Below are positions 1 through 64,000 of a DNA stretch of 64,000 nt, piece by piece (within the stretch, counting starts at the first letter, position 1; the number at the start of each line of letters is the position of its first letter). The notes below the pieces were generated by a model. It searched no databases and was not told the origin of the DNA. It worked only from the letters and a program-made list of their open reading frames with translations. The DNA comes from an uncultured Alphaproteobacteria bacterium. Lineage in GTDB: Bacteria; Pseudomonadota; Alphaproteobacteria; HIMB59; GCA-002718135. Location of the stretch: assembly GCA_902571865.1 (NCBI GenBank), contig CACGDO010000001.1, positions 82,315 to 146,314 on the forward strand, given 5' to 3'. Position numbers and translations under genes: made by a program.

Positions 1-1
1 T

Positions 2-916
2 TTTATAGGTATAGGAAACGTTGGATCAAACCTTGCAAATAATTTATTAAAATCAAATAATAATGTATTTGTTTATGATAAAAACAAAAAATCTTATTCA
101 AGATTAAAAAAATTAAAAAACAAACCCTGTAAGACTTTAGATGAATTAATAGAAAAAAGTAATATTATAATAACTTGCCTACCTTCTCCCAAATCAGTTA
201 ATATTGTTATTGAAACCTTATTAAAATATGTAACAAAAAAAAATATTTGGATTGAAATGAGTACAACAGATAAAGATGAAATGATTAGATTATCAAAAAA
301 AGTAAATTCCAAAGGTGCTAACGTATTAGAATGCCCAATTACTGGCGGAGAGCATAGAGCTAAATCGGGCAATATTTCTATTTTAGCTGCTGGCAAAAAA
401 TCAACTTTCAAAAAATGTTTCCCAATTTTATCATTGCTTGGTCATGAAATTTTATACTGTGGAAAAATTGGAAATGCCTCAATATTAAAAGTAATTACAA
501 ATTATTTAGCATCATTACATTTAGTAGGTATAGGCGAGGCACTTAGTGTTGCAAAAAAAAATAAAATTGATTTAGGTTTAACGTATAAAGCTATAAAAAT
601 AAGCTCTGGAAATAGTTTTGTTAATGAAACTGAAACTAAGGTTATACTTGGAGGCAGTTATGATGTTGGATTTACAATGGATCTAGTCAATAAAGATATA
701 AATCTTTTTAATAAACTTGGAAAAAATATAAATTTAGAACTGGGTAATTATCTAAGTAAAAAATTTAAACTTGGTATGAAAATTTTAGGTAAAAGATCAT
801 TTAGTACTAGTATTATTAAATTAATTGAAAAAGATGAAAAAATTAAATTAAGAGCAAAAAATTTCCCAAAACAATTAATTGATAAACTAAAAAAACAAAA
901 AGGTGTGGAAGTATAA
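2..916 (+). CDS. NAD(P)-dependent oxidoreductase, 3-hydroxyisobutyrate dehydrogenase / tartronate semialdehyde reductase family (5'-partial)
   Basis: The frame of ORF 257..916 is open back to base 2 and reads FIGIGNVGSNLA (Rossmann GxGxxG)...CLPSP...LECPITGG...KVITN. The start lies upstream of the window. Confidence 0.85.
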   Translation, partial: FIGIGNVGSNLANNLLKSNNNVFVYDKNKKSYSRLKKLKNKPCKTLDELIEKSNIIITCLPSPKSVNIVIETLLKYVTKKNIWIEMSTTDKDEMIRLSKKVNSKGANVLECPITGGEHRAKSGNISILAAGKKSTFKKCFPILSLLGHEILYCGKIGNASILKVITNYLASLHLVGIGEALSVAKKNKIDLGLTYKAIKISSGNSFVNETETKVILGGSYDVGFTMDLVNKDINLFNKLGKNINLELGNYLSKKFKLGMKILGKRSFSTSIIKLIEKDEKIKLRAKNFPKQLIDKLKKQKGVEV

Positions 917-917
917 T

Positions 918-1871
918 ATGTCAGATAAAAAATCATTACCTGCCGATCTAGATCCAAGAAATCCAAGTTATGCTTACAAAAATAAATATAATGAACATGT
1001 GGAAAATACTGATCAATTCAATAACTATGTCAAGTCTACTGAAGTTAAAAAAGTTTTTTCTGGAATGTTATGGGGAGAAGGACCGGCTTATATTCCTCAT
1101 TTAGATACATTAGTCTGGAGCGATATACCAAACAACAGGATGCTAAAGTTATCAAATGATTCAGTATCTGAATATAAAAATCCCTCCAACTATTGTAATG
1201 GAAATACTATTGACAATGAAGAGAATGTAATTTCTTGTTCACATGGAGGAAGATGTATCTATAAAACTAATGATAATTTAGAAGTGGAAGTCTTAGTTGA
1301 TAGTTATAATGGTAAGAAACTTAACTCTCCAAATGACCTATTTGTTAAATCGGATGATACAATTTGGTTTACAGATCCACCTTATGGTATTCTATCAGAC
1401 TATGAGGGATATCCTGGTGAGCAAGAATATGGTGGTTGTAATGTGTTTTCTTTTGATCCTAAACTAAATACTTTAAAAGTTATGATTGAAGACCTTGATA
1501 GACCAAATGGAATTGCTATTTCTCCAGACGAAAAAAAATTATATGTTGCAGATACTGGAGAAAATATCAAACATTTGTATGTTTATGATATGATTGACGG
1601 ATTACCCATTAACAGAAAATTAATTTATGATTTTAAACCCTTTTTCTCTGATGGTTTTAGATGTGATAAAGATGGTAATGTTTGGACAAGTGCAGGAAAA
1701 GCAATTAAGTGTTTTAATCCTCAAAACGAATTAATTGGGCAACTTATAATCCCTGAATTAGTATCAAATTTAGAATTTGGAGGAGTGGAAGGAAATATCT
1801 TGTACATAACAGCCACAACTAGTTTATATTCAATTGAATTAAATCAACAAGGTGCCAGATTTTATGAATAA
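918..1871 (+). CDS. SMP-30/gluconolactonase family protein
   Basis: WGEGP, WSDIPNNR, NGNT, LNSPND, PNGIAISPDE and DGFRCD motifs. ATG at 918 preferred to GTG at 903, which overlaps the upstream gene. Confidence 0.9.
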   Translation: MSDKKSLPADLDPRNPSYAYKNKYNEHVENTDQFNNYVKSTEVKKVFSGMLWGEGPAYIPHLDTLVWSDIPNNRMLKLSNDSVSEYKNPSNYCNGNTIDNEENVISCSHGGRCIYKTNDNLEVEVLVDSYNGKKLNSPNDLFVKSDDTIWFTDPPYGILSDYEGYPGEQEYGGCNVFSFDPKLNTLKVMIEDLDRPNGIAISPDEKKLYVADTGENIKHLYVYDMIDGLPINRKLIYDFKPFFSDGFRCDKDGNVWTSAGKAIKCFNPQNELIGQLIIPELVSNLEFGGVEGNILYITATTSLYSIELNQQGARFYE

Positions 1872-2199
1872 ACCTTTATCTTCAGGAAAGTGTGAACCAT
1901 GCAATGGGAACACTCCTAAATTAGATTATCAAGAAATTAGTAAATTTTTATCTGAACTCAATGAATGGTCAGTTAATGACAATCAAGAAATGATTTTCAA
2001 AAAATTTAAATTCAGCAATTTTAAAAAAGCTATATCATTTGCAAATGAAGTAGGTGAAGTAGCAGAAAAAGAAGGTCATCATCCCGATATATCAATAGGA
2101 TGGGGTTATTGTTTAGTTATGGTCCATACTCACGCAATAGAGGGATTATCAGTTAATGATTTTATATTAGCTTCCAAAATTGATTTAATTAAAAGATAA
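1864..2199 (+). CDS. phhB: Pterin-4-alpha-carbinolamine dehydratase
   Basis: AEKEGHHPDI and THAIEGLSVNDFILASKID signatures; N-terminal CEPC. ATG at 1864 assumed. Confidence 0.9.
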   Translation: MNKPLSSGKCEPCNGNTPKLDYQEISKFLSELNEWSVNDNQEMIFKKFKFSNFKKAISFANEVGEVAEKEGHHPDISIGWGYCLVMVHTHAIEGLSVNDFILASKIDLIKR

Positions 2200-2203
2200 T
2201 TTA

Positions 2204-3580
2204 ATGAAAAAAAAAATTTTTATTTGCGGTATTAGTACTGAATGCTGCTCTTATTCAACATTAATACAAAATAAAAAAGATTTTGAAGTTTTAAGTGGAA
2301 AAAAACTTTTAAAATATATAAATTTTCCATATTCCAAACATAATAATATAACATTTATACCAAATAAATTTTATCGAAGTTTGCCTGGTGGGCCTGTAGA
2401 TAAAAATTTTTTTATAAAAACAATTAACAATATCACAAATGATTTAATAAAATCAAAACCTATTGATGGTATTTTGCTAATCATGCATGGTGCGATGTAT
2501 GTCAAAGGTATTAGTGATCCCGAAGGTTTTTTTATTAAAAAAATTCGCTCTAAAGTATCTAAAAACTGTAAAATATCATTATCTTATGATCTTCATGGGC
2601 AGATGACTGATTCAATTATAAAAAATATTAATTATTTTGCAGCATATAAAACAGCCCCACATATCGACGTTAAACAAACTTATTCAAGGTCATTGAAAAT
2701 GTTAATAGATGGAATATTAAAAAATAAAAATAACTATATTATTTGGGAAAAAATACCAGTTTTAGTTTCAGGTGAAATGTCATCAACAATAGTTGAGCCA
2801 TGTAAAAAAATTTATAAAAATCTTAATATATTTAATAAATTAAAAGGAATTAATGATTGTAATTTACTTATTGGATATGTTTGGGCTGATACTAAGAGGG
2901 CAACAGCTTCTGCAATTGTAAATTGTACAGATGTTAATATTGGTAAAAAAATATGTAAGAAAATAGCACTAAGTTATTGGAATAATAGGTTTAAATTAGT
3001 TTATGATATGAAATCTTATAAGTTAAATAAGATTTTTCATGTAGTTAATAAAAAAAGATTTACAATTTTAGCCGATAGCGGAGACAATCCAACAGCTGGA
3101 GGAGTAGGTAGTAGAATTGATGTATTAGAGCACGTATTTAAAAATAAGATACATAACACTCTATTTGCAGGAATTTATAATGAAGAAATTTTTAGAGAGC
3201 TAAAAAATAAAAGAAACAAAATTCTCATAAAAGATACTTTCTCAAAAAAGAAAATTTCTATTTCGATTGATAAATTTTATCTAAAAAATGATAATGCGAT
3301 TGTAACCTCAAATTATAATACAATAATTTTTACAAAGTATAGAAAACCTTTTCATTATCTAAGAGATTTTAAGGAATTAAATATAAATTTAAAAAAATAT
3401 AAAATATTAATTGTAAAATCAGGATATCTTTCACCAGAGCTTAAAAAACTTAAGGCGGATAATTTTATGATTTTAACAGATGGATTTGTTACTCAAGATT
3501 TTAAAAGAATTAAAAATTTATTTAGAGAAAAGCGAATTTATCCTTTCCAAAAAAATTTTAGATATAATATAACTATTTAA
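2204..3580 (+). CDS. M81 family metallopeptidase (MlrC-like)
   Basis: ISTEC, MHGAM, YDLHG, YKTAPHID, DSGDNPTAGG and VKSGY motifs. Confidence 0.8.
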   Translation: MKKKIFICGISTECCSYSTLIQNKKDFEVLSGKKLLKYINFPYSKHNNITFIPNKFYRSLPGGPVDKNFFIKTINNITNDLIKSKPIDGILLIMHGAMYVKGISDPEGFFIKKIRSKVSKNCKISLSYDLHGQMTDSIIKNINYFAAYKTAPHIDVKQTYSRSLKMLIDGILKNKNNYIIWEKIPVLVSGEMSSTIVEPCKKIYKNLNIFNKLKGINDCNLLIGYVWADTKRATASAIVNCTDVNIGKKICKKIALSYWNNRFKLVYDMKSYKLNKIFHVVNKKRFTILADSGDNPTAGGVGSRIDVLEHVFKNKIHNTLFAGIYNEEIFRELKNKRNKILIKDTFSKKKISISIDKFYLKNDNAIVTSNYNTIIFTKYRKPFHYLRDFKELNINLKKYKILIVKSGYLSPELKKLKADNFMILTDGFVTQDFKRIKNLFREKRIYPFQKNFRYNITI

Positions 3581-4969
3581 TTAAGTACCACAAAAAGTTT
3601 CAAAAACTTTTTCACTTTCTATAGGTGGGGTAATATACTTTTTATTTTCTATTTTCTCATAAGGATTTTTCAGTATTTTTTCGAAATCATATAATTGTTC
3701 GTAATTATTGCTGTACACTTCATTAATTATTTCTTCAATAATATGATTCCTAGGTATAATTTGAGGATTAACATTTTTAAATTTTCTTAATTTATTATTT
3801 TTATATTTTTCTTCCCAATTTTTAAAAATCTTTTTATCAAGAGTATTATTTTCTAAATCTAAAAATGTATTTGTATAATCAAGTTTATAAATATGCATCA
3901 AATCTAAAAATTCTTTAACAATTTCTTCATTATCATTATTAGTATCTAAATTTAATTTCATAGACATCATTGCTAACCAAGATTGATCAAACAATTTTTT
4001 ATATTTATTTAATATATCTTCGATTTTTTTAATTGCTGTTTTTTCATTTGAATCAATTAAATGAAGAAAAGTTTCAGCAAATCTTGCTAAATTCCACAAC
4101 GTTATTTTTGATTGATTTTCAAAAGAATATCTTCCCATTTTATCAATTGAGCTAAAAACTTTTTTTGGATTATATTCATCCAAATATGCCGCTGGACCAT
4201 AATCTATAGTTTCACCAGATAAAGACATGTTATCTGTATTCATAACACCATGAATAAAACCAACTCTCATCCAATTTACAACTAACTTAATTTGTAAATC
4301 ACAAATTCTCTCATAAAATTTTAAATATTTATCATTATTATTAACTATATCAGGATACAGTCTTGAAATTGTATAAGATATAAAATTTTGAAATTCTTCT
4401 CTATTTTTTAAAAGACTTCCGAATTGAAAAGTTCCCACTCTAATATGCGAATTCGCAACTCTAATTAAAATTGCGCCAGGCTCTAATCTATCCCGCAATA
4501 CGTTTTCACCTGTAGTAATAACAGCTAGTGCTCTGGTTGAAGATATGCCAAGATTATGCATAGCTTCACTCAATATGTATTCCCTTATCATTGGGCCTAA
4601 TGCAGCTTTTCCGTCTCCATTTCTGGAGTAAGGTGTCTGGCCTGATCCTTTTAACTGTATATCTACCCTTTGTTTATTATTAGTAATATGTTCACCAATA
4701 ATTACAGCTCTACCATCGCCTAAAATTGTAAAATTTCCAAATTGATGTCCAGCATAAGCTTGAGAAAAGTAATTTTTATTTAATTTATTTTTTCCCAAAA
4801 GAATATTACACTTTTCATCATCATCATATTTACTAAAATCTAAATTTAACTGCCTTGCAAGATCAGTATTAAACAAAACTAATTTTTTATTACTAAAATT
4901 TTCAGGATTAACTTTACTATAAAAAATACTAGGTAATTTCGTATAACTATCTTGAAAATTCCAAACCAT
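3581..4969 (-). CDS. ydiU: Protein adenylyltransferase SelO/YdiU
   Basis: YAGHQFG, LGDGRA, QLKGSGQTPYSRNGDGKA, HGVMNTDN, IDYGP and C-terminal TFCGT. Confidence 0.95.
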   Translation of the reverse strand: MVWNFQDSYTKLPSIFYSKVNPENFSNKKLVLFNTDLARQLNLDFSKYDDDEKCNILLGKNKLNKNYFSQAYAGHQFGNFTILGDGRAVIIGEHITNNKQRVDIQLKGSGQTPYSRNGDGKAALGPMIREYILSEAMHNLGISSTRALAVITTGENVLRDRLEPGAILIRVANSHIRVGTFQFGSLLKNREEFQNFISYTISRLYPDIVNNNDKYLKFYERICDLQIKLVVNWMRVGFIHGVMNTDNMSLSGETIDYGPAAYLDEYNPKKVFSSIDKMGRYSFENQSKITLWNLARFAETFLHLIDSNEKTAIKKIEDILNKYKKLFDQSWLAMMSMKLNLDTNNDNEEIVKEFLDLMHIYKLDYTNTFLDLENNTLDKKIFKNWEEKYKNNKLRKFKNVNPQIIPRNHIIEEIINEVYSNNYEQLYDFEKILKNPYEKIENKKYITPPIESEKVFETFCGT

Positions 4970-5039
4970 TTTAAATAAATATATATAAATTTTTTAAATT
5001 TAACATCTACAACTTTAGTATATAAGTGTTAAGTCAGCA

Positions 5040-5822
5040 ATGGATACCATAATTGATATAGTTAATCAGTCAAAACATCCAATAGATAGTGATGAATATA
5101 TTCAATATTGCAATGATGAAATTAAAAAAAATTCTATACTAATATTAAATGATTTTTTAACAAATGGTTGCTTAAGTGAATTAATTACTGAAGCACATGG
5201 ATTACAAGATCAAGCTTTCTATTGTTCTCAAAATCATACCATCTTACTTAATAAACAAGATAAATTAAGTGACTTGAATGATCCTTTAAATAGAGAGGTC
5301 GTAAGTGATAAAGGTTGTGTTCCTCATGATCTGCTTAATCAGCAATCAAAATTAAATATTTTATATCGATCAAATATTTTTAAAAATTTTTTAAAAGGTG
5401 TCTTAAATTTAAAAGATATTTATCCATACAGTGATACCTTATCTTCTATAAATTATAATTATTATCAAAAATCACAACAGCTAGGATGGCATTTTGATAA
5501 TGCATCATTTGCTATCACTTTAATGATACAATCATCAGATAAAGGTGGTGAATTTGAATATGTTAGTAAAGGTAGAAATTTTTCAGAAAACTATATCGAT
5601 AAATCATATATTAAAGATATTTTAGATAGAAAAATTTTACCACAAAAAGCAGATGTTGATTCCGGTACTCTTATATTATTTTATGGTAGAAATTATTTGC
5701 ATCGTGTAACACCAGTAGAGTCAGAAAAACCAAGAATATTAGTAACACTAAATTATAATGAAGAGGAAGGTACAATGCTTTCAGAAAATGCAAGATTAAC
5801 CTTTTTTGGTAGAATTAACTAA
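5040..5822 (+). CDS. 2OG-Fe(II) oxygenase, BesD/HalD-like fold, HxD (hydroxylase-type) motif
   Basis: LGWHFDNASFAITL, GGEFEY, LHRVTP and C-terminal R-I-L-V-T-L-N-Y. Confidence 0.7.
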   Translation: MDTIIDIVNQSKHPIDSDEYIQYCNDEIKKNSILILNDFLTNGCLSELITEAHGLQDQAFYCSQNHTILLNKQDKLSDLNDPLNREVVSDKGCVPHDLLNQQSKLNILYRSNIFKNFLKGVLNLKDIYPYSDTLSSINYNYYQKSQQLGWHFDNASFAITLMIQSSDKGGEFEYVSKGRNFSENYIDKSYIKDILDRKILPQKADVDSGTLILFYGRNYLHRVTPVESEKPRILVTLNYNEEEGTMLSENARLTFFGRIN

Positions 5823-6610
5823 TTATGATTAAAGAAAAATAATTGTTTTCCATTTACTCGATAATTATTAATCAATTTTTTTGCTTCTTCTGATGTAATC
5901 CAATCAATATATTTTTTAGCCTCTTCAATATTTAAATTATTATTTAACTTATTGTTTACTAAAATTATTCCATATTGATTAAATAATGGCGGTAAATTTT
6001 CACAGACAATTTGTAAATTTTCTTTTTTATTAAAAGCTATCCAAGTGCTACGATCACTAAGAGTGTAAGCATTTTTTTGATTAGCTATTAATAATGTCGA
6101 TCCCATTCCCTGACCAACACTGAGATACCAATTTTCTTCAAATGGTACTCTTATATTTGATAATTCCCAAAGTTCTTTTTCTTTTTTGTGCGTGCCACTC
6201 TCATCACCTCTAGATACAAATAAAAATTTTGATTTTTTAATTTCAATCATTTTATTTTCAATTGAAGAGCATGTTTTTTTATCTTTTTTAGGTCCTATCA
6301 AGACAAAATCATTATACATCAAATCATGTCTAAGAATCCCATACCCATTATTCATAAATTCTAGTTCTGATTTTCTATGATGAACTAATAAAATTTCAAC
6401 ATTGCCATCCATTGCAACTTTAATTGCCTGCCCTGTTCCTAGAGATAATGCTCTAACTTTTGTCTGATATTTATTTTCAAATTTTTTGTTAATATATTCT
6501 AATAGACCCGTATCGTGAGTAGAAGTTGTGCTAGCTATGGTTATATATTTATTAGCAAATGCATTCTTAAACAAAAAAATTAAAATAAATATTAGAAAAA
6601 CTCTAATCAT
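5819..6610 (-). CDS. tupA: Tungstate/oxyanion ABC transporter substrate-binding protein (TupA-like)
   Basis: Signal peptide, ASTTSTHDTGLL, GTGQAI, SRGDESGTHKKE, GQGMG and YTLSDR. Confidence 0.85.
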   Translation of the reverse strand: MIRVFLIFILIFLFKNAFANKYITIASTTSTHDTGLLEYINKKFENKYQTKVRALSLGTGQAIKVAMDGNVEILLVHHRKSELEFMNNGYGILRHDLMYNDFVLIGPKKDKKTCSSIENKMIEIKKSKFLFVSRGDESGTHKKEKELWELSNIRVPFEENWYLSVGQGMGSTLLIANQKNAYTLSDRSTWIAFNKKENLQIVCENLPPLFNQYGIILVNNKLNNNLNIEEAKKYIDWITSEEAKKLINNYRVNGKQLFFFNHN

Positions 6611-6670
6611 AAAACTTGATACATCTTATAGTACTTACTAAATATATTTATATATTTTGAAAGGATAGTT

Positions 6671-6856
6671 ATGAAAATTATTAAAGTTTTAGAAAAAACT
6701 GAATTAGTTATAGTCGATTTAGAGGTAAATCTAGGTAAAGAAAAAAGAAATGGTTTAACATTATGCGTTAAATATAATGGTGATTATTACCCATTAAATA
6801 CTGCACATGATGGAAGACCAATTTTAATGAATAAAGAGAATGTTATTAAAAATTAA
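6671..6856 (+). CDS. Small hypothetical protein (61 aa)
   Basis: ORF fills the spacer, with a GGA-like RBS upstream. The sequence resembles a small beta-rich protein. Confidence 0.65.
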   Translation: MKIIKVLEKTELVIVDLEVNLGKEKRNGLTLCVKYNGDYYPLNTAHDGRPILMNKENVIKN

Positions 6857-7193
6857 AGTTAAATTTTTTAATTATAAACATGAAAATTGCATAAGCTATT
6901 GCAGTACTGAATATTGAAACAATTAGTGAAAAAACAAAATTTTGTTTAAATTTCAGAAGAATAGGTAAAACAATAAAAAAAACAAAAGAAGGAATACTCA
7001 TAACAATTGTACTATAAGATAAGTCTATTACTTTTTGATAATCCTTTGTGTCCCAATATAACCATATAAAAGCCAATAAAGATGTTAGTGGTAAGGAAAC
7101 AATTATTGCAGCAGTCCAAGTATATTTTTTTGCTATTTCAGATACTGCAACAATTATAATAGCACTTATTATAGTTTTAAGAAAAAAATACAT
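6846..7193 (-). CDS. Small membrane protein, DUF3147-like
   Basis: Four hydrophobic helices; SEIAK...SLPLTS pattern. Confidence 0.7.
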   Translation of the reverse strand: MYFFLKTIISAIIIVAVSEIAKKYTWTAAIIVSLPLTSLLAFIWLYWDTKDYQKVIDLSYSTIVMSIPSFVFFIVLPILLKFKQNFVFSLIVSIFSTAIAYAIFMFIIKKFNFNF

Positions 7194-8053
7194 TATTTAC
7201 TCACATTTGTTCTTGTAGCTATATAGACACCAAATGTACAAATTAACAGTCCAATAATATCAATTATAAATAATTTTTCATCTAAAACAAACCAAGCCAT
7301 TACAGCAGTCGTTGGAGGAACAAGGAAAAAAAGACTGCTAGTTTTAGAAGCTGTTCCATTTTTTATTAAATACATAAGTATTGCGTAAGCTCCAAAAGAC
7401 ACCATAATGATTTGCCACGATATTGATAAAATAAATCGTGTATCAAAATTAATAAATGATATTTCAAAAAATAATGAAATTATAAATAAAAATATTCCAG
7501 CACTTAATGCTTGATAAAAATTATTAACTGAAAGACTTATTTCATGAGTAAATTTTTTTTGCCAAATAGTAGCTGAAGTTGCCCCTAAAAGTGCAACAAT
7601 AGAAGCAATAACACCTATTGTTGGGATTTCTGTTCCAATATCATAACCTATAACTAATATAGTACCTAAAAAACCAAAAAATATTCCTATCCATTGCGTA
7701 ACAGTAACTTTTTCTTTTAAAATAGGTCCACTTAGAATATTTGTTAAAATAGGTTGGAGGCATACAATTAACGCAGATAATGTTGCAGTAAGTCCCATAG
7801 AATAAGAAAAAAATACTCCACCTAAATAAAATCCATGAAAAAGAATTCCAGTAATCATAGCTTGAAAGATTAAATTTAGATTTATTCTTATTCTTTCTGT
7901 AAGAATAATAGATAAAATTAAAAAAAATGCACTTACAATACAAAACCTAAAACATAATGCAGCAAAAGGGCTTGCTGATTGCACAATAAATTGACCACTT
8001 ATAAAAGCACTACTCCAAAAAAAGATAAATAAATATGAAAGATATAGGTTCAT
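7193..8053 (-). CDS. DMT/EamA family transporter
   Basis: About 10 TM helices; WSSAFI, QPILT and LVPP motifs. Confidence 0.9.
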   Translation of the reverse strand: MNLYLSYLFIFFWSSAFISGQFIVQSASPFAALCFRFCIVSAFFLILSIILTERIRINLNLIFQAMITGILFHGFYLGGVFFSYSMGLTATLSALIVCLQPILTNILSGPILKEKVTVTQWIGIFFGFLGTILVIGYDIGTEIPTIGVIASIVALLGATSATIWQKKFTHEISLSVNNFYQALSAGIFLFIISLFFEISFINFDTRFILSISWQIIMVSFGAYAILMYLIKNGTASKTSSLFFLVPPTTAVMAWFVLDEKLFIIDIIGLLICTFGVYIATRTNVSK

Positions 8054-8113
8054 TATAAATAATAATTCTATTCTTTATTTATAAATGTTATGAAAATTTA
8101 TTCATAGAATAAA

Positions 8114-8515
8114 ATGCTTAGCAATAAAATCAATTTTTTTTGTCCAAATTGTAGTTCAGATAAATATATTGGTAAAACTACTATAGGAAAAAACTATAAA
8201 GATGAACCATATAAAAATGTAACATCTGAAATACAATGCGCCAAGTGTTTTATGGATATTCCATCAATTATTTCAGAAAATATTTCTCCTGATAAGCAAA
8301 ATGAAATGTCCAAACTTTGGAATGAAATATATAAACCATCACATAAAGAAAGTGCTGCACAATGTTCAAAATGTTTTAGGTATTATTGGGAAATAGAAAA
8401 ATATTTATCTGAACATAATATTTCTGCAAAAGACATTTTCTATCAAACTTATAATCCTAAAAAATCAATTGGAGATTTAATTTGTAAGATTTGTGATCCA
8501 TCATCTTTTAAATAA
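8114..8515 (+). CDS. Hypothetical protein with four CxxC motifs (double zinc-ribbon candidate)
   Basis: CPNC, CAKC, CSKC and CKIC in 133 aa. Confidence 0.7.
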   Translation: MLSNKINFFCPNCSSDKYIGKTTIGKNYKDEPYKNVTSEIQCAKCFMDIPSIISENISPDKQNEMSKLWNEIYKPSHKESAAQCSKCFRYYWEIEKYLSEHNISAKDIFYQTYNPKKSIGDLICKICDPSSFK

Positions 8516-8520
8516 AATTA

Positions 8521-9375
8521 ATGTTAGCATATATTCTTAATATATCAGGTTGGCTGTTATTACCTTTCATGGATGGTATTGCAAAATATCTATCTTCAGA
8601 AATACATTTCATACAAGTTGTTTGGGGTAGATATTTTTTTATGCTTTTAGTTAGTTTTCCACTAGCATTTATATTTTTTAGAAAAGAAATTAGTTTTCCT
8701 AAAACAATTTCAGTACAGCTATTTAGAAGTTTTTTTTTATTTTTATCTACCGTTTTTTTCTTTTATTCAATTTCAGTTATAACTTTAGCAGAAGCTTTAA
8801 CCCTTGCATTTATCTCTCCAATAATAGTGACAATATTATCAATTTTTTATTTAAAAGAAAAAGTTGGAATTCATCGATGGACTGCAGTTTTGATTGGGTT
8901 TTTTGGTGTTATGATCATTATAAGACCAGGTTTTATAGAAATTAATTTTGCATCTTTCTCAGCTATTGCAGCAGGAATTTCATACGCTTTTTACATAATT
9001 TATACTCGAAAATTATCTTTTACAGATAGTGCTGTTGTTACTTTGCTTTTTACAGGTATCGTAGGTTGTATTTTTATATCTCTTATTGTTCCTTTTTACT
9101 GGATAAATTTAGATTTAAGACAATTATTTTTACTTATCTCATTAGCTTCAATTGGAACTTTAGGACATTTTTTAATAATTCTTTCTTTAAGACTTGGAGA
9201 AGCTTCTAAACTAGCTCCTTTGGGTTATTTTGAGATCTCCACAAATATACTTGTTGGATATGCCTTCTTCGGTGATTTGCCTGATATTTGGATTTATTTA
9301 GGATTATCTTTGATTGTTTTTAGTGGTATTTATATTTTTATTAGAGAAAGAAGAGAGATTAAAAAAACTAATTAG
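8521..9375 (+). CDS. DMT/EamA family transporter
   Basis: About 10 TM; LKEKVGIHRW, GVMIIIRPG and ASKLAP. Confidence 0.9.
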   Translation: MLAYILNISGWLLLPFMDGIAKYLSSEIHFIQVVWGRYFFMLLVSFPLAFIFFRKEISFPKTISVQLFRSFFLFLSTVFFFYSISVITLAEALTLAFISPIIVTILSIFYLKEKVGIHRWTAVLIGFFGVMIIIRPGFIEINFASFSAIAAGISYAFYIIYTRKLSFTDSAVVTLLFTGIVGCIFISLIVPFYWINLDLRQLFLLISLASIGTLGHFLIILSLRLGEASKLAPLGYFEISTNILVGYAFFGDLPDIWIYLGLSLIVFSGIYIFIRERREIKKTN

Positions 9376-10222
9376 TTTTTCTAGTTGTTTGATAAATAAA
9401 TATTGTAACAGATCCAAGCAGTAGAGCTCCTCCTATAACTGTATTTAGGGGAGGTATTTCATTTATAACAAGCCAAACCCAAGCAGTACCTAAAACACTT
9501 TCTAATAAAAATATTAGAGCTACTTCGTGTGCTGGAGCAAATTTAGGAGAAATTGTTAAAATCATAAATGGAATAGGTAGTATTAATAAGCACATTATGA
9601 AAAGAAATAAAATTTGATCATTATTTAAATCAAAGTTAATTCCAAATGGTAGAGCGTAAAGAGCTGATATTAAACATCCTAATAAACATGCAGGTACCAA
9701 ATCTTTATTTTTAAATAATCTAACAAGAACCATACTAAAACCCATTCCTATTGCTACAATTAGAGCCATAATATCTCCATATAATCCCGTAGTTGTAAAG
9801 CTTCCTATTCCAATTATTATCATCGCAAGCATAGCAATTAAAATCACTATCCATGTAAAAAGACTAGGTATTTCTTTAAGTATAAAAACTGAAAATAATG
9901 CAGCAAAAATAGGAGCTGATGCAATTAGAACTAATGTATTAGCTACAGCAGTATTTTGAATTGAATATACAAAACAAATATGAGTTATAGCATAGAGAAT
10001 AGAATAGATTATCCCTGGTACACCAATTAGATAAAATGATTTAAGAAAAGATCTTTTGTAAGTATAAATGAGAAAAATTAATATCGTAACAATTGGTAGG
10101 GCACTTCTATAAAATATTAAACTAAAATCATCTAAATTTACTAATCTAATAAATAAACTATCAGGGCTAAGTATTAAAACCCCAACAAATGATAGTATAA
10201 GACCCTTATTTCTTGTTTTCAT
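9368..10222 (-). CDS. DMT/EamA family transporter
   Basis: About 10 TM; LILSPDSL, ASAPIFAA and LLESVLG. Confidence 0.88.
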   Translation of the reverse strand: MKTRNKGLILSFVGVLILSPDSLFIRLVNLDDFSLIFYRSALPIVTILIFLIYTYKRSFLKSFYLIGVPGIIYSILYAITHICFVYSIQNTAVANTLVLIASAPIFAALFSVFILKEIPSLFTWIVILIAMLAMIIIGIGSFTTTGLYGDIMALIVAIGMGFSMVLVRLFKNKDLVPACLLGCLISALYALPFGINFDLNNDQILFLFIMCLLILPIPFMILTISPKFAPAHEVALIFLLESVLGTAWVWLVINEIPPLNTVIGGALLLGSVTIFIYQTTRKTN

Positions 10223-10290
10223 AAATATTTGAAAATAAATAGATTATTAATATATCTATCAGTATCATTCTTTAATTCACACTTGTTTTT

Positions 10291-10698
10291 ATGAAAAAAT
10301 TACTTTTTTTATGTTTTATTTTTTTATCACTAAATACTCACGCCTTAGACTCAAATAAATTAATAAACCTCGATGATTTAAAAATACTTTTTGATCTTCA
10401 AAAAAATTATTGGAACGAAAATGTTCTTTTTCTCATAAAAAAGAATTCATTTTCTAAAGTAGATAATGACTCAGATGTATTTTATTTAAAATCAATATTT
10501 AATGATGGCGAAATAATTACAATGCCAATTTTTTCTAAGGATATTGTTGAAAAAATTATATTTGAATATTTTTTTTTAGATCACAATAAAAAAAATTTAA
10601 AAATTATAAATAATCATTTTAATTCGTTTAAAAATTTTTGTTTTGAATATCTCTATAATGACAAGTCTATACGAGTAGTTATTACTAAATGTAATTAA
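10291..10698 (+). CDS. Hypothetical exported protein
   Basis: Signal-peptide-like N-terminus MKKLLFLCFIFLSLNTHA. Confidence 0.6.
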   Translation: MKKLLFLCFIFLSLNTHALDSNKLINLDDLKILFDLQKNYWNENVLFLIKKNSFSKVDNDSDVFYLKSIFNDGEIITMPIFSKDIVEKIIFEYFFLDHNKKNLKIINNHFNSFKNFCFEYLYNDKSIRVVITKCN

Positions 10699-11603
10699 TT
10701 AAAAACCATTGATGTAGCTTTAAAAATTAAACTATGTCTTTTAGCTAATTCTAATTTATCATTTGAATATCCACCACCTATTACTGTCGCAATAGGAATT
10801 GATTTATTTTTAAAGAATTCTAACACTGTAATATCTCTTTTTAATAATCCTTCAGTTGTTATTTTTAAATTTCCTAATTTATCATTCTCATGAATATCAA
10901 CTCCAGTATCATAAATTACTAAATCAGGATTAAAATTTTTTATACAACTATTAAGAGTTTGATATAATATTTCTAAATATTCATTATCTTCTAAATTATC
11001 ATCTAATTCAACATCCATGTCGCTTATTGATTTTCTAAATGGAAAATTATTTTTACAATGAATAGAGCATGTAAAAATTTTATAATTATCTTTAAGGATT
11101 GAGGCTGTACCATCTCCTTGATGCACATCAGTGTCAAAAATTAATATTTTTTTTACTTGATGGGTTCTTATTAAATGTAATGAAGCATAAGCCAAATCGT
11201 TAAAAACACAGTATCCTGAACCAAAATCTCTATGACTATGGTGTGTGCCACCTGCTAAATGATTTGCTATACCATTCTTAATTGCTTCTTTGCATGTTAA
11301 TAGAGTTCCATTAACTGCTAAAAAGGAACGATTAGAAAGTGTTTCTGACCATTTAAAACCCAATCTTCTTATTTCTTTATCGGATAAACTACCATTTTTA
11401 ATTTTTAATACGTAATCTAAATCATGACATATAGAAACCTCATCAACACTTGCTTTTTGAGGACTTAGAATTTTTGCACGATGATAAAAATCTGAAGTTT
11501 TCAATTCATTATATAAATCTGAAAACTTACTGGCAGTAAATTTATGATTTTCAGGTAGAGGAATGTCATAATCTTCGTGTGTTACCCAACTGATTTTTTT
11601 CAT
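10695..11603 (-). CDS. Histone deacetylase family (Zn-dependent deacylase) protein
   Basis: GGTHHS, GSGYCVFND, DTDVHQGDG, HENDKLG and GGGY. Confidence 0.92.
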   Translation of the reverse strand: MKKISWVTHEDYDIPLPENHKFTASKFSDLYNELKTSDFYHRAKILSPQKASVDEVSICHDLDYVLKIKNGSLSDKEIRRLGFKWSETLSNRSFLAVNGTLLTCKEAIKNGIANHLAGGTHHSHRDFGSGYCVFNDLAYASLHLIRTHQVKKILIFDTDVHQGDGTASILKDNYKIFTCSIHCKNNFPFRKSISDMDVELDDNLEDNEYLEILYQTLNSCIKNFNPDLVIYDTGVDIHENDKLGNLKITTEGLLKRDITVLEFFKNKSIPIATVIGGGYSNDKLELAKRHSLIFKATSMVFN

Positions 11604-11835
11604 AAATTTGCCTCTTTCTAACTCAATTTATGCCTAAATTAATTTGTACATAGATTATGTGGCACTAATCTAACAATATATATTTAGTGAGTAAATGTAT
11701 TCTATCCATAAAGAATTAGTGTCACAACCAATATGGAATTTGTTTTAATATTTGATTTATTAATTATTTGTTTAATTGGTTTATTTATTGTCAATTTTTA
11801 TTGAATTAATAATCAATTTAAATAATATTTTAAGA

Positions 11836-12615
11836 ATGAAAGATTTTTATGATCTAAATGGCTATTTTTCACCATTAAAAATTTATAATGCAAAAGAAGC
11901 AAATTTTTTTAGAAATAAATTAGAAGACTCAGAAAAAGAATTAGGTAAACTTCATTATATTGTTAAAACTTATACAATAATGAAATGGGTGTATGAAATA
12001 GCAACTAATAAAATATTGCTTGATTTTGTCGAAGAAATAATTGGTAAAAATATATTATTATATAATGCAACTTTTATAATAAAAGAACCAAACACTAAAA
12101 CACACGTAAGTTGGCATCAAGATCTTACCTATTGGGGTTTTGATAATAATCAAAAACAAGTAAGTGCATGGTTAGCTTTATCCAAAGCTAATGATCAAAG
12201 TGGTTGTATGCAAATGATTCCAGGCTCCCATAAAAATGGATTTTTTCAACATCATTCAACTGAAGATAAAAATAATGTTTTATCTAGAGGTCAAACTGTA
12301 AAAGATATTGATATAAATAAAGCAGTATCATGTCCGTTAGAACCCGGTGAAGTTTCTTTTCATCATGGTCTAACATTACACGCATCTCAGCCTAATTCTA
12401 GTAATGACAGAAGAATAGGATTAAATTTTCAATTTATTTCTACTGATATGAAACAACTAAAAAGCAAAAATGATAGCGCTATTTGTGTAAGAGGAGAAGA
12501 TAAGTACAAAAATTTTAAGACTGATCAAGTAGCTAAAGATGACTTTGATCATGAGGCTTATCAACATCTTTTAGTATTAAATAATCATTATAATGAAACA
12601 ATAAGAAAAAATTAA
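11836..12615 (+). CDS. Phytanoyl-CoA dioxygenase (PhyH) family 2OG-Fe(II) oxygenase
   Basis: WHQD, IPGSH, HHGLTLHAS and DRRIG. ATG at 11836 preferred to TTG at 11776. Confidence 0.88.
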   Translation: MKDFYDLNGYFSPLKIYNAKEANFFRNKLEDSEKELGKLHYIVKTYTIMKWVYEIATNKILLDFVEEIIGKNILLYNATFIIKEPNTKTHVSWHQDLTYWGFDNNQKQVSAWLALSKANDQSGCMQMIPGSHKNGFFQHHSTEDKNNVLSRGQTVKDIDINKAVSCPLEPGEVSFHHGLTLHASQPNSSNDRRIGLNFQFISTDMKQLKSKNDSAICVRGEDKYKNFKTDQVAKDDFDHEAYQHLLVLNNHYNETIRKN

Positions 12616-12677
12616 TATTTATTTATTAGAATCTGAAATAAGAGATCTAAAAATTAACTTCTATTTAATCAAATCAT

Positions 12678-13589
12678 ATGAATGTTTTATCTGGAATTAG
12701 TATCGGATTTATTGGTTACACGATATTTGTCATTTTAGATACAATAATTAAAAAATACCTAGTTAATGAATATTCTGTTTTTCAAATAAATTTTTATATT
12801 TGTCTTTTTAGTTTTATACCAACATTATTAACTCTTTATTTTTTAAACAAATGGAGCTCACTAAAAAATGATATTATTCATATACAGCTTCTTAGAGGAT
12901 TATTTGGATTAATTTCAGGGGCTTTAGTAGTTTATTCATTTAGAAAACATGCATTTAGTGAAATTTACCCAATATTATTTAGTGCTCCATTAATGATAAC
13001 AATGTTATCCCATTTTTTTTTAGATGAAAAAGTTGGTATTAGAAGATGGTCAGCGGTAACAGTTGGATTTATTGGCGTATTAATAGTTAGTAGACCTGGC
13101 ACTATTCATTTTTCATTAAGTCTATTTGGTTTATTTTTTTCCGCATTACTAATGGCGATAAATATTACTTTAGTAAGAAAGTATTCAAATAATCAATCAT
13201 CAATAGCATTTACTTTTTATGCTTTTTTATCTGCAACTATTTTAAATGGATTACTTAGTTTTAATAGCCACATCGCATTATCTTTTAATGACCTAATAAT
13301 ACTTGTTTTTTGTGGTATTATTTGTGGAATTGGGGGTAATTGTTTAACAATCGCCTCAAAATTTTTAGAGTCTAGTGTTTTTGCTCCTATTCAATATACA
13401 CAATTAATTTCTGGAGCAATTTTAGGTTATTTATTTTTTGCTGATATTCCAGATATTTATGAAATTATTGGATCATTAATTATTGTCGGTAGTGGAATTT
13501 ATATAATAATTCGAGAAACAAAAATAGGTGTTAGACCATATATTAAAGAGGATTCAAGATTTCGTGACCAATTTAATAGAGGTCATTAA
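12678..13589 (+). CDS. DMT/EamA family transporter
   Basis: About 10 TM; LDEKVGIRRW, SRPG and APIQY. Confidence 0.9.
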   Translation: MNVLSGISIGFIGYTIFVILDTIIKKYLVNEYSVFQINFYICLFSFIPTLLTLYFLNKWSSLKNDIIHIQLLRGLFGLISGALVVYSFRKHAFSEIYPILFSAPLMITMLSHFFLDEKVGIRRWSAVTVGFIGVLIVSRPGTIHFSLSLFGLFFSALLMAINITLVRKYSNNQSSIAFTFYAFLSATILNGLLSFNSHIALSFNDLIILVFCGIICGIGGNCLTIASKFLESSVFAPIQYTQLISGAILGYLFFADIPDIYEIIGSLIIVGSGIYIIIRETKIGVRPYIKEDSRFRDQFNRGH

Positions 13590-13644
13590 ATTAATAATTA
13601 TAAATCAAAACTTTGTGATAATGTTTTAAAAGCATAAAATTTTT

Positions 13645-14832
13645 ATGAAAAATTTATTTAATAATAAAAATCCAATAACTTTACTAATTTTATCATCAAT
13701 AGCCATGCCTATCGCTTTTAGTACTTGGATGGTTTTATTAAATAATTTCTCAGTTGAAAGAGCAAGTTTTACTGGAGTTGAAATTGGAATACTTCAAAGT
13801 ATCAGAGAGATACCTGGCTTCCTAGCATTTACTATTATTTTTTTATTGTTCTATTTTAAAGAACAATATTTTGCTATTTTTTCTTTAGCCTTAACTGGTT
13901 TTGGTGTTGCAATTACAGGTTTCTTACCAACTGTTTATGGTTTGTATTTTACAACAATTATTATGAGTACTGGCTTTCATTATTGTGAAACAGCCAAAAA
14001 TTCTTTGAGTTTACAATGGCTTTCAAAAGAGGAAGCTCCACCAGTTCTAGGAAAATTAATAGCTATTAGCTCAATTACGTCTTTATTTTTGTATTGTATT
14101 ATTTGGAGTTTATTAGAAATCTTTAATTTAGATTATAAGTTTATATTTTTAATTGCAGGATTAATTTGTATTCTTATTTCCATACACCTTTTTATATCCT
14201 TTCCTTTTTTTGAAATCAAAAATAAACAACATAAAAAAATAATTCTAAAAAAAAAATATTCTCTTTACTATATCTTAATTTTTTTATCAGGTGCTAGAAG
14301 ACAAATTTTTGTAGTTTTTGCAGCTTTTTTAATGGTAGAAAAATTTGGATATTCAGCATCGCAAGTTACTTTACTATTTTTGGTTAATTATATTTTTAAT
14401 TGGTTTTTTGCAGAACGTATTGGAAAGTTAATAAATATATTTGGTGAGAAAAAATGTCTTATATTTGAATATATTGGACTCGTAATCGTTTTTACATCTT
14501 ATGCATTCGTGACTAATGCTTATGTTGCAGCAGGTTTATATATTATTGATCATATGTTTTTTGCATTAGCTATTGCAATTAATACATATTTTCAAAAAAT
14601 TGCTGATCCAAAAGATATTGCAAGCACTGCAGGTGTTTCATTTACTATCAATCATATAGCTGCAGTATTTATCCCAGTACTTTTAGGATTTGTTTGGATT
14701 AATTCTCATTCAATAGTTTTTTTAATTGGATCTTTGTTTGCTCTACTATCTTTAATCGCTTCATTTTTTTTACCTAATAATTTATCAAAGATTATTTTAG
14801 ATGAAAGTAATTTAAAAAAAGTAAGAGTATAA
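13645..14832 (+). CDS. MFS transporter
   Basis: About 12 TM; QSIREIPGFL, SGARRQIF and FTINHIAAV. Confidence 0.88.
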   Translation: MKNLFNNKNPITLLILSSIAMPIAFSTWMVLLNNFSVERASFTGVEIGILQSIREIPGFLAFTIIFLLFYFKEQYFAIFSLALTGFGVAITGFLPTVYGLYFTTIIMSTGFHYCETAKNSLSLQWLSKEEAPPVLGKLIAISSITSLFLYCIIWSLLEIFNLDYKFIFLIAGLICILISIHLFISFPFFEIKNKQHKKIILKKKYSLYYILIFLSGARRQIFVVFAAFLMVEKFGYSASQVTLLFLVNYIFNWFFAERIGKLINIFGEKKCLIFEYIGLVIVFTSYAFVTNAYVAAGLYIIDHMFFALAIAINTYFQKIADPKDIASTAGVSFTINHIAAVFIPVLLGFVWINSHSIVFLIGSLFALLSLIASFFLPNNLSKIILDESNLKKVRV

Positions 14833-14833
14833 T

Positions 14834-15253
14834 TTACTCACCTATATAACTAAGAATTATTTTTCTTTTGTATTTACTGTACCTGTGTTCAATTAGATAT
14901 ATTCCCTGCCACATCCCTAATTTCATTTCTTTATTGTTTATAGGAACTGTTAATGAGGTTTGAGTAAGCATAGATTTTATGTGAGCAGGCATATCATCAT
15001 CTCCTTCATAACCGTGTTTATATAATGAAGCATCTTCAGGAACTATTCTTTGAAAAAAAGAATTAATATCATCTAATACATCAGGGCTAGCATTTTCCAT
15101 TATTGTTAATGAAGCAGAAGTGTGTTGTATAAATAAATTTAGCTGACCTTTAATTATATTATTTTTTAAAATCCAATCATGAACATTATTTGTAATTTCA
15201 TACATTCCCTGTCCATTATTAGAAATTATCAATTCATCTTGTAGATTTAACAT
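14834..15253 (-). CDS. yjbQ: YjbQ / UPF0047 secondary thiamine-phosphate synthase family
   Basis: QHTSASL, HGYEGDDDMPAHIKS and GMWQGIYLIEHR. Confidence 0.92.
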   Translation of the reverse strand: MLNLQDELIISNNGQGMYEITNNVHDWILKNNIIKGQLNLFIQHTSASLTIMENASPDVLDDINSFFQRIVPEDASLYKHGYEGDDDMPAHIKSMLTQTSLTVPINNKEMKLGMWQGIYLIEHRYSKYKRKIILSYIGE

Positions 15254-15446
15254 TTTCTAATCTTAAAATGAAGTCGTGGCACCTACAAGGAGAATTATAA
15301 TGAAAATTAATGTTATGAAAAAAAGAACTATTCTTTTGATAAGTGCCACAATTTTTTAAATATAATCAAATTTTGTTTTAATAGAGATATAAATAAGGAA
15401 AAATTGTGTTATGATTATCCTAATTCATTTTAGCTAGGAATATTAT

Positions 15447-16337
15447 TTGTTAAACAATAATCAATTTGCAATTTTTTTAATTATTATATCAATTATTTTT
15501 GGTACTCTTATGGGTACATTTATAAAATTAGCTCAAGAAGAATTAAATGTATTTACAACTGGTTTTTTACGTTTTTTCTTTGGTTTTTTAATCATTACCC
15601 CTTACATTCTAAAAACAAAATTTGAAGTATTTAGTACAAAAAATTTAAAAATTCATGTTTTACGGTCAGCACTAAACTTACCTGCAATGCTACTTGGTTT
15701 TGCAGCTTTAGCTATGCTTCCATTAGAGAAAATGACAGCCATTCATTTTATAGTTCCTATCATTGTTACAATCTTAGCTGTGATATTTTTAAAAGAAAAA
15801 ATCTATTTATATAGGTCAATTGCATTAGTGATGGGTTTTCTAGGAATGTTAATAATATTGCGACCCGGTATTATAGATATTTCTATTGGAATATATATGG
15901 CGCTTATTTCATCGCTAATTTGGTCAGTAGTTATAATTTTAACTAAAAAAGTATCTAAGGATGATAGTGCTATAACAATATTATCACACCAATATGTTTA
16001 TATGAGTCTTTTTTCATTTCCATTAGTTATATATTTTTGGGATCAGCCAAGCTTAAAAACAATTATTTTTATATTATGTGCTGCAATCTCAGGAACTATA
16101 TTACATATTGCATTAAATCATGCATATAAATTAGTTGATGTAACTATGACCCAACCTTATTCATTTTTAGGATTAGTAGTTTCATCAATAATTGGATATT
16201 TTGTATTTAGTGATAAACCTGATTTTTATACCTGGTTAGGTGCCTCTGTAATTTTTTGTGGTGTGCTTCTAATTTCTTACAGAGAACTTCAATTAAATAA
16301 AGAAATTACAAGAAAGAGATTAAATATTAATTCATAA
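15447..16337 (+). CDS. DMT/EamA family transporter
   Basis: About 10 TM; FLKEKI, ILRPG and QPY. TTG start, exact start uncertain. Confidence 0.88.
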   Translation: MLNNNQFAIFLIIISIIFGTLMGTFIKLAQEELNVFTTGFLRFFFGFLIITPYILKTKFEVFSTKNLKIHVLRSALNLPAMLLGFAALAMLPLEKMTAIHFIVPIIVTILAVIFLKEKIYLYRSIALVMGFLGMLIILRPGIIDISIGIYMALISSLIWSVVIILTKKVSKDDSAITILSHQYVYMSLFSFPLVIYFWDQPSLKTIIFILCAAISGTILHIALNHAYKLVDVTMTQPYSFLGLVVSSIIGYFVFSDKPDFYTWLGASVIFCGVLLISYRELQLNKEITRKRLNINS

Positions 16338-16379
16338 TTTTAATATATAACATCGTTAGATTATGTGTATTATTAGTAA

Positions 16380-17627
16380 ATGCAAAATAATTATTTTTAT
16401 AAATGGATAGATAGTAATAAAGAAGATGAAATAAATAGTTTCAAAGAATGTATAGATTCATATATTTATTTTAAGAAAGATGCTTTTTATAAAACTAACA
16501 AATTAATTAAAAAAAAACCAGAATTTAATGCTCCAAAATTATTAAAAATAGTTTTATTGCTTTTTTCTAGAGATGTACAAAAAATTTCATTAGCTAGAGA
16601 AACATTCAAATCAATTTCTACTGATAAAGTAAATGATTATTTTCATCAATATTTAGAGATAGTAAATCTTTGGATTAAAAATGATTTAAAAAATTTATTA
16701 AATAAATTGGAATTAATTATAAAAGATAATCCCAAAGATATTTTTGCAATTAGATTATTTCATTTTAATAATATTTTCTTGGGTATTGATAGTAAATTTT
16801 TAAATAAACATGAGGAAATACTAAGTATGTGGTCTGAAAATGATCAGCATTATAATTTACTATTAGGGATGACTAGCTATGCTTTTGAAGAAAATAATAT
16901 AATTGATAAAGCTAAGCTTTTAGCCTTAAATTCACTAAAACAATCATCAAATGATTTATGGAGTTGGCATGCCCTTTTGCATGTACACGATAATGAGAAT
17001 AACGACTCAATTAACAACAATAATAATTTTAATGAAATTAATTGGTCAATTTATGGGCCAATAAAAAGACATATATGGTGGCATCAATCATTAATATTAT
17101 TCTACAATCAGGAATATGCGAAAAGTTTAAAACTATTTGATAATTATTTCTCTTCTTCAGAAATTTTTTATTTAGATTTTTGTAATGCTTGTTCTTTTTT
17201 ATTAAGACTTCATTACAAAGGAGTGGATGTTAAAGAAAGAATGGATAAATTAAAAGATTATGCTGAATATTTTAAAAATCAACATATACTTCCATTCATT
17301 GATTATCATCTTATTTTTTATTACTTATACTATAATGACCAAGATTATTTTCAACAACTTGAACAGAGAATGGAAGAAAATTATTTAGAAAATTCTTTTA
17401 AAGAAAATTATATTAATTACTTAAAGCCAATCATGTACAGTATGAAAACAAATGAATTATTAAACGAAAATATAATTAAATCACAATTTAAATACCTTGG
17501 AGGTAGTTTTGCTCAACGAGAACTTATTTTTTTAAGTTTAATCCAAAATACAAAATATGAAAAAAATAAATCAGATTTAATATCAGAATATAATGATTAT
17601 AAATCAGTATCAAAATTATATGTATAA
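16380..17627 (+). CDS. TTC38-like tetratricopeptide repeat protein (divergent)
   Basis: YAFEE, WSWHALLHV, HIWWH, DFCNACSFLLRL and GGSFAQRE resemble TTC38-family patterns. Confidence 0.65.
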   Translation: MQNNYFYKWIDSNKEDEINSFKECIDSYIYFKKDAFYKTNKLIKKKPEFNAPKLLKIVLLLFSRDVQKISLARETFKSISTDKVNDYFHQYLEIVNLWIKNDLKNLLNKLELIIKDNPKDIFAIRLFHFNNIFLGIDSKFLNKHEEILSMWSENDQHYNLLLGMTSYAFEENNIIDKAKLLALNSLKQSSNDLWSWHALLHVHDNENNDSINNNNNFNEINWSIYGPIKRHIWWHQSLILFYNQEYAKSLKLFDNYFSSSEIFYLDFCNACSFLLRLHYKGVDVKERMDKLKDYAEYFKNQHILPFIDYHLIFYYLYYNDQDYFQQLEQRMEENYLENSFKENYINYLKPIMYSMKTNELLNENIIKSQFKYLGGSFAQRELIFLSLIQNTKYEKNKSDLISEYNDYKSVSKLYV

Positions 17628-19434
17628 CTCTAAATTGTTGGAAGAAAAATTTATAAAAAACTCAAATAATAATTTTACCTTATTAAAAGATAATCTTTTT
17701 TTTCGAAATATAACTTTTCAAAATTTTCAAATTTTAAAGATGATATCATTTTTGGTAAGAGACAAAAATTGGAATAACTATGATCCTAAAATTCTAAATT
17801 ATGAAGAGAACTTTGATACATCCTTAGAATATATATTCGATTTAGAATATGGTATAAACGAAATTCTTAAAACAAGAAATGTTATATTATTTTCTGAAAA
17901 TTCTATCACACTATCCTCTGAGGGAGAATTTTTAACTGATTTTTGGACTAATAGAATAGGTTTTAATTTATTAATTCCATTAGAAAATCATGTTGGTTCA
18001 AACATCATTGTAACAAAAGGGAACGATTTAAAAGAGAATAAAAAATTTCCAGAAAATATAAAACCCGATCAACCATTTTTTAAATTTAAAAACCTTGCTT
18101 ATACTTTAGACGATAGTTTGTTGGTTAATATTAATTTTGAGGGTATTTTATTTGAAATGGAAGATCAAAGAAACTGGGGTGATGCTTCTTACAAAATATA
18201 TAGTGGTTCTTTATTAAATCCTTTTCCGTATGTAGAAAAAGGGGGGTCTAATTTCTCTCAAACTGTTAAAATAGATGTAGAAAATAAAAAACAAAGATCA
18301 TTTCCATCTATTAATATTGTAAAAATTGATCATATTACTTCCTATAAATTCCCTAAAATTGGTATAAAAATTGATTCTCCAATTCTTCCTGATGATAATT
18401 TAATTAAAAACTTTGATTATTATTACTATCTTATTGATTTTACTGATGATTTTAAGAATGTAACTTCAAGATCTGACAAAAAGGTGTTTCTTGTAGCTTT
18501 AGTTGATCATGCTAATGATCCTGAAGAAGAGTTAACAAAAATTTATAATTTTATAGCTGAAAATACTATTAATTTAGATAAAATTTTAATTTGCCCTAAA
18601 ATATATTTGAATAGTTTTCAACCAGCTGGTGAATGGCCTAAAGTTCCAGAATTAAATGAATACTATAAAATAGCGAAAAAGATATTTTCTAATAGTCAAA
18701 TTGTTTCTGGAATGGTCACTAATTTTACAGAATTAAATAGAAAGAGACCAAAAATGTTTTATGATTTGGTTAGTTTTTCCTTCACTCCAATTGTTCATGA
18801 TTCTAGTGATTTTGGTGTGTTAAATACACCTGAAACTATACCTTATATCCTTAAAACTTTAAAAAATTTTTCTAAAAGTTCTGATGTTCATATTGGTCCA
18901 ATTACTATTGGTATGCATTTCAATCCATATGGTGAAAGTCTTGTAAGTAATAAAAGCAAAATAAGATTAGAAATGGCTGATAGCGATCCAAGGCATGATC
19001 AATTATTTTCACTAACTTGGACACTGGCAATTTTTATTCAATCAATAAATAAAGAATCAAAATTTTTTACTTTTAATTCTATTTATGGGCATCACGGAAT
19101 ATTAAATAAAAATAATACCAAAAGACCATTGTATCATTTAAATAATTTTCTTATTTCATTAACAAATTCAGAAATTTTTAAATTTAATCCAGTTAACGAA
19201 GTGTATGGATTAAAAATCGTACTAAATGATAAAAAGTATTATTTATTTGTCAATTCCTCAAAACAGAAAAAGGAAATTATTATTCCTGAAATAAATTTTA
19301 GTAATCAATATAAACTTAATTTAAAAAATTATACTGATATTTTTAATAATGATTTTTCTTTTTTTAACTTTAAAAAAGATTTAAATCCTTATACATTTGA
19401 GCCATTAGAAATCAAATTTATAGAAGATAAATGA
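17620..19434 (+). CDS. apnL: D-apionate lactonase-like protein
   Basis: VRDKNW, NRIGF, FEMEDQRNWGDASYK, SFQP, TNFTELNR, HDS and DPRH match the ApnL family as I recall it; adjacent to an ApsD-like gene. Start at 17620 or 17593. Confidence 0.7.
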   Translation: MYNSKLLEEKFIKNSNNNFTLLKDNLFFRNITFQNFQILKMISFLVRDKNWNNYDPKILNYEENFDTSLEYIFDLEYGINEILKTRNVILFSENSITLSSEGEFLTDFWTNRIGFNLLIPLENHVGSNIIVTKGNDLKENKKFPENIKPDQPFFKFKNLAYTLDDSLLVNINFEGILFEMEDQRNWGDASYKIYSGSLLNPFPYVEKGGSNFSQTVKIDVENKKQRSFPSINIVKIDHITSYKFPKIGIKIDSPILPDDNLIKNFDYYYYLIDFTDDFKNVTSRSDKKVFLVALVDHANDPEEELTKIYNFIAENTINLDKILICPKIYLNSFQPAGEWPKVPELNEYYKIAKKIFSNSQIVSGMVTNFTELNRKRPKMFYDLVSFSFTPIVHDSSDFGVLNTPETIPYILKTLKNFSKSSDVHIGPITIGMHFNPYGESLVSNKSKIRLEMADSDPRHDQLFSLTWTLAIFIQSINKESKFFTFNSIYGHHGILNKNNTKRPLYHLNNFLISLTNSEIFKFNPVNEVYGLKIVLNDKKYYLFVNSSKQKKEIIIPEINFSNQYKLNLKNYTDIFNNDFSFFNFKKDLNPYTFEPLEIKFIEDK

Positions 19435-20453
19435 AAAAATTAAAAGGAGCATTAATCGGTTGTGGTTTCTTTGCTGAAAATCATATTTTAGCTTGGAAAG
19501 AATTAAGAAATATAGAAATAATATGTGTTTGCGATTTAGATATAAAAAAAGCTAATAAATTTAAATCTAAATTTAACATTTTACATTCTTATTCATCTAT
19601 AGAATTAATGTTAAAAAAACATAAAATTGACTTTGTTGATGTTGTAACAACAATGGAGACACACTTAAATATTGGCAAAATTTTATCTAAGTATAAAATT
19701 CCAACTTCTATACAAAAGCCATTTGCTGAAAATTTATCTAATGCAAAAAAAATTGTTTCTTTATATAAAAAAAATAAAACACCACTTATGGTTCATGAGA
19801 ATTTTAGATGGCAAAGCCCTCTATTAAAATTAAAAGAAATTATAAATAAAGAGCAATTAACGAAACCACATTATGCCAAGATATCTTTTAGACATGCAAA
19901 TCCTGTTGGATATACCAATCAAACATATTTATACGATTTAAAAGAGTATTTAACCCTAGACGTAGGAATCCATTTATTTGATTTAAGTAGATTTTTTATG
20001 GGAGAAGCAAAAAGTATTTATACAGTAAATCAAAATACAAATAATAAATTTAAAGGTGAAACCGATTTTATATCTCTGATAAGAAATAGAAATAATAGTA
20101 TTACTATTGTTGATGCATCTATTTCTTCAATAAAAAAACCAGACAGATTTGCTCAAACACTAGTTAATTTAGAATTCTCTAACGGCTCAATTGATTTGGA
20201 CTACAATTACAAAATTATTCTTCACAAAAATAATAAAAAGAAGATTTATGATGGAAAACCAAAGAAATATAAATGGATTTCAAAACCTTGGGATCAAATT
20301 CAAGAAAGTGTAATCAATACGCACAAACATTTCATTGATTCACTAATAAATAATATTGAACACGACACCAGTGGTGAAGATAACATAAAGAGTTTATCAT
20401 TAGTCTTCAATTCATATAAATCTGATAAACTGAGAAAAGAAATTAAAATTTAA
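19431..20453 (+). CDS. apsD: Gfo/Idh/MocA oxidoreductase, D-apiose dehydrogenase-like
   Basis: KGALIGCGFFA, QKPFA, PLMVHENFRWQ, DVGIH and KPWDQIQESV closely follow ApsD as I recall it. 4-nt overlap with the apnL-like gene. Confidence 0.72.
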   Translation: MKKLKGALIGCGFFAENHILAWKELRNIEIICVCDLDIKKANKFKSKFNILHSYSSIELMLKKHKIDFVDVVTTMETHLNIGKILSKYKIPTSIQKPFAENLSNAKKIVSLYKKNKTPLMVHENFRWQSPLLKLKEIINKEQLTKPHYAKISFRHANPVGYTNQTYLYDLKEYLTLDVGIHLFDLSRFFMGEAKSIYTVNQNTNNKFKGETDFISLIRNRNNSITIVDASISSIKKPDRFAQTLVNLEFSNGSIDLDYNYKIILHKNNKKKIYDGKPKKYKWISKPWDQIQESVINTHKHFIDSLINNIEHDTSGEDNIKSLSLVFNSYKSDKLRKEIKI

Positions 20454-20467
20454 TTTTTTATTTAAGT

Positions 20468-23080
20468 TTAAATTGTAAATTTCGAGATTTCATCTCTAAT
20501 TAATTTACTTAAGAGACTGTAACCAAGTACATTCATGTGTAATGGATCTTCTGAATAAAATTTTTCAAATCCAGCATCAAGCATAGGAGAGCAAAGATCA
20601 ATATAGCGCCATTGACTAAAATTCTCAATTTTGTTTTTAATTCGTTCATTTGCATCTAATATTGTATTTAAATAATTATTCCTAAATACACTTGGCTTAA
20701 TAGAAACAAAAAAACATAAGGTATGAGGTAATTTTTCATTAACTTCAGAAGCAAATAATAAAAATTCATTTTCTAAATCTTCAGCACTCATTCCGCTGCC
20801 TATATCATTATCACCTGCATAAAAAATCATCTTATCAGGATTATTTGGTACTACTATTCTATTAAAATAGGTTCGGCATGATACTAATGTGGAACCACCA
20901 AATCCTAAATTTAATAAACTATCAAATGACAGATCAGTTTTTGCATTTTCCCAATCTCTAAATGTTGAACTTCCAAATAAGACTATTTTGTTATTTTTAT
21001 ATTGATCTGAATATAATTTAATTTCTAATTCTCTTACATCTGCTTCAAATTCTTCTTCAATAGGGCTTACTAAATTTAAGTTACTAACCACATCTTCATA
21101 ATTAATTTTATTTTTTGAAGCAGATTTTGCTAATTCAATTGCTTCCTCAACATATGTTCTAAAAGTTTTTCTATATTTAGATAAAAAATTTTCTAACTCT
21201 TTTTTATTTTTCATATCATTTACAAAATCTTTTATTTTTATTGGTTCTTTAATAACTGCTGAATAAATAGTATCAGAAATTGAATAATCAAAATTTGCTA
21301 ATGCAATTGGAACAAGAAGGGGCTCTGGTTTTAATTGGTCTGCTAATAAAAATGCACCTGGTTTTAATGGACCTGGGGAATTTGGAGTTAAATTATCTTC
21401 AGTTTCAGATGTACCTTCTGGTGCTATAACTAAAGGTCTGTTTTGATCAAAAATATTTTGAGTTTCGATAAATAATTTACTTTTTCTTTTCTTTTTTTGT
21501 TCTTGAGTTTCATTTAAATAATCTGATTCTGGCGTATGGACGAAAATATAATCTAAATTCTCATAATAATTATATCTCCAGAATTCAGTATTTCTAGAAT
21601 ATCTAGCAATTCTTTGACCACCATCACCATATTTTGGAAATAAAATTTTTGCACTTATAAAGTGACTATCTATACTAAATTGATGTCCATTGGCTAAACC
21701 ATTTTCTTCAATGCTTGCCAAATGATTATAAAAAAATATGTTTGTGGCTTCATCAGGTAAATTCTCCATACCTTTAATAACATAAGGTACTTGATCAAAA
21801 GCTTTTATAAAATCTGAATTTGTTAATTTTTGTAATGCTTGTTTATTTATTGAATCATATGAATTTGCAACTCTGTTGTATATTTTGTTTAGTTGTTTGA
21901 AAAATCTATTTTTTCTTTCTATACCACTCAATGCATCTATCATTAAACTCGCTATAGATTTTTCATCATCATTACCTGTGATAATTAAATCATAAATTGT
22001 ATCAAATGCTAAAGAATGAGTTAAATGATTTTCTAATAAATGAGGTATTGTATAAAGTTTGGAATTACTTGGTATTGTTGCAGAATTATCGTTTAATAAA
22101 TATTGAAAAAACTCTTTTTCATTTTTAGCTGGATAGGTTGTTAAGCCTGTTGAACTTTGAATATAGCGTCCTAATTGCCATAATTGTCTTTTAAAAAATT
22201 TGATTGCCAATTCTGGATTTGTTTTGATTAAATTATCAATAAATTCATTTGAGAATTTTAATATTGTTGTATCTCTTGTTGCTTTTAAGGAGTAGGGTGA
22301 TTCAATTTCGTGTAATCCTGAAGATAAAGACAATGCTACTCCTGGCCTAGCTATTGATCGTGAATTGTTTTCTAATTGGTCATCTTTTAAGTTTGTAAAA
22401 GAGGCTTCAACCTTACCTTTTAACAAAATATTTATTCCATCAGATTTTTTACCTTCTAATGTTATAAATTCACCAGATGAAAATAGTCTAACGTTTGCGT
22501 AATGTATTAATTCATCTAAATCGTTATCATCAAGAAAAGCTAAAAATGCTGAATTTTTAATTCTTTTGGTATTTACAATATCTCCACCAGTTTTAACACC
22601 ATCTGCTAAATTAATATTTTTTTGTTCAATGGGTTTTTCTAAATTGCGAGATGTCCAAATTAAATTAATGGATTCAAATAATAAAAAAGAATAAAAAAAA
22701 CTTGCATAGTCAGGATCTACTTCTTCCAATTCTTTTAACTTTTCTATTTTGATAGAAATATATTCTGAATTATCTTTAATAAATATGTCTGACATATACC
22801 TACCAGGTGCATTCAAGCCCGAAATACCAAGAGGTGATCCGGTATTTTTTAATGTCGCTAACTTATAGAAAACATTATTATGATATTTTACGTATTCAGC
22901 TTCACCTTTTAAAAGAATAAAAATTTGATCAGCAATACCATGCTGTTCTGCAATTTTGATGTCTTCATTGCTTTTGTGAAATTCTGCTCCTGAATTGATT
23001 AAATCTTCTGTATTTTTCTTTGGAGACAAAGAAAAACCTTTATCTACTAGTATTAAAGATATTTTTTCACTTAAATTCAT
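20468..23080 (-). CDS. Multidomain protein: two cyclic-nucleotide-binding-like domains + PlsC-type acyltransferase + SGNH/GDSL hydrolase
   Basis: FILLKGEA and NILLKGKV (cNMP folds); VIKGMENLP..FFYNH, APEGT and LKPGAFLLA (PlsC); LFGSS, GFGGS, AGDND and DPLH (SGNH). Confidence 0.8.
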   Translation of the reverse strand: MNLSEKISLILVDKGFSLSPKKNTEDLINSGAEFHKSNEDIKIAEQHGIADQIFILLKGEAEYVKYHNNVFYKLATLKNTGSPLGISGLNAPGRYMSDIFIKDNSEYISIKIEKLKELEEVDPDYASFFYSFLLFESINLIWTSRNLEKPIEQKNINLADGVKTGGDIVNTKRIKNSAFLAFLDDNDLDELIHYANVRLFSSGEFITLEGKKSDGINILLKGKVEASFTNLKDDQLENNSRSIARPGVALSLSSGLHEIESPYSLKATRDTTILKFSNEFIDNLIKTNPELAIKFFKRQLWQLGRYIQSSTGLTTYPAKNEKEFFQYLLNDNSATIPSNSKLYTIPHLLENHLTHSLAFDTIYDLIITGNDDEKSIASLMIDALSGIERKNRFFKQLNKIYNRVANSYDSINKQALQKLTNSDFIKAFDQVPYVIKGMENLPDEATNIFFYNHLASIEENGLANGHQFSIDSHFISAKILFPKYGDGGQRIARYSRNTEFWRYNYYENLDYIFVHTPESDYLNETQEQKKKRKSKLFIETQNIFDQNRPLVIAPEGTSETEDNLTPNSPGPLKPGAFLLADQLKPEPLLVPIALANFDYSISDTIYSAVIKEPIKIKDFVNDMKNKKELENFLSKYRKTFRTYVEEAIELAKSASKNKINYEDVVSNLNLVSPIEEEFEADVRELEIKLYSDQYKNNKIVLFGSSTFRDWENAKTDLSFDSLLNLGFGGSTLVSCRTYFNRIVVPNNPDKMIFYAGDNDIGSGMSAEDLENEFLLFASEVNEKLPHTLCFFVSIKPSVFRNNYLNTILDANERIKNKIENFSQWRYIDLCSPMLDAGFEKFYSEDPLHMNVLGYSLLSKLIRDEISKFTI

Positions 23081-23128
23081 TAATTATCTAACTTAATAAA
23101 TTTCCCATTTTATTTAAAGAGAAAAATA

Positions 23129-23833
23129 TTATCTTCTTATAATTGACTTAAAAATATTGATAAAAGATAACAGTATTATTTTTAATCTAAATATACTCAC
23201 TATTGATTGAGCTAAATATGTCAATGCTGCAGCTCTTAAAACAGATTTACATTGGTACATATTTTCTTTAGGGACATATCTTTTGAGTATTGGTAAAGCT
23301 CTCTTAAAACTTGCATCAAATTCTACAGGAAGAGTAATCAAATGGATTAACACATTTGTAGATAAACATCCCATTATTATTATCGCAGCAATAAGGGTGA
23401 TTAAAGGACTTTTAGTAAAGGCAAATATTGATGGTAGTCCTATGATTAATAAAAATGAGCCAATTCTCTGAAAGATCATTGTTTTTTCAATTAATGATTG
23501 TCTAAGGATAAGTGGTTTGTATTTTTCCTTATCTTGAATCGCATGACCAATTTCATGAGTAACAACGGCGATGCTTGTTATACTTTTTTTATCAAGTTTA
23601 TCTGTAGCTATATGTATTTTTTTATCTTTAGGATTGTAATGATCTAATTGCTGAATAGGATTTATTGATACATTGGTAATTTCTTCTTCTTCAAGTATTT
23701 TTTTTCCAAGTTCTCTTCCGGTAAAGGGCATATCAGGTAAAATTTTATTATATTTTTTTAAAATATAATTTACCCATAAACTTGGTAGAAAGAGTGCCAT
23801 AAATGGTAAAAAATAGTAAAATAATTTAATCAC
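23129..23833 (-). CDS. Putative neutral zinc metallopeptidase (YugP-like)
   Basis: LDHYNP, THEIGHAIQD, TLPVEFDAS and AAALTY. Confidence 0.9.
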   Translation of the reverse strand: MIKLFYYFLPFMALFLPSLWVNYILKKYNKILPDMPFTGRELGKKILEEEEITNVSINPIQQLDHYNPKDKKIHIATDKLDKKSITSIAVVTHEIGHAIQDKEKYKPLILRQSLIEKTMIFQRIGSFLLIIGLPSIFAFTKSPLITLIAAIIIMGCLSTNVLIHLITLPVEFDASFKRALPILKRYVPKENMYQCKSVLRAAALTYLAQSIVSIFRLKIILLSFINIFKSIIRR

Positions 23834-23916
23834 AGTATAAAAATAGGAATAATATTATTAAAAATCAATTTTATTTAAACTGGTATTATTAACAATAATT
23901 AATTATTGGTTTAAAA

Positions 23917-25107
23917 GTGAAATCTAAATTTGAAAGAATTAACAGACTCCCTCCATATATATTTGGGGAGATAAATTCATTAAAAATGAAACTGAGAACA
24001 GAGGGTAGGGATATTATTGATTTTGGTATGGGTAACCCTGATATGCCAACACCTCTTCACATAAGGCAAAAATTGAAAGAAGTTATAGATAAGCCAGGTG
24101 TTGGACGTTATTCAGTTTCTAAAGGTATTAATGGATTAAGAAAAGCTCAAGCTAAATATTATAAAAAACGATTTAATGTTGATTTAAATCCATCAAGTGA
24201 AATTATAGTAACAATTGGTTCAAAAGAAGGTTTAGCAAATTTAGCACAAGCTATTACTTCAAAAGGAGATAGAATATTATGTCCTGATCCATCATATCCA
24301 GTTCATCCATATGGTTTTATGATTGCTGGAGCTAAATTAACACCTTTGAAAACATTTTTTAATGGACAGTTCGATAAAAACAAATTTTTATTAAATATAG
24401 TTAATAATTTAAAAAAATATTCCTCAATAAAAGTTATTATCGTTTCTTTTCCTTCAAATCCCACAGCTCAGATAGTTGACTTAGATTTTTATAAAGAATT
24501 AGTAAAAATTGCAAAAAAATATCAAGTTTATATTTTATCTGATTTAGCTTATTCTGAAATTTACTTTGGCAATAATCCGCCACCATCAATATTAGAAGTT
24601 AATGGAGCAAAGAGCATAGCAGTTGAATTTACGACTTTATCCAAAACTTATGCAATGGCAGGATGGAGAATAGGTTTTGCGGTTGGAAACAAAACTTTAA
24701 TTGAAGCATTAACAAAAATAAAATCATATGTAGACTATGGTGCTTTTACACCAGTTCAAGTAGCAGCCACTGCTGCTCTAAACGGACCTCAAAAATGTGT
24801 AGAAGAAATAAGGGAGACTTATAAAAAAAGAAGAGATGTTTTAATAGAATCTTTTGAAAGGGCTGGCTGGGATAAAATTCCAGAGCCTGAAGCATCAATG
24901 TTTGTATGGGCTCCATTACCAAAAAAATATAAAAAAATGGGTTCTATGAAGTTTGCCAAAAATTTAATGATAAATGCCGACGTTGCAGTAGCCCCTGGTT
25001 TAGCTTTTGGAAAAGGAGGGGAGGGTTTTGTTCGTATTGGTCTAGTAGAAAATACTCAAAGAATAAGACAGGCGGCTAAAAATATTAAAAAATATTTTAA
25101 TACTTAA
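23917..25107 (+). CDS. alaC: Class I/II PLP aminotransferase (AlaC / LL-DAP aminotransferase-like)
   Basis: DFGMGNPD, TIGSKEG, FPSNPT, SDLAY, TLSKTYAMAGWRIG and DYGAFTPVQ. Confidence 0.85.
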   Translation: MKSKFERINRLPPYIFGEINSLKMKLRTEGRDIIDFGMGNPDMPTPLHIRQKLKEVIDKPGVGRYSVSKGINGLRKAQAKYYKKRFNVDLNPSSEIIVTIGSKEGLANLAQAITSKGDRILCPDPSYPVHPYGFMIAGAKLTPLKTFFNGQFDKNKFLLNIVNNLKKYSSIKVIIVSFPSNPTAQIVDLDFYKELVKIAKKYQVYILSDLAYSEIYFGNNPPPSILEVNGAKSIAVEFTTLSKTYAMAGWRIGFAVGNKTLIEALTKIKSYVDYGAFTPVQVAATAALNGPQKCVEEIRETYKKRRDVLIESFERAGWDKIPEPEASMFVWAPLPKKYKKMGSMKFAKNLMINADVAVAPGLAFGKGGEGFVRIGLVENTQRIRQAAKNIKKYFNT

Positions 25108-25109
25108 TA

Positions 25110-26087
25110 TCAAACTGATAAAATTTTAATATAATGAGATAATTTTTCACCTGCATCCCATGCATCACTTAGACTTTTTCCTATAACCCAGTCTCCACTT
25201 AAAAATAATTTGTTATCCTTAGAATTAATCCAATTTTTTTTTGAAATACTATTATAACTGACTTTTGTTTGCGCAAATAACCATCTGTGTGATTTAATAA
25301 AACTTATCTCATTTTTTATACCAAATGTTTTTTCAAATATTGATTGAGTGTATTTTTCTAAATCAGATTTATCAATGCTAATATTGTTATTCGTATATTC
25401 AGAACTCATATTTAATACCCAACATTCATCAGATAATTCATTAAATTTGATATTTTGATTCATAAAAAAACTAATATCTTTATGAAGATTTAATCCTGCT
25501 TTTATATTTATGTTGTTAGTATCTTTATAACTTAACATTACAGTATGTATTGGATCATAAGATGGTTCGCTAACAATCTGAGTAAAATCAATCAAATGTT
25601 TTGAAAGTTCTTTTGATTGTAAATACGGTATGCAAATTAACACATAATCAAAATCTTTAAATTCTTCCTTTTCAGAAAATAGTGAGAAGAGATCATTACT
25701 ATTTTTTGAAATTTTAATTATTTTTGAATTTAAATAACTTTTTACTTTAATATTATCAAAAATAGACTTTGGAATAGAATTCATTCCATTATGACCAATA
25801 ATAATTTTTTTTCTAGTTTTTTTATTTTTTAAATAATCTGTTGCAAAATCTATTTCTATTACTTGTCCCAAATTATATCTACTTATTACTTCATTTAATT
25901 GATTTACAGAATGATTTGTCGATAGATAATGTGCGCCATGATCAAAAAGATAATTATCATGCTTTCTTGTAGATACTCTTCCTCCTGGTCTCCATGATTT
26001 ATCAAAAATTGTAATATTATGTTCTTGAAGATTATAAGCAAGAGACAAGCCAGTCATCCCAGCTCCAATTATTGCAATATTTTTCAC
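25110..26087 (-). CDS. Renalase-like FAD-dependent oxidoreductase
   Basis: IIGAGMTG, DKSWRPGGRVSTR, FDHGAHY, HRWLFA and SGDW. Confidence 0.88.
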   Translation of the reverse strand: MKNIAIIGAGMTGLSLAYNLQEHNITIFDKSWRPGGRVSTRKHDNYLFDHGAHYLSTNHSVNQLNEVISRYNLGQVIEIDFATDYLKNKKTRKKIIIGHNGMNSIPKSIFDNIKVKSYLNSKIIKISKNSNDLFSLFSEKEEFKDFDYVLICIPYLQSKELSKHLIDFTQIVSEPSYDPIHTVMLSYKDTNNINIKAGLNLHKDISFFMNQNIKFNELSDECWVLNMSSEYTNNNISIDKSDLEKYTQSIFEKTFGIKNEISFIKSHRWLFAQTKVSYNSISKKNWINSKDNKLFLSGDWVIGKSLSDAWDAGEKLSHYIKILSV

Positions 26088-26088
26088 A

Positions 26089-26292
26089 TTAATTAATATT
26101 AATTATTTGAAAATTTTTTTTGCCTGAAGATTGAATTTTTTTTAAACCAAATTTACTGCATAGATTTTTGTATCTCTGTTTTGCTGGTAAGTTAATTGTT
26201 TTAAAATGTATATTATCGTGACCGAACATCATTTTCTGACCATTAATTTCATATAATTTTTTATAAATACTAGATTTTCTTCTAATAACCAT
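26089..26292 (-). CDS. Small basic hypothetical protein (67 aa)
   Basis: Co-oriented ORF packed 1 nt from the next gene. Confidence 0.5.
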   Translation of the reverse strand: MVIRRKSSIYKKLYEINGQKMMFGHDNIHFKTINLPAKQRYKNLCSKFGLKKIQSSGKKNFQIININ

Positions 26293-26295
26293 GAT

Positions 26296-26379
26296 TTAAT
26301 AGAAAAAATAAATAGTTAAATTTAAAGCGGCAAAGATAAACACTATCGCAATAGCTGCGTATAAATTTCTCTTGTTCAT
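26296..26379 (-). CDS. Putative 27-aa single-TM microprotein (below ORF-track cutoff)
   Basis: Translated by hand: MNKRNLYAAIAIVFIFAALNLTIYFFY*. It fills the gap between co-oriented genes and ends 3 nt before the next start. Confidence 0.45.
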   Translation of the reverse strand: MNKRNLYAAIAIVFIFAALNLTIYFFY

Positions 26380-26423
26380 ATGTATTTATAGTTAAAATTA
26401 TACTTAAAAGTCAAGATACTAAT

Positions 26424-27281
26424 TTAATTTAACATTAATGACTTTAAAAAATCTAAGTTTTCAATAAATCGCCTTAATTCTTCTGGATCTAGTCCTTTTA
26501 AATTTTCTTTAAATAAATTTTGATAGTCTAATGTATCAATACGATCCGTATATATTTCTTTTAAAGAAATTGTATTTGAATTATCATAATCATAATTCCC
26601 AATTAATATTTTTGATAATGCAGGAAATATTAGTGATGTAGTTGTATAAGTTGCAAATCCTATTTCTCTGTCTTCGTCTTGTCTTTTGTCAATAAAGGTA
26701 AAATATATAGCTATTCTTGCTGCACGAGTTAATTCTGCTACAGATAATTCATTATCTTGAGATACATCTAAAAATTCAAAAGTTTCATTAATACAATTTG
26801 CTGGATTACTATCATTATTACAAGTTTCTATTAATTGAGAATTCATTAAATTAATTATTTCACCATAAATAATCTGAAAGACACTTGGTATTGATTCACA
26901 TTTTTCATAAACAGAATAATCTGAGGAATTTAAAAAAGAATAATCTATACCATCCCAACCATCAGGAGCAGTAACTTCAAGTAAATTATCCTCATCTTTT
27001 TTTAAAAAATAATAATAATTTCCATCTAGTTCACCCCATTTATAGGCTGACCAATCCTCCACCTTTGATGTTTTTGATACATTAAATCCAACATATGTTT
27101 CGTCAATCCACATACTTGTATTATTTGATATTATGAATACTTGATATTCTGCATCACAATCATCACTCCAAATACCTTGCATTTCTTTTGGAAAATTATC
27201 TTCAAAAATTAATTCTGCATTGAGGTGCAATGATAACAATAAAAAAATGCCAAAAATTAATTTTACTAAACTATTCTTCAT
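26424..27281 (-). CDS. Exported hypothetical protein with two EF-hand-like loops
   Basis: Signal peptide; loops DVSQDNELSVAE and DYDNSNTISLKE. Confidence 0.65.
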   Translation of the reverse strand: MKNSLVKLIFGIFLLLSLHLNAELIFEDNFPKEMQGIWSDDCDAEYQVFIISNNTSMWIDETYVGFNVSKTSKVEDWSAYKWGELDGNYYYFLKKDEDNLLEVTAPDGWDGIDYSFLNSSDYSVYEKCESIPSVFQIIYGEIINLMNSQLIETCNNDSNPANCINETFEFLDVSQDNELSVAELTRAARIAIYFTFIDKRQDEDREIGFATYTTTSLIFPALSKILIGNYDYDNSNTISLKEIYTDRIDTLDYQNLFKENLKGLDPEELRRFIENLDFLKSLMLN

Positions 27282-27780
27282 AAGGCATAACTCTTATTAC
27301 ATCTCCGTAAATAATTACCACTCTTTGACCATTTGGAAGAGCATTTACATCTCCTTGCACAAAAGCTTTTTCTTGATCATTTTGGCAATTAGAAATGTCA
27401 TTACCACATTCATCAATATTCACTATATATTGGAAGCCATCATGATTACCAATTTTAGCTTGTAATACTGAGCCCATAGCAGCTCCTCCAATAGTTCCAT
27501 ATACTATCGCTATATCTTGACACTTTGTTCCTAATATTTCTTCTTCTCCACATATTTGAGATGCTAAAAGACCTCCTATCATTGCTCCAGCTGTTGCTCC
27601 AATCCAATCACTTTCGCCTTCAATTTTTACTGGAAGAGAGGTTTTAATCGTTCCATATTCAATATTAGTTACTTTTTGTGCATCAGATTTTTTTACCTTA
27701 TTTGGCGATGTTGTATTACAAGAGATTAGTGCAAAACTAATAATAAAGGGAATTACTAATAATTTTATTAATTTGGTCAT
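27271..27780 (-). CDS. Glycine-zipper outer-membrane lipoprotein (SlyB/Pcp-like)
   Basis: Lipobox LISC; GATAGAMIGG...GTIGGAAMGS zipper; GQRV. Confidence 0.8.
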   Translation of the reverse strand: MTKLIKLLVIPFIISFALISCNTTSPNKVKKSDAQKVTNIEYGTIKTSLPVKIEGESDWIGATAGAMIGGLLASQICGEEEILGTKCQDIAIVYGTIGGAAMGSVLQAKIGNHDGFQYIVNIDECGNDISNCQNDQEKAFVQGDVNALPNGQRVVIIYGDVIRVMPYEE

Positions 27781-27876
27781 TAATTTATAACTTACTATAG
27801 TTAAAAATTGTCTAAAATAAGCAATTAATTTTAATAAATCATATAAATTTTCTAATAACTTACTATTTAAATCTTT

Positions 27877-29355
27877 ATGAAAAGTTTATTTTTAATTCTT
27901 GGAAATCAATTATTCCCACATAAACACCTAAGAAAATTTAAAGACTCAACTATTTTTATGTGTGAAAGTTTTGATCTTTGTACTTTTCAAAAACATCATA
28001 AATTAAAACTCATTCTTTTTCTATCCGCAATGAGATCTTATGCTGATGAACTAAAAAAAAACAAATTTAAAGTTAATTATATTGATTTAAAAAAGGATTT
28101 TAAAATTTCATATGAAAAAAAATTAGAAAATTTTATAAAAAAAAATAAATTCGAAGAATTAATTTCTTTTGAAATTGAAGATAAATTTTTTGAAAAAAAA
28201 ATTAGCACCTTATGTAAAAAAAATAAGATTAAATTAACTTTTATACAATCACCAATGTTTTTAAATTCAAGAGATGAATTTAAAAATTATTTAAGTAAAA
28301 CAAAAAAACCTTTTATGGCAAATTTTTATAAAATTGCCCGTACAAAAATAGATATATTAATGGAAAATAATAAGCCCAAAGGTGGAAAATGGAGCTTTGA
28401 TGAAGATAACAGAAAAAAACTCCCCAAAGATATTAAAATACCAGAAATGATTACTGCAAAAGAAACAAAACATACAAAAGCTTTAAAACAACAAATAAAC
28501 ATAATTTTTAAAAATCACCCAGGCCAAGTTGATAATTTTTGGCTACCTACAACTTATGATGATGCAGTTAAATGGTTAGATTATTTTATTATTAAAAAAT
28601 TTAATTTATTTGGTGATTACGAAGATGCAGTTGATACTAATAATAACTTTTTATTTCATAGTGCTCTTAGCCCTTTGATTAATTTAGGTTTATTAACGCC
28701 AGAACTAATAATAGAGAGAGTTAGAAAAGTAGAAAATAAAATTAAAATTAATTCTTATGAAGGTTATATTAGGCAAATTATTGGATGGAGAGAATTTATT
28801 AGGGGAATTTATCAAAATTATGAAAAACAATTAGAAGAAAATAATTTCTTTCAACATAAAAATTCTCTTACTAAAAAATGGTATGACGGTACTACTGGAT
28901 TAGATCCCTTAGATCACTCAATTAAAAATGCTCAAAAATATGGGTACACCCATCACATTGAGAGACTAATGGTTTTATGTAACATTATGAACTTATGTGA
29001 AATTAAACCTAATGAAGTTTATAATTGGTTTATGGAAATGTTTGTAGATAGCTCTGATTGGGTAATGTCACCTAATGTTTATGGCATGGGATTGTTTAGT
29101 GATGGAGGTATATTTAGTACTAAACCTTATATTTGTGGTTCTAGTTATTTTATGAAAATGATGAATTTTAAAAGAGGTGATTGGAATGATATTATGGATG
29201 GATTATATTGGCGCTTTATTAATAAAAATAGAAAATTTTTTCAATCTAATCCACGTTTAAATATGATGGTTAATATCTATGATAAAATGAATACAGAGAG
29301 AAAAAATCATATAATAAAGAAAGCAAATCAGTTTATTAGTGATAATACCAATTAA
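27877..29355 (+). CDS. Bacterial (6-4) photolyase / cryptochrome (PhrB-like clade), FeS cysteines absent
   Basis: LILGNQLF, HHKLK, GGKWSFDEDNR, FGDYEDA, FHSALSP, RQIIGWREF, YTHHIERLM and KPY. Confidence 0.92.
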   Translation: MKSLFLILGNQLFPHKHLRKFKDSTIFMCESFDLCTFQKHHKLKLILFLSAMRSYADELKKNKFKVNYIDLKKDFKISYEKKLENFIKKNKFEELISFEIEDKFFEKKISTLCKKNKIKLTFIQSPMFLNSRDEFKNYLSKTKKPFMANFYKIARTKIDILMENNKPKGGKWSFDEDNRKKLPKDIKIPEMITAKETKHTKALKQQINIIFKNHPGQVDNFWLPTTYDDAVKWLDYFIIKKFNLFGDYEDAVDTNNNFLFHSALSPLINLGLLTPELIIERVRKVENKIKINSYEGYIRQIIGWREFIRGIYQNYEKQLEENNFFQHKNSLTKKWYDGTTGLDPLDHSIKNAQKYGYTHHIERLMVLCNIMNLCEIKPNEVYNWFMEMFVDSSDWVMSPNVYGMGLFSDGGIFSTKPYICGSSYFMKMMNFKRGDWNDIMDGLYWRFINKNRKFFQSNPRLNMMVNIYDKMNTERKNHIIKKANQFISDNTN

Positions 29356-29732
29356 TGGATAAATTCGATGTTGTTGCAGGAATAATAATAAAAGATGATA
29401 AATATTTTATTGCCCAAAGAAATAGAAATAAACATATGGGATTAAGTTGGGAGTTTCCAGGTGGAAAAGTGGAAGAAGGGGAAACTTTTGAAATTGCACT
29501 TAAAAGAGAAATAAAAGAAGAACTAAATATAGAAATAAATATTAAAAATAAATTAGGCGAAGAAAATTACCAAGACAACAAAATAAAGGTGAAATTACAT
29601 TATTTTATATGTTCTCATGCTAATGGTGAAATTATTTTGAGTGAACACGAAGACTCGGCTTGGGTTACAAAAAATGAATTTAAAAATTATAATTTTGCTG
29701 AAGGGGATAGTGATATTATAAACTTATTGTAA
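29355..29732 (+). CDS. mutT: NUDIX hydrolase, MutT-like
   Basis: Nudix box WEFPGGKVEEGETFEIALKREIKEEL; TAATG coupling to the photolyase gene. Confidence 0.88.
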   Translation: MDKFDVVAGIIIKDDKYFIAQRNRNKHMGLSWEFPGGKVEEGETFEIALKREIKEELNIEINIKNKLGEENYQDNKIKVKLHYFICSHANGEIILSEHEDSAWVTKNEFKNYNFAEGDSDIINLL

Positions 29733-29827
29733 GTCTAATTTTAAAATCGTTTAAAACCCTAATTTTCTACTTTTTTTTTCAAAAATTTTATTTTCTTTTA
29801 TTTTAATGATAAAGACCAACATGATTT

Positions 29828-30535
29828 ATGAAAGTTGATAAAGATCAAATTTCTGCATGGGGTGTGCATGCCTTCACTGGTTCTGGAGCTATACTTGGGT
29901 TTCTTGCCTTAGTATCAATATTAAATAATGATCAAGTTGGTAGTTTTTTATGGCTTGGTATGGCCTTACTTGTAGATGGAGTTGATGGAACATTAGCTAG
30001 GAAGGTTGGAGTTGAAGAAAAAGCACCAAATCTAGATGGAATTATTTTAGATTCCATTATTGATTATCTAAATTACGTTATTAACCCAGCTTTAATGATT
30101 TACTGGTTTCAGATGGTACCATCAGGTTTTGAAATGATTATGCCTGCTCTTATATTTGGAGTTTCTTTGTACACTTTTATCAACGTTAATATGAAAACGG
30201 ATGATTATTATTTCCAAGGTTTTCCTGCAGTCTGGAATGTTGTGGTTTTATATTTCTTTATATTAAATACGAATGAATGGATAAATCTAATTGTGATAAT
30301 TATTCTATCAGTATTGACATTCGTTCCATGGAAGTTTGTTCACCCACTAAGAGTAAAATCATTTAGAAATTTAACGATTTTTTTTACTGTTGTTTGGGCA
30401 GCAACAACACTGCGATTAGTAACAAAATCAGAAATAAACTTAATTATAAATGATACAATTGTACTTTTAATGTGGTTAATTTGTACGGGCTATTTTATTT
30501 ATATTTGTTTTCTTAGATCGATAAAAGATTATTAA
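29828..30535 (+). CDS. pcs: Phosphatidylcholine synthase
   Basis: VHAFTGSG, DGVDGTLAR, DSIIDYLNY, FQGFPAVWN and FVHPLRV. Confidence 0.92.
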   Translation: MKVDKDQISAWGVHAFTGSGAILGFLALVSILNNDQVGSFLWLGMALLVDGVDGTLARKVGVEEKAPNLDGIILDSIIDYLNYVINPALMIYWFQMVPSGFEMIMPALIFGVSLYTFINVNMKTDDYYFQGFPAVWNVVVLYFFILNTNEWINLIVIIILSVLTFVPWKFVHPLRVKSFRNLTIFFTVVWAATTLRLVTKSEINLIINDTIVLLMWLICTGYFIYICFLRSIKDY

Positions 30536-30637
30536 AACCGTAGGTAATTCAATATTATTTTATATATGCAAAAAATGCATATCAAATAAGTATGAAATTC
30601 ATTTTTAAAAATAAATAAATTTTATTATTAAAATTTC

Positions 30638-30690
30638 ATCGTTCATTTTGAATAATTCAAAACGGAAGTAAACGAAAGTTGAAGGAACGC
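30638..30690 (+). ncRNA. glnA-type glutamine riboswitch aptamer 1
   Basis: AUCGUUC-A-[UUUUGAA/UUCAAAA]-CGGAAGUA-[AAC GAAA GUU]-GAAG-GAACGC. P1 is CGUUC/GAACG, with the GGAAGUA and GAAG junctions of the glnA motif. Confidence 0.9.
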
Positions 30691-30704
30691 ATGCAAGTTA
30701 TTAA

Positions 30705-30756
30705 ATCGTTCAATCTGTCTTAACGGATCGGAAGTAGGCTAAAGCTGAAGGAACGC
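30705..30756 (+). ncRNA. glnA-type glutamine riboswitch aptamer 2 (tandem)
   Basis: Same P1 and junction strings as aptamer 1, with different but pairing P2 (AUCUGU/ACGGAU) and P3 (GGC/GCU). Confidence 0.9.
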
Positions 30757-30884
30757 GGATCTTATTATTAATTTCCATAGCTAAGCATGAATTATAACGG
30801 ATAAGAAAGGTTTGTTATAACTATGGTTAAAAAGTTAGATAATAAAAAGATTATCTATTCAAATCTCAAGAGGTTTACTCCCTA

Positions 30885-32291
30885 ATGTTTAATGAAATGT
30901 ATCAATCTGAATCAGTTATAAGAAATCATTATAACAATATTAATGATTGGTTAGATCAAATGACTTCAAAAGTTATTCTTGAAAAGAATGCTGAAGCTGA
31001 AACTCATTTTAGAAATATTGGAATTACATTTTCTACCAATAACGAAACTGCAAGAGAAAGAATTATTCCGTTTGATTTAATTCCAAGGATATTTACCTAT
31101 ACTGAATGGTTAAGATTAGAAAGAGGAGTAATCCAAAGAGCTAAAGCACTTAATGCGTTTCTTGCTGATATTTATAATCAAGGTGAAATAATAAAAGCTA
31201 GTATAATTCCTAAAGAAATTATTTACAAAAAAAAATCTTTTGAACCTTCCATGTTTGGTTTTTCTCCTCCTAGAGATATCTATAGTCCTATAATTGGTAT
31301 TGATTTAGTAAGAACAAGTCCCAATGATTATTTTGTTTTAGAAGATAATTGTCGAACACCTAGTGGTGTTTCTTACATGCTAGAAAATAGAGAAATAATG
31401 ATGCGAATGTTTCCTGATTTATTTCACAACAACAGAGTAACACCAATAGATGACTACCCAACAAGACTTTTGCAAACCTTGATGAGTTTAGCTCCTATTA
31501 AATGTGAAAATCCAGAACCAGTATGTGTGTTACTTACACCTGGTCCTTTAAATAGCGCTTATTACGAACATAGTTTTTTATCAGATCAAATGGGTATTGA
31601 AATGGTTGAATCAACAGATTTATTTGTTGAAGGAAAATATCTTTATATGAAAACAGTTGATGGTCCAAAAAGAGTAGATGTTGTTTACAGAAGAATAGAT
31701 GACGATTTTTTAGATCCTCTATGTTTTAATCCTCAGTCTGTAATTGGTATTCCAGGAATTATGGATGTTTATAGAACAGGTGGTGTCAATATCTGTTCAG
31801 CTCCTGGAGCAGGCATAGCTGATGACAAAGCAATTTATATTTATGTACCTGAGATGATCAAATTTTATTTAGGCGAACAACCAATCTTAGATAATGTTGA
31901 AACATGGAATTGCGAAAAGGAACAAGAATTAAAATATGTTTTAGATAATATAAATGAACTTGTCGTAAAAGAGGTTGATGGATCTGGAGGTTATGGGATG
32001 TTAATAGGTCCAAAATCTTCTAAATCCTCTATAGATGAATTTAAAACAAAACTCTCAACAAATCCAAAAGGATATATAGCTCAACCTTTACTTGATCTTT
32101 CATTTTCACCAACACTAATCAAAAATCAAGTTGAGGGAAGAAGGGTGGATTTACGTCCATTTTGTTTAATTGGAGAGCAAGCTCAATTAAGTTCTGGTGG
32201 TTTAACTAGAGTTGCAATGAATGAAGGTTCGTTTGTTGTAAATTCTAGCCAAGGAGGTGGTGTGAAAGACACATGGGTTTTGGCTGAGTGA
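30885..32291 (+). CDS. Circularly permuted type 2 ATP-grasp protein
   Basis: IPFDLIPR, GIDLVR, VLEDNCRTPSGVSY, TPGPLNSAYYEH, YRRIDDDFLDPL, SGGYG, DLRPF and NSSQGGGVKDTWV. Confidence 0.93.
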   Translation: MFNEMYQSESVIRNHYNNINDWLDQMTSKVILEKNAEAETHFRNIGITFSTNNETARERIIPFDLIPRIFTYTEWLRLERGVIQRAKALNAFLADIYNQGEIIKASIIPKEIIYKKKSFEPSMFGFSPPRDIYSPIIGIDLVRTSPNDYFVLEDNCRTPSGVSYMLENREIMMRMFPDLFHNNRVTPIDDYPTRLLQTLMSLAPIKCENPEPVCVLLTPGPLNSAYYEHSFLSDQMGIEMVESTDLFVEGKYLYMKTVDGPKRVDVVYRRIDDDFLDPLCFNPQSVIGIPGIMDVYRTGGVNICSAPGAGIADDKAIYIYVPEMIKFYLGEQPILDNVETWNCEKEQELKYVLDNINELVVKEVDGSGGYGMLIGPKSSKSSIDEFKTKLSTNPKGYIAQPLLDLSFSPTLIKNQVEGRRVDLRPFCLIGEQAQLSSGGLTRVAMNEGSFVVNSSQGGGVKDTWVLAE

Positions 32292-32300
32292 GGAATAACA

Positions 32301-33236
32301 ATGTTAAGTAGAACTGCTGAATATCTATATTGGATCAGTCGTTATATGGAAAGAGCTGAAACTACAGCCAGGCTTTTGGATGTTGGTTATAGAATGTCTC
32401 TTTTTCCAAATCCAAGTGGTTATAATAATGAATGGGAATCAGTTTTATCTGCTGCTGGAGCAATTGAGGGATATAAAAATAAATATAATACAATTGAACA
32501 GAAAAATGTGGAAGACTATTTGTTTTTTGATGAAAGTAATCCTTCATCTGTTTACAATTGTATTCTTAATGCACGAAATAACGCACTAGTAGTTAGAACT
32601 TCCTTTACCCCTGAGTCTTGGTTAGCAGTTAATAAAACTTATCAAGAGATGCTAAACTTAAAAGAAAAAAAATTTACAAAATCTGATTTACCTGACCTGA
32701 CTGAGTGGACAATAGAACAAGTAAACTTATTTAGAGGATCATTAAGTTCTTTGCTTAGAAATGATGGTTATAATTTTCTTTTTCTTGGTTTATTTATTGA
32801 GAGGGCTGATAATTCTGCCAGATTACTAGATGTAAAGTATTTTGTTTTATTACCTAAGCCTCAATATATAGGTGGTAATATCGATAATATGCAATGGAGT
32901 ATATTGCTTCGCTCTTTATCTTCTTTTAGAGCATTTAGATGGGCATACGATGGTAATATTACCGCAACTAAAATTGCTGACTTTTTAGTTTTAAATAATA
33001 ATTGTCCTAGATCTTTAAGTTTTTGTATTCAGAATATTGTTAAACATTTAACTAACCTAACATGCAGTCCAGAAAAAGTTGGAAGAATCTATAATAATTT
33101 AAAAGATCTAAATACTAAAATTCAAGAAGAAAAAATAGAAACTATTGTTGAATATGGACTTCATCAATTTGTAACACAATTTATTAGAAAAATATCAAGT
33201 GTTGATAACGAAATACATAAGGAGTTTTTTAATTAA
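32301..33236 (+). CDS. Alpha-E domain protein
   Basis: MLSRTAEYLYWISRYMERAE, IERADNSARLLDVKY and PRSLSFC. Confidence 0.93.
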   Translation: MLSRTAEYLYWISRYMERAETTARLLDVGYRMSLFPNPSGYNNEWESVLSAAGAIEGYKNKYNTIEQKNVEDYLFFDESNPSSVYNCILNARNNALVVRTSFTPESWLAVNKTYQEMLNLKEKKFTKSDLPDLTEWTIEQVNLFRGSLSSLLRNDGYNFLFLGLFIERADNSARLLDVKYFVLLPKPQYIGGNIDNMQWSILLRSLSSFRAFRWAYDGNITATKIADFLVLNNNCPRSLSFCIQNIVKHLTNLTCSPEKVGRIYNNLKDLNTKIQEEKIETIVEYGLHQFVTQFIRKISSVDNEIHKEFFN

Positions 33237-33237
33237 T

Positions 33238-34077
33238 ATGGAACTAATAATCGAACACACAACTAAGTATGAATATAAAAATCCAGTTGCGGGATTAATT
33301 CAAACCACTAAACTGCATCCTTCAGAATATAATGGTCTTAAAATTTTAGAGTGGAATGTCCATAACGACTCAGCCAAAAAATCAAAAATTTATCAGGATG
33401 GTGAGGCTAATAATATTCAAAGTTTTACAAATACAAACAAGGTGAAAAAAATACAATTTACAGTTCTTGGAAAAGTTGAAACATTTGATACAAAAGGAAT
33501 TTACCAGAGTTCTTCTGATAAAATAGATCCTTTAGTTTACTTAAGAGAATCAAATTTAACAAAAGCAAATGTGGATATAAAAAATTTAGCTATTGAAGCT
33601 AAAAATGGTTTTAATGAAAATGAAAATCTAGAAATATCTCATAATCTGATGAATCTAGTAGCTGAAAAAATTGAATACAAACCTTTAACGACAAATAATC
33701 AAACAACAGCCATTGAAGCATTTAATCAGAAAAAGGGAGTCTGTCAGGATCAAGCACATATTATGATTGCCGCAGCAAAAACTTTAGGAATACCTGCTAG
33801 ATACGTAAATGGTTATATGCATAACAATTCGCATTCTTCAGAATTTCAATCTACACATGCATGGGCAGAATTTTATATAAATGACTTAGGTTGGGTGGGA
33901 TTTGATCCTACAAATAAGTGCAGTCCAGATGAAAGATATGTACGTGTTTCTTGTGGACTTGATGCAAGTTACGCATCACCTATTAAAGGTGTTTTTTATG
34001 GAAATATTAATAATGATGCTGTGATAGAAAACTTAGATATTCATGTACAGACATTGGAAAATAATTCTCAACAATAA
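33238..34077 (+). CDS. Transglutaminase-like protein
   Basis: Triad GVCQD (C), HAWAE (H) and GFDPTN (D). ATG at 33238. Confidence 0.92.
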   Translation: MELIIEHTTKYEYKNPVAGLIQTTKLHPSEYNGLKILEWNVHNDSAKKSKIYQDGEANNIQSFTNTNKVKKIQFTVLGKVETFDTKGIYQSSSDKIDPLVYLRESNLTKANVDIKNLAIEAKNGFNENENLEISHNLMNLVAEKIEYKPLTTNNQTTAIEAFNQKKGVCQDQAHIMIAAAKTLGIPARYVNGYMHNNSHSSEFQSTHAWAEFYINDLGWVGFDPTNKCSPDERYVRVSCGLDASYASPIKGVFYGNINNDAVIENLDIHVQTLENNSQQ

Positions 34078-34131
34078 TTTGTTTGAAATATTTTCTTAAC
34101 TTACTAGTATTATTTTTAAAAAGGAGGAAAT

Positions 34132-34494
34132 ATGTTTCAAAATAAAAAACAACTTCAGTATTTATGGATTTTTAAACCTGAACTTAATGATATTGCAAAA
34201 AGAATTGCAGAAGATCATACAAAATGGATGAAGGAAACACATACAAAAGAAGGTGATAAAGCACTTCTAATGTTAAATTGGTCTATAGGACCTGAATTCA
34301 AAGATGGAAATAAAACAGGCAATTTGTCTCTAATCTTAACAGAGCTTTATGAAAGTCAAGCAGGAATAGATAATCATTTTGAGCAAGCACAAAAAAATGG
34401 CGCATCTTTTAGAGATGATTTTAGTGATTTTGAAAGTAAATGTGAGAATTTAGTAAAAATTAATAGTTCAGATATTATCCATTCAATGTGGTAA
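34132..34494 (+). CDS. Hypothetical protein (120 aa)
   Basis: Strong AAGGAGG RBS; soluble alpha/beta-like sequence. Confidence 0.8.
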   Translation: MFQNKKQLQYLWIFKPELNDIAKRIAEDHTKWMKETHTKEGDKALLMLNWSIGPEFKDGNKTGNLSLILTELYESQAGIDNHFEQAQKNGASFRDDFSDFESKCENLVKINSSDIIHSMW

Positions 34495-34605
34495 GATTAA
34501 TTTTCAAACTCTAATTTATTTTTAAATAGATTTAATAAATCTTATTGTAATATTTAAACTACATATCTAAGTTACATATTATATTTATTTGAATTTATAC
34601 CTATT

Positions 34606-35004
34606 ATGGAAATTGAAAAAATTTTTAAAAATTTAATTTTAGCAGACTTTATTGTTGTAATTTTAATGGTTATATCTGCAATGTATCAACCTTCTGAAAT
34701 TTCAAATCTTTATGAAAATTTAAATGATGGTTTACTATCAAATTTTGAAAATTTTTCTCGAATAGTATCGATTAGTTTATTTTTTTTATATTTATTTACT
34801 TTAAATCTACTTTATCGATTTATTTCTTATGGCAAATCGCTGTATTTATTTTTAGTAGTAGCTGGCATAGTTCTAAATTATTTTAGTGGTTCTGTTATTT
34901 ATACTGCTTTTAGTGGTATGCTTGATCAAATTGGTGGATTGCTAAGTGGTGCAATTTTAATTCTTTTATATTTTTCTCCAATAAAAGATAATTTTAAACG
35001 ATAA
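34606..35004 (+). CDS. Hypothetical membrane protein
   Basis: Four hydrophobic segments. Confidence 0.7.
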   Translation: MEIEKIFKNLILADFIVVILMVISAMYQPSEISNLYENLNDGLLSNFENFSRIVSISLFFLYLFTLNLLYRFISYGKSLYLFLVVAGIVLNYFSGSVIYTAFSGMLDQIGGLLSGAILILLYFSPIKDNFKR

Positions 35005-35112
35005 ATAACTGAGTTTTCTGCAATGAAATCAATATTTATGTATTTTTTATTATAATTAGATAAAGTGTGTAAATAGGTTGGTCAAAACCCTTGTAAAAAA
35101 AAGATCATAAAT

Positions 35113-35511
35113 TTGATTATGGCAAGAACATTAGCTAAAATAGTAATAGGTTTATTAAGTTTATGGGCACTTGTATCCGTAATTGCAGAGATTATGGGGG
35201 TAACTATTTTTTTTCCATTTAACGTAGTTGAAAGACAGGAGATACCTTATCATCGTGTAGCCTCCGTTAGATTAGCTGTATTTCTAACATTTGCATATTT
35301 TGGTATTAGATATTTATTCTTTCAATCTGAAAAATTATTTCCAATACAATTTCTTGATATTTATATAAAAACTCTGACTCTTAGTGGTTTTTTTGTTTTT
35401 TATACGAGTCGAGTTGAGATCAGAGAATATTATTTTGTTTTTTTCTTTTTTATAGTTTCAATTATTTTACATTTTGCATCTAGAAATAAAATAAGAAGTT
35501 ACTTTAATTAA
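35113..35511 (+). CDS. Hypothetical membrane protein
   Basis: Four hydrophobic segments; TTG start or ATG at 35119. Confidence 0.7.
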   Translation: MIMARTLAKIVIGLLSLWALVSVIAEIMGVTIFFPFNVVERQEIPYHRVASVRLAVFLTFAYFGIRYLFFQSEKLFPIQFLDIYIKTLTLSGFFVFYTSRVEIREYYFVFFFFIVSIILHFASRNKIRSYFN

Positions 35512-35512
35512 A

Positions 35513-35536
35513 ACAAGCGGTTATTACACCGCTTGT
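35513..35536. terminator. Likely bidirectional terminator hairpin between convergent genes
   Basis: ACAAGCGG-ttattaca-CCGCTTGT, a perfect 8-bp stem. Confidence 0.75.
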
Positions 35537-35542
35537 AATTTA

Positions 35543-35974
35543 TTAGTAACCTTCAAATATTGTTCTAAGAATTATTAATACGAGTCCAACTAATGGAAAC
35601 ATAACTCCCCTTATATTTGGTGTAATTCCATAATTATTTACAAGATTAAAATATCTAACTGCTGAGCTAATTAAAGCTATAGCCATAAGCATAAATAAAA
35701 ATGAATACCAGAATTTATATTGTACTACATTTTCTTCATAAGTATTTCCAGTTACATCAAAAGTTAACAATATAGACATTAATAACATTGTTAAAAAAAC
35801 GGCACCTAATGGACCTCTAAAAACTAACTTAGGTTCTTCATTTGAAAATCCTAATTCATTAAAAAATTTATCATTAAAATAAAATTGATAGATAATAAAT
35901 AAATTAAAAAGCATAAATAAAACATGGAATGTAAATGCCATTGTTCCTCCAGCTTCTAGTATATATTCAGCCAT
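35543..35974 (-). CDS. Hypothetical membrane protein
   Basis: AAGGAG RBS; four hydrophobic segments. Confidence 0.75.
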   Translation of the reverse strand: MAEYILEAGGTMAFTFHVLFMLFNLFIIYQFYFNDKFFNELGFSNEEPKLVFRGPLGAVFLTMLLMSILLTFDVTGNTYEENVVQYKFWYSFLFMLMAIALISSAVRYFNLVNNYGITPNIRGVMFPLVGLVLIILRTIFEGY

Positions 35975-36046
35975 AAAATCTCCTTTAATATATAATAATA
36001 AAAAAATTGATGATTCTTTATAAAAAAATTATTAAAGTAATTTTTA

Positions 36047-36901
36047 ATGAAAAATATTTTAGTTACCGGTGGTTCAGGTAAGGCTGGAAGAGCGACAATA
36101 AATTTACTATTAAAAAAAAACTATAATGTCTTTAATGTCGATTTAGTTAATAATTCAGAATTAGATGTTCCATTTACCAAAGTTGATTTAGAAAATTTTG
36201 GTGACGCAATGGAGTCAGTATCTGAAATAGATGATCGTATTAATGGAATAGATGCTATAATTCATCAAGCAGCTATTCCTGCTTCGGGCTTAGAAACTAA
36301 TCATAAAACTTTTAGATCTAATACTTTAAGTACTTACAATATTTTTCAATCAGCCAAAGTCTTAAAAATAAATAATATAGTATGGGCTTCAAGTGAGACA
36401 GTTCTAGGTTTACCATTTAACACATATCCTCCATATGTTCCTGTTGATGAAGAATATGACCCACGACCAGAGTCAAGCTATTCACTTTCTAAAGTGATGG
36501 GTGAAGAAATGGCCAGGCAATATTGTAGGAGAAATCCAGAAATGAAAATATTTGGACTTCGCTATTCCAATATAATGGAAGAACATGATTACAAACAATT
36601 TAAATCGTTTCAAAATGATCCATTTTTACGAAAATGGAACTTCTGGGGATACATTGATGCTAGAGACGTAGCACAAGCTTGTCTCTTAGCTATGGAAAGT
36701 AATTTAAAAGGTGCTGATAATTTTATTATAGCTGCAGATGATACTGTTATGTCAGAGGATAATAAATTACTTCTCGATAAAGTATTTCCAAATATTCAAA
36801 TTAAAGGGGATATTGGAAAAAATAAAACATTATTAAGTAACGAGAAAGCAAAAAAAGTATTAGGATTTAAACCAGAATATTCATGGAAGAATATTAATTA
36901 G
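36047..36901 (+). CDS. NAD-dependent epimerase/dehydratase (extended SDR; uronate-dehydrogenase-like)
   Basis: VTGGSGKAG, HQAAIP, WASSETV, YSLSK and DARDVA. Confidence 0.85.
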   Translation: MKNILVTGGSGKAGRATINLLLKKNYNVFNVDLVNNSELDVPFTKVDLENFGDAMESVSEIDDRINGIDAIIHQAAIPASGLETNHKTFRSNTLSTYNIFQSAKVLKINNIVWASSETVLGLPFNTYPPYVPVDEEYDPRPESSYSLSKVMGEEMARQYCRRNPEMKIFGLRYSNIMEEHDYKQFKSFQNDPFLRKWNFWGYIDARDVAQACLLAMESNLKGADNFIIAADDTVMSEDNKLLLDKVFPNIQIKGDIGKNKTLLSNEKAKKVLGFKPEYSWKNIN

Positions 36902-37860
36902 ACTTCCAAAGTCATTAAACCATTTTTATCAAAATTAATTGGAATTGGATTTGATATTTCTCCAATAAAATTACCATCTTGATCATCATGTAAAAAAGCC
37001 ATAAAGAAAAATTTTTTATCTTTTTCAACAACTCTACCAGCATAAAGTTCTATTTCAGAACTTGTTGTTAAATAAGGACCAGGTGCTAAATTCCATGGAC
37101 CTTCAAATTTATCAGCAATTAAATAATGTGTTCCTCTTTTATTTGGCCCATTATAATTTTGCCTAAATTCATTAGACCAATCTTCAGGATGGTTACAAAA
37201 TAAACAATACCATTTATTTTCAACTTTAAATATTTGTGGGACTTCTAACTGACTAAAAAAACCTCCAAATAAAGGTTTAGTAGATCTCCATTCATAAAGA
37301 TCATTTGATTCTGCCATACCGATAACACCACACTGATATGGATCGTTATTGATTGATGCTCTTGCAGTGTAGGCCATTATAAATTTATTTTCATATGGAT
37401 GTTTCATTACCCATGGATCACGCATAGCACGATCTTGCCAATAATTGTCATTCTCTAGTTCCTGGTAAATATTTGTATCTAAATCTAATGCTAATCCATT
37501 TCCACATCTATTAAAAGAATAGGGTGTTTCACCTATTGCATGACCAATTCTTTGTTTGCTTCCATTTTCTTTTTTATTTCTTCCAGTATAAAAGTAGTGC
37601 CACATACTATTATTTTTAATTATAGACCCTGTCCAAGTTGTATAGTCATCAAAATTTTCATTACCAGATGGAGTAAAAACCGTTCCATGATATTTCCAAT
37701 TTATCAAATCTTTTGAGGTAGCTAATCCATGCGTAACATTATTGTGTCTTAGATCAGGATTTTTTAATGATTTATCAGCTTGAAGAAAATAGCAATACCA
37801 TATGTCATTATCTTTGTTTAACCAAAAATCCCAAAGCCATTTTTCTTTTAGTTTAATCAA
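36898..37860 (-). CDS. Clan GH-J glycoside hydrolase (GH32/GH68-like beta-fructofuranosidase)
   Basis: WLWDFW (nucleophile), WTGS, MRDPW and LEVPQ (acid/base). No signal peptide evident. Confidence 0.85.
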   Translation of the reverse strand: MIKLKEKWLWDFWLNKDNDIWYCYFLQADKSLKNPDLRHNNVTHGLATSKDLINWKYHGTVFTPSGNENFDDYTTWTGSIIKNNSMWHYFYTGRNKKENGSKQRIGHAIGETPYSFNRCGNGLALDLDTNIYQELENDNYWQDRAMRDPWVMKHPYENKFIMAYTARASINNDPYQCGVIGMAESNDLYEWRSTKPLFGGFFSQLEVPQIFKVENKWYCLFCNHPEDWSNEFRQNYNGPNKRGTHYLIADKFEGPWNLAPGPYLTTSSEIELYAGRVVEKDKKFFFMAFLHDDQDGNFIGEISNPIPINFDKNGLMTLEV

Positions 37861-37861
37861 T

Positions 37862-39409
37862 TTAATTTAAAGAAACTTCAGCTATAGAAGCAGTATCCTC
37901 CAAATATAAATATAATTTTTCATTATAATAAATCATATCTCTTATTCTTTCACCAATATGAACTCTTTCAATTTTTATATTTTCAGCATTACCTTTTTTT
38001 ACTATATTTGGAGTTAAAAGTTTTTTATTATCGTAATCATATTCAAAAAAATAAAGAGATTCATCCTTCATTGATGCTACTACATAACTATTCTTTTTAT
38101 CTAATCCAACTATTTGAGAAATCCCAATAGATGGATTAAAGTAAATTAAAGGTTCAATAAAATTATATTCAGAGTGAGATTTATGTAGTGGATATTTTAC
38201 ATATTTTTTTTTATTATAAGGTGCGTTTTTTCCTCCATAATGCTCTCCATAAGATGAAATAGCCCAACCATAATTAGGAATTTTATTTGTTTTTAACTCT
38301 ATTAAATTAATTTCATCACCACCTTCAGGTCCATGCTCTGCCTCTAATAAAAAATTATTTTTTGTATTGTAATATAATCCTTGAGGGTTTCTATGACCCA
38401 TACTTACAACTTTGAAATCTTTTGTTTTTTTATTAATCTCGATTATTTTACTAAATATACTATCTTCTTTCTGCGCTCTAAATCTACTTCTAAAATCACC
38501 AGTAGAAAAAAATAGATTTTGATCATCTACATTAATTATTCGTCCTCCAGATTGATGTGCATTAAACTCACCATCAATATTATCATAAAAATGAACACAT
38601 TCATCTGATGTGAAAAGATTTTGAAATATAATAAGTTTTAAATTCATTTTCCCATATAATAAACTTGTATTCCAACAATTTTCTTCTACTTCTCTTGTAT
38701 AAGATACGTAAATTTGATCTTTGTAAATATTTACATCTTTTATTGAGAACCAACCACCTTCTAACCAATCAAAATCATGTACTCTTGATTTTTTAAACTG
38801 GTCTTCACTTATGAATTTACTAATATTTGTTTTAATTTGCTTAAAATCTAAATCATTAGTATTGTTATTAATTTGATTAGAATACGCTAATACACCACTT
38901 GCTGAAATTAAAATTAAATTATTATTATATGTTTCTAAATATCCACTTGCTGGAAATTGATTAGCTATACCATATAATAATATGTTTTTTTGAGGACTAT
39001 ATACTTTAGTCTTGATTTTATTATTTGAAATACTGTGTTCAGTGTTAATTGCATATTCTAAATTCTTATTATTTTTTTTAATTTCTAAATCAAATTCATA
39101 AGGATCAAATTGTTCAAGTATTGTTGTTAATATTTGAGAATTATATTCAGTTTCTAAACTATCATCATATAAATCTTTGTATGCATCTTCAAATAATTCC
39201 TTTTGTACTCTGAATTGATTCCGTTCTTTTTTGAGATCTTTTATTTGAGTTTCTAAATTTGTCGTATTTTTATGAAATAAAATATACTTATAAACAAACT
39301 GATTTAGATTATTATTAATTTGTTTATTTATATATGTGAAATCTAATAAAAAATTAAAAGAAAGAAATATAAATATTAAAATTATAAAAAAATTTCTTAA
39401 AAATTTCAC
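37862..39409 (-). CDS. PQQ-dependent sugar (glucose/sorbosone) dehydrogenase-like, membrane-anchored
   Basis: HQSGGRI, GHRNPQG, EHGPEGGDEIN, NYGW, PSIGIS and RIRD; N-terminal TM plus coiled coil. Confidence 0.82.
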   Translation of the reverse strand: MKFLRNFFIILIFIFLSFNFLLDFTYINKQINNNLNQFVYKYILFHKNTTNLETQIKDLKKERNQFRVQKELFEDAYKDLYDDSLETEYNSQILTTILEQFDPYEFDLEIKKNNKNLEYAINTEHSISNNKIKTKVYSPQKNILLYGIANQFPASGYLETYNNNLILISASGVLAYSNQINNNTNDLDFKQIKTNISKFISEDQFKKSRVHDFDWLEGGWFSIKDVNIYKDQIYVSYTREVEENCWNTSLLYGKMNLKLIIFQNLFTSDECVHFYDNIDGEFNAHQSGGRIINVDDQNLFFSTGDFRSRFRAQKEDSIFSKIIEINKKTKDFKVVSMGHRNPQGLYYNTKNNFLLEAEHGPEGGDEINLIELKTNKIPNYGWAISSYGEHYGGKNAPYNKKKYVKYPLHKSHSEYNFIEPLIYFNPSIGISQIVGLDKKNSYVVASMKDESLYFFEYDYDNKKLLTPNIVKKGNAENIKIERVHIGERIRDMIYYNEKLYLYLEDTASIAEVSLN

Positions 39410-39448
39410 TCAAAAAATCTATCAAAAAAGAAAACTAATTTCAATATT

Positions 39449-40372
39449 TTAATATTTAACTAGGTTTTTTAATTTATTAAAATATAGTAAATTTAATAAA
39501 TTTTGAGAACTAATATAAGCCATTTTTTCTCTTGTCTCAAAAGTAGCACTTCCATTATGAGGAGATAACAAAACATTTTTTAATTTTAAAAAATTATTAT
39601 TAATTTTTGGCTCCATTTCAAAGACATCTAATGCTGCACCACTTATTAAATTTTTATTCAAAGCTTCTAATAAATGAACTTCATTAATTACAGATCCTCT
39701 TGAAACATTTACTATTATAGAAGAAGGTTTCATGAGTTTTAAAATAGTTTTGTTTATTAAGTTTTTTGTTTTTCTTCCACCAATACATGTAATTACCATT
39801 ACATCGATTACAGTGGCCATATCTTTTAAATTTTTGAAATATTTATACTTCAAATTTTTTTTATTTGGGCCATAATAAACAACTTTCATAGAAAGAGATT
39901 TTACTCGTTTAGAAAATGCTCTACCTATTTCACCCATACCAACAATTCCTACTTTTTTGTTTGTAAGGCTAGTTGTCAATTCAAAAGGTTTTTTACTCCA
40001 TTTTTTTTTCAAAATAAAATTATGGGCATCATTTATTCTTCTTAATAAAGACATCATGAGGCCAAGTGCTAAATCAGCAACATCGTCAGTAAGAACTTTA
40101 GGTGTATTTGTTGTAACTATTTTATTATTTTTGCAATAATTCAGATCAACACCATCATACCCAACACCAAATACTGAAACTATTTTTAGATTTTTAAATT
40201 TTTTAAGAAATTTTTTATCAGTTTTAAAACCACCAGTGACAACTATTCCTTGGTATTTATTAAAATCAATTTTACTCTTCAATTTCCATAAGCAATCAAC
40301 ACTGAAATCTTTTTTATAAATATAAACAAAATCTTTTATTAAAATATCAGTGATTAAAATATTGTATTTCAT
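39449..40372 (-). CDS. D-2-hydroxyacid dehydrogenase (glyoxylate/hydroxypyruvate reductase-like)
   Basis: GVGYDG, NTPKVLTDDVAD, GMGEIG, NVSRG, LDVFEMEP and PHNGSAT. Confidence 0.9.
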   Translation of the reverse strand: MKYNILITDILIKDFVYIYKKDFSVDCLWKLKSKIDFNKYQGIVVTGGFKTDKKFLKKFKNLKIVSVFGVGYDGVDLNYCKNNKIVTTNTPKVLTDDVADLALGLMMSLLRRINDAHNFILKKKWSKKPFELTTSLTNKKVGIVGMGEIGRAFSKRVKSLSMKVVYYGPNKKNLKYKYFKNLKDMATVIDVMVITCIGGRKTKNLINKTILKLMKPSSIIVNVSRGSVINEVHLLEALNKNLISGAALDVFEMEPKINNNFLKLKNVLLSPHNGSATFETREKMAYISSQNLLNLLYFNKLKNLVKY

Positions 40373-40378
40373 TAAATA

Positions 40379-41407
40379 TTAATCTGTACTTGATTTAGCC
40401 CATAGATTAATCTTTTCTTCTTTTGCATATTTATCTATTTCTTTTAATTCAGAATTACTAAAAGTGAGATTATTTTGACTATCTAAACACTCATCTAATT
40501 GTTTAACTGTTCTTGCACCAATTAGAGCAGATGTCATAGTCGGGTGACGCAGTATCCAGGAAAGAGCCATTTGAGGTAAAGATTGTCCTCTTCTATTTGC
40601 AATTTTTGTTAACTCTTTAATTTTAATTAAATAACTTCTTGTAATCATTTTTTTATCTAGAGATGAATTATCTGCAATCCTTGAAACTTTAGGTATTTTT
40701 TTTAAATATTTTCCCGATAACATTCCTTGAGCGAGAGGAGAGAATGCAATACATCCTATACCTAATTTTTTTAATGTAGATAATAAATCTTTTTCCACCC
40801 ATCTATTGATCATGGAGTAAGATGGTTGATGAATTAAACAACTAACTCCTCTTTCTTTTAATAACTTACTCATTTTAATTGTTTGTTTTGAACTATAAGA
40901 AGAAATTCCTACATATAAAGCCTTACCGCTTGTAATTGCTTGAGCTAATGCATCTGCTGTCTCTTCCAATGGTGTTAATGGATCAAAACGATGAGAATAA
41001 AAAATATCTACGTATTCTAGCTTCATTCTTTTCAAACTTTGATCAAGGCTTGCAGTTAAATATTTTTTTGAACCCCATTCACCATATGGACCATCCCACA
41101 TATGATACCCTGCCTTACTTGATATTATCATTTCGTCTCTATGTTTTTTAAAATCAGAATTCATAACTTTACCAAAATTTTCTTCTGCAGATCCTGCTGG
41201 TGGACCATAATTATTTGCTAAATCAAAATGAGTTACTCCTCTATCAAATGCTCTAAAAAGCATCTTCTTCGCTTCTTTTGACATAGATTTTTTACCGCCA
41301 AAATTATGCCAAAGGCCAAGTGTAATAGGAGGTAAAAGTAAGCCGCTATTGCCACACCTTCTGTATATTAATTTTTGATATCTTTTTGGGTTAGCTTTGT
41401 ATGGCAT
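40379..41407 (-). CDS. gpr: Aldo-keto reductase, L-glyceraldehyde-3-phosphate reductase (YghZ/Gpr-like)
   Basis: LGLWHNFG, HFDLANNYGPPAGSAE, SKAGYHMWDGPYGEWGS, YSHRFD and LIHQPSY. Confidence 0.88.
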   Translation of the reverse strand: MPYKANPKRYQKLIYRRCGNSGLLLPPITLGLWHNFGGKKSMSKEAKKMLFRAFDRGVTHFDLANNYGPPAGSAEENFGKVMNSDFKKHRDEMIISSKAGYHMWDGPYGEWGSKKYLTASLDQSLKRMKLEYVDIFYSHRFDPLTPLEETADALAQAITSGKALYVGISSYSSKQTIKMSKLLKERGVSCLIHQPSYSMINRWVEKDLLSTLKKLGIGCIAFSPLAQGMLSGKYLKKIPKVSRIADNSSLDKKMITRSYLIKIKELTKIANRRGQSLPQMALSWILRHPTMTSALIGARTVKQLDECLDSQNNLTFSNSELKEIDKYAKEEKINLWAKSSTD

Positions 41408-41454
41408 AATAAAATAATTATAAATTATTATATAATAATATATAAATTAAATAA

Positions 41455-41634
41455 ATGACTGAGTTACAATGGTATGCTTATCTTGGAGGGTTTGTAGCGT
41501 TTGCAATTGGATGCTACGTATATTATCTTTCTAGAAATAAAGAACTAAATGATCAGCAAGTTAAAAATAGAAAAAGAGTAATGAATTTTTTTTTAATAAT
41601 AGCTTTAGTTTGCGTGGGTTATTCATGGTTATAA
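41455..41634 (+). CDS. Putative 59-aa two-TM small protein (missed by ORF track)
   Basis: Translated by hand: MTELQWYAYLGGFVAFAIGCYVYYLSRNKELNDQQVKNRKRVMNFFLIIALVCVGYSWL*. It fills the spacer before the kinase gene. Confidence 0.7.
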   Translation: MTELQWYAYLGGFVAFAIGCYVYYLSRNKELNDQQVKNRKRVMNFFLIIALVCVGYSWL

Positions 41635-41650
41635 ATTTAAGAGATAACTT

Positions 41651-43138
41651 TTGAAATATTATGTTGCAATTGATGCTGGGACTTCAGTAATAAAGACTGT
41701 AATTTTCAATACAAATTTCAAACAAATAAATTCTTATAGTGTAAAAAATCCAGTAGTAACTGATAAATTTGGTAAATCTGAAATTGAAATGGAAAAATTT
41801 TGGTTATTAACAGCAAAGTGTATTAAACTGTTAATAAATAAATCTAAAATTCAGTCACAATCAATTGTTGCTTTAGGCATAACCGGAAATATGGTTGGAT
41901 TTTGGTCTATTAATAATAAAAATAAACCAGTACGAAATGCAATTTTGTGGAATGATACAAGAAGTGAAAAAATTTTCACTAATAAAAAAATATTTGATCA
42001 AATTTATAAAATAACAGGTTCTATTGCACAATACGGCTGTACTATACCTATTCTAAAATGGATGACTAAATTTGAAAAAGAAAATTTAAAGAAAATTAAA
42101 TATATATTAAATTGTAAAGATTGGTTAAGATTTAAATTAACAGGGAATATAAATAATGATGAAACAGAAGTTTCAGTATATCCTGGAGATATAAAAAATA
42201 AAAAATTATCAAAAAAAATTTTTAAAATTTTTAATTTAAGTACTAAATATTTTAAACTATTCCCTGAAATAAAAAAATCAAATGAATTAGGCGGATACAT
42301 TACTAAAAGTGCATCAAGATTAACTAATTTAAAAATTGGTACTCCAGTTATTATAGGTTGTGGTGATGTAATAGCTTCTATTTTAGGAGCTGGAGGCATT
42401 AATCATAACAAAAAAATAAGTATAATTGGTACTACATGTCACAATATTACAGTTAAAAATAATTCAAAAATTTCTAAAGACGGATCAGGGTTATTTTTTG
42501 CTTCTTTAAATAATACATGGTTAGAGACTAAAATAAACGTTGCAGGAACAACTAATATTGATTGGGTTATTGATAATTTTTATAAAAATTCAAAAAAGTT
42601 TACAGATAAAATAAAAATAATTAATAATTTTGAAAAAAAATATTTATCTTTTCCATATCCAGAAAATTCATTAATTTTTCTTCCTTATATAAATTATGGA
42701 GGATCAATATCCCCATTTGTAAATTTAAATTCTAAAGCTGAGATTTTTGGAATTTTACCACATCATAATAATTTTGATATTATGACTGCTTGTTATGAAG
42801 GTTTGGCATTATCTATTAAAGATTGTTTCGCGAATAAAATTAAAACTAGAGACAGCCTTTATCTTGCAGGAGGTGCATCAAAAAGTAAAATTTTACCTCA
42901 ATTAATTTCAAATGTTTTGAATATTAAAGTTAAAATTTTAACTAATTCCGAATTAGGTGCTCTAGGTATTGCATTCTTAATTGACAGTTATTTACATAAA
43001 AAAGATTTAAAAAAATTAATTAACTGTCACCAAAATATTGGTCATATTTACACACCCCAAAGAAAACACTCCAAATATCTTAACATTAAATATCAAAAAT
43101 ATAAAAAATTAAGAGAGTCATTGAATAATATTTGGTGA
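41651..43138 (+). CDS. FGGY-family carbohydrate kinase (EryA/LyxK-like)
   Basis: IDAGTSVIK, ILWNDTR, GCGDV, IGTT and LAGGASKS. TTG start. Confidence 0.88.
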   Translation: MKYYVAIDAGTSVIKTVIFNTNFKQINSYSVKNPVVTDKFGKSEIEMEKFWLLTAKCIKLLINKSKIQSQSIVALGITGNMVGFWSINNKNKPVRNAILWNDTRSEKIFTNKKIFDQIYKITGSIAQYGCTIPILKWMTKFEKENLKKIKYILNCKDWLRFKLTGNINNDETEVSVYPGDIKNKKLSKKIFKIFNLSTKYFKLFPEIKKSNELGGYITKSASRLTNLKIGTPVIIGCGDVIASILGAGGINHNKKISIIGTTCHNITVKNNSKISKDGSGLFFASLNNTWLETKINVAGTTNIDWVIDNFYKNSKKFTDKIKIINNFEKKYLSFPYPENSLIFLPYINYGGSISPFVNLNSKAEIFGILPHHNNFDIMTACYEGLALSIKDCFANKIKTRDSLYLAGGASKSKILPQLISNVLNIKVKILTNSELGALGIAFLIDSYLHKKDLKKLINCHQNIGHIYTPQRKHSKYLNIKYQKYKKLRESLNNIW

Positions 43139-43209
43139 AAGTCTCAAATTTAGTTGATAATATTAGTATATTGATATTAAAATATTAATCATAAATTAAG
43201 TGAGGAAAA

Positions 43210-44481
43210 ATGAATAAAATATTACTTTTTTTTATTACAATTCTATTTTCTTTGAATGCTTATGCTGTAACAAACGTTACTTTTTGGCATATGGAAGGTG
43301 TTCCGCATAGAGTAGATAGAATTCAAACATTAATAGATGAATTTAATTCTGCAAATCCAGATATTAATGTAACACAAGAAGTTCAAAACTGGGGTGAAAT
43401 TTATGCTAAAGCTCCTGCTTCAGTTGCTGCTGGAACAGCGCCAGAAATATTAGTTGGTATTCCAGATTTTACTCCCATACTTGCTGATATGGGTGCAGCG
43501 CAACCTGTTGAAGATTTTGTTGCAGAGTTAGATTCAAAATATGGTTTTTACCAAAAAGCACTAGATCAATATACTTACAATGGTCATACTTGGGCTGTTC
43601 CTTTATGGAACATGGGTTTATCACTATGGTATAGAAAAAGTGATTTTGAAGCGGCTGGAATTGAACCACCAAAAACTTGGTCTGATTTAAAGAAAGCTGC
43701 TAAAGCTTTAACTAAGGACGGTGTTTATGGAATAGGTCTTCCTGGCAATAAACAGCTTTATACTGATCAAACAATCTATAGTTTTATGGTTAACTCAGGC
43801 GCAGAGGAAATTTATAATTCTGATGGTACTTTAAGATTTGATAATCCAGAAACTGTAGCAGCATACGATGTCTATAAAGAATTATATCAATATTCAGCTC
43901 CTGATGCAGCAAACTGGACCTGGGGTGAAGCCGAAGCATGTTTTGCAAGTAAAGGTTGTGCAATGATATTGCAGTTCACTGTTATTTCTACATATGATTC
44001 TCAAGCTGGCGGAGATGCAAGTGACCTAGGTGTTATTCAAATACCACATGCAAATGGCAAACATCATAAAGCTGGAACTGTTTCATATGTAAATTCTGCA
44101 ATGATTATGACTGATGATGAAGCAAAAATGGAAGCTTCTAAAAAGTTTTTAAGTTTCTTAATGGAACCTGGAAACTATGGAAGATTTATTAACATGGAAC
44201 CAGGATTATTTTTACCAATAACTGAAGCTGGAAGTCAAGATTCAACTTATTGGGATGATCCAGTTGTTGTAAAATATAAATCACAAGTAGAAACAATGTT
44301 AGACAATTCAACTAGAGGAAGTCTATTTGGTTTTACAAATGGTAATACCTTTACAAGTATATCATCTATATCAGCTCAGAATTTATTAGCTCAAACTCTT
44401 CAACTAACTTTAATCGATGGAAAAAGTGCAAAAGATGCAGTTAGTGAAGGTATGGAAATAATGACTGAAGCTATTGAATAA
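43210..44481 (+). CDS. Sugar ABC transporter substrate-binding protein (CUT1)
   Basis: Signal peptide, VTFWH, FNSANPDINV, WAVP and LWYRK. Confidence 0.9.
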   Translation: MNKILLFFITILFSLNAYAVTNVTFWHMEGVPHRVDRIQTLIDEFNSANPDINVTQEVQNWGEIYAKAPASVAAGTAPEILVGIPDFTPILADMGAAQPVEDFVAELDSKYGFYQKALDQYTYNGHTWAVPLWNMGLSLWYRKSDFEAAGIEPPKTWSDLKKAAKALTKDGVYGIGLPGNKQLYTDQTIYSFMVNSGAEEIYNSDGTLRFDNPETVAAYDVYKELYQYSAPDAANWTWGEAEACFASKGCAMILQFTVISTYDSQAGGDASDLGVIQIPHANGKHHKAGTVSYVNSAMIMTDDEAKMEASKKFLSFLMEPGNYGRFINMEPGLFLPITEAGSQDSTYWDDPVVVKYKSQVETMLDNSTRGSLFGFTNGNTFTSISSISAQNLLAQTLQLTLIDGKSAKDAVSEGMEIMTEAIE

Positions 44482-44494
44482 TTTAAAACATTTT

Positions 44495-44517
44495 CAGCAC
44501 CTCTCTTAGAGGTGCTG
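44495..44517 (+). terminator. Intra-operon stem-loop after the SBP gene
   Basis: CAGCACCTCT-ctt-AGAGGTGCTG, a perfect 10-bp stem followed by tcattttt. Confidence 0.7.
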
Positions 44518-44525
44518 TCATTTTT

Positions 44526-45398
44526 GTGAAAAAAAATAATATTGAAGGTTGGCTTTTTGTATCTCCATTAGTTATTTGGATTTCAATTATTATTTTGGTT
44601 CCAATTTACATAGCATTCGAATTAAGTTTATTTAACGTAAAGATTATTGGTACATCAGGAAAATTTGTAGGTATTGATAATTACATAAAATTATTTGGTA
44701 AATCAAAATTTCTTAATGCTTCATTAAATAGTTTTTATTGGATAATTGGAAATGCAATCTGTCAAACATTTTTTGCTTTCACTATTGCCTTAACTATTAA
44801 TTATACATTTCCTGGTAAAAAAATTATAACTAACTGGATAATTTTATCATTTATTATTCCAACAGTAGTTGTTGTTGTAATTTGGAAATTAATGTTGAGT
44901 AGTAGTAGTGGTATAATAAATTCTGTACTAATAGATATTGGAATATTAGATGAAGCAACGGGTTTCTTTAGTTCTCCTAATAAAGCTTTTATAAGTTTAG
45001 TTCTAATCAACTCATGGCGTTGGAGTCCTTTTTTAGCATTAATTATTCTTTCTGGACTTAATTCTATAAATCGAGAAATTTATGATGCATCTAAAGTTGA
45101 TGGAGCGAATTTTATTCAACAATTTATTTTCATTACATTTCCAAATCTTAAAAGTGTCCTTTTTGTTTTGGGTTTAGTTGGGACATTATTATCATTTAAT
45201 ATATTTGACATTATATGGTTAATCACAAAAGGTGGGCCATCAAGTGCTACAACTACATTACCATTATTAATTTATGAAACTGCGTTTACTAAATTTAGAA
45301 TTAGTCAAGCTGCGACCCTATCAATAGTTACTAGTTTTTTGTTATTAGTATTCTCAATAATATTTATTAAATCTATGGCACCAAAAGAAGATGATTAA
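44526..45398 (+). CDS. Sugar ABC transporter permease
   Basis: EAA motif IYDASKVDGAN..QQF..IT.P; multiple TM. Confidence 0.92.
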   Translation: MKKNNIEGWLFVSPLVIWISIIILVPIYIAFELSLFNVKIIGTSGKFVGIDNYIKLFGKSKFLNASLNSFYWIIGNAICQTFFAFTIALTINYTFPGKKIITNWIILSFIIPTVVVVVIWKLMLSSSSGIINSVLIDIGILDEATGFFSSPNKAFISLVLINSWRWSPFLALIILSGLNSINREIYDASKVDGANFIQQFIFITFPNLKSVLFVLGLVGTLLSFNIFDIIWLITKGGPSSATTTLPLLIYETAFTKFRISQAATLSIVTSFLLLVFSIIFIKSMAPKEDD

Positions 45399-46221
45399 AG
45401 AAAATAATATCAAACTTATATTTTTAAGCTTATCTTTATTATTAATTATACTTATTTTTTTCTTTCCTTTTTTTTGGATAATCACATCATCTTTTAAAAG
45501 TCCTGAAGAAATTATTGCTACATCTACAACTATTATTCCAAGATCTTTTACTTTAGAGCATTATAATAAAATATTATTTAACTCAGATTTTTTTATATAT
45601 TTAAAAAACAGTTTGATAGTTTCATTTTCATCTATGATAATTTCAATCATTTTATCTGTTTCTGCAGCTTATGGCTTACATAAACTTAAATTTTATGGAA
45701 ATAAATTTGTAGAATATTCTCTTCTAGTTACTTATGCTTTTCCTGGAGTAATATTATTAGTACCTATTTATTTATTGTTTGCAAAAGTAAATCTACTAAA
45801 CAGTTACTTTGCTTTGATTGTTGTTAATGTTTTATTTGCCACTCCGTTTGCAGTTTGGATGTTGAAAGCTTTTTTTAAGTTAATTCCTAATGAGATAGAG
45901 GAAGCAGCATATATTGATGGAGCATCTAGATATATTGTAATTTCAAGAATTATTGTTCCGTTAGCTGCTCCAGGTATAGCAAGTGTATCAATTTTTTGTT
46001 TTATTATATCTTGGACGGAATATCTTTTTGCCTCTATATTAATAAGTGGTGATGATTTAAAAACCTTACCTGTTGGTTTAGCTGGAATTGTTGGTCAATA
46101 CCAAATTGATTGGGGTTTTTTATTATCTGGTGCTGTTCTTGCTAGTTTACCTGTAATTTTATTATTTGTTTTTATAGGTAAATATTTTGTCTCTGGTTTA
46201 ACAGAAGGTGCAGTTAAATAA
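45391..46221 (+). CDS. Sugar ABC transporter permease
   Basis: EAA motif IEEAAYIDGAS; SWTEYL; TLPVG. Confidence 0.92.
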   Translation: MIKENNIKLIFLSLSLLLIILIFFFPFFWIITSSFKSPEEIIATSTTIIPRSFTLEHYNKILFNSDFFIYLKNSLIVSFSSMIISIILSVSAAYGLHKLKFYGNKFVEYSLLVTYAFPGVILLVPIYLLFAKVNLLNSYFALIVVNVLFATPFAVWMLKAFFKLIPNEIEEAAYIDGASRYIVISRIIVPLAAPGIASVSIFCFIISWTEYLFASILISGDDLKTLPVGLAGIVGQYQIDWGFLLSGAVLASLPVILLFVFIGKYFVSGLTEGAVK

Positions 46222-47199
46222 ATGAAGGAAATAAATTTTTTAGATTATAAATTAGAAAATAATTTAAATATAATTGATATAAATTTTAATAATAAAAATT
46301 CTAAAATTTCTTTTACAAACATCAAAAATATTTATTTATATTCTTATTTATGGACAGTAATAACTAAAGATTTTTATCTTTTTAAAGATTTTGAAAGAGT
46401 CTATTCAAATCTTACTCATCAAGATCATATATTAAAACGACAAGAAGAGTTAAAAAGTAAACTGCAATTAACAAATGAAATAAAGGGTAATTTTTTTTTA
46501 CTTGGTGGTGAAAATAATTATTGGCATTTATTGGTAGATTATCTTCCTAGATTAATTTGTTTAAAAGAAATTGATCTAAATAAAACTTTAATTTTAATAA
46601 ATTCAGATATTTTTGACAAATTCCAATTATTTATTTTAAAAATTATTCAACAAATGAATTTAGAAAATGTTAAATTTATGAAAATAAATAGAATTAATCA
46701 ATTATATAAATTTGAAAATTTATTTATTCCTTCAAGGCCAAGTACAAATTTTGCATATGATTTTTATAATAATATTTTTGGAAAATATATTGATAAAAGA
46801 CCTTTGAAGAATTTATATATAAGAAGAGGAAATGTTAACAATAGAAAAGTTATTAATGAAAAGGAAGTAGAAAAGTTATTATCAAAATATAATTATGAAA
46901 TTATAGACTGTTCAGATTTAAGTGTTGATAATCAAATTGATAAGTTTTCTAAAGCAAAAAATGTAATAATAGTTCATGGCGCTTCTGTTGCGAATTTGTT
47001 ATTTGTTCCAAATAATATTAATGTAATTGAAATTAGATCTAACATTGATGGAGAATTCAGTACAAAAGTAAATATAGGAAAAAGATTTAATTTAATTTTA
47101 TTCAATAAAACTGAAAAAATAGGTGAAAAATTAAGAAAAGATATTATTGTAAATATTAATGAATTAGAAAATTTAATATTAAAAAATAATGTTTTTTAA
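46222..47199 (+). CDS. Glycosyltransferase family 61 (DUF563)-like
   Basis: NYWHLLVD, YIRRG...RKVINE, QIDKF...IVHGASVAN..F. Confidence 0.8.
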   Translation: MKEINFLDYKLENNLNIIDINFNNKNSKISFTNIKNIYLYSYLWTVITKDFYLFKDFERVYSNLTHQDHILKRQEELKSKLQLTNEIKGNFFLLGGENNYWHLLVDYLPRLICLKEIDLNKTLILINSDIFDKFQLFILKIIQQMNLENVKFMKINRINQLYKFENLFIPSRPSTNFAYDFYNNIFGKYIDKRPLKNLYIRRGNVNNRKVINEKEVEKLLSKYNYEIIDCSDLSVDNQIDKFSKAKNVIIVHGASVANLLFVPNNINVIEIRSNIDGEFSTKVNIGKRFNLILFNKTEKIGEKLRKDIIVNINELENLILKNNVF

Positions 47200-47249
47200 A
47201 ATATTGTATTAAAAATTACATTTATTTTTTAAATTAAAAAGGAGCTAAA

Positions 47250-47534
47250 ATGTCTGTAGCAAGAATAACAACTATTAATTTTAAATCTAAAGAAGATGCT
47301 GACGAGTCTATAAAAGATTATTCAGTAAAAGCACCAAGTGAATTTCCTGAGGCACAACAATTACTACAAATTCGTGCAAGTGAAACAACTGTAATGGCTG
47401 TATCTTTATATGCTGATAATGATGCAATGGAGCGTGCTTCTGCAGCTAGAGCTAAAAGAATGAGTAATAATGAAAAAACTTTTGATGTTGTTGACACAAA
47501 GACTGGTGAAGTAACATTAAATCATAAAAATTAA
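47250..47534 (+). CDS. Hypothetical small alpha/beta protein (94 aa)
   Basis: AAGGAG RBS; soluble sequence. Confidence 0.8.
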   Translation: MSVARITTINFKSKEDADESIKDYSVKAPSEFPEAQQLLQIRASETTVMAVSLYADNDAMERASAARAKRMSNNEKTFDVVDTKTGEVTLNHKN

Positions 47535-47541
47535 AAAAGGA

Positions 47542-47618
47542 GTGCCCGTAGCTCAGTAGGATAGAGCACCAGATTCCTAATCTGGGGGCCGCATGTTCGA
47601 ATCATGCCGGGCACGCCA
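47542..47618 (+). tRNA. tRNA-Arg(CCT), CCA encoded
   Basis: Acceptor stem GTGCCCG/CGGGCAC, D-stem GCTC/GAGC, anticodon arm CCAGA-TTCCTAA-TCTGG, T-arm GCATG-TTCGAAT-CATGC, then G-CCA. Confidence 0.96.
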
Positions 47619-48389
47619 ATGATGACATATAAATTTACAAATGCAATTGTTAGAAAACCAAATAAGAGTATTAATAATGCATTGAGTTCTAAGTATTTAC
47701 GTCCAAGTTATGAAAAAATATTAGAGATACATGATGACTATATCAATTCAATTGAAGAAGCAGGATTAAATATAATTTTATTAGAAAGCTTAGAACAATA
47801 TCCCGACAGTATTTTCGTTGAAGATCCTGCTCTCATCTTCAAAAATAATATTATTGTATTAAATCCAAGTGATGTTACACGAAATGGTGAGGCAAAAATA
47901 ATTAAAAACGAAATAAGTAAATACTTTGAAAACATATTTGTTGTTGAAAAGGGGAAAATAGAAGGTGGGGATATATTAAATATTAATAATCATTTTATTA
48001 TAGGTTTATCAAATAGAACTAATAAATTAGGGGCAGAAAATTTATCTAATATACTAATCTCACTTGGTGCTACTGTAGAAGTATGTCAAACACCAAAAGA
48101 TATTCTTCATTTTAAGTCTGAATGCAGTTTATTAGATGATGATATAATTTTAGTAAGTAATAGAATGTCTAAATTAGATTATTTAAAAAAAAATTATAAT
48201 TTAATCGAATTACCAATGGGTGAAGAAAATGCAGCAAACTGTATTCGAATTAATAATAAATTATTAATTCCAGATGGTTTCAATAAAACTGAGGGAATTT
48301 TATCTAAAAATTTTAATATCATAAAAATTAATGTTGATGAGATATCAAAGGTTGATGCAGGGTTAAGCTGTATGAGTCTCAGATGGTAA
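47619..48389 (+). CDS. ddaH: Dimethylarginine dimethylaminohydrolase / amidinotransferase family
   Basis: FVED, EGGD, LHFKS and C-terminal GLSCMSL with the catalytic Cys. The ORF-track start at 47604 lies inside the tRNA; the real start is 47619 or 47622. Confidence 0.88.
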   Translation: MMTYKFTNAIVRKPNKSINNALSSKYLRPSYEKILEIHDDYINSIEEAGLNIILLESLEQYPDSIFVEDPALIFKNNIIVLNPSDVTRNGEAKIIKNEISKYFENIFVVEKGKIEGGDILNINNHFIIGLSNRTNKLGAENLSNILISLGATVEVCQTPKDILHFKSECSLLDDDIILVSNRMSKLDYLKKNYNLIELPMGEENAANCIRINNKLLIPDGFNKTEGILSKNFNIIKINVDEISKVDAGLSCMSLRW

Positions 48390-49054
48390 AGACCTTTATT
48401 CATATATTAAGACTTAAAGAAATACCCAAATTATCCTGGAGCTCTCATTTCGAATACAATCTAAAGCCTAAAAAAATAACAATTTTTTATTTAATTTTAG
48501 GACTTATATTATTCGGCATTGGTGAAGCATTATTAATTACTGCAAATTTGGGAGTTTCACCTTGGTTTGTGTTACATCAGGGATTAGCATTTAAAACTGG
48601 TTATACAATAGGTATTACAACATTTTTTATAAGTGTTGCGGTATTGTTACTTTGGTTTCCACTAAAACAAAAACCAGGCATTGGAACAATATTAAATGCT
48701 ATTTTAATTTCTGTTATTTTGGATCTTTCATTGATCTATCTTCCTTATCCAAAAGAATTCTTATTTCAATTTTTCCAAGTATTAATTGGTATTTTCATAA
48801 TAGGTATTGGAAGTGGTTTTTATTTAGCTGCAAATTTGGGACCTGGTCCAAGAGATGGATTGATGACTGGCTTAAATAAACAAACTAATTTTTCAATTTC
48901 ATTTATTAGAACATTACTTGAACTATCTGCAGTGGGTATAGGATTTTTTTTAGGTGGAAAAGTTGGAATAGGGACATTGATATATGCAATAGGAATAGGT
49001 TTTTCAGTATCTTTAGGTTTATTTTTCGTTGGTAAAATTTATAGGAAAAATTAA
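48383..49054 (+). CDS. YczE/YyaS family membrane protein
   Basis: LGVSPW, KPGIGT, GPGPRDGLM and GGKVGIGT. Confidence 0.88.
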   Translation: MVKTFIHILRLKEIPKLSWSSHFEYNLKPKKITIFYLILGLILFGIGEALLITANLGVSPWFVLHQGLAFKTGYTIGITTFFISVAVLLLWFPLKQKPGIGTILNAILISVILDLSLIYLPYPKEFLFQFFQVLIGIFIIGIGSGFYLAANLGPGPRDGLMTGLNKQTNFSISFIRTLLELSAVGIGFFLGGKVGIGTLIYAIGIGFSVSLGLFFVGKIYRKN

Positions 49055-49147
49055 ATTTAACTATTATTTATTAATAATTTTTAATCTTAAACTATTAAGT
49101 ATTTTATTTTCTTAAATTTTCTTTCGATTATACTCAACTAAACAATA

Positions 49148-49942
49148 ATGGATAAACTACTCCAAAGATCAAATGGAAAAATAGACATAGAAATATTAGA
49201 TAATGATTTTTCAAAATTTTTTCAAAGCGGTTGTTGTAAAATCTTAAATCCAAAAAATTATAATGAATTTAAAGAATTAGTTTTAATTAATACTTCTGGA
49301 GGCATTACTTGTAATGATAATATTGAAATTAATGCTATTATTAATAATTCTCAATTGAGTTTTTGTACTCAAGCTGCAGAAAAAATTTATGCAGGAATTG
49401 GAGACCCAGCTAGAGTAGAAATAAATATTAATTTAAATAATTCTACTATGTATTGGTTACCAAAAGAATTAATTTTATTTGATAATTCAAAACTAAGAAG
49501 AAATATCAATATTAATCTATTAGATAATTCTAATTTGATTTTTTGTGAAACAACAATTTTTGGAAGAAAAGCTATGTCTGAAAAAATTAAAAATATTTCT
49601 TTTTCTGATCAATGGAAAATTTATTCAAATTCTTCTATAAAGCATTTTGAAGCAATTAATATTAAAGGATCAATGATTGATAATTTCAACAACAATTACA
49701 CTTTTTCTAATCAATCATCTTTATCAACAATATTAATTTTTGGTGATATTGTTCATCAACTAGAGTCTGTATTAAGAAAAGTTAAAAAAAACGTAGGAAA
49801 TCACTATTGTGAAATGACAAAATTTGATGATAAAATTATCATTAGATGCTTAGCAGATGATAATTATGATTTAAAAAAAACACTAAATATTATTATGAAA
49901 AATGTAATAAATGATAAACTACCAAAAAGTTGGGATCTATAA
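49148..49942 (+). CDS. ureD: Urease accessory protein UreD
   Basis: INTSGG, TQAAEKIY and WLPKE; first gene of the urease cluster. Confidence 0.9.
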   Translation: MDKLLQRSNGKIDIEILDNDFSKFFQSGCCKILNPKNYNEFKELVLINTSGGITCNDNIEINAIINNSQLSFCTQAAEKIYAGIGDPARVEININLNNSTMYWLPKELILFDNSKLRRNININLLDNSNLIFCETTIFGRKAMSEKIKNISFSDQWKIYSNSSIKHFEAINIKGSMIDNFNNNYTFSNQSSLSTILIFGDIVHQLESVLRKVKKNVGNHYCEMTKFDDKIIIRCLADDNYDLKKTLNIIMKNVINDKLPKSWDL

Positions 49943-50245
49943 ATGAAATTAACACCAAGAGAAAAAGATAAGTTGATGGTCAGTATGGCAGCTAACGTTG
50001 CTAGAAAACGTCTAGAAAGAGGTGTTAAACTTAACTACCCAGAAGCTATAGCCTTGATAACAGATTTTGTCATAGAAGGCGCAAGAGATGGAAAAATGGT
50101 ATCAGAATTAATGGAAACAGGAGCTCACGTAGTAAAAAAAGAAGATTGTATGGATGGTATTCCAGATATGATTCCAGAAGTACAGGTTGAAGCTACATTT
50201 TCAGATGGAACAAAATTAGTAACAGTACATAAACCGATTAGATAA
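49943..50245 (+). CDS. ureA: Urease gamma subunit
   Basis: [17 protein letters not shown] and [14 protein letters not shown]. Confidence 0.98.
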
Positions 50246-50553
50246 TGAAACCTGGAGAAATAATAACAAAGCAAAATAGTGATATTAGTTTGAACGATGA
50301 AAGACAATCTATAACTTTAAAAGTTTCAAATAGTGGAGATCGGCCAATTCAAGTTGGTAGTCATTATCATTTTGCAGAAACAAATGAATATTTAAAATTT
50401 GATAGAGAAAAATCAAATGGTATGCGTTTAGATATACCATCTGGTACAGCTGTTCGGTTTGAACCTGGTCAATCAAAAGATGTAGAATTAATTCAAATTT
50501 CTGGAAATAGAAAGATATTTGGTTTTAATAAAAAAGTTATGGGTCAATTGTAA
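50245..50553 (+). CDS. ureB: Urease beta subunit
   Basis: [13 protein letters not shown] and [13 protein letters not shown]. Confidence 0.98.
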
Positions 50554-52259
50554 TGAAAAAAATAAAAAGAGAAGCTTATGCCGATATGTATGGGCCAACA
50601 ACTGGTGATAAGGTTAGACTTGCTGACACTGAATTATTTATTGAAGTGGAAAAAGATTTAACAACGTATGGAGAAGAAGTAAAATTTGGTGGTGGTAAAG
50701 TTATTCGAGATGGAATGGGGCAGTCTCAAGTATCTCGTAAAGATGGTGCTGTTGATACAGTTATAACAAATGCTTTAATAGTAGATGTAAATGGAATTTA
50801 TAAAGCTGATATTGGTCTTAAGGATGGATTAATTTATGAAATTGGAAAAGCAGGTAATCCAGATACACAACCCAATGTAAATATTATTATTGGACCTGGA
50901 ACAGAAATAATTGCTGGTGAAGGTAAAATTATAACAGCTGGCGGATTTGACAGTCATATACATTTTATTTGTCCTCAGCAAATAGATGATGCACTTCATT
51001 CAGGTATTACAACAATGTTGGGAGGAGGAACTGGTCCTGCACATGGTACTTTAGCTACAACAGTTACACCTGGACCATGGCATATAGAAAGAATGATACA
51101 ATCTGCAGATGCTTTTTCTATGAACTTGGCTTTTGCTGGTAAAGGAAATAGTTCATTGTCTCATGCACTTGAAGAACAAGTTATTGCTGGTGCAAGCTCA
51201 CTAAAATTACATGAAGATTGGGGTACAACCCCAGCAGCAATAGATAATTGTTTAAATGTAGCTGATGATCATGACATTCAAGTAATGATTCATACAGATA
51301 CGTTAAATGAAAGTGGATTTGTCGAAAGTACAATTAAAGCAATTAATGGGCGAACAATTCACGCTTTTCATACTGAAGGAGCTGGTGGGGGGCATGCACC
51401 TGATATAATTAAAGTATGTGGAGAACAGTATGTTATTCCGTCATCCACAAATCCAACAAGACCATACACAGTTAATACAGTTGAAGAACATTTAGATATG
51501 TTAATGGTTTGCCATCACTTAGATAAATCAATACCTGAAGACGTTGCTTTTGCTGAAAGTCGAATTCGAAAGGAAACAATTGCAGCGGAAGATATACTGC
51601 ATGACATGGGTGCTTTTTCTATTATTGCTTCTGATAGTCAAGCCATGGGCCGTGTTGGCGAAGTTATTATTAGAACTTGGCAAACAGCACATAAGATGAA
51701 AGTTCAACGCGGACAATTAAAAGAAGAGCAGGGAAATAACGACAATGTACGTGTTAAAAGATACATTGCTAAATATACAATTAATCCTGCAATTGCCCAT
51801 GGTATTTCTGATCATATTGGAAGTATCGAAAAAAATAAACGTGCTGATATTGTTATTTGGGATACTGCTTTTTTTGGTGTTAAACCTGAAATGGTATTAC
51901 AAGGTGGAAGTATTGCTTGTGCACAAATGGGTGATCCTAATGCATCTATACCAACACCACAGCCAGTGTACTCCAGACCAATGTTTTCTTCTTATGGAAA
52001 ATCATTAGAAAAATCTACTGCCACCTTTGTAAGTAAAGTTTCTTTAGATAAAGATTCATTTAAAAACTCTGGAGTGAGTAAATCTCTATTACCAGTTAAA
52101 AATATTAGAAAAATTTCTAAAAAAGATATGGTATTAAATGATTATTGTCCAAAAATAGAAGTTAACCCAGAAACTTATGAAGTTTTAGCAGATGGTGAAT
52201 TAATTACTTGTGATCCAGCTAAAACACTACCTTTAGCTCAACGTTATTTTATGTACTAA
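50553..52259 (+). CDS. ureC: Urease alpha subunit
   Basis: [38 protein letters not shown] and SDSQAMGR. Confidence 0.99.
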
Positions 52260-52260
52260 A

Positions 52261-52704
52261 ATGAATACTTCATTCAAAATTATTCATCACAATAATGATA
52301 AAGAAGTATTTGATGAAATTTCACTATCTTATGAAGAAAGATTTATTCGTAGAAAAAAGCTTATAGCAAATAATGGTACTGAATTTTTAGTTAATCTTGA
52401 AGAAACCGTCAGTGTTGATGAAAATCATTATTTTGAATTAGACAATGGAAAATTAATTAAAGTTATATCTAAAGAAGAAAATTTAATTGAAATAACGGGA
52501 GATAGTTTAAAGCAAATCATATGGCACATAGGAAATAGACATCTGCCATGTCAAATTGAAGAAAACAGAATTCTTATTCAAGATGATGCTGTAATTCTTG
52601 ATATGGTTCTTAAATTATACGGAAATGTAAAAAAAGTTTTTGAAAAATTTAAACCTGAAGGTGGTGCTTATGGTATGGGCAGAACACATAGCCACAAACA
52701 TTAA
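52261..52704 (+). CDS. ureE: Urease accessory protein UreE
   Basis: WHIGNRHLP, FKPEGGAY and a short His tail HSHKH. Confidence 0.93.
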   Translation: MNTSFKIIHHNNDKEVFDEISLSYEERFIRRKKLIANNGTEFLVNLEETVSVDENHYFELDNGKLIKVISKEENLIEITGDSLKQIIWHIGNRHLPCQIEENRILIQDDAVILDMVLKLYGNVKKVFEKFKPEGGAYGMGRTHSHKH

Positions 52705-52705
52705 A

Positions 52706-53341
52706 ATGAAAAAATATAAAGATCCTCATCAAATATTACAAGTATGGTTTTCATCTTCTTTTCCTATTGGTTCTTACGCATACTCTCATGGTTTAGAAGC
52801 TCTGATTGATGATAAAAAAATTAAAAATAATAATGATGTTAAAGAATATTTAGATGCCCTTTTATTTTATGGAACATTAAGAAATGACTATATTTTTATG
52901 AAGTCTATTTACAAAGGTGAGGAAATTAATCAATTAATCTTAGCAAGTGCTTCTTCTAAAGAAAGGCAAATAGAAATGATAGATATGGGAAATTCTTTTC
53001 GTAAAATCATGAAAGATAGTTGGGAATTATCTTTACCTGAAAATACATCATTTATATATTGTTTAGCAAAAGCTGGATTACATTTTAATATTAAGTTTGA
53101 TGATTTAATTAAGTTTTATCTACAATCATTCATTGCTAATTTAATAAATGTATGTGTAAAACATATACCTATGTCTCAAAAAGATGGGCAGAGTCTTAAT
53201 GTTATTTTTATTAATCAAATTCAAGAATTTTTAAGTCATTCAGATAAGCTGACTCTTAAAGATATAGGTACAACTTTTTTTATTGGTGATATTTTTGCTA
53301 TTAAGCATGAATATTTAGACTCAAGGATTTATTTGACGTGA
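52706..53341 (+). CDS. ureF: Urease accessory protein UreF
   Basis: [20 protein letters not shown] and [14 protein letters not shown] at 52706. Confidence 0.9.
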
Positions 53342-53949
53342 ATAATATAAATGGACCTTTAAAAGTTGGTATTGGAGGTGGAATAGGGACTGGAAAAACA
53401 AGTTTAACAGAAGCATTATGTCGTCATTTATCTAAAAAAGTTTCTATGGCAGTTATTTCAAATGATATTTATACAACTGAAGATGCTGAATATCTAATGA
53501 AAGCACAAGTGCTACCTATAGAAAGAATTAAAGGTGTAGAAACTGGTGGATGTCCACATACGGCTATAAGGGAAGATTGTAGTATTAATCTACTTGCAGT
53601 TGATGAAATGAAAAAAAAATTTCCAGATTTAGATTTAATCCTTATTGAATCTGGTGGTGATAATTTAGCTGCAACTTTTAGTCCTGAATTAGTTGATTTA
53701 ACAATTTATATGATTGACGTGGCACAAGGTGCAGACATACCAAGAAAAAAAGCACCGGCAATTAGGAAATCTGATTTACTCGTCATTAATAAAGTTGATC
53801 TAGCTCCATATGTTAATGTTGATTTAGAACAAATGAAACAAGATGTGAATGAAGCCAGAAATGGTTTGCCTTATATTTTTGGTGAAATGAAAAATAATAA
53901 CGGAATTGAAAAAATTTCTGACTTCTTAACTTCTCAAGGTGGATTATAA
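53338..53949 (+). CDS. ureG: Urease accessory GTPase UreG
   Basis: GGIGTGKT P-loop, [20 protein letters not shown] and NKVD. GTG start overlaps the ureF stop. Confidence 0.95.
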
Positions 53950-54207
53950 CTATTCTACCTTTTGCAAAGAATACACTGTATCTGTACTATTAAATTTTGA
54001 ATCAAATTCTTTTGATTTTGGGTCATCAAATAAAGCGTAAAATTTTTCTTCATCAGTAACATTACACATAATCATCACATGGCCATCTTTAACAAATGCC
54101 ATGTCAAAAGCATCAGTATATTTTGCAATATCATCTTTAAAAAAATTATATAATTCCATGTAATCTTCTTTCGTAAAAGACCCCTTGGATACAACACATA
54201 AATTCAT
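53950..54207 (-). CDS. Hypothetical protein (85 aa) downstream of a SAM-II riboswitch
   Basis: AGGAG RBS 7 nt before ATG; acidic, with 5 Met and 2 Cys. Confidence 0.8.
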   Translation of the reverse strand: MNLCVVSKGSFTKEDYMELYNFFKDDIAKYTDAFDMAFVKDGHVMIMCNVTDEEKFYALFDDPKSKEFDSKFNSTDTVYSLQKVE

Positions 54208-54218
54208 AATTATCTCCT

Positions 54219-54257
54219 AAAAAAAATATCCTCGCCATTTTTCTTAATGGGAGGATA
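54219..54257 (-). terminator. Intrinsic terminator; likely riboswitch expression platform
   Basis: Minus strand: UAUCCUC-CCAUU...AAUGG-c-GAGGAUA followed by U8, directly before the AGGAG RBS. Confidence 0.8.
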
Positions 54258-54270
54258 AATTTATACGTAT

Positions 54271-54317
54271 CTCATTTTAGCTGCTTTTGAACCGCAATAG
54301 AGTCAAATCGTTCAAAA
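54271..54317 (-). ncRNA. SAM-II class riboswitch aptamer
   Basis: Minus strand: UUUUGAAC-GAUUUGACUCUAUUGC-G-GUUCAAAA-GCAGCUAAAAUGAG. It has an 8-bp P1, a SAM-II-like loop, pseudoknot pairs UUGC/GCAG and CUC/GAG, and the GCUAAA segment. Confidence 0.85.
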
Positions 54318-54387
54318 TATTAGATAATACATAATTATTGCAATTCAATGAATTTAAAGGCGTGTAATTAGAGATAATTTATTACAA

Positions 54388-54792
54388 TTATTCATATTTA
54401 TCAGAATACAAGTAAGGTATTCCAATAACTAGAATGATATAAAAAACCATAAAGCCTGCAATAAGAGGTAATACTTCTCCAGCTGGTACTGTGCTAAACG
54501 GACCAATAACAAATCCATAAATTACAAAAAGAATATTTAAACCTACTAAATAATATCCACCACTTCTTTTCATACTGTACAACATATAAATTGTGTAAGC
54601 GATTGCTAACTGAAATACGATACTTACAATGAAATCTAATGTTGATATTTGTACATTAAAATCTCCAATAGGAGGCTGTACACCTTGTCCTGAAAAATAA
54701 CCGTATGTTATACGATAAGTAGTATCAATAAAATCTAACGAGATTAGGATTAACATAATCCAATGTAATGGCTTAAATAATGTTTCTTTCAT
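54388..54792 (-). CDS. Hypothetical membrane protein
   Basis: Four hydrophobic segments. Confidence 0.75.
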   Translation of the reverse strand: MKETLFKPLHWIMLILISLDFIDTTYRITYGYFSGQGVQPPIGDFNVQISTLDFIVSIVFQLAIAYTIYMLYSMKRSGGYYLVGLNILFVIYGFVIGPFSTVPAGEVLPLIAGFMVFYIILVIGIPYLYSDKYE

Positions 54793-54834
54793 GACTGTTA
54801 ATTACAATAATGTTTTAGATTCTTTAAATAAAAT

Positions 54835-56829
54835 TTAGTTAACCCATTTTTCAACAATGATATTTTGTTCTTCAGCTGTTAAAAAAGGTAAATTGTTAAA
54901 AACTTCATTCCACTTACTTTCAATCTCTCTTAGAAAAGGAAATAAATCAGTTTCATTTGATAATTCAGTAGCTTCATCCTGCCAGTGTCCAAGAAAACCA
55001 GTGTTTTGATTTCCACAACCTCCAGTTCCATATTTTTTTAATTTTGAAATATTGCCAAAACCCTCTCCATGATTGAAACCAACTCTATTACCTATAAAAG
55101 TAAATTTAGGATAATATTGAGTACATAAAGTAACAGGAAACTTCATTTCATCTTTTTCAAAAAGTGCGTCAAAAATATAAAAATTATTATCAATATCTAT
55201 ATTAAAATTTTTACCTCCAATCATTTTCGCTTCTATTGAAGAAAAATATATTGAATTTTTCAGTAAATTATATTTTTTTAATTCTTGATCATTAATTTTT
55301 TTTATCTTTGTGAAATCAATACCTTCTATTTTTTTACCTTTCAAATTGTCATAAAAAAATACCCAACCTTTATCTTCTACAAAAGATGGATCAACCATTT
55401 CAAAAATTAAATTTCCCTTATTTATAAAAAACCAATTCGTATGTTTATTTAAATTTCCATTTACACAGATTGCATCCATTAAGTTATCATTATTCACATC
55501 TATTAAAGCCGTCCTATTACAATAAGAATTATACGGATGACTGTATTCATCTTTTATTTCTTTTGCCCATTCTTTTGGATCTGCCCAAGCAGGATTAGGT
55601 TCTACACCAGGAAATAATAAACTATTTTTAAGTTTAAATTTTCCGTTTCCTATATTTTCATAAATTGCAAACGCACTTGATGAGTAAAATGGCCCAACAA
55701 CTGAACTAATGAAATCTACATCTCCATCATTATCAAAATCCCAAGAAATCATATCAACAACTTGAGAAAACATAAATTTTCCCCCTAAGGTATAAACTGG
55801 TTCAATTTTAGTTTTTTGTCTTTTAAATTTGCCTTTACCGTTACCATAAAAAACTGAAACTCTATTCATACCTGGATCACCTTTCCAGCCAGAAGGAGAT
55901 ATTTCATTAAATTTTGGATTATAATGATCTCCAGAAATTATTAGATCTAAATTGCCATCATTATTATAATCAGCAGCAGTAACAGCAAATCCACCTTGAT
56001 TTGCACATATTTTTGCTTTGAAATTACCCCTACCATCATTAAAATGACAAACGGCTCCTTTAAATTCTGTAGTTATAATATCAATATCACCATCATTATC
56101 TATATCGCCTGATGTTGATCCATGAGAAAAACCAATATAAATTTTTTGTTTTTTTTCAGTTTTAAATCCAGTATGGTTACTTTGTTTCCAATTTGATTTA
56201 TCTGTTGAAATAAGAGAGTGATTTGGCCCAATATATTCATATTTTTTATTTCTTATTTGAACTTGTGCATTAGCAATAAAAATATCTTCAACATTATCGT
56301 TATTAAAATCAGCTATAATTAATCTTGCTAAGGTAGAACCATATCCAATATCTTGACTAAATTCATTATTCCAGTCAAATAAATTATCTTTAAATATTAT
56401 ATTTTTTTTTTTTGGATCTTGTAAAAATGTTAAGACAGGAGGACTAATAGCATTTAATATTTTTATATCCTGAACTGAACAGCCCCTTCTTCCTTCTTGC
56501 TCTAGATTTTCACCAGTTGTATTTCCACTACCGCATCTGTGACCTTCTCCTACAAAAATGATATCTTGAGTGTTGTTATTATCAAAATCTACCCAAGCAA
56601 AACCAGTGATAAAATAAAAATTATCTTTAAATTGATTTTTAATATTTTTAATAAATTTAATACCTGGAAGAAAATATCTTCCATCATTTACTTTATTTGA
56701 ATCATTAATGTACCAACCAGATAAACTAATTTTATTTATTTTTGCTTTTTCATAAATATCTTGATTATTTGCTAGTGTGTTTTTTACTATTAAAACAAAT
56801 AAAATTATTAATGAAATTAATTTAAACAT
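54835..56829 (-). CDS. Exported FG-GAP/VCBS repeat beta-propeller protein
   Basis: Signal peptide; six Ca-binding-type repeats (DFDNNNTQDI, DFNNDNVEDI, DIDNDGDIDI, DYNNDGNLDL, DFDNDGDVDF, DVNNDNLMDA). Confidence 0.85.
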   Translation of the reverse strand: MFKLISLIILFVLIVKNTLANNQDIYEKAKINKISLSGWYINDSNKVNDGRYFLPGIKFIKNIKNQFKDNFYFITGFAWVDFDNNNTQDIIFVGEGHRCGSGNTTGENLEQEGRRGCSVQDIKILNAISPPVLTFLQDPKKKNIIFKDNLFDWNNEFSQDIGYGSTLARLIIADFNNDNVEDIFIANAQVQIRNKKYEYIGPNHSLISTDKSNWKQSNHTGFKTEKKQKIYIGFSHGSTSGDIDNDGDIDIITTEFKGAVCHFNDGRGNFKAKICANQGGFAVTAADYNNDGNLDLIISGDHYNPKFNEISPSGWKGDPGMNRVSVFYGNGKGKFKRQKTKIEPVYTLGGKFMFSQVVDMISWDFDNDGDVDFISSVVGPFYSSSAFAIYENIGNGKFKLKNSLLFPGVEPNPAWADPKEWAKEIKDEYSHPYNSYCNRTALIDVNNDNLMDAICVNGNLNKHTNWFFINKGNLIFEMVDPSFVEDKGWVFFYDNLKGKKIEGIDFTKIKKINDQELKKYNLLKNSIYFSSIEAKMIGGKNFNIDIDNNFYIFDALFEKDEMKFPVTLCTQYYPKFTFIGNRVGFNHGEGFGNISKLKKYGTGGCGNQNTGFLGHWQDEATELSNETDLFPFLREIESKWNEVFNNLPFLTAEEQNIIVEKWVN

Positions 56830-56832
56830 AAA

Positions 56833-57522
56833 CTATTTATCATTTTGATGATTAACAACATCAACTAATATCGCAATGACTAAGTTTAAGATTGTAATAG
56901 AACAAATTGCAATAAAACTAAAAAAATATATCCAAGACCACCAATATATTGCTTGCATAGGTAGCATAACATTTTCCCAACTTGATAACGTTAAAACTTG
57001 AAATAGAGTAATTAAAGAGATGCCTAAATCAGCCCATCTTTCTGGATCATCTTCACCAAATAAAATTGAGCCCATAGTTGCATAAATATAGAGAATAATA
57101 AAAAGTAGGAGACTAACAAAAAATACTCTTTTTATAGAAGCAAGAATAGCTTCTATAATTTTTTTTAATTCAGGTATTACAGAAATTAATCTTAGTACTC
57201 TAAAAATACGAAGAAGACGTAAAACAAGGAAACTAGAATTATTTGGAATAGGTATAAGTGAAATTGCTACAATGATTGTATCAAATACATTCCAACCATC
57301 TTTTAAGAAATTTTTCTTTTCTTTTTCACCAATAAAACGAATAAGTATTTCAATTACAAAGAAAACAGTGATTGCATAATCAAGTAAATGAATAGTATTT
57401 AAAAATATAGGATCTAATTGATATGTTGTGGCACCAATAAGAATGGCATTTAATATAATTATAACAACAACAGAAAATTGAAAAATACGATTATCTTTCA
57501 ACTTAGAAAAAAAATCTATCAT
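56833..57522 (-). CDS. Bacterial voltage-gated cation channel (BacNav-like 6TM)
   Basis: S4 RLLRIFRVLR, WNVFD, pore FQVLTLSSWEN and S6 LNLVIAILVD. Confidence 0.9.
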   Translation of the reverse strand: MIDFFSKLKDNRIFQFSVVVIIILNAILIGATTYQLDPIFLNTIHLLDYAITVFFVIEILIRFIGEKEKKNFLKDGWNVFDTIIVAISLIPIPNNSSFLVLRLLRIFRVLRLISVIPELKKIIEAILASIKRVFFVSLLLFIILYIYATMGSILFGEDDPERWADLGISLITLFQVLTLSSWENVMLPMQAIYWWSWIYFFSFIAICSITILNLVIAILVDVVNHQNDK

Positions 57523-57528
57523 ATTAAA

Positions 57529-58551
57529 TTAAATAGTTTTTAAGTTATCTATTTTCCTATCCATCACAAAAAACCACAAAGGAGGGATTAAAGCCATAAT
57601 TAACATGATAGAGTAATTAGCAGGCATCTCTATTGCTTTTTCTTCTTGAGATAAAAGAGGATAGGGCTTTGATGCGCTCTGGTGATGTTCTGCATGAAGA
57701 CCTAAATTAAATGTCGACCAATTAGCAGAGATGTGACGACTATTCCAAGAATGGAAATCTGTAAATCTTTCATAACGTCCATTTTCTTTTTTTCTCTCTA
57801 AACCATAATGTTGAATATAATTTACTAACTCCAATAGAATAATCGAAACAAAAGAATGAAATATAACAAAAATTAAACCATTCATGCCAGCAACTAAATA
57901 AGCAATAACTAAAAATAAAAATTCTAATACAAAATAATGAGTCATTCTGTTTTGAAAACTAAGAGTATTTAGATTTTTTCTATCAAGAATATTTTTTTCA
58001 ATATTCCAAGATGAAATCACACTATTAATTACACAGCGTATAAAATAAAAATAAAAATTTTCACCTCTTCTAGCTGTAGCAGGATCTTCTTTCGTAGCTA
58101 CATTTAAATGATGGCCATAAATATGTTCTATACGAAAATGACCATAACAACATAAAACTAGTAAAAACACTCCAATGCCTCGCATAAATTTATTTTTTCG
58201 ATGAATAAGTTCATGCGCAGTTGTAATTCCAATAGAACCACCAGACATACCTACAGCTGCCCCTAAAGCAGCAGCGGTTAATAATGTAATACTAGAATCA
58301 GAAACAACGATTAAACCAAATATAATTAAAAATAAAATGCAGGGGAGCACTATTAAAATAGAAAAATTGTGAAACACACTTTCATTTAACTCAACATCAT
58401 CTTTACTTAAGTAAGGTAATACAAGGTCGATAATTGGAACTAATACGAAAACCCAAATAAAAGGTGAAATTGACCAAGAGGGATTAATGATTAATCCTAA
58501 AGAACTAGCAAAAATCAATATTAGCGGTGTTACAAGATAAAAAATCATCAA
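57529..58551 (-). CDS. alkB: AlkB-like membrane di-iron alkane monooxygenase
   Basis: His boxes AHELIH, EHIYGHH, NYIQHYG and LHAEHH; ATKEDPATARRGE. Confidence 0.82.
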   Translation of the reverse strand: MMIFYLVTPLILIFASSLGLIINPSWSISPFIWVFVLVPIIDLVLPYLSKDDVELNESVFHNFSILIVLPCILFLIIFGLIVVSDSSITLLTAAALGAAVGMSGGSIGITTAHELIHRKNKFMRGIGVFLLVLCCYGHFRIEHIYGHHLNVATKEDPATARRGENFYFYFIRCVINSVISSWNIEKNILDRKNLNTLSFQNRMTHYFVLEFLFLVIAYLVAGMNGLIFVIFHSFVSIILLELVNYIQHYGLERKKENGRYERFTDFHSWNSRHISANWSTFNLGLHAEHHQSASKPYPLLSQEEKAIEMPANYSIMLIMALIPPLWFFVMDRKIDNLKTI

Positions 58552-58611
58552 AATAATTATATATTATTTTTTTTTCTAAACTAATACCTAAATTACTCTA
58601 AGAAAATTTAT

Positions 58612-59547
58612 ATGAATAATAACATAAAAGGTCTTATTTTAATTATTGTGGGGATGTTATTCATCATTACCCAGGACGTTTTAATTAAATATACCATCCA
58701 TGATGCCTCCTTAATGCAAATACTCGTATTTAGAGGAGGGGTAGGATTTTCATTTTTATGCTTATATTTAATATACACAAAACAACCAATATTCTTTGGA
58801 ACTGCACACCCTTATATAGCAATTTTTAGAGGCTCAACATTCTTCTTCGGCTTTACCTTATTTTTTATTTCATTGAGCCAAATCACTTTAGCAGAAGCAA
58901 CGAGTTTATTTTTTGTAAGTCCATTTTTTATTACTATTTATTCTTACTTTATTCTGAATATAAAAATTGGCTTGAATAGAATATTTTCAATTTTTGTTGG
59001 TTTTAGTGGAACTCTTTTAATCATTAAGCCAGAATTTAATGACATAAATATTTATATGTTATTTCCAATAATTGCTGCAGCTACCTATGCATTATCGATG
59101 ACATTGGCAAAAAAAACTTCAAAAAATGATAATTTATTTCAACAAACTTTTCATATTTATATAGGTGCATTTGTTGGAGGAAGCGCAATTAGTATTTTAT
59201 TACATAATTCAGACTTTAATTTATCAATTTTTTCTATTCTTAGTAATCCTTGGGTACTTAATGATCTACAATTTATTGGATTAATACTTTTTATTTCTAC
59301 AACTGGAAGTCTTGGGATATTTTGTTTGATTGCAGCATATAGAGTAGGTTCACCTCTAGTTAACAGTATAACTGAGTACGTACATCTAATTTTTGCAATA
59401 ATAATAGGAATTATTATTTTTTCTGAAGTGCCCGATATAAATTCATTTATTGGAATTTTTCTTATTATGGTAAGCGGTATCTTTGTTGTATTTAGAGAAA
59501 ATAAACGTGAGGAATTAGTCGTAGCCAAAACTACTCTTAGAACTTAA
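58612..59547 (+). CDS. DMT/EamA family transporter
   Basis: About 10 TM; FFVSPF, IIKP and EVPD. Confidence 0.9.
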   Translation: MNNNIKGLILIIVGMLFIITQDVLIKYTIHDASLMQILVFRGGVGFSFLCLYLIYTKQPIFFGTAHPYIAIFRGSTFFFGFTLFFISLSQITLAEATSLFFVSPFFITIYSYFILNIKIGLNRIFSIFVGFSGTLLIIKPEFNDINIYMLFPIIAAATYALSMTLAKKTSKNDNLFQQTFHIYIGAFVGGSAISILLHNSDFNLSIFSILSNPWVLNDLQFIGLILFISTTGSLGIFCLIAAYRVGSPLVNSITEYVHLIFAIIIGIIIFSEVPDINSFIGIFLIMVSGIFVVFRENKREELVVAKTTLRT

Positions 59548-59594
59548 TAGTTTTATAATATTGTAACAATCACTGAATAATATTAATAAAAATT

Positions 59595-60734
59595 ATGTAT
59601 AGAAAAGCATTCTTTGCCATATGCTTAAATGGTTTCGCACTTGCTTTTACTTGGGGAATAACTGTAACAAATATCCCATGGTTATTTGATAGAGTTGGCA
59701 TTAAAGAAACTGATTTAGGAATTTGGTTTACAATTTTTGCTGTTCTACAACTTTTTTTCAGTCAATTATCAGGAAGAGTAATTGTGCCACTTATTGGGAC
59801 CACTAAAACTTTAATGTTAGGTCAATTGAGTTTTGCAATATTTCCTTATATATTTATTACAGCTAGCAACATACAAACATTTTTTTTATCCAGTATTCCA
59901 TTATCAATAGCTGCAGGTTTAATTTTTCCTACAATTGCTAGTAGTACTAACTTTATTGAAAATAAAACTAAAAGAATTTATCAAACATACCAACAAGCTT
60001 CATTTAGTTTTGGTTTTATTATTAGTGGTATTTTTGCAAGTTTATTTTTTTATTTAAATTTATACCCACCACATATTTTTATAGGTTTAATATTCTTTTT
60101 AACTTTAATTGTTATTCTAACATTTATATTTGGTTTATCTTCTGAAAATGATTATTATGAAAAGTTAGCTAAATTTAAAATTCCTGAAAAAAAGGTTTTA
60201 TTCTTTGGATTAAATTTAGCAATATTCATGGGCACTGTTGGTATTATGCTAGAATGGACACCATTATGGTTAAAAAGAGATCTTAATGCATCCTTGTATG
60301 TTGCATCATTATCAATTCTTTGTTGGGGAGGTGGAGAATTTATAGGCAGAATATATGGTGAAAAAATTGTTAATGCTTACGGTGTAAAATTTGCAGCGGG
60401 GTATTTTGGTTTAGTTGGTTGTTTGATTTTCTTTATTTCTATTTTAACTGCAAATATTTATATTATTATTTTAGCAGTATTTTTATTTGCTCTCTCGACA
60501 TCAAATTTTTATCCTGTTGTTCTGATGCAGGGATTAAAATATACTAATGAAAGTATATCAATCACAGCAGCAAATATTACAACAATAGCTTTCTCTGGCT
60601 TTCTAATAGGGCCAGCAATAATAGGATTTTCTGCTGAAACATTCGGGTTAACTTTTAATGTTATCGCTCTTTGTTTCATTTGGGCATTTAATGGATTATT
60701 ATTTATTTATTTTATTAATCAATTAAGAAATTAA
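59595..60734 (+). CDS. MFS transporter
   Basis: About 12 TM; LEWTP, GEFIGR and GPAIIGF. Confidence 0.85.
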   Translation: MYRKAFFAICLNGFALAFTWGITVTNIPWLFDRVGIKETDLGIWFTIFAVLQLFFSQLSGRVIVPLIGTTKTLMLGQLSFAIFPYIFITASNIQTFFLSSIPLSIAAGLIFPTIASSTNFIENKTKRIYQTYQQASFSFGFIISGIFASLFFYLNLYPPHIFIGLIFFLTLIVILTFIFGLSSENDYYEKLAKFKIPEKKVLFFGLNLAIFMGTVGIMLEWTPLWLKRDLNASLYVASLSILCWGGGEFIGRIYGEKIVNAYGVKFAAGYFGLVGCLIFFISILTANIYIIILAVFLFALSTSNFYPVVLMQGLKYTNESISITAANITTIAFSGFLIGPAIIGFSAETFGLTFNVIALCFIWAFNGLLFIYFINQLRN

Positions 60735-60774
60735 TTTTATTGTAAGAATTTACTATTTCTATAGAAATTGATTA

Positions 60775-62382
60775 ATGTCAAAAATATATGATTTCATAAT
60801 AGCTGGTGGAGGAACGTCAGGAATTATTACAGCAACAAAATTAATTGATCATGGTGCTTCTGTTTTAATTTTAGAAGAAGGAATTAAATCAAATAATTTA
60901 CTTTTATCGATGCCAGCTGGTTGGATTAAAGGTTTAGAAAATAGTCCATTCTTAAAATTTTATGAGTCTATTCCGCAAAAACAATTAAATAACCGTCAGC
61001 ATTTTATAGCACAAGCCAAAACACTTGGAGGAGGTTCTAAAGTAAATGGCATGGTATATATGCGAGGCAAACCATCAGATTATGATAAATGGGAAGAGGA
61101 GAGTGAAGATAGTAATTGGAATTGGAACTCGTTACTCAAGCATTTTGTTAAACTTGAAAATAATCAACGTATTCAAAATGAATATCATGGAAATAAAGGT
61201 AGCTTAAAAGTTTCTGATCCTGGTTATATGGTAGAAGGATCAAACTTATATATCAAAACAATGCAAGCTATGGGTTTGCCTTATAATGATGATTTCAATG
61301 ATGGCGATCAATATGGAGTAGGAACTATGCAATACACCATTGGTAATGGCAAAAGGTGTGATGTGTATAGTGCTTTTTTACAATCAAAAACCAATAACAA
61401 GAATTTAGATATTAAAACGAGTTCAATTGTAACAAAAGTTATTCTTGATCAAAAAAAAGCAATTGGTGTTGAATGTATATCAAATGGTAAATCAACTAAA
61501 TATTTTGCGAATGATATTATTTTAACATCAGGAGCATATGTTACACCTAAAATTTTAATGCATTCCGGAATAGGGGAAGCAAAGCAATTACAACAATTTA
61601 GTATTCCAGTAATTGAAAATTTAAAAGGTGTAGGTAAAAATTTACAAGATCATCATGAAGTCCCCGTGATCTCCAGAGTAAAACCAGGTTATAGTTATTA
61701 TAAACAAGATGAGGGATGGCGAATGATAAAAAATGGAATTCAGTATTTATTATTTAATTCAGGTCCTGTACGGTCGCAAGGCGTTGATAGTTGTTCTTTT
61801 TTTAATCCAGAAAATTTAGAAGATAAAAAAGATCCTAAAATTAAACTGTATTGCGTGCCCATAATGTATACCGATAGGGATACAAAAGGCATAAAATCTG
61901 ATCACGGATTAACACTCACGTCTTGCTTAATGAATCCAAAATCAAGAGGAGAAGTTAGAATTCAATCTTCTAACCCATTAGATTTACCTCTTATTGATCC
62001 AAATTTCTTAAGTCATGAAGATGATATGAGTGTTATGTTAAATGCAGTTAAGCTTGCAAGAAAAGTTATTCAAACAAAACCTTTATCCGATATTGTGTTG
62101 GAAGAAACAGTTCCTGGTCGATCTGTTAATTCAGATGAAGATCTCATTAATTATTCAAAAAAAATGATCAAAACAAATTGGCATCCAGTTGGAACATGTA
62201 AAATGGGTAAAGATAATGATGATATGGCGGTGTTAAATACAAAATTGGAAGTTAAGGGAATAAAAAATTTAAGAGTTTTTGATGTGTCGATGATGCCAAC
62301 AATTGTCGGTGCTAATACTAATGCTCCAGCTATGGCAATAGCAGATAAGGCAACAGACTTATTATTGAGGTCAAACCAATAA
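60775..62382 (+). CDS. GMC family oxidoreductase (choline-dehydrogenase-like)
   Basis: AGGGTSG, LGGGSKVNGMVYMRG, GVGKNLQDH, WHPVGTCKMG and GANTNAP. Confidence 0.92.
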   Translation: MSKIYDFIIAGGGTSGIITATKLIDHGASVLILEEGIKSNNLLLSMPAGWIKGLENSPFLKFYESIPQKQLNNRQHFIAQAKTLGGGSKVNGMVYMRGKPSDYDKWEEESEDSNWNWNSLLKHFVKLENNQRIQNEYHGNKGSLKVSDPGYMVEGSNLYIKTMQAMGLPYNDDFNDGDQYGVGTMQYTIGNGKRCDVYSAFLQSKTNNKNLDIKTSSIVTKVILDQKKAIGVECISNGKSTKYFANDIILTSGAYVTPKILMHSGIGEAKQLQQFSIPVIENLKGVGKNLQDHHEVPVISRVKPGYSYYKQDEGWRMIKNGIQYLLFNSGPVRSQGVDSCSFFNPENLEDKKDPKIKLYCVPIMYTDRDTKGIKSDHGLTLTSCLMNPKSRGEVRIQSSNPLDLPLIDPNFLSHEDDMSVMLNAVKLARKVIQTKPLSDIVLEETVPGRSVNSDEDLINYSKKMIKTNWHPVGTCKMGKDNDDMAVLNTKLEVKGIKNLRVFDVSMMPTIVGANTNAPAMAIADKATDLLLRSNQ

Positions 62383-62514
62383 TTTATTAGAGAAAAAAGA
62401 AATTAATTTTATTAAATGGGGCAAAACTTCCGCAGTGGAGCGGACTTTATACCCCAATTCATTATATTGTATCTTTTTCTTATCTAAAACTATATTCGAC
62501 CTAGATAATATAAA

Positions 62515-64000
62515 ATGAAAAAATTTATCTTATTAATTTTAGCAATAATTCTAGCAGGAGGAGGTTACTACTATTTCTTTGTAAGCAATAATGCAGAAAT
62601 AGCAACTACCAGCTATGAATATATAAAAATAGAAAAAGGAAATATAAAGAAAACTGTTTCTGCTACTGGTAAAATTATTCCAACATCTACTTTAACATTA
62701 TCATCAGAGATATCTGGAAAAATAGTTGAAATTAATAAAGACTTTAACGAACAAATTAGCAAAGGTGAAGTTCTAGCAATCTTTGATCAAAACCCTTTTA
62801 CTTTAAGCGTAAAAGAATCTCAAACTTCAGTAGACATATCAAAATCTAAATTAAAACAAAAACAAGCAAGTCTTGAAAAGGCTAAATCAGAATTAAACAA
62901 CTCAATTGCAAATAAATACGGTGCTGAATCTCGATTAGATGATTCAAATTTATATTTAAGTAAACTAGAAGAAAATCTTGAAGAGCGAAAAGCTCTATTT
63001 GATAAAAAATTTATTTCTAAAAAAGAATTTGATGACACAAATTTTGATTATGAAAGTGCTATTATTCAAAATGCTACTATAAAATCGGAAATATCATCTT
63101 TAGATGCAATTATCAGTTCACGAAAAGCACAAATTGAAATTATTAAAGCAGAAATTGAAGAAGTTGAAAAAATAATTCAACAATCTGAACTGACATTAGA
63201 AAGTGAAAAACTAGACTTAACAAAAACTAAAATTGTTTCTCCAATAGATGGTTTTATTTTGGATAGGCATATTAGCGTTGGTGATGTTCTTGGCGCCTAT
63301 CAAAAAGATTCTATAATGTTTACTATAGCCGAAACACTATCCAATATGAATATAGAAATATTTATTGATGAATCAGATATTGGAAACATTCAATTAAATC
63401 AGGTTGTCGAATTTTCTACCGATGCTTTTCCCGATAGAAAATTAAATGCTACTATTAGCCAAATACGTTATTCACCAATAGATGATCAGAATGTTATCAC
63501 GTATGAAGTTATTGCTTCTTTTGATAACCCAGAAAATCTTCTTCTACCTGGTATGACTGCTAACGTTGATATTATTGTTCAAAATAAAGAAGAAGTTTTA
63601 AAAGTTAAAAATTCAGCTCTGTCTGTTAAGCTCAATCAAAAACCTAAACAAAATTCGGGTGGAAGTAGATGGGGCGGGGGTGGTGCATCTCAAATGCAAG
63701 AAATTATGGCACAAATAAACATGACGGCTGATCAACAAAATAAAATGAGAAGTGTGTATCCAAAATTAGGTAAAGTAAGAGGTTCTTTAGAAGCGAAAAA
63801 CTTATCGCCAGAAAAAATAAGAAAAGAAATTCAGTTATATATTGAGAATGCTTTAATAGAATTATTAACTGACGAACAAAGAAATAAATATTTCTCTTTA
63901 AAAGAATCTTTAAACGTTAAAAAAGTATACAAATTAGTTGATGGTTCTCATGAACAGATTGATTTGGTTACAGGTCTTAATTCCGGTGGTTTTACAGAAA
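62515..64000 (+). CDS. Efflux periplasmic adaptor subunit (MacA/HlyD-like), 3'-partial
   Basis: Absent from the ORF track because it has no stop in the window. Read by hand: MKKFILLILAIILAGGGYYYFF...TVSATGKIIP...SEISGKI...long coiled coil...SPIDG...VGD...DESDIG...DAFPDR...LLLPGMTANV. Confidence 0.9.
   Translation, partial: MKKFILLILAIILAGGGYYYFFVSNNAEIATTSYEYIKIEKGNIKKTVSATGKIIPTSTLTLSSEISGKIVEINKDFNEQISKGEVLAIFDQNPFTLSVKESQTSVDISKSKLKQKQASLEKAKSELNNSIANKYGAESRLDDSNLYLSKLEENLEERKALFDKKFISKKEFDDTNFDYESAIIQNATIKSEISSLDAIISSRKAQIEIIKAEIEEVEKIIQQSELTLESEKLDLTKTKIVSPIDGFILDRHISVGDVLGAYQKDSIMFTIAETLSNMNIEIFIDESDIGNIQLNQVVEFSTDAFPDRKLNATISQIRYSPIDDQNVITYEVIASFDNPENLLLPGMTANVDIIVQNKEEVLKVKNSALSVKLNQKPKQNSGGSRWGGGGASQMQEIMAQINMTADQQNKMRSVYPKLGKVRGSLEAKNLSPEKIRKEIQLYIENALIELLTDEQRNKYFSLKESLNVKKVYKLVDGSHEQIDLVTGLNSGGFTE

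What the first reader, a model, noticed from the sequence alone, without database searches (positions are those of the whole stretch)
17620..20453. Oxidative D-apiose entry module (ApnL-like + ApsD-like) in a streamlined marine-type genome
Seen: overlapping genes whose motifs match D-apionate lactonase and D-apiose dehydrogenase. Established: ApsD oxidises D-apiose to apionolactone and ApnL hydrolyses it to D-apionate. These pathways were described mainly in plant-associated bacteria. Apiose occurs in seagrass and duckweed apiogalacturonan and in RG-II. No apionate oxidoisomerase, kinase or apiose transporter is evident next to the pair. Inference: use of plant- or seagrass-derived apiose or of a related branched sugar, with a dispersed or novel lower pathway.
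Basis: partly seen in the sequence, partly recalled or inferred. Interest (0 to 1): 0.65.

Follow-up and report, generated by a model that had tools for sequence, protein, structure and literature searches.

The report
Marine three-gene apiose-type sugar oxidation module
A SAR11-type ocean bacterium carries a tightly coupled three-gene operon: distant relatives of the two enzymes that oxidise the plant sugar apiose to apionate, plus a gene of the uncharacterised TTC38 family. None of the known downstream apiose genes lie nearby, so it probably oxidises a sugar to a sugar acid, but which sugar is unproven.

Summary
Genes at 17620-19434 and 19431-20453 overlap by 4 nt. They are full-length homologues of D-apionate lactonase ApnL (NCBIfam NF049900, E 1.6e-94) and of the ApsD-type Gfo/Idh/MocA dehydrogenase (best solved structure 5UHW, 238 bits; next best 49).

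Both are distant relatives: 29% and 35% identity to a genuine Ensifer apiose cluster. The ApnL score of 318 bits is far below the 750-bit equivalog cut-off.

A 415-aa TTC38-family protein (16380-17627) overlaps the lactonase start by 8 nt. It precedes the pair in every related marine locus wherever upstream sequence is present (43-97% identity clades).

Of 75 non-marine ApnL loci, 51-54 carry ApnO, OiaK or a RuBisCO-like protein within 10 kb, and none carries a TTC38-like gene. Marine loci show the reverse pattern.

The dehydrogenase's closest non-marine relatives (42-47% identity) lie in the two sugar clusters inspected, which have no ApnL. Some marine lineages add an RraA-like, adenine-deaminase-like or GH4 glycosidase gene.

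Verdict: this is a new, SAR11-restricted variant of the dehydrogenase-plus-lactonase sugar-oxidation module. Apiose is one candidate substrate, not an established one. The role of the TTC38-like partner is the interesting open point.

The parts
16380..17627 (+). TTC38-family protein (415 aa), all-helical TPR-like solenoid. First gene of the conserved trio. Its stop overlaps the lactonase start by 8 nt.
   Evidence: No Pfam or PDB sequence hit. A profile of marine members (A1) finds 1597 representatives, among them the cluster that contains zebrafish TTC38 (E 2.1e-40). AF2 model: pLDDT 87.9, 24 helices, only generic TPR fold matches. 27 residues are invariant from SAR11 to fish, including 6 His, 3 Asp and 3 Arg. 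It sits immediately upstream of the lactonase in every marine locus with enough sequence.
17620..19434 (+). ApnL-family (D-apionate-lactonase-like) protein, 604 aa. Predicted hydrolase of the lactone made by the next gene's product.
   Evidence: NF049900: E 1.6e-94, 317.6 bits, below the 750 cut-off. 29% identity to Ensifer ApnL over 561 residues. 44 columns are invariant across the marine and canonical clades, including EMEDQRxW; 71 of 100 canonical-conserved columns are kept. AF2 model: pLDDT 89.5, with an N-terminal beta-sandwich, a TIM barrel and a C-terminal beta-sandwich; fold matches are GH36/GH97/GH30 glycosidases.
19431..20453 (+). ApsD-like Gfo/Idh/MocA NAD(P)-dependent dehydrogenase, 340 aa. 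Predicted aldose 1-dehydrogenase. Its start overlaps the lactonase stop by 4 nt.
   Evidence: PF01408 and PF22725. 35% identity over the full length to the dehydrogenase of the Ensifer apiose cluster. 5UHW scores 237.8 bits against 48.6 for the next PDB entry. 56 of 87 ApsD-conserved columns are kept, including QKP, HENFRWQ, D177-x3-H181 and TSGxDN. It is 70-71% identical across marine clades, which makes it the most conserved of the three genes.
15447..16337 (+). EamA/DMT-family membrane transporter, 42 nt upstream of the trio. Lineage-specific neighbour and a possible, unproven importer of the substrate.
   Evidence: PF00892 EamA. Present directly upstream in the window lineage (L007, L016, L017, L096-L100, L102-L104, L136) but absent in L008, L018, L107 and the 50% and 43% clades.

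Best explanation
The feature is a translationally coupled three-gene operon (TTC38-like, ApnL-family hydrolase, ApsD-like Gfo/Idh/MocA dehydrogenase). It is found only in SAR11-type, very AT-rich marine Alphaproteobacteria.

Proposed mechanism, inferred by homology:
1. A small free aldose reaches the cytoplasm.
2. The dehydrogenase oxidises its anomeric carbon with NAD(P)+ to an aldonolactone.
3. The ApnL-family enzyme hydrolyses the lactone to the aldonate.

This is the same two-step chemistry as ApsD/ApnL in the oxidative D-apiose pathway. The substrate is apiose or a related sugar and is not established.

The TTC38-like protein is an obligatory third component with an enzyme-like set of invariant His, Asp and Arg residues. 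It may act on the aldonate, taking the place of the missing ApnO/OiaK/RuBisCO-like steps. It may instead act before oxidation, on a conjugate of the sugar.

In sister lineages an RraA-like aldolase/decarboxylase, an adenine-deaminase-like amidohydrolase or a GH4 glycosidase is added to the operon.

Shown: homology, operon structure, conservation, transcription in seawater, and absence of the known lower pathway nearby. Inferred: the chemistry, the substrate, and the role of the TTC38-like protein.
For: - Homology of both enzymes to the characterised pair. The reference Ensifer cluster is genuine, since its RuBisCO-like protein scores 779.6 bits on the OiaX equivalog (cut-off 700).
- Catalytic and family-invariant residues are kept.
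- Start/stop overlaps of 8 nt and 4 nt.
- The trio is syntenic in every marine-type locus where sequence allows, across clades down to 40-44% identity. This covers 8 genome or earlier loci and 43 metagenome loci, some too short to show all three genes.
- Metatranscriptome contigs cover all three genes and span both junctions (17502-17841, 19144-19439, 19190-19724).
- Census of 75 non-marine ApnL loci: 53 with ApnO, 54 with OiaK, 51 with a RuBisCO-like protein, 49 with ApsD, 0 with TTC38-like. Marine loci: none of the first three, always TTC38-like plus GFO.
- An RraA-like gene follows the dehydrogenase in the 50% clade and in a separate 40% clade (L130, 4-nt overlap).
- A GH4 gene of the alpha-galactosidase subfamily (539.8 bits, cut-off 486) ends 1 nt before the TTC38-like gene in L107.
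- TTC38 family-wide invariant residues.
Against: - No biochemical data exist for any marine-clade member.
- Identity to characterised enzymes is only 29-35%, and the lactonase is far below the curated equivalog score.
- Several residues conserved in canonical enzymes are replaced: lactonase H->L119, H->Y161, E->V292, R->H433; dehydrogenase E->K83, D->P158, R->E172, D->T211.
- The dehydrogenase's nearest non-marine relatives lie beside AP_endonuc_2 TIM-barrel genes and ABC transporters in the two loci inspected. That context is also seen for Gfo/Idh/MocA enzymes that oxidise C3 rather than C1.
- No conserved transporter accompanies the trio.
- The TTC38-like protein has no known activity. Other bacterial TTC38 genes show unrelated contexts.
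- Metatranscriptome contigs can contain DNA carry-over.
Confidence: 0.55

Rival explanations
1. One reading: a genuine D-apiose entry module. ORF B is D-apiose 1-dehydrogenase and ORF A is D-apionolactonase. D-apionate is then handled by genes elsewhere in the genome or by a new route.
For: - ApnL and ApsD are the only characterised relatives, and they occur as an adjacent pair exactly as here.
- 5UHW is by far the best solved match.
- Family-invariant residues are kept.
- Apiose is not restricted to land plants. A marine phototroph, Geminicoccus roseus, makes UDP-apiose, and green algae carry apiosylated metabolites (PMC5607165).
- A marine Rhodobacteraceae strain grows on D-apiose using a canonical cluster (PMC11747546).
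Against: - 318 bits against the 750-bit equivalog cut-off.
- A separate clade in the NJ tree.
- Closer dehydrogenase relatives (42-47%); the two contexts inspected are not apiose clusters.
- No ApnO, OiaK, RuBisCO-like protein or apiose SBP in any marine locus or in the 64-kb window.
- The host clade comes from seawater metagenomes and single-cell genomes. From general knowledge, not tested here, plant-type apiose sources should be scarce in such water.
- In one lineage the added glycosidase belongs to the GH4 alpha-galactosidase subfamily and is not an apiosidase.
Confidence: 0.2
2. A glycoside-oxidation route rather than anomeric oxidation. The Gfo/Idh/MocA enzyme oxidises a ring hydroxyl such as C3 of a glycoside or anhydrosugar, as DgpA, levoglucosan dehydrogenase and glycoside 3-dehydrogenases do. 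The ApnL-like protein has a glycosidase-like fold and cleaves the activated product. The TTC38-like protein assists.
For: - The ApnL-family model has the domain plan of GH36/GH97/GH30 glycosidases.
- ORF B gives weak matches to DgpA, levoglucosan dehydrogenase and the BT_2158/2159 glycoside 3-dehydrogenases.
- Its nearest non-marine relatives sit next to AP_endonuc_2 genes and sugar ABC transporters.
- A GH4 glycosidase, which itself uses a redox-elimination mechanism, is fused into the operon in L107.
Against: - The only biochemically defined members of both families carry out C1 oxidation and lactone hydrolysis. This rests on Carter et al. 2018 as cited in PMC12994016 and PMC11747546; the paper itself could not be read.
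- ORF B is far closer to the ApsD-type structure (238 bits) than to any 3-dehydrogenase (<=42 bits).
- The lactonase keeps all residues invariant in the ApnL family.
Confidence: 0.12
3. Not a nutrient pathway. The trio removes or repairs a reactive lactone or aldehyde metabolite, or it makes a sugar acid for another purpose.
For: - No transporter or regulator is conserved with the trio.
- The fourth genes differ between lineages.
- TTC38 proteins occur in animals that lack ApnL.
- One lineage (L106) carries a decayed copy, so the module is dispensable.
Against: - A patchy, accessory distribution (5 marine-type loci among the best 80 of a scan of 185,579 species representatives) is typical of niche substrate use rather than housekeeping.
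- Glycosidase and aldolase genes join the operon in some lineages.
Confidence: 0.08

Closest known systems
Oxidative D-apiose catabolic cluster of Rhizobiales and other soil bacteria (ApsD, ApnL, ApnO, OiaK, OiaT/OiaX; Carter et al. 2018, Nat Chem Biol 14:696). Seen here in Ensifer adhaerens L001, and described in Rhodobacteraceae LCG007 (PMC11747546).
   Same: An adjacent, overlapping Gfo/Idh/MocA dehydrogenase and ApnL-family hydrolase. Full-length homology of 35% and 29%. Family-invariant residues are retained. The proteins are cytoplasmic (no signal peptide is evident in the N-terminal sequences).
   Different: Gene order is reversed (lactonase first). There is no ApnO, OiaK, RuBisCO-like protein, GntR regulator or SBP/DUF2291 ABC transporter. 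An obligatory TTC38-like gene is present instead. The lactonase forms a separate clade in the NJ tree and scores below the equivalog cut-off. Its C-terminal domain is too diverged for PF25839.
Non-phosphorylative and oxidative aldose pathways in general (Weimberg/Dahms pentose routes, De Ley-Doudoroff galactose route): aldose 1-dehydrogenase, lactonase, aldonate dehydratase, aldolase.
   Same: The same logic of dehydrogenase followed by lactonase. Sister clades add an RraA-like aldolase/decarboxylase, and one adds an alpha-galactosidase-type GH4. This resembles glycoside to sugar to sugar acid to cleavage.
   Different: The lactonase family is ApnL-type, not SMP-30, amidohydrolase-2 or metallo-beta-lactamase. 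No known dehydratase family (IlvD/Edd, enolase superfamily) is present. This comparison rests on general knowledge, not on a test done here.
TTC38 (tetratricopeptide repeat protein 38) family, conserved from bacteria to vertebrates, function unknown.
   Same: The 415-aa protein matches the family profile and keeps all 27 residues invariant from SAR11 to zebrafish.
   Different: It is shorter (415 aa against about 440-470). It is the only subgroup seen here fused into an operon with sugar-oxidising enzymes. Two other bacterial TTC38 genes have unrelated neighbours. In the literature searched, human TTC38 is linked only to unidentified plasma metabolites (PMC5780481).
ApsD-like dehydrogenases of uncharacterised sugar clusters (P0493-P0506; loci L139, L140).
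   Same: They are the closest non-marine relatives of ORF B (42-47% identity) and its sister group in an NJ tree.
   Different: In the two loci inspected there is no ApnL-family or TTC38-like neighbour. They sit with AP_endonuc_2, ABC or TRAP transporters and an enolase-superfamily gene.

Membership tests
D-apionate lactonase ApnL (NCBIfam NF049900, EC 3.1.1.115) | Score at or above the curated equivalog cut-off (750 bits) | tested here: not met
   317.6 bits, E 1.6e-94, full-length match.
D-apionate lactonase ApnL (NCBIfam NF049900, EC 3.1.1.115) | Three-domain architecture Apionate_lact_N / _M / _C (PF25837/8/9) | tested here: inconclusive
   N and M are recorded for the near-identical protein in L007 and for all marine homologues. 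_C is recorded only for canonical ApnLs. The AF2 model nevertheless has a C-terminal beta-sandwich (residues about 518-603). The local Pfam copy returned no hit at all for ORF A.
D-apionate lactonase ApnL (NCBIfam NF049900, EC 3.1.1.115) | Retention of residues invariant across the family | tested here: met
   44 invariant columns are shared by 12 marine and 15 canonical sequences, including E179 M180 E181 D182 Q183 R184 W186, H393, N435 P436 Y437 and D456 R458. 71 of 100 canonical-conserved columns are kept.
D-apionate lactonase ApnL (NCBIfam NF049900, EC 3.1.1.115) | Hydrolysis of D-apionolactone | not testable with these tools
   Needs an enzyme assay.
D-apiose 1-dehydrogenase ApsD (EC 1.1.1.420) | Gfo/Idh/MocA fold with an N-terminal Rossmann motif and the catalytic Lys (xKP) and Asp-x3-His | tested here: met
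   PF01408 and PF22725. GCGFFA, Q95-K96-P97 and D177-x3-H181 are conserved with ApsD-type sequences.
D-apiose 1-dehydrogenase ApsD (EC 1.1.1.420) | Orthology: the nearest relatives outside its own clade are dehydrogenases of apiose clusters | tested here: not met
   42-47%-identical proteins group with it in an NJ tree. The two whose contexts were inspected (L139, L140) lack ApnL, ApnO and OiaK. Apiose-cluster dehydrogenases are 32-39% identical. NCBIfam has no ApsD model, since the Ensifer ApsD itself gets only generic hits.
D-apiose 1-dehydrogenase ApsD (EC 1.1.1.420) | Closest solved structure is the ApsD-type oxidoreductase (5UHW series) | tested here: met
   237.8 bits against 48.6 for the next entry. 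The Ensifer ApsD scores 553.8 bits on 5UHW. That 5UHW is the ApsD of Carter et al. is from memory. The deposit is named only 'oxidoreductase', from Agrobacterium radiobacter.
D-apiose 1-dehydrogenase ApsD (EC 1.1.1.420) | NAD+-dependent oxidation of D-apiose | not testable with these tools
   Needs an enzyme assay.
Complete oxidative D-apiose pathway (ApsD, ApnL, ApnO, OiaK, OiaT/OiaX or OiaC) | ApnO, OiaK and a RuBisCO-like OiaT/OiaX (or OiaC) present alongside ApsD and ApnL | tested here: not met
   No homologue in the 64-kb window at E<=1e-3 or within 10 kb in any marine locus. The rest of the genome could not be searched.
TTC38 family | Full-length profile similarity to TTC38 proteins, including the vertebrate one, with the family-invariant residues | tested here: met
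   The A1 profile hits the cluster containing Danio rerio TTC38 at E 2.1e-40. 27 invariant columns, including H128, H197, H201, H231, H235, H310, D120, D192, D254, R276, R287, R380.

The most novel reading that the evidence does not exclude
The TTC38-like protein is an enzyme and not a scaffold. Together with the ApnL-like and ApsD-like proteins, and with an RraA-like aldolase/decarboxylase in some lineages, it forms a previously undescribed short route in SAR11. The route would run from a rare sugar (apiose or a related branched or furanose sugar, possibly released from a glycoside) to central metabolites, and it would replace the ApnO/OiaK/RuBisCO-like steps. That would give the first biochemical function for the TTC38 family, which is conserved up to humans.
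Probability: 0.18. Interest if true: 0.78.

Novelty: new variant of a known kind. Interest (0 to 1): 0.55.

Why it matters
SAR11 is among the most abundant bacterial groups in the surface ocean, and its few carbohydrate pathways shape which dissolved organic carbon it removes.

This module is an accessory trait of some SAR11 lineages. It is common in seawater metagenomes: the 90%-identity clusters of the three proteins hold 588, 782 and 592 sequences. It is also transcribed in situ.

Current pipelines call two of its three genes 'hypothetical' and the third a generic oxidoreductase.

If the substrate were identified, that would define a new sink for a specific sugar in seawater. The invariable, translationally coupled partnership with a TTC38-family protein is a rare genomic clue to the function of a family that is conserved from bacteria to vertebrates and still uncharacterised.

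Tried and rejected
- Local Pfam scan of ORF A and of the 415-aa protein: no hit. The precomputed tables do list PF25837/8 for ORF A's homologues, so the local copy probably lacks those models or scores them below threshold.
- PDB sequence searches for ORF A and the 415-aa protein, as single sequences and as a profile: nothing meaningful. The legumain hits at E 0.28 were rejected.
- Fold search of the TTC38-like model: only generic TPR solenoids with TM <= 0.44, so no functional lead.
- Promoter and terminator scan: 47 promoter-like sites against 51 expected, and 0 terminators. It is uninformative in this AT-rich DNA.
- Carter et al. 2018 (PMC6435334) is not held. Pathway facts come from papers that cite it and from memory, and are marked as such.
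- TTC38 literature: only omics lists and an association with unidentified metabolites.
- Neighbourhoods of two other bacterial TTC38 genes (Tropicimonas, Roseibium): unrelated to sugars.
- Other sugar-related genes in the window (SMP-30 lactonase at 903-1871; the locus at 36-46 kb with a xylulokinase-like FGGY kinase, an aldo-keto reductase, a 2-hydroxyacid dehydrogenase and an SBP) were tested as candidate lower-pathway genes. None gave an apiose-specific match, and they are 16 kb or more away.
- The idea that the LigC/LigI/LigK-type aromatic route explains GFO plus lactonase plus RraA-like was considered and dropped. The lactonase family is unrelated to LigI, and no other lig genes are present.

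Full report
**1. What is there**

The window is very AT-rich, with GC of 22-35%. Its proteins are closest to Pelagibacteraceae (SAR11) sequences.

The finding's coordinates hold two real genes. The lactonase-like gene is listed as 17593-19434. The dehydrogenase gene is 19431-20453. The two overlap by ATGA.

The ORF at 16380-17627 (415 aa) ends inside the lactonase start (ATGTATAA, an 8-nt overlap). A convergent 870-aa gene begins 14 nt after the dehydrogenase stop. An EamA transporter gene ends 42 nt upstream of the trio.

**2. Homology of the pair**

ORF A matches the NCBIfam equivalog model for D-apionate lactonase ApnL end to end (E 1.6e-94). Its 317.6 bits are well below the 750-bit cut-off. 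It is 29% identical to an Ensifer adhaerens protein that UniRef names D-apionate lactonase.

That Ensifer gene lies in a genuine apiose cluster. The cluster holds an SBP/DUF2291/ABC transporter, a Gfo/Idh/MocA gene, ApnL, GntR, a RuBisCO-like protein and a DUF1537 kinase. The RuBisCO-like protein scores 779.6 bits on the OiaX equivalog (cut-off 700), and the kinase best matches OiaK.

ORF B is a Gfo/Idh/MocA oxidoreductase. It is 35% identical over its whole length to the dehydrogenase of that cluster. Among solved structures it matches the Agrobacterium radiobacter oxidoreductase 5UHW at 237.8 bits, against 48.6 bits for the next entry. The Ensifer dehydrogenase matches 5UHW at 553.8 bits, so 5UHW is the ApsD-type enzyme.

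NCBIfam has no ApsD model. The Ensifer ApsD itself gets only generic hits, so the lack of an ApsD hit for ORF B says nothing.

**3. A distinct marine clade with a different partner**

A midpoint-rooted neighbour-joining tree of 27 ApnL-family proteins separates the marine sequences from all canonical ones. The marine sequences fall into three sub-clades at about 88%, 50% and 43% identity to the window.

I fetched loci for each sub-clade and for canonical relatives. I then ran a tblastn census.

| Locus type | ApnO | OiaK | RuBisCO-like | ApsD | Apiose-type SBP | TTC38-like |
|---|---|---|---|---|---|---|
| 75 non-marine ApnL loci (within 10 kb) | 53 | 54 | 51 | 49 | 50 | 0 |
| Marine loci | 0 | 0 | 0 | always (ApsD-like GFO) | 0 | always |

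- In the marine loci the order is always TTC38-like, lactonase, dehydrogenase.
- A scan of JGI metagenome contigs with the TTC38-like profile gave 43 more loci. Wherever enough sequence is present the same trio appears.
- In canonical clusters the order is dehydrogenase then lactonase.
- The window itself contains no homologue of ApnO, OiaK, OiaX, the apiose SBP, DUF2291, RraA-like or the adenine-deaminase-like protein.

**4. The third gene**

The 415-aa protein has no Pfam, NCBIfam or PDB sequence match. A word-indexed search found only 84 relatives, all marine and unnamed.

A profile search of 1.84 billion representatives found 1597 relatives. Most are 440-470 aa proteins annotated as 'tetratricopeptide repeat protein', and they include the cluster that contains zebrafish TTC38 (E 2.1e-40).

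The AlphaFold model is confident (pLDDT 87.9) and entirely helical. It resembles only generic TPR solenoids.

An alignment from SAR11 to fish has 27 invariant columns rich in His (6), Asp (3), Arg (3), Trp and Glu. That pattern suggests a catalytic or metal-binding site rather than a passive repeat scaffold. This is an inference.

The papers found assign no function to TTC38. One exome-metabolome study links a missense variant to unidentified metabolites. Two other bacterial TTC38 genes have unrelated neighbours, so the link to sugar oxidation is specific to the marine clade.

**5. Extra operon members in sister lineages**

- In the 50% clade an RraA-like gene (PF03737, aldolase/decarboxylase family) follows the dehydrogenase.
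- The same arrangement occurs, with a 4-nt overlap, in a different 40% clade that has otherwise unrelated neighbours (L130).
- In the 43% clade an adenine-deaminase-like amidohydrolase follows instead.
- In L107, a 53% relative that shares the window's flanking genes, a GH4 glycosidase of the alpha-galactosidase subfamily (539.8 bits, cut-off 486) ends 1 nt before the TTC38-like gene.
- L106 carries a fragmented copy of the module.
- The EamA gene upstream in the window is present only in the window's own lineage.

**6. Is the chemistry conserved?**

| Protein | Conservation measure | Notable replacements |
|---|---|---|
| Lactonase | All 44 columns invariant across both clades are kept; 71 of 100 canonical-conserved columns are kept | H->L119, H->Y161, E->V292, R->H433 |
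| Dehydrogenase | 56 of 87 columns conserved in 53 apiose-cluster enzymes are kept, including QKP, HENFRWQ, D-x3-H and TSGxDN | Several charged positions changed |

The lactonase model (pLDDT 89.5) has an N-terminal beta-sandwich, a TIM barrel and a C-terminal beta-sandwich. This is the domain plan of GH36, GH97 and GH30 glycosidases. The C-terminal domain therefore exists but is too diverged for PF25839.

These data fit the same reaction class with altered or uncertain specificity. I could not map the changes onto a ligand-bound structure.

**7. A caution on 'ApsD-like'**

The last protein search showed a tier of dehydrogenases 42-47% identical to ORF B, closer than any apiose-cluster enzyme. 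In a neighbour-joining tree they are the sister group of the marine clade.

Two of their loci have no ApnL. They sit with an AP_endonuc_2 TIM-barrel gene and sugar ABC or TRAP transporters, and one has an enolase-superfamily gene. The subfamily is therefore broader than apiose. Similarity to ApsD alone does not fix the substrate.

**8. Reality and expression**

The trio is widespread in marine metagenomes. About 0.6 of sampled words are held by many runs. The 90%-identity clusters of the three proteins hold 588, 782 and 592 sequences.

It is rare among species representatives. Five marine-type loci appear among the best 80 of a scan of 185,579 genomes. Four are single-cell genomes or MAGs labelled 'uncultured Alphaproteobacteria' and one is a Caspian Sea MAG.

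Seawater metatranscriptomes hold it. Their contigs cover all three genes at low depth and span both gene junctions. This is consistent with one transcript, with the caveat that DNA carry-over is possible.

**9. Interpretation**

The best-supported reading is a cytoplasmic oxidative entry module. The dehydrogenase would convert a free aldose to its lactone, and the ApnL-family enzyme would open it to the aldonate.

Apiose is the only biochemical precedent, and it is not implausible in the sea. A marine phototroph makes UDP-apiose (PMC5607165), and a marine Rhodobacteraceae strain grows on apiose with a canonical cluster (PMC11747546).

Several points keep the specific apiose assignment at about one in five:
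- the low identity
- the separate clade in the NJ tree
- the closer non-apiose relatives of the dehydrogenase
- the missing lower pathway
- the seawater origin of the host clade
- the GH4 neighbour in L107

The step after the aldonate may involve the TTC38-like protein and, where present, the RraA-like enzyme. That is a hypothesis only.

**10. Novelty**

The two-enzyme chemistry is a known kind. What appears undescribed in the literature I could search is the SAR11-restricted clade, the reversed order, the loss of all known downstream genes and the invariable TTC38-family partner.

NCBI and JGI label the marine lactonase and the TTC38-like gene 'hypothetical' and the dehydrogenase a generic oxidoreductase. 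I rate it a new variant of a known kind, of moderate interest. The TTC38 link is the part most worth an experiment.

Noticed in passing
window 36047-46221: A separate carbohydrate locus. It holds an SDR epimerase-like gene, a GH32/GH43-like beta-propeller, a glucose/sorbosone-dehydrogenase-like gene (515 aa), a 2-hydroxyacid dehydrogenase, an aldo-keto reductase (L-glyceraldehyde-3-phosphate-reductase subfamily, 472.6 bits, above the cut-off), a xylulokinase-like FGGY kinase, and an SBP_bac_1 with two permeases but no adjacent ATPase. A GT61-like glycosyltransferase follows. Nothing in it is apiose-specific.
   Followed up: partly
window 257-1871: A beta-hydroxyacid-dehydrogenase-like ORF followed by an SMP-30/gluconolactonase-family gene. 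Its best NCBIfam hits are L-threonate dehydrogenase and tartronate semialdehyde reductase. As called, it lacks the first ~90 positions of the Rossmann-domain profile. This is a second possible lactone or sugar-acid pair, 16 kb from the finding.
   Followed up: partly
window 20468-23080 (minus strand): An 870-aa multidomain protein with weak cyclic-nucleotide-binding, acyltransferase and GDSL-lipase matches, convergent with the trio. It is conserved at 94-99% in sister genomes but missing in L018 and L107.
   Followed up: no
window 7193-16337: An unusual density of EamA/DMT transporter paralogues: at least five, at 7193-8053, 8521-9375, 9368-10222, 12678-13589 and 15447-16337. An MFS transporter, a PhyH-like oxygenase, a histone-deacetylase-like protein and YjbQ lie among them. 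Gene content here varies between close relatives, which suggests a variable region.
   Followed up: partly
window 30885-34077: A conserved triad of circularly permuted ATP-grasp, Alpha-E and transglutaminase-like genes.
   Followed up: no
window 49148-53949: A urease cluster: UreD at 49148-49942 and the urease alpha subunit at 50553-52259, with small ORFs between and after that were not annotated. It is preceded by an amidinotransferase/DDAH-like gene.
   Followed up: no
L106:672-1738: In one metagenome lineage (77% identity) the module is decayed. The TTC38-like gene is split into two ORFs, only about 104 aa of the lactonase remain, and no dehydrogenase follows.
   Followed up: partly
L003:16161-21830: In the 50% clade, a few genes downstream of the trio and the RraA-like gene lie an HpcH/HpaI aldolase, a GntR/UTRA regulator, an SBP_bac_1 ABC transporter and an ADP-ribosylglycohydrolase. 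It may be an unrelated module or part of a larger sugar-acid island.
   Followed up: no
window 3581-4969, 2204-3580, 5819-6610: SelO protein adenylyltransferase, an M81/MlrC-like peptidase and a TupA-like tungstate-binding protein are encoded near the window's start.
   Followed up: no

Follow-up and report, generated by a model that had tools for sequence, protein, structure and literature searches.

Which signal governs the ATP-grasp / Alpha-E / transglutaminase operon, and what does that signal say about the operon's task? Many kinds of bacteria carry this operon, whose substrate has been a question since 2008-2009. One copy lies in a 64,000-nucleotide stretch of DNA from an uncultured Alphaproteobacteria bacterium (GCA_902571865.1, CACGDO010000001.1:82315-146314), here called the window, and a first-pass annotation had placed two glutamine aptamers of the glnA motif ahead of it. 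The features of the locus are collected in Table 1.

Table 1. Features of the glutamine aptamer leader and the three-gene operon, in window coordinates.
Feature	Position	Strand	Details
Palindrome ATATGCA-N5-TGCATAT	30564-30582		putative operator or promoter element of the cassette
Glutamine aptamer 1 (type 1, glnA motif)	30638-30693	+	RF01739 66.0 bits, E 2e-12; P1 30640-44/30685-89; post-P1 C 30690
Inter-aptamer linker CAUGC-A-AGUUAU	30690-30701	+	5' strand of a predicted long-range 'bridge' helix
Glutamine aptamer 2	30705-30759	+	RF01739 60.9 bits, E 6e-11; P1 30707-11/30751-55; post-P1 C 30756
Small hairpin (tentative)	30757-30776	+	aptamer-2 tail GGA paired to UCC on the block's 5' side
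Conserved block UUUCC-AUAGCU-AA-GCAUG-A, 19 nt	30772-30790	+	proposed switching element
Hairpin UUAUAAC...GUUAUAA	30792-30820	+	leader RBS GAAAGG (30805-30810) within and adjoining the loop
Leader ORF, 20 codons, MVKKLDNKKIIYSNLKRFTP	30823-30885	+	TAA stop shares bases with the ATP-grasp ATG (TAATG)
Circularly permuted ATP-grasp amide ligase	30885-32291	+	Pfam CP_ATPgrasp_2, E 4e-153
Alpha-E domain protein	32301-33236	+	Pfam PF04168, E 4e-86, full length
Transglutaminase-like protein, cysteine peptidase fold	33238-34077	+	Transglut_core E 2e-24, Bact_transglu_N E 4e-12

Tandem glutamine aptamers ahead of a three-gene operon

Rfam's cmscan was run over the whole window at the gathering threshold (35 bits for RF01739, Glutamine) and returned exactly two matches to that family, both on the plus strand and both spanning the model from 1 to 53 of 53. 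The first-pass annotation had located both to within 3 nt, and its description of identical P1 stems and junctions with independently varied P2 and P3 stems is borne out. P1 is CGUUC/GAACG in both aptamers and the junctions AUCGUUCA, CGGAAGUA and GAAGGAACGC are the same, while the P2 and P3 stems differ. Across 42 related sequences P1 is invariant in both aptamers, and P2 and P3 of both show 13 pairs with compensatory changes and 98.2% of cells paired, covariation values that none of 500 shuffles reached. Both also have the junction nucleotides that the class conserves, among them the G of CGGAAGUA and the C directly after P1, which form a ligand-dependent long-range pair in the work of Ren et al. 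2015 as related in PMC6212724; sequences of crystallised type-1 glutamine aptamers are found in PMC5393176. By family membership, 30638-30759 is a genuine tandem of type-1 glutamine aptamers, and its two members would be expected to bind L-glutamine.

The two complete aptamers are 11 nt apart (30693 to 30705) and are followed by a single block, a hairpin and a start site. The operon lies on the same strand, with 125 nt between the end of aptamer 2 and the ATG of the ATP-grasp gene, so the distance of about 130 nt given earlier stands. This stretch is not empty: it holds the putative sequestering block, the hairpin and a leader ORF that appears to be coupled to the operon.

Pfam supports the three downstream genes as they had been called and in the same order. 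Gene order together with the CP_ATPgrasp, Alpha-E and Transglut_core domains identifies the operon as an ATP-grasp / Alpha-E / transglutaminase system. The ATP-grasp protein matches the structure PDB 3n6x, a 'putative glutathionylspermidine synthase' (E 3e-174), and the transglutaminase-like protein matches PDB 3isr and 6g49; the search found no solved structural relative of the Alpha-E protein. The Alpha-E gene has a Shine-Dalgarno sequence (SD), GAGGAA, before its ATG, which lies 9 nt past the ATP-grasp stop. For the third gene the mechanical ORF begins at GTG 33199, and the ATG at 33238, with AAGGAG ahead of it, is the likelier start. Its translation contains Cys (GVCQDQ), His (HAWAE) and Asp (GFDPT) motifs, which were read by eye and accompany the Pfam core match. 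The three genes are syntenic in 78 of 80 related loci, and in the other two (L026 and L049) the contig stops before the third gene. After the transglutaminase gene the proteasome-like Anbu gene is absent, so the window holds the three-gene form. Neither Pfam nor NCBIfam has a match for the next ORF (34132-34494, 120 aa); it was rejected as a fourth core member because it is missing from subgroup C, which retains the riboswitch and the three genes.

A leader shared with ammonium transporters

The pairing of tandem aptamers with this operon extends to 26 SAR11-like genome loci (L001-L025 and L041), whose ATP-grasp proteins are at least 86% identical, and to 9 metagenome contigs. More distant copies of the operon, in Pelagibacteraceae and Rhodobacterales, have no such aptamers ahead of them. 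Most metagenome examples of the module were recovered with the block as search key. A search with its 16-nt form returned 120 stretches, of which 43 were true modules with aptamers, 9 of them ahead of ATP-grasp and about 30 ahead of Amt proteins (Pfam PF00909, E 2e-96). The remaining stretches, about 77, were set aside on inspection as chance matches in unrelated, mostly high-GC contigs. One locus, L342, was reached through its Amt protein alone and has the same palindrome, aptamers, linker and block; the matches listed in that protein search were at least 84% identical, and L342 is the only locus added in seeking divergent modules. In viral contigs, the general aptamer pattern gave 120 phage loci, none with an ATP-grasp gene or the block, and the linker-specific pattern found unrelated phage genes only.

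Part for part, the ATP-grasp leader is homologous to the amt leader of the same SAR11-like lineages. A palindrome, TATGCA-N5/6-TGCATA, lies 73-74 nt 5' of the CGTTC of aptamer 1 and is found in most ATP-grasp leaders, in most first-amt leaders and in L342. The linker, whose first C is the post-P1 nucleotide of aptamer 1, is invariant or nearly so in the 42 sequences. There it is 100% complementary to two segments of the block (30777-82 and 30785-89), giving 11 pairs of which one alternates between A-U and G-U. This predicted bridge helix would enclose aptamer 2 and turns up in unconstrained minimum-energy folds. Genuine double changes that restore a pair are absent from it, since neither block nor linker varies. 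A further small hairpin, in which the aptamer-2 tail pairs with the edge of the block, may be real, on weak evidence: its GGA/UCC stem has 3 pairs with 93.7% of cells paired, is predicted in many folds and is disrupted in AGA variants.

The block is nearly invariant in the 26 genome loci, which were found through the protein rather than through the block, and it is predicted to have alternative partners, either the linker or a translation start. In the window, CCAUAG (30775-80) can pair with CUAUGG (30821-26) at the start of the leader ORF. In amt leaders the block pairs with the SD AUGGAGG, where the RNAalifold consensus gives 4 pairs at 100% and individual minimum-energy folds give 7-11 bp. 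In a variant amt paralogue the block has CCAUAA and pairs with the start-codon region UUAUGG; the only differences in this block are at a G-U pair, turned into A-U, and in the bridge's internal loop. In subgroup C the partner is AUG-A-UAG-A-AUGG. The register between block and start varies among subgroups, and the pairing is weak in subgroup B. Rfam has no family for the block, as a permissive search of 30540-30960 gave the two aptamers alone. That the block is a promoter was considered and rejected, because its distance to the following hairpin shifts by 2 nt between subgroups while the block itself stays constant, and because it is complementary to the linker and to start sites.

The hairpin after the block is predicted in all 17 distinct ATP-grasp leaders despite differing stems (AUAACGG/UUUGUUAU, AUAACAG/CUGUUAU and AUAACAAA/UUUGUUAU), and 6 pairs of the equivalent amt hairpin show compensatory changes. 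A conserved hairpin at this place in both kinds of leader would suit a riboswitch that acts on the transcript, through Rho-dependent termination, RNase cleavage or premature termination at the hairpin, with a leader ORF that is incidental or merely protects the RNA. Repressed translation of a leader ORF also commonly exposes RNA to Rho or RNases. However, no terminator-like site was found in 30760-30885, on which ground terminator-based control was rejected, and the leader hairpins lack a trailing U run; the block is complementary specifically to an SD or a start codon in four contexts; and the stop of the leader ORF is kept at the ATP-grasp start. We regard control of the transcript as improbable.

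An ORF of 16-22 codons is kept in 29 of 30 distinct leaders, beginning 45-48 nt 3' of the block and ending between -8 and +10 nt from the ATP-grasp ATG. That gene lacks an SD of its own in two subgroups, and translation of the leader ORF may be coupled to it. Coupling may be dispensable in the subgroup to which the window belongs, where the ATP-grasp gene is preceded by an AAGAGG of its own. Precursor peptide genes often directly precede enzymes of this kind, and a short ORF so consistently ahead of an ATP-grasp ligase could encode a RiPP-like substrate of the ligase, with the riboswitch controlling its supply. Against this, the peptide is not conserved in sequence and is unrelated between subgroups (MVKKLDNKK..., MIGIKFGF..., MIEWLFKK...), only the positions of its start and end being kept; frameshifted (L041) and 3-codon (L286) versions are tolerated; and the Pelagibacteraceae and Rhodobacterales operons have no such leader. 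On the absent sequence conservation the precursor was ruled out as a candidate, and we give the idea very little credence.

Altogether, the comparison of leaders suggests that 30564-30887 is one nitrogen-status control cassette, homologous to the amt cassette of SAR11-like lineages. Because the cassette is common to ammonium transporters, the three-gene system is very probably part of how the cell responds to nitrogen.

Predicted polarity of the switch

The reading that we favor, with moderate confidence, is that the whole cassette is a translational OFF switch, with the operon made at low glutamine and serving nitrogen scavenging. The block would have two mutually exclusive partners. At low glutamine the linker, through the 11-bp bridge helix, and the aptamer-2 tail would hold the block, which would leave the leader start open, so that the leader ORF is translated and ribosomes that finish it start again at the ATP-grasp AUG, which overlaps its stop. 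When glutamine is high, each aptamer would capture its post-P1 C. The C captured by aptamer 1 is the first base of the bridge helix, and the holding helix would be weakened; the C captured by aptamer 2 stands immediately before the block-pairing tail, whose hold would be weakened as well. The freed block would then pair with the leader start (CCAUAG/CUAUGG), and with that start sequestered, translation of the leader and then of the operon would stop. Platform anatomy and the sharing of the cassette with amt thus point to repression by glutamine, and on the same grounds the operon would be expressed under nitrogen limitation, alongside ammonium transporters. The likeliest job of the enzymes would be nitrogen scavenging through ATP-dependent ligation and cleavage of peptides, proteins or amines.

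Folding energies were compared for the two states. Taken as bridge minus sequestered, the difference is -4.3 to -4.9 kcal/mol, falling to -1.3 to -1.9 kcal/mol when the post-P1 C is kept unpaired; in the window the difference goes from -3.2 to -0.1 kcal/mol once that C cannot pair. A crude model of bound and free accessibility, in which the aptamers are masked, gave an almost flat response for the ATP-grasp leader start (0.23 to 0.20) and a clear shift for amt leaders (0.46 to 0.32); we give this model little weight. An 11-bp helix is only slightly perturbed by losing a single C-G pair at its end.

The same cassette could also work as a glutamine ON switch of the cyanobacterial kind, in which ligand-bound aptamer 2 joins linker and block, stabilizes the bridge and frees the start. 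The operon and the linked amt would then be made in nitrogen-replete cells, and the system could build a nitrogen-rich product or export ammonia. Every glutamine riboswitch examined by experiment to date is an ON switch (PMC6212724, PMC6698751). P1 of aptamer 2 lies within the junction that the bridge closes, and a stable P1 should therefore favor the bridge. Moreover, the Amt paralogue SAR11_1310 of 'Ca. P. ubique' is made only in nitrogen-replete cells, and glutamine-activated translation has been proposed for this paralogue (PMC3870248), so the word 'amt' alone leaves the polarity unfixed. However, the bridge begins with the very C that bound aptamer 1 needs (structural role as related in PMC6212724), and in the ON designs of phages and cyanobacteria the tail itself pairs with the SD, with nothing like the additional, inverting block that lies between them here. 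Nitrogen starvation induces the homologous Pseudomonas operons (PMC5666114, PMC8050072), and environmental glnA-motif RNAs also precede glutamine synthetase and GOGAT genes (PMC2864571), where activation by glutamine would be positive feedback. We judge activation rather unlikely, though deserving of attention.

The proposed OFF switch fits the induction of the homologous Pseudomonas operon by nitrogen starvation and argues against the nitrogen store suggested by the first-pass annotation; platform anatomy and sharing with amt fit nitrogen scavenging better than such a store or a polymer built when nitrogen is ample.

Comparison with known systems and meaning

The type-1 riboswitch of gifB in Synechocystis has the same aptamer fold, conserved nucleotides and location in a 5' leader, and its post-P1 nucleotide lies at the interface with the expression platform, as in the window. 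In contrast, the window has two aptamers, a conserved linker, an inverter block and a predicted OFF polarity, and its riboswitch would control the three-gene operon rather than a glutamine synthetase inactivating factor. Genome surveys placed type-1 glutamine riboswitches in cyanobacterial genomes only (PMC6212724); the host of the window is a SAR11-like alphaproteobacterium. Phage tandem glutamine riboswitches in IMG/VR (L096, L113, L149, L172, L191, L193 and L197) likewise have two type-1 aptamers before a start codon, but with a short, non-conserved linker and no block. Their aptamer-2 tail, from the post-P1 C onward, pairs beside the SD, with covariation between CAUCU/AGAUG and CAAUCU/AGAUUG. 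This is probably a direct design that acts as an ON switch, like that proposed for gifB (PMC6212724), and relative to it the SAR11 cassette adds one inverting element.

Tandem glnA RNAs in marine sequences ahead of ammonium transporter, GS, GOGAT and PII genes were described by Weinberg et al. 2010 (PMC2864571), and the modules linked to amt in this analysis probably correspond to those RNAs. In that work's main text and 200 of its 438 supplementary files (the first ones), the gene associations do not include the ATP-grasp operon, and the same material does not describe the linker-block helix, the sequestering block, the palindrome or the coupled leader ORF. No paper in the searched literature pairs a glutamine riboswitch with the ATP-grasp / Alpha-E / transglutaminase operon, which agrees with the earlier impression that the combination was undescribed.

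The P. putida genes PP_2685-2688, an Anbu operon of the system of Iyer et al. 2009, include the same three genes in the same order, and the window's ATP-grasp protein is about 60% identical to alphaproteobacterial copies. The window's operon differs in having no Anbu gene after it and in its probable regulator, an RNA sensor of glutamine where a protein-based response to nitrogen limitation is reported for P. putida. PP_2685-2688 are induced by nitrogen limitation (PMC5666114, PMC6376114, PMC8050072 Table 2), and domains of the operon family co-vary with urea genes in marine metagenomes (PMC3597751). The nitrogen link of the family is thus already known, and the tie of the operon to nitrogen status that was proposed earlier is upheld by the homology with amt leaders.

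A metabolite sensor common to the operon and to ammonium transporters is independent evidence for a role in the nitrogen economy, and with glutamine named as the signal, the biochemical search can concentrate on nitrogen limitation and the substrates that go with it. Glutamine riboswitches are also now located in genomes of bacteria that rank among the commonest in the ocean and that lack the usual PII/NtrBC regulators, and the cassette suggests a first OFF-type platform for this riboswitch class. More tentatively, aptamers, linker and block may form a composite two-input inverter of about 200 nt, a new kind of platform in which the two aptamers would clamp opposite ends of one common anti-sequestering structure. 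This inverter would be the master post-transcriptional regulator of a small SAR11-like nitrogen-limitation regulon of amt and the scavenging three-gene machine. If that is true, the machine would be identified as a nitrogen-scavenging system that recycles protein or amines.

Tandem glutamine aptamers ahead of the three-gene operon

The whole 64-kb window was scanned with Rfam at gathering threshold, and two of the four RNAs found are Glutamine aptamers (RF01739). The first-pass annotation had placed tandem glutamine aptamers ahead of an operon of ATP-grasp, Alpha-E and transglutaminase-like genes, and the scan bears this out: both aptamers score above the gathering score, and the tightly packed genes begin 125 nt 3' of them. 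P1 (CGUUC/GAACG) and the junction sequences are identical in the two aptamers, and the P2 and P3 stems differ. The ATP-grasp protein matches structural-genomics entry 3n6x, a "putative glutathionylspermidine synthase" (E 3e-174); a solved structural relative was also sought for Alpha-E and none was found.

Features of the leader, the operon and related loci (window coordinates unless a locus is named)
Feature	Position	Strand	Evidence or remark
Palindrome TATGCA-N5/6-TGCATA	30564-30582; SAR11-like genome L342 2720-2736
Glutamine aptamer 1	30638-30693	+	RF01739, 66.0 bits, full length, gathering score 35
Linker CAUGC-A(A)-AGUUAU	30690-30701		between the aptamers
Glutamine aptamer 2	30705-30759	+	RF01739, 60.9 bits, full length, gathering score 35
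Block UUUCC-AUAGCU-AA-GCAUG-A	30772-30790		nearly invariant in aligned leaders
Hairpin	30792-30820		stem sequence varies among subgroups, pairing retained; GAAAGG in and adjoining loop
Leader ORF MVKKLDNKKIIYSNLKRFTP	30823-30885		opened by conserved AUG
Circularly permuted ATP-grasp	30885-32291		Pfam E 4e-153
Alpha-E	32301-33236		Pfam E 4e-86
Transglutaminase-like protein	mechanical ORF from GTG 33199; likely start ATG 33238		AAGGAG precedes ATG
tRNA-Arg (CCU)	47542-47618	+	single
Urease cluster, complete ureD-ureG	49148-53949
Urease alpha-subunit gene	50553-52259
"5_ureB_sRNA" match	50706-50985	-	Rfam, 90 bits; antisense within alpha-subunit gene
~120-residue protein MNAEEIIKLKKKALYSS...FFNKSILH...	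amt-bearing loci L205 5289-5651; L342 4373-4732; L319 4735-5094; others		no Pfam match

Relatives of the ATP-grasp protein were searched in one genome per species, which gave 80 loci. Tandem aptamers stand at the same position in 26 of 26 loci whose ATP-grasp is at least 86% identical (L001-L025 and L041), all of them SAR11-like single-cell genomes named "uncultured Alphaproteobacteria" or "Pelagibacteraceae bacterium". The idea that the aptamers accompany the operon across genomes holds for these loci but fails further out: by pattern, aptamers are absent from 17 Pelagibacteraceae loci (73-77% identity) and from Rhodobacterales and other loci (~62%), and Rfam at gathering threshold found none in the 28 loci scanned among those below the 86% class. 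The pairing is kept in one set of lineages only. All three genes are present in 78 of the 80 loci, the contigs of L026 and L049 stopping short of the third. One subgroup retains the riboswitch but lacks the next ORF after the operon (34132-34494), so the conserved unit is the riboswitch plus three genes.

The riboswitch-less Pelagibacteraceae operons (L026-L043) carry another conserved motif, TGTCAATTTGGCAAAGGCAT, ~60-90 nt 5' of the ATP-grasp ATG. It is a partial palindrome (TGTCAA/TTGGCA), a putative protein-binding site that may stand in for the RNA sensor. When L014-L019 were compared, the upstream CDP-alcohol phosphatidyltransferase gene of L018 was 98% identical to the window's and its operon just 89%, which points to recombination at the leader or close to it.

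A cassette common to ammonium transporter genes

An alignment of the leaders of riboswitch-bearing loci was used to define the elements 3' of aptamer 2, and these suggest a structured expression platform in place of an empty 125-nt "spacer". The leader ORF is 16-22 codons long in 29 of 30 distinct leaders; in these it begins 45-48 nt 3' of the block, and its stop falls within -8 to +10 nt of the ATP-grasp AUG, overlapping that start (UAAUG or UGAUG) in leaders of the window's subgroup. Because the leader peptides are unrelated across subgroups and one frameshifted version is tolerated, what is conserved appears to be the act of translation and not its product. Among the distinct leaders inspected, the ATP-grasp AUG has no ribosome-binding site of its own in two subgroups. 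The arrangement looks like the signature of predicted translational coupling.

A metagenome collection was scanned with the block's 16-nt core, and at least 120 stretches matched. Among the matches listed, at least 43 block occurrences have glutamine aptamers upstream, nearly always two and all in low-GC marine contigs; the remaining ones, lacking aptamers, were set aside as chance matches. At least nine of the modules in these listed matches lie upstream of the ATP-grasp operon, and at least about 30 lie ahead of ammonium transporter family (Amt) proteins of 426-438 residues (PF00909, E 2e-96). Leaders of amt genes can be aligned with ATP-grasp leaders over aptamer 1, the inter-aptamer linker, aptamer 2 and the block. 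The SAR11-like genome L342 was found through Amt similarity alone (84% identical) and has the palindrome, aptamers, linker and block, so conservation of the block is not merely an artefact of the search key.

In most module-bearing loci the palindrome lies at a fixed 73-74 nt 5' of aptamer 1, whether the leader is that of ATP-grasp or of a first amt gene; where amt genes come in pairs, the second has no such palindrome. It resembles a transcription-factor site common to the two kinds of leader, and control of the cassette may thus be two-layered, by protein and by RNA.

Six contigs (L237, L275, L210, L241, L303, L319) have tandem amt paralogues, and a separate tandem glutamine riboswitch precedes each of them; in four contigs the linker and block of the second paralogue take a variant form (CCAUAACUACGCAUGA). 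A deletion just 3' of the hairpin has removed the start region of the first amt in L275. The ~120-residue conserved protein is encoded downstream of nearly every riboswitch-controlled amt gene, and in L274 the cassette stands directly ahead of it, the amt gene missing.

Alternative pairing of the block and the polarity of the switch

The block has two predicted, mutually exclusive partners, the linker and the translation start. The linker is complementary to AUAGCU-AA-GCAUG of the block, giving an 11-bp bridge helix that closes around aptamer 2 and is interrupted by a small internal loop. This helix is paired in 100% of 42 sequences and is seen in unconstrained minimum-energy folds; no covariation of its pairs was found in these 42, one pair alternating between A-U and G-U. 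The variant module ahead of the second amt paralogue departs from the usual block in just two ways: a G to A substitution turns the G-U pair into A-U, and an A has become C within the internal loop. In L250 the linker has an A to G change facing a U.

For the second partner, UUUCCAUA(G) of amt leaders pairs with (U)UAUGGAGG, the ribosome-binding site, over 7-11 bp in individual folds, and the RNAalifold consensus pairs CCAU with (A/G)UGG in 22 of 22 sequences. Block CCAUAA of the variant amt is predicted to pair at the start codon, with UUAUGG. For the window the predicted partners are CCAUAG (30775-80) and CUAUGG (30821-26), the latter holding the leader AUG; for subgroup C, CCAU, CUA and CAU are matched with AUG-A-UAG-A-AUGG. 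The G-C pair of the window against the A-U pair of the variant amt is, in the alignment, a compensatory difference between paralogous instances. Since AUAG is used by both helices, they would exclude each other.

By the structural work summarised in PMC6212724 and the crystallised sequences in PMC5393176, glutamine binding joins the second G of CGGAAGUA to the C right after P1 in a long-range pair, melting a short helix attached to P1. In the window the bridge helix opens with the post-P1 C of aptamer 1 (30690), and the post-P1 C of aptamer 2 (30756) is directly 5' of a GGA that pairs with UCC at the block edge. By nearest-neighbour energies the bridge state lies just 4.3-4.9 kcal/mol below the sequestered state, and the gap drops to 1.3-1.9 kcal/mol when the aptamer-1 C is unable to pair (3.2 to 0.1 in the window). 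With a gap this small, shrinking further upon loss of that C, the RNA would be expected to sit close to the balance point of the two states.

Phage tandem glutamine riboswitches, seen in IMG/VR contigs L096, L113, L149, L172, L191, L193 and L197 upstream of a conserved small phage gene (MTKYQ...NPFYP), differ from the SAR11 cassette in having no block. Their aptamer-2 tail, from the same post-P1 C, forms a covarying helix immediately next to the ribosome-binding site (CAUCU/AGAUG versus CAAUCU/AGAUUG). This is the ON design proposed for cyanobacterial gifB, to which the SAR11 cassette adds one element; interposed, the block would invert the direct ON logic.

We are therefore led to suspect that glutamine represses the operon, a reading we hold as probable, at about twice the weight of its opposite. 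The cassette held in common with amt agrees with it, as do the environmental glnA-motif RNAs ahead of glutamine synthetase and GOGAT genes (PMC2864571) and the induction of the homologous Pseudomonas operon on nitrogen starvation (PMC5666114, PMC6376114, PMC8050072). An ON switch is the less probable polarity, with these points in its favour: the glutamine riboswitches tested so far are all ON, a bridge helix without true covariation counts against repression, and in "Ca. P. ubique" one Amt paralogue is produced only in nitrogen-replete cells (PMC3870248).

Novelty and nitrogen context

PMC2864571 already documents the aptamer class, that it occurs in tandem and that it is associated with amt in marine metagenomes; the operon family's nitrogen link is known from Pseudomonas. 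The first-pass annotation had supposed that this riboswitch and operon had not been described together; no report of the pairing was found in the literature searched, and as far as that literature shows it is new, as is a glutamine riboswitch in assembled SAR11-like genomes. A genome survey found the class only in cyanobacteria (PMC6212724). Also new in that literature is the platform anatomy, with predicted roles for the linker-block helix, sequestering block, coupled leader ORF and shared upstream palindrome.

The window's urease cluster lies 15 kb downstream of the operon, and covariation between the operon's domains and urea genes is reported from marine metagenomes (PMC3597751). The "5_ureB_sRNA" match most likely reflects conserved urease coding sequence and not a real small RNA. 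The tRNA-Arg lies between glycosyltransferase-like and amidinotransferase/DDAH-like genes.

For the operon's function the literature offers only predictions, of peptide tagging or synthesis, and the one activity measured in the family is that of a Yersinia homologue, which hydrolyses ATP (PMC6376114). Should induction of the operon accompany that of the ammonium transporters, a role in nitrogen scavenging is more plausible than the nitrogen store that the first-pass annotation had floated. Candidates would be protein or peptide recycling or amine (polyamine) processing, with the transglutaminase-like enzyme possibly releasing ammonia.

Follow-up and report, generated by a model that had tools for sequence, protein, structure and literature searches.

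A conserved AlkB-like protein with glutamine at the Fe2-ligand glutamate position in rubredoxin-free Alphaproteobacteria related to HIMB59

Main

We describe a gene whose product is very probably an active, rubredoxin-independent monooxygenase of the AlkB fold, carried by a very abundant, streamlined and oligotrophic alphaproteobacterial genus related to HIMB59/AEGEAN-169. The protein would fall into class III, the membrane diiron monooxygenases with nine histidines, and within it into an uncharacterised ‘Gln-type’ clade that does without rubredoxin.

[quoted passage not shown] The clade studied here shows the risk of such counting, as it carries a conserved AlkB-fold gene without the sole iron-site carboxylate of the family, the canonical donor or an alkane operon. 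If its enzymes oxidise pentadecane, both an oligotrophic consumer and an arrangement of donors new to the field would be identified, and the glutamate would prove dispensable for alkane C–H activation; if they do not, a sizeable share of marine ‘alkB’ annotations would be wrong. A literature search on alkB in HIMB59, AEGEAN-169 and SAR11 found no paper discussing this gene.

An AlkB-type fold with nine conserved histidines

The gene was found in a 64,000-nucleotide stretch of an uncultured alphaproteobacterial genome, the whole of which we call the window. Its features are as follows.

57529..58551, minus strand: coding sequence of the putative AlkB-like membrane diiron monooxygenase, 340 aa from TTG at 58551; probable start ATG at 58548, giving 339 aa
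58450..58452, minus strand: codon of Val34, at the chain-length gate position by alignment with FtAlkBG Ile54 and Pseudomonas oleovorans AlkB Trp55; invariant in the clade
58201..58215, minus strand: histidine box 1, HELIH (H113, H117), from translation of the sub-range and alignment
58108..58128, minus strand: histidine box 2, EHIYGHH (H143, H147, H148), from translation and alignment with AlkB in the Protein Data Bank (PDB)
57802..57822, minus strand: NYIQHYG box (H248), with the Gln247 codon at 57811-57813, from translation and alignments
57682..57705, minus strand: histidine box 4, LGLHAEHH (H286, H289, H290), with L283 matching FtAlkB L318, from translation and alignments

Translation bore out the 340-aa reading frame with all histidine boxes that a first-pass annotation of this DNA had described, and placed it on the minus strand, which that annotation had left unstated; all nine AlkB histidines were present. 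Codon 2 is ATG (58548), and close homologues begin MIFY... and are 337–343 aa long; a 339-aa product starting at this ATG rather than at the TTG is therefore probable.

In Pfam the protein matched FA_desaturase (PF00487, E 1.6e-32), while no NCBIfam model matched it. The sole matches in a sequence search of the PDB were two Fontimonas thermophila AlkB structures, 8F6T (E 1.1e-52) and 8SBB (E 4e-48), aligned over nearly the full length. An AlphaFold2 model made from a 134-sequence alignment (mean pLDDT 96.8, pTM 0.94) was matched by Foldseek to 8F6T at a TM-score of 0.88 (rmsd 2.5 Å) and to 8SBB at 0.87, but to stearoyl-CoA desaturases (SCD1) at 0.31–0.34 only. The nine diiron-ligating histidines (H113, 117, 143, 147, 148, 248, 286, 289 and 290) were invariant in the 134 sequences; in FtAlkB the nine histidines bind both irons (PMC10110569, PMC10113152). 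The gene is under selection and is not a chance reading frame, because it combines its Pfam match and an E-value of 1e-52 to AlkB in the PDB with a median dN/dS of 0.057.

Desaturases of the SCD1/DesA kind have HxxxxH, HxxHH and HxxHH boxes without NYxxHYG, so that our protein differs from them in both fold and boxes. The genome encodes five other PF00487 paralogues, which are 17–22% identical to the AlkB-like protein and lack the NYxxHYG box; used as the tree outgroup, they formed a very long branch. The AlkB-like protein sat far from them, within the AlkB/XylM radiation, and the grouping with desaturases that the first-pass annotation had named as counter-evidence to its AlkB assignment did not appear. 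Model and alignments together assign the protein to the AlkB family and not to the desaturases.

Glutamine in place of the Fe2-ligand glutamate

The glutamate that AlkB carries in its NYxEHYG box was not found in the query protein, which reads NYIQHYG, as first annotated, and has Gln247 at this position. In FtAlkBG the residue is Glu271, described as the tenth ligand: it binds Fe2, is 3.2 Å away from the methyl group of the substrate and probably protonates the leaving oxygen (PMC10113152); a second paper on the FtAlkB structure has E281 as a conserved glutamate near the four-histidine iron (PMC10110569). By alignment, Gln247 stands where E271 of FtAlkBG, or E281 in FtAlkB numbering, would be. 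Gln247 was invariant in the query clade (12/12) and NYIQHYG was read in 120/120 close homologues, whereas 106 of the 122 other sequences in the alignment had Glu. Across 150 family representatives, one for each 50%-identity cluster, about one in eight (~12%) had Gln here, and a few had Ala or Gly. XylM, with NYFQHYG, has Gln at the same position. Gln was scattered over several separate places on both of our trees, and has arisen at the Glu position independently, several times. Gln247 is the deviation that matters in this protein, yet it is not unique to the clade. As XylM is an active methyl hydroxylase and has Gln, the residue is compatible with oxygen activation in this family.

The last histidine box had also been flagged as divergent from the LQRHSDHH of AlkB. 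LGLHAEHH is indeed present at 57682-57705, but it is not peculiar, since boxes of the NLGxH type prevail in a large group of short (~340 aa) AlkB-like proteins: among the 150 representatives, an NLGxH..HH last box together with HELxHR and EHVxGHH was the norm for a large set of ~330–370 aa.

Just upstream of this box, T280 stands where FtAlkB has L315, a distal residue of the cavity in contact with the alkane. This position was Thr in the query clade and Leu in 112 of the 122 other sequences; T280, E288, N312, I307 and H232 are the clade-specific changes at otherwise conserved positions. The changes from E to Q247 and from L to T280 could signal another substrate. The leucines that position the methyl group in FtAlkB were retained (L274 as L240 and L318 as L283) and are nearly invariant in the family; in FtAlkB both leucines position the terminal methyl, and Trp mutants of L274 and L318 kill activity (PMC10110569). 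The gate residue (FtAlkBG Ile54, P. oleovorans AlkB Trp55) aligned with Val34, and every sequence of the clade has Val here. A gate Trp restricts chain length, and small gate residues allow C13–C16 and longer chains (PMC10113152), so by analogy Val34 may permit chains longer than C12.

Phylogenetic position and comparison with known systems

The query clade comprised four 50%-identity clusters, the other three at 84%, 53% and 44% identity to the query and the next sequences at 41% or less. Its members were HIMB59-related Alphaproteobacteria, SAR116 and a few others, and the database names of its clusters and of the surrounding short AlkB-like group were all automatic. FastTree placed the clade near the base of the tree, and IQ-TREE (LG+C20, 51 rows) nested it among Glu-type short AlkB-like proteins. 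Its position was apart from XylM, from the AlkBs of Pseudomonas, Marinobacter and Rhodococcus and from the Bacteroidota type, with moderate SH-aLRT support for the deep branches (84–89) and a value of 99 for the query clade itself. The trees point to a protein that is not a XylM and that has no orthologue among the characterised alkane hydroxylases.

Compared with AlkB (Pseudomonas putida GPo1 type; Fontimonas 8SBB and 8F6T), the query shares the six-transmembrane-helix fold (TM 0.87–0.88, ~30–33% identity), the nine-histidine diiron site with its four motifs in identical order, the methyl-positioning Leu, a small gate residue as in long-chain AlkBs and most of the basic docking surface. It differs in having Gln for the Fe2 Glu and Thr for the cavity Leu (FtAlkB L315), and in reading HELIHR, EHIYGHH and NLGLHAEHH where AlkB has HELGHK, EHNxGHH and LQRHSDHH. 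It is also ~60 residues shorter, lacks alkFGHJKL/alkST context and shows no sister relation to characterised AlkBs in the tree, and neither its genome nor those of its relatives encode rubredoxin or rubredoxin reductase.

With XylM (TOL-plasmid types, the pDK1 and pNL1 copies) the query shares the superfamily and fold class, the Gln position and working without rubredoxin. Identity is only 24%, however, and XylM and its pNL1 homologue form a separate long branch. The XylM boxes are AHVNTHH and NHINHH, without the EH-box Glu that the query keeps, and XylM has an adjacent XylA (an FNR-like reductase with a plant-type 2Fe-2S domain) and an aromatic catabolic operon.

The reductase–ferredoxin–AlkB fusion of Limnobacter and Polaromonas is an AlkB hydroxylase driven by ferredoxin and not by rubredoxin (PMC8918992). 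The fusion has three domains, keeps the Glu and lies beside genes for a GMC oxidoreductase and an acyl-CoA ligase, whereas the query is a stand-alone hydroxylase with its donor presumably encoded elsewhere. On Polaromonas pPNAP01 (locus L026:1046-5007), the 752-aa fusion is annotated ‘fatty acid desaturase’ and is followed by GMC oxidoreductase and long-chain acyl-CoA ligase genes, forming a compact alkane-to-acyl-CoA module.

The nearest kin are the short AlkB-like proteins (~330–370 aa) of marine and other metagenomes, automatically named ‘alkane 1-monooxygenase’, at 33–43% identity and 200–250 bits. They share the HELxHR/EHVxGHH/NLGxH style and the length of the query, whose clade nests among them; most keep the Glu, whereas Gln247, Thr280, Glu288 and Asn312 are invariant in the query clade.

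Carriers of the gene and selection on it

The source genome is 1.63 Mb in size and 92% complete, with a G+C content of ~28–30%. A homologue at 87% identity, named ‘Alkane 1-monooxygenase 1’, was found in ‘Alphaproteobacteria bacterium MarineAlpha5_Bin5’, and MarineAlpha5 has been described as HIMB59-related (PMC8879329). Among the best 80 loci in a species-level genome collection, ~70 came from single-cell or metagenome assemblies of ‘uncultured Alphaproteobacteria’ (66–98% identity); the more distant copies among these 80 (44–69%) were from SAR116/Puniceispirillaceae, ‘Rhodospirillaceae’, ‘Rhodobacterales’ and three gammaproteobacterial assemblies. Of 36 genomes from the same genus, most of them 55–89% complete, 26 carried the gene. 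It was found in none of the 24 genomes searched from a sister family within that order, which may be the HIMB59 lineage. The median dN/dS of the gene against 57 orthologues was 0.057, a mark of strong purifying selection, and it is a conserved, selected and near-core feature of the genus.

Electron supply

That the window holds no rubredoxin or reductase gene had been noted before, and the result extends to the genome, where no PF00301 match was found and the only AlkT-like flavoprotein lies on another contig. Rubredoxin (PF00301) was absent from all 61 genomes searched (the source genome and 60 relatives), while control genomes matched normally. Eight of ten distant carriers also lacked it, and the two with it were gammaproteobacterial. 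No rubredoxin, rubredoxin reductase or XylA-type reductase lay within 8 kb of the gene in the 80 loci, and neither of two XylA proteins used as tblastn queries hit the genome (E ≤ 1e-3) or any of the 80 loci (E ≤ 1e-5).

The genome-wide search for rubredoxin or ferredoxin, which the first-pass annotation had proposed, returned systems of the MocE-type Rieske and 2Fe-2S ferredoxin kinds as candidate donors. On contig C4, an HcaD-like ferredoxin–NAD+ reductase of 409 aa, 27% identical to Rhodococcus rubredoxin reductase (AlkT-like), adjoins not a rubredoxin but a Rieske ferredoxin of the MocE family (TIGR02377, with 136 bits just reaching the cut-off), the pair lying at C4:12025-13624. A second pair, at C6:104324-105645, consists of a 103-aa 2Fe-2S ferredoxin and an adjoining thioredoxin-reductase-like flavoprotein. 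MocE-family ferredoxin was encoded in 25 of the 36 same-genus and 2 of the 24 sister-family genomes, a distribution that parallels that of the AlkB-like gene, although related genomes are not independent samples and the MocE-family gene has other oxygenase genes beside it. The candidate donors lie among such genes and may be dedicated to them.

Six arginines form the rubredoxin-docking patch of FtAlkBG (PMC10113152), and at these positions the query has four Arg, one Lys and one Tyr, the last in place of the R of EHNRGHH. With five of the six basic positions kept, the predicted surface would suit an acidic ferredoxin. There is precedent for AlkBs driven by ferredoxin, both in a natural reductase–ferredoxin–AlkB fusion that has activity and in vitro, where a ferredoxin system can stand in for rubredoxin (PMC8918992, PMC4021335).

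Gene neighbourhood

Neighbourhoods were read from the 80 loci with our own reading-frame calls and Pfam scans. In the source genome, the gene is flanked upstream by a 60-nt spacer, then a divergent EamA gene, an MFS gene and a GMC oxidoreductase gene, and downstream by a channel gene:

56833..57522, minus strand: voltage-gated-type ion channel gene, starting 6 nt past the AlkB-like stop codon
58552..58611, no strand assigned: AT-rich divergent intergenic region of 60 nt, shared with the EamA gene, with no whole promoter-like match inside
60775..62382, plus strand: GMC oxidoreductase with 34% identity to an AlkJ-type alcohol dehydrogenase from a Pseudomonas alk operon

The AlkB-like and channel genes are probably co-transcribed in the source genome. 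We rejected a functional link between them, as insertions split the pair in several close relatives and the adjacency is absent in distant ones. We likewise rejected the GMC oxidoreductase as a specific AlkJ equivalent, since the genome has five GMC paralogues, this one included, and two of the others resemble AlkJ more closely. The linkage to the AlkB-like gene holds in close kin only, and the enzyme is a weak candidate for a downstream step. Because the upstream spacer is only 60 nt long, it leaves no room for a riboswitch.

The channel, EamA, MFS and GMC neighbours recurred, with insertions, in close kin and were gone from ~88% identity downward. Neighbours in distant carriers (SelO, a lipid kinase, DapF, a MiaB-like protein, FtsY, PrmA, AlaRS, MFS and a flavodoxin-like reductase) were mostly housekeeping genes, unrelated to the source locus. 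Inference of function from the neighbourhood was therefore abandoned, as neighbours were conserved in close kin only. Within 8 kb of the gene, the 80 loci showed no alk-type operon (rubredoxin, reductase, XylA, regulator or aldehyde dehydrogenase) except for one unrelated-looking cluster. This cluster is in a Puniceispirillaceae (SAR116) metagenome-assembled genome (L105:6276-13477), where a 46%-identical AlkB-like gene lies between an MttB-family methyltransferase and a run of Rieske alpha, SDR, BKACE and aldehyde dehydrogenase genes; these genes recall the breakdown of carnitine or quaternary amines, and the arrangement is a single case. A search of the genome for channels that admit hydrophobic substrates, of the FadL or OmpW/AlkL type, found none. 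The beta-oxidation set was minimal: acyl-CoA ligases, a pair of acyl-CoA dehydrogenases and one FadB-like protein.

A small hypervariable islet surrounds the stable AlkB-like gene: the part of the window at 54835-57522, between it and urease accessory genes, varied among near-identical genomes. Across these loci (L027-L091), a gene for an FG-GAP protein occurred in few genomes, the upstream MFS gene came and went, and some genomes had 1.2–4.8 kb inserted between the AlkB-like and channel genes. In four SAR116-type loci (L099-L102), the AlkB-like gene and a YegS/DAGK-type lipid kinase gene met tail-to-tail. Immediately upstream, in the same orientation, L099, L101 and L102 had a gene for a 486–487-aa protein (SelO in L099), and L100 an ABC ATPase gene.

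Proposed reaction and alternative explanations

We propose that the bilayer delivers a hydrophobic substrate into the TM1/TM2 tunnel, whose geometry we take from alignments, and that the terminal methyl of a long aliphatic chain would thereby reach the diiron site and be hydroxylated with O2. NAD(P)H would supply two electrons by way of a flavoprotein reductase and a small [2Fe-2S] ferredoxin whose genes lie elsewhere in the genome, and not by way of rubredoxin. Proton delivery and Fe2 charge would be handled as in XylM, with Gln247 replacing Glu, and the resulting alcohol would be passed by generic alcohol and aldehyde dehydrogenases to the small beta-oxidation set. We infer the substrate, the identity of the donor and the outcome of the reaction, and the proposal as a whole, a ferredoxin-fed AlkB-fold terminal hydroxylase of the Gln-type clade with a long aliphatic chain as its substrate, is held tentatively, at somewhat short of an even chance.

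Free C13–C17 n-alkanes, such as cyanobacterial pentadecane and heptadecane, are the leading single candidate for the substrate, though they fall clearly short of being probable. A role in biogenic alkane turnover is plausible because the small Val gate and the methyl-positioning Leu are kept. Against it, alkane catabolism finds no support in an alk operon, in conserved neighbours or in a FadL/AlkL-type channel. The public label ‘alkane 1-monooxygenase’ is plausible and unverified, because the Fe2 Glu and the rubredoxin partner, two defining features of the family, are both missing. We consider it unlikely that the enzyme is a major unrecognised open-ocean sink for cyanobacterial C15–C17 alkanes, fed by a Rieske (MocE-type) or adrenodoxin-type ferredoxin and acting through a carboxylate-free, all-nitrogen/amide diiron site; to our knowledge, this class of donor has not been described for stand-alone AlkBs.

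The same type of enzyme and electron supply may instead serve a substrate other than free alkane, namely a membrane-partitioned molecule with an alkyl or isoprenoid end. This could be a lipid of the cell itself, or an algal lipid, alkenone, phytol-type compound or ether, with a role in lipid remodelling or scavenging and not in growth on hydrocarbons. Esters, ethers and alkenes are known to be accepted within the AlkB family. Such a substrate would fit the clade-specific polar Thr280 at a cavity position that is Leu in 112/122 others, together with Gln247, and the absence of alkane operon, regulator and FadL/AlkL alike. It would also suit a near-core single gene in a streamlined genus, the housekeeping surroundings in distant carriers, the YegS-type lipid kinase that adjoins in SAR116-type loci, and the breadth of the AlkB family towards esters, ethers and alkenes (PMC13140642). 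No neighbour points to a specific substrate, however, the lipid-kinase adjacency is convergent and limited to one lineage, and in its methyl-positioning leucines and small gate residue the protein matches the AlkBs of long-chain alkanes exactly. We regard this explanation as a real possibility that stays well below even; put simply as a non-alkane lipid role against an alkane role, the two are about equally likely.

Sharing Gln with XylM, and with rubredoxin unused by both, the protein might be a XylM-like or ‘Gln-box’ enzyme whose target is a small or activated methyl group, either aromatic (xylene, p-cymene) or methyl-sulfur such as DMS. A Methylophaga ‘fatty acid desaturase’ gene, MDMS009_226, is induced on DMS, which its authors read as a lipid-homeostasis response (PMC6548844). 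We find such a function improbable for the query: in the trees its clade stands apart from XylM and from all remaining Gln clades, the Gln-type cassettes of SAR86 and methylotrophs included, with Gln having arisen independently; the EH-box Glu that XylM lacks is kept; the genome has no XylA-type reductase; and the gene has no cassette of ferredoxin and small membrane protein, no aromatic-degradation genes nearby and an upstream spacer too short for a riboswitch. The Pfam assignment to FA_desaturase and the missing Glu, the proposed Fe2 ligand and proton donor, would suit a desaturase, another non-hydroxylating diiron enzyme or a catalytically impaired relic that has lost the sole carboxylate of its diiron site. 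This is the least credible explanation and very improbable, for the fold is that of AlkB and not of SCD1, all nine histidines are intact, XylM works with Gln, and both the dN/dS of 0.057 and the invariant Gln argue for a selected function.

Desaturase-family paralogues elsewhere in the genome

The five paralogous FA_desaturase-family genes (327–338 aa, 42–54% mutual identity) lie outside the window, at C4:11033-16534, C5:103222-111460 and C3:28984-29967, all beside sugar-type ABC transporter genes. Two of them flank the HcaD-like reductase, the MocE-family Rieske ferredoxin and a PanB-like gene, and a gene of the FA_hydroxylase family follows. By likeness to the Sinorhizobium moc locus, the five-paralogue set may be an expanded mocDEF-type system (rhizopine/methyl-inositol oxygenase), which by this analogy perhaps serves to O-demethylate methylated sugars or inositols.
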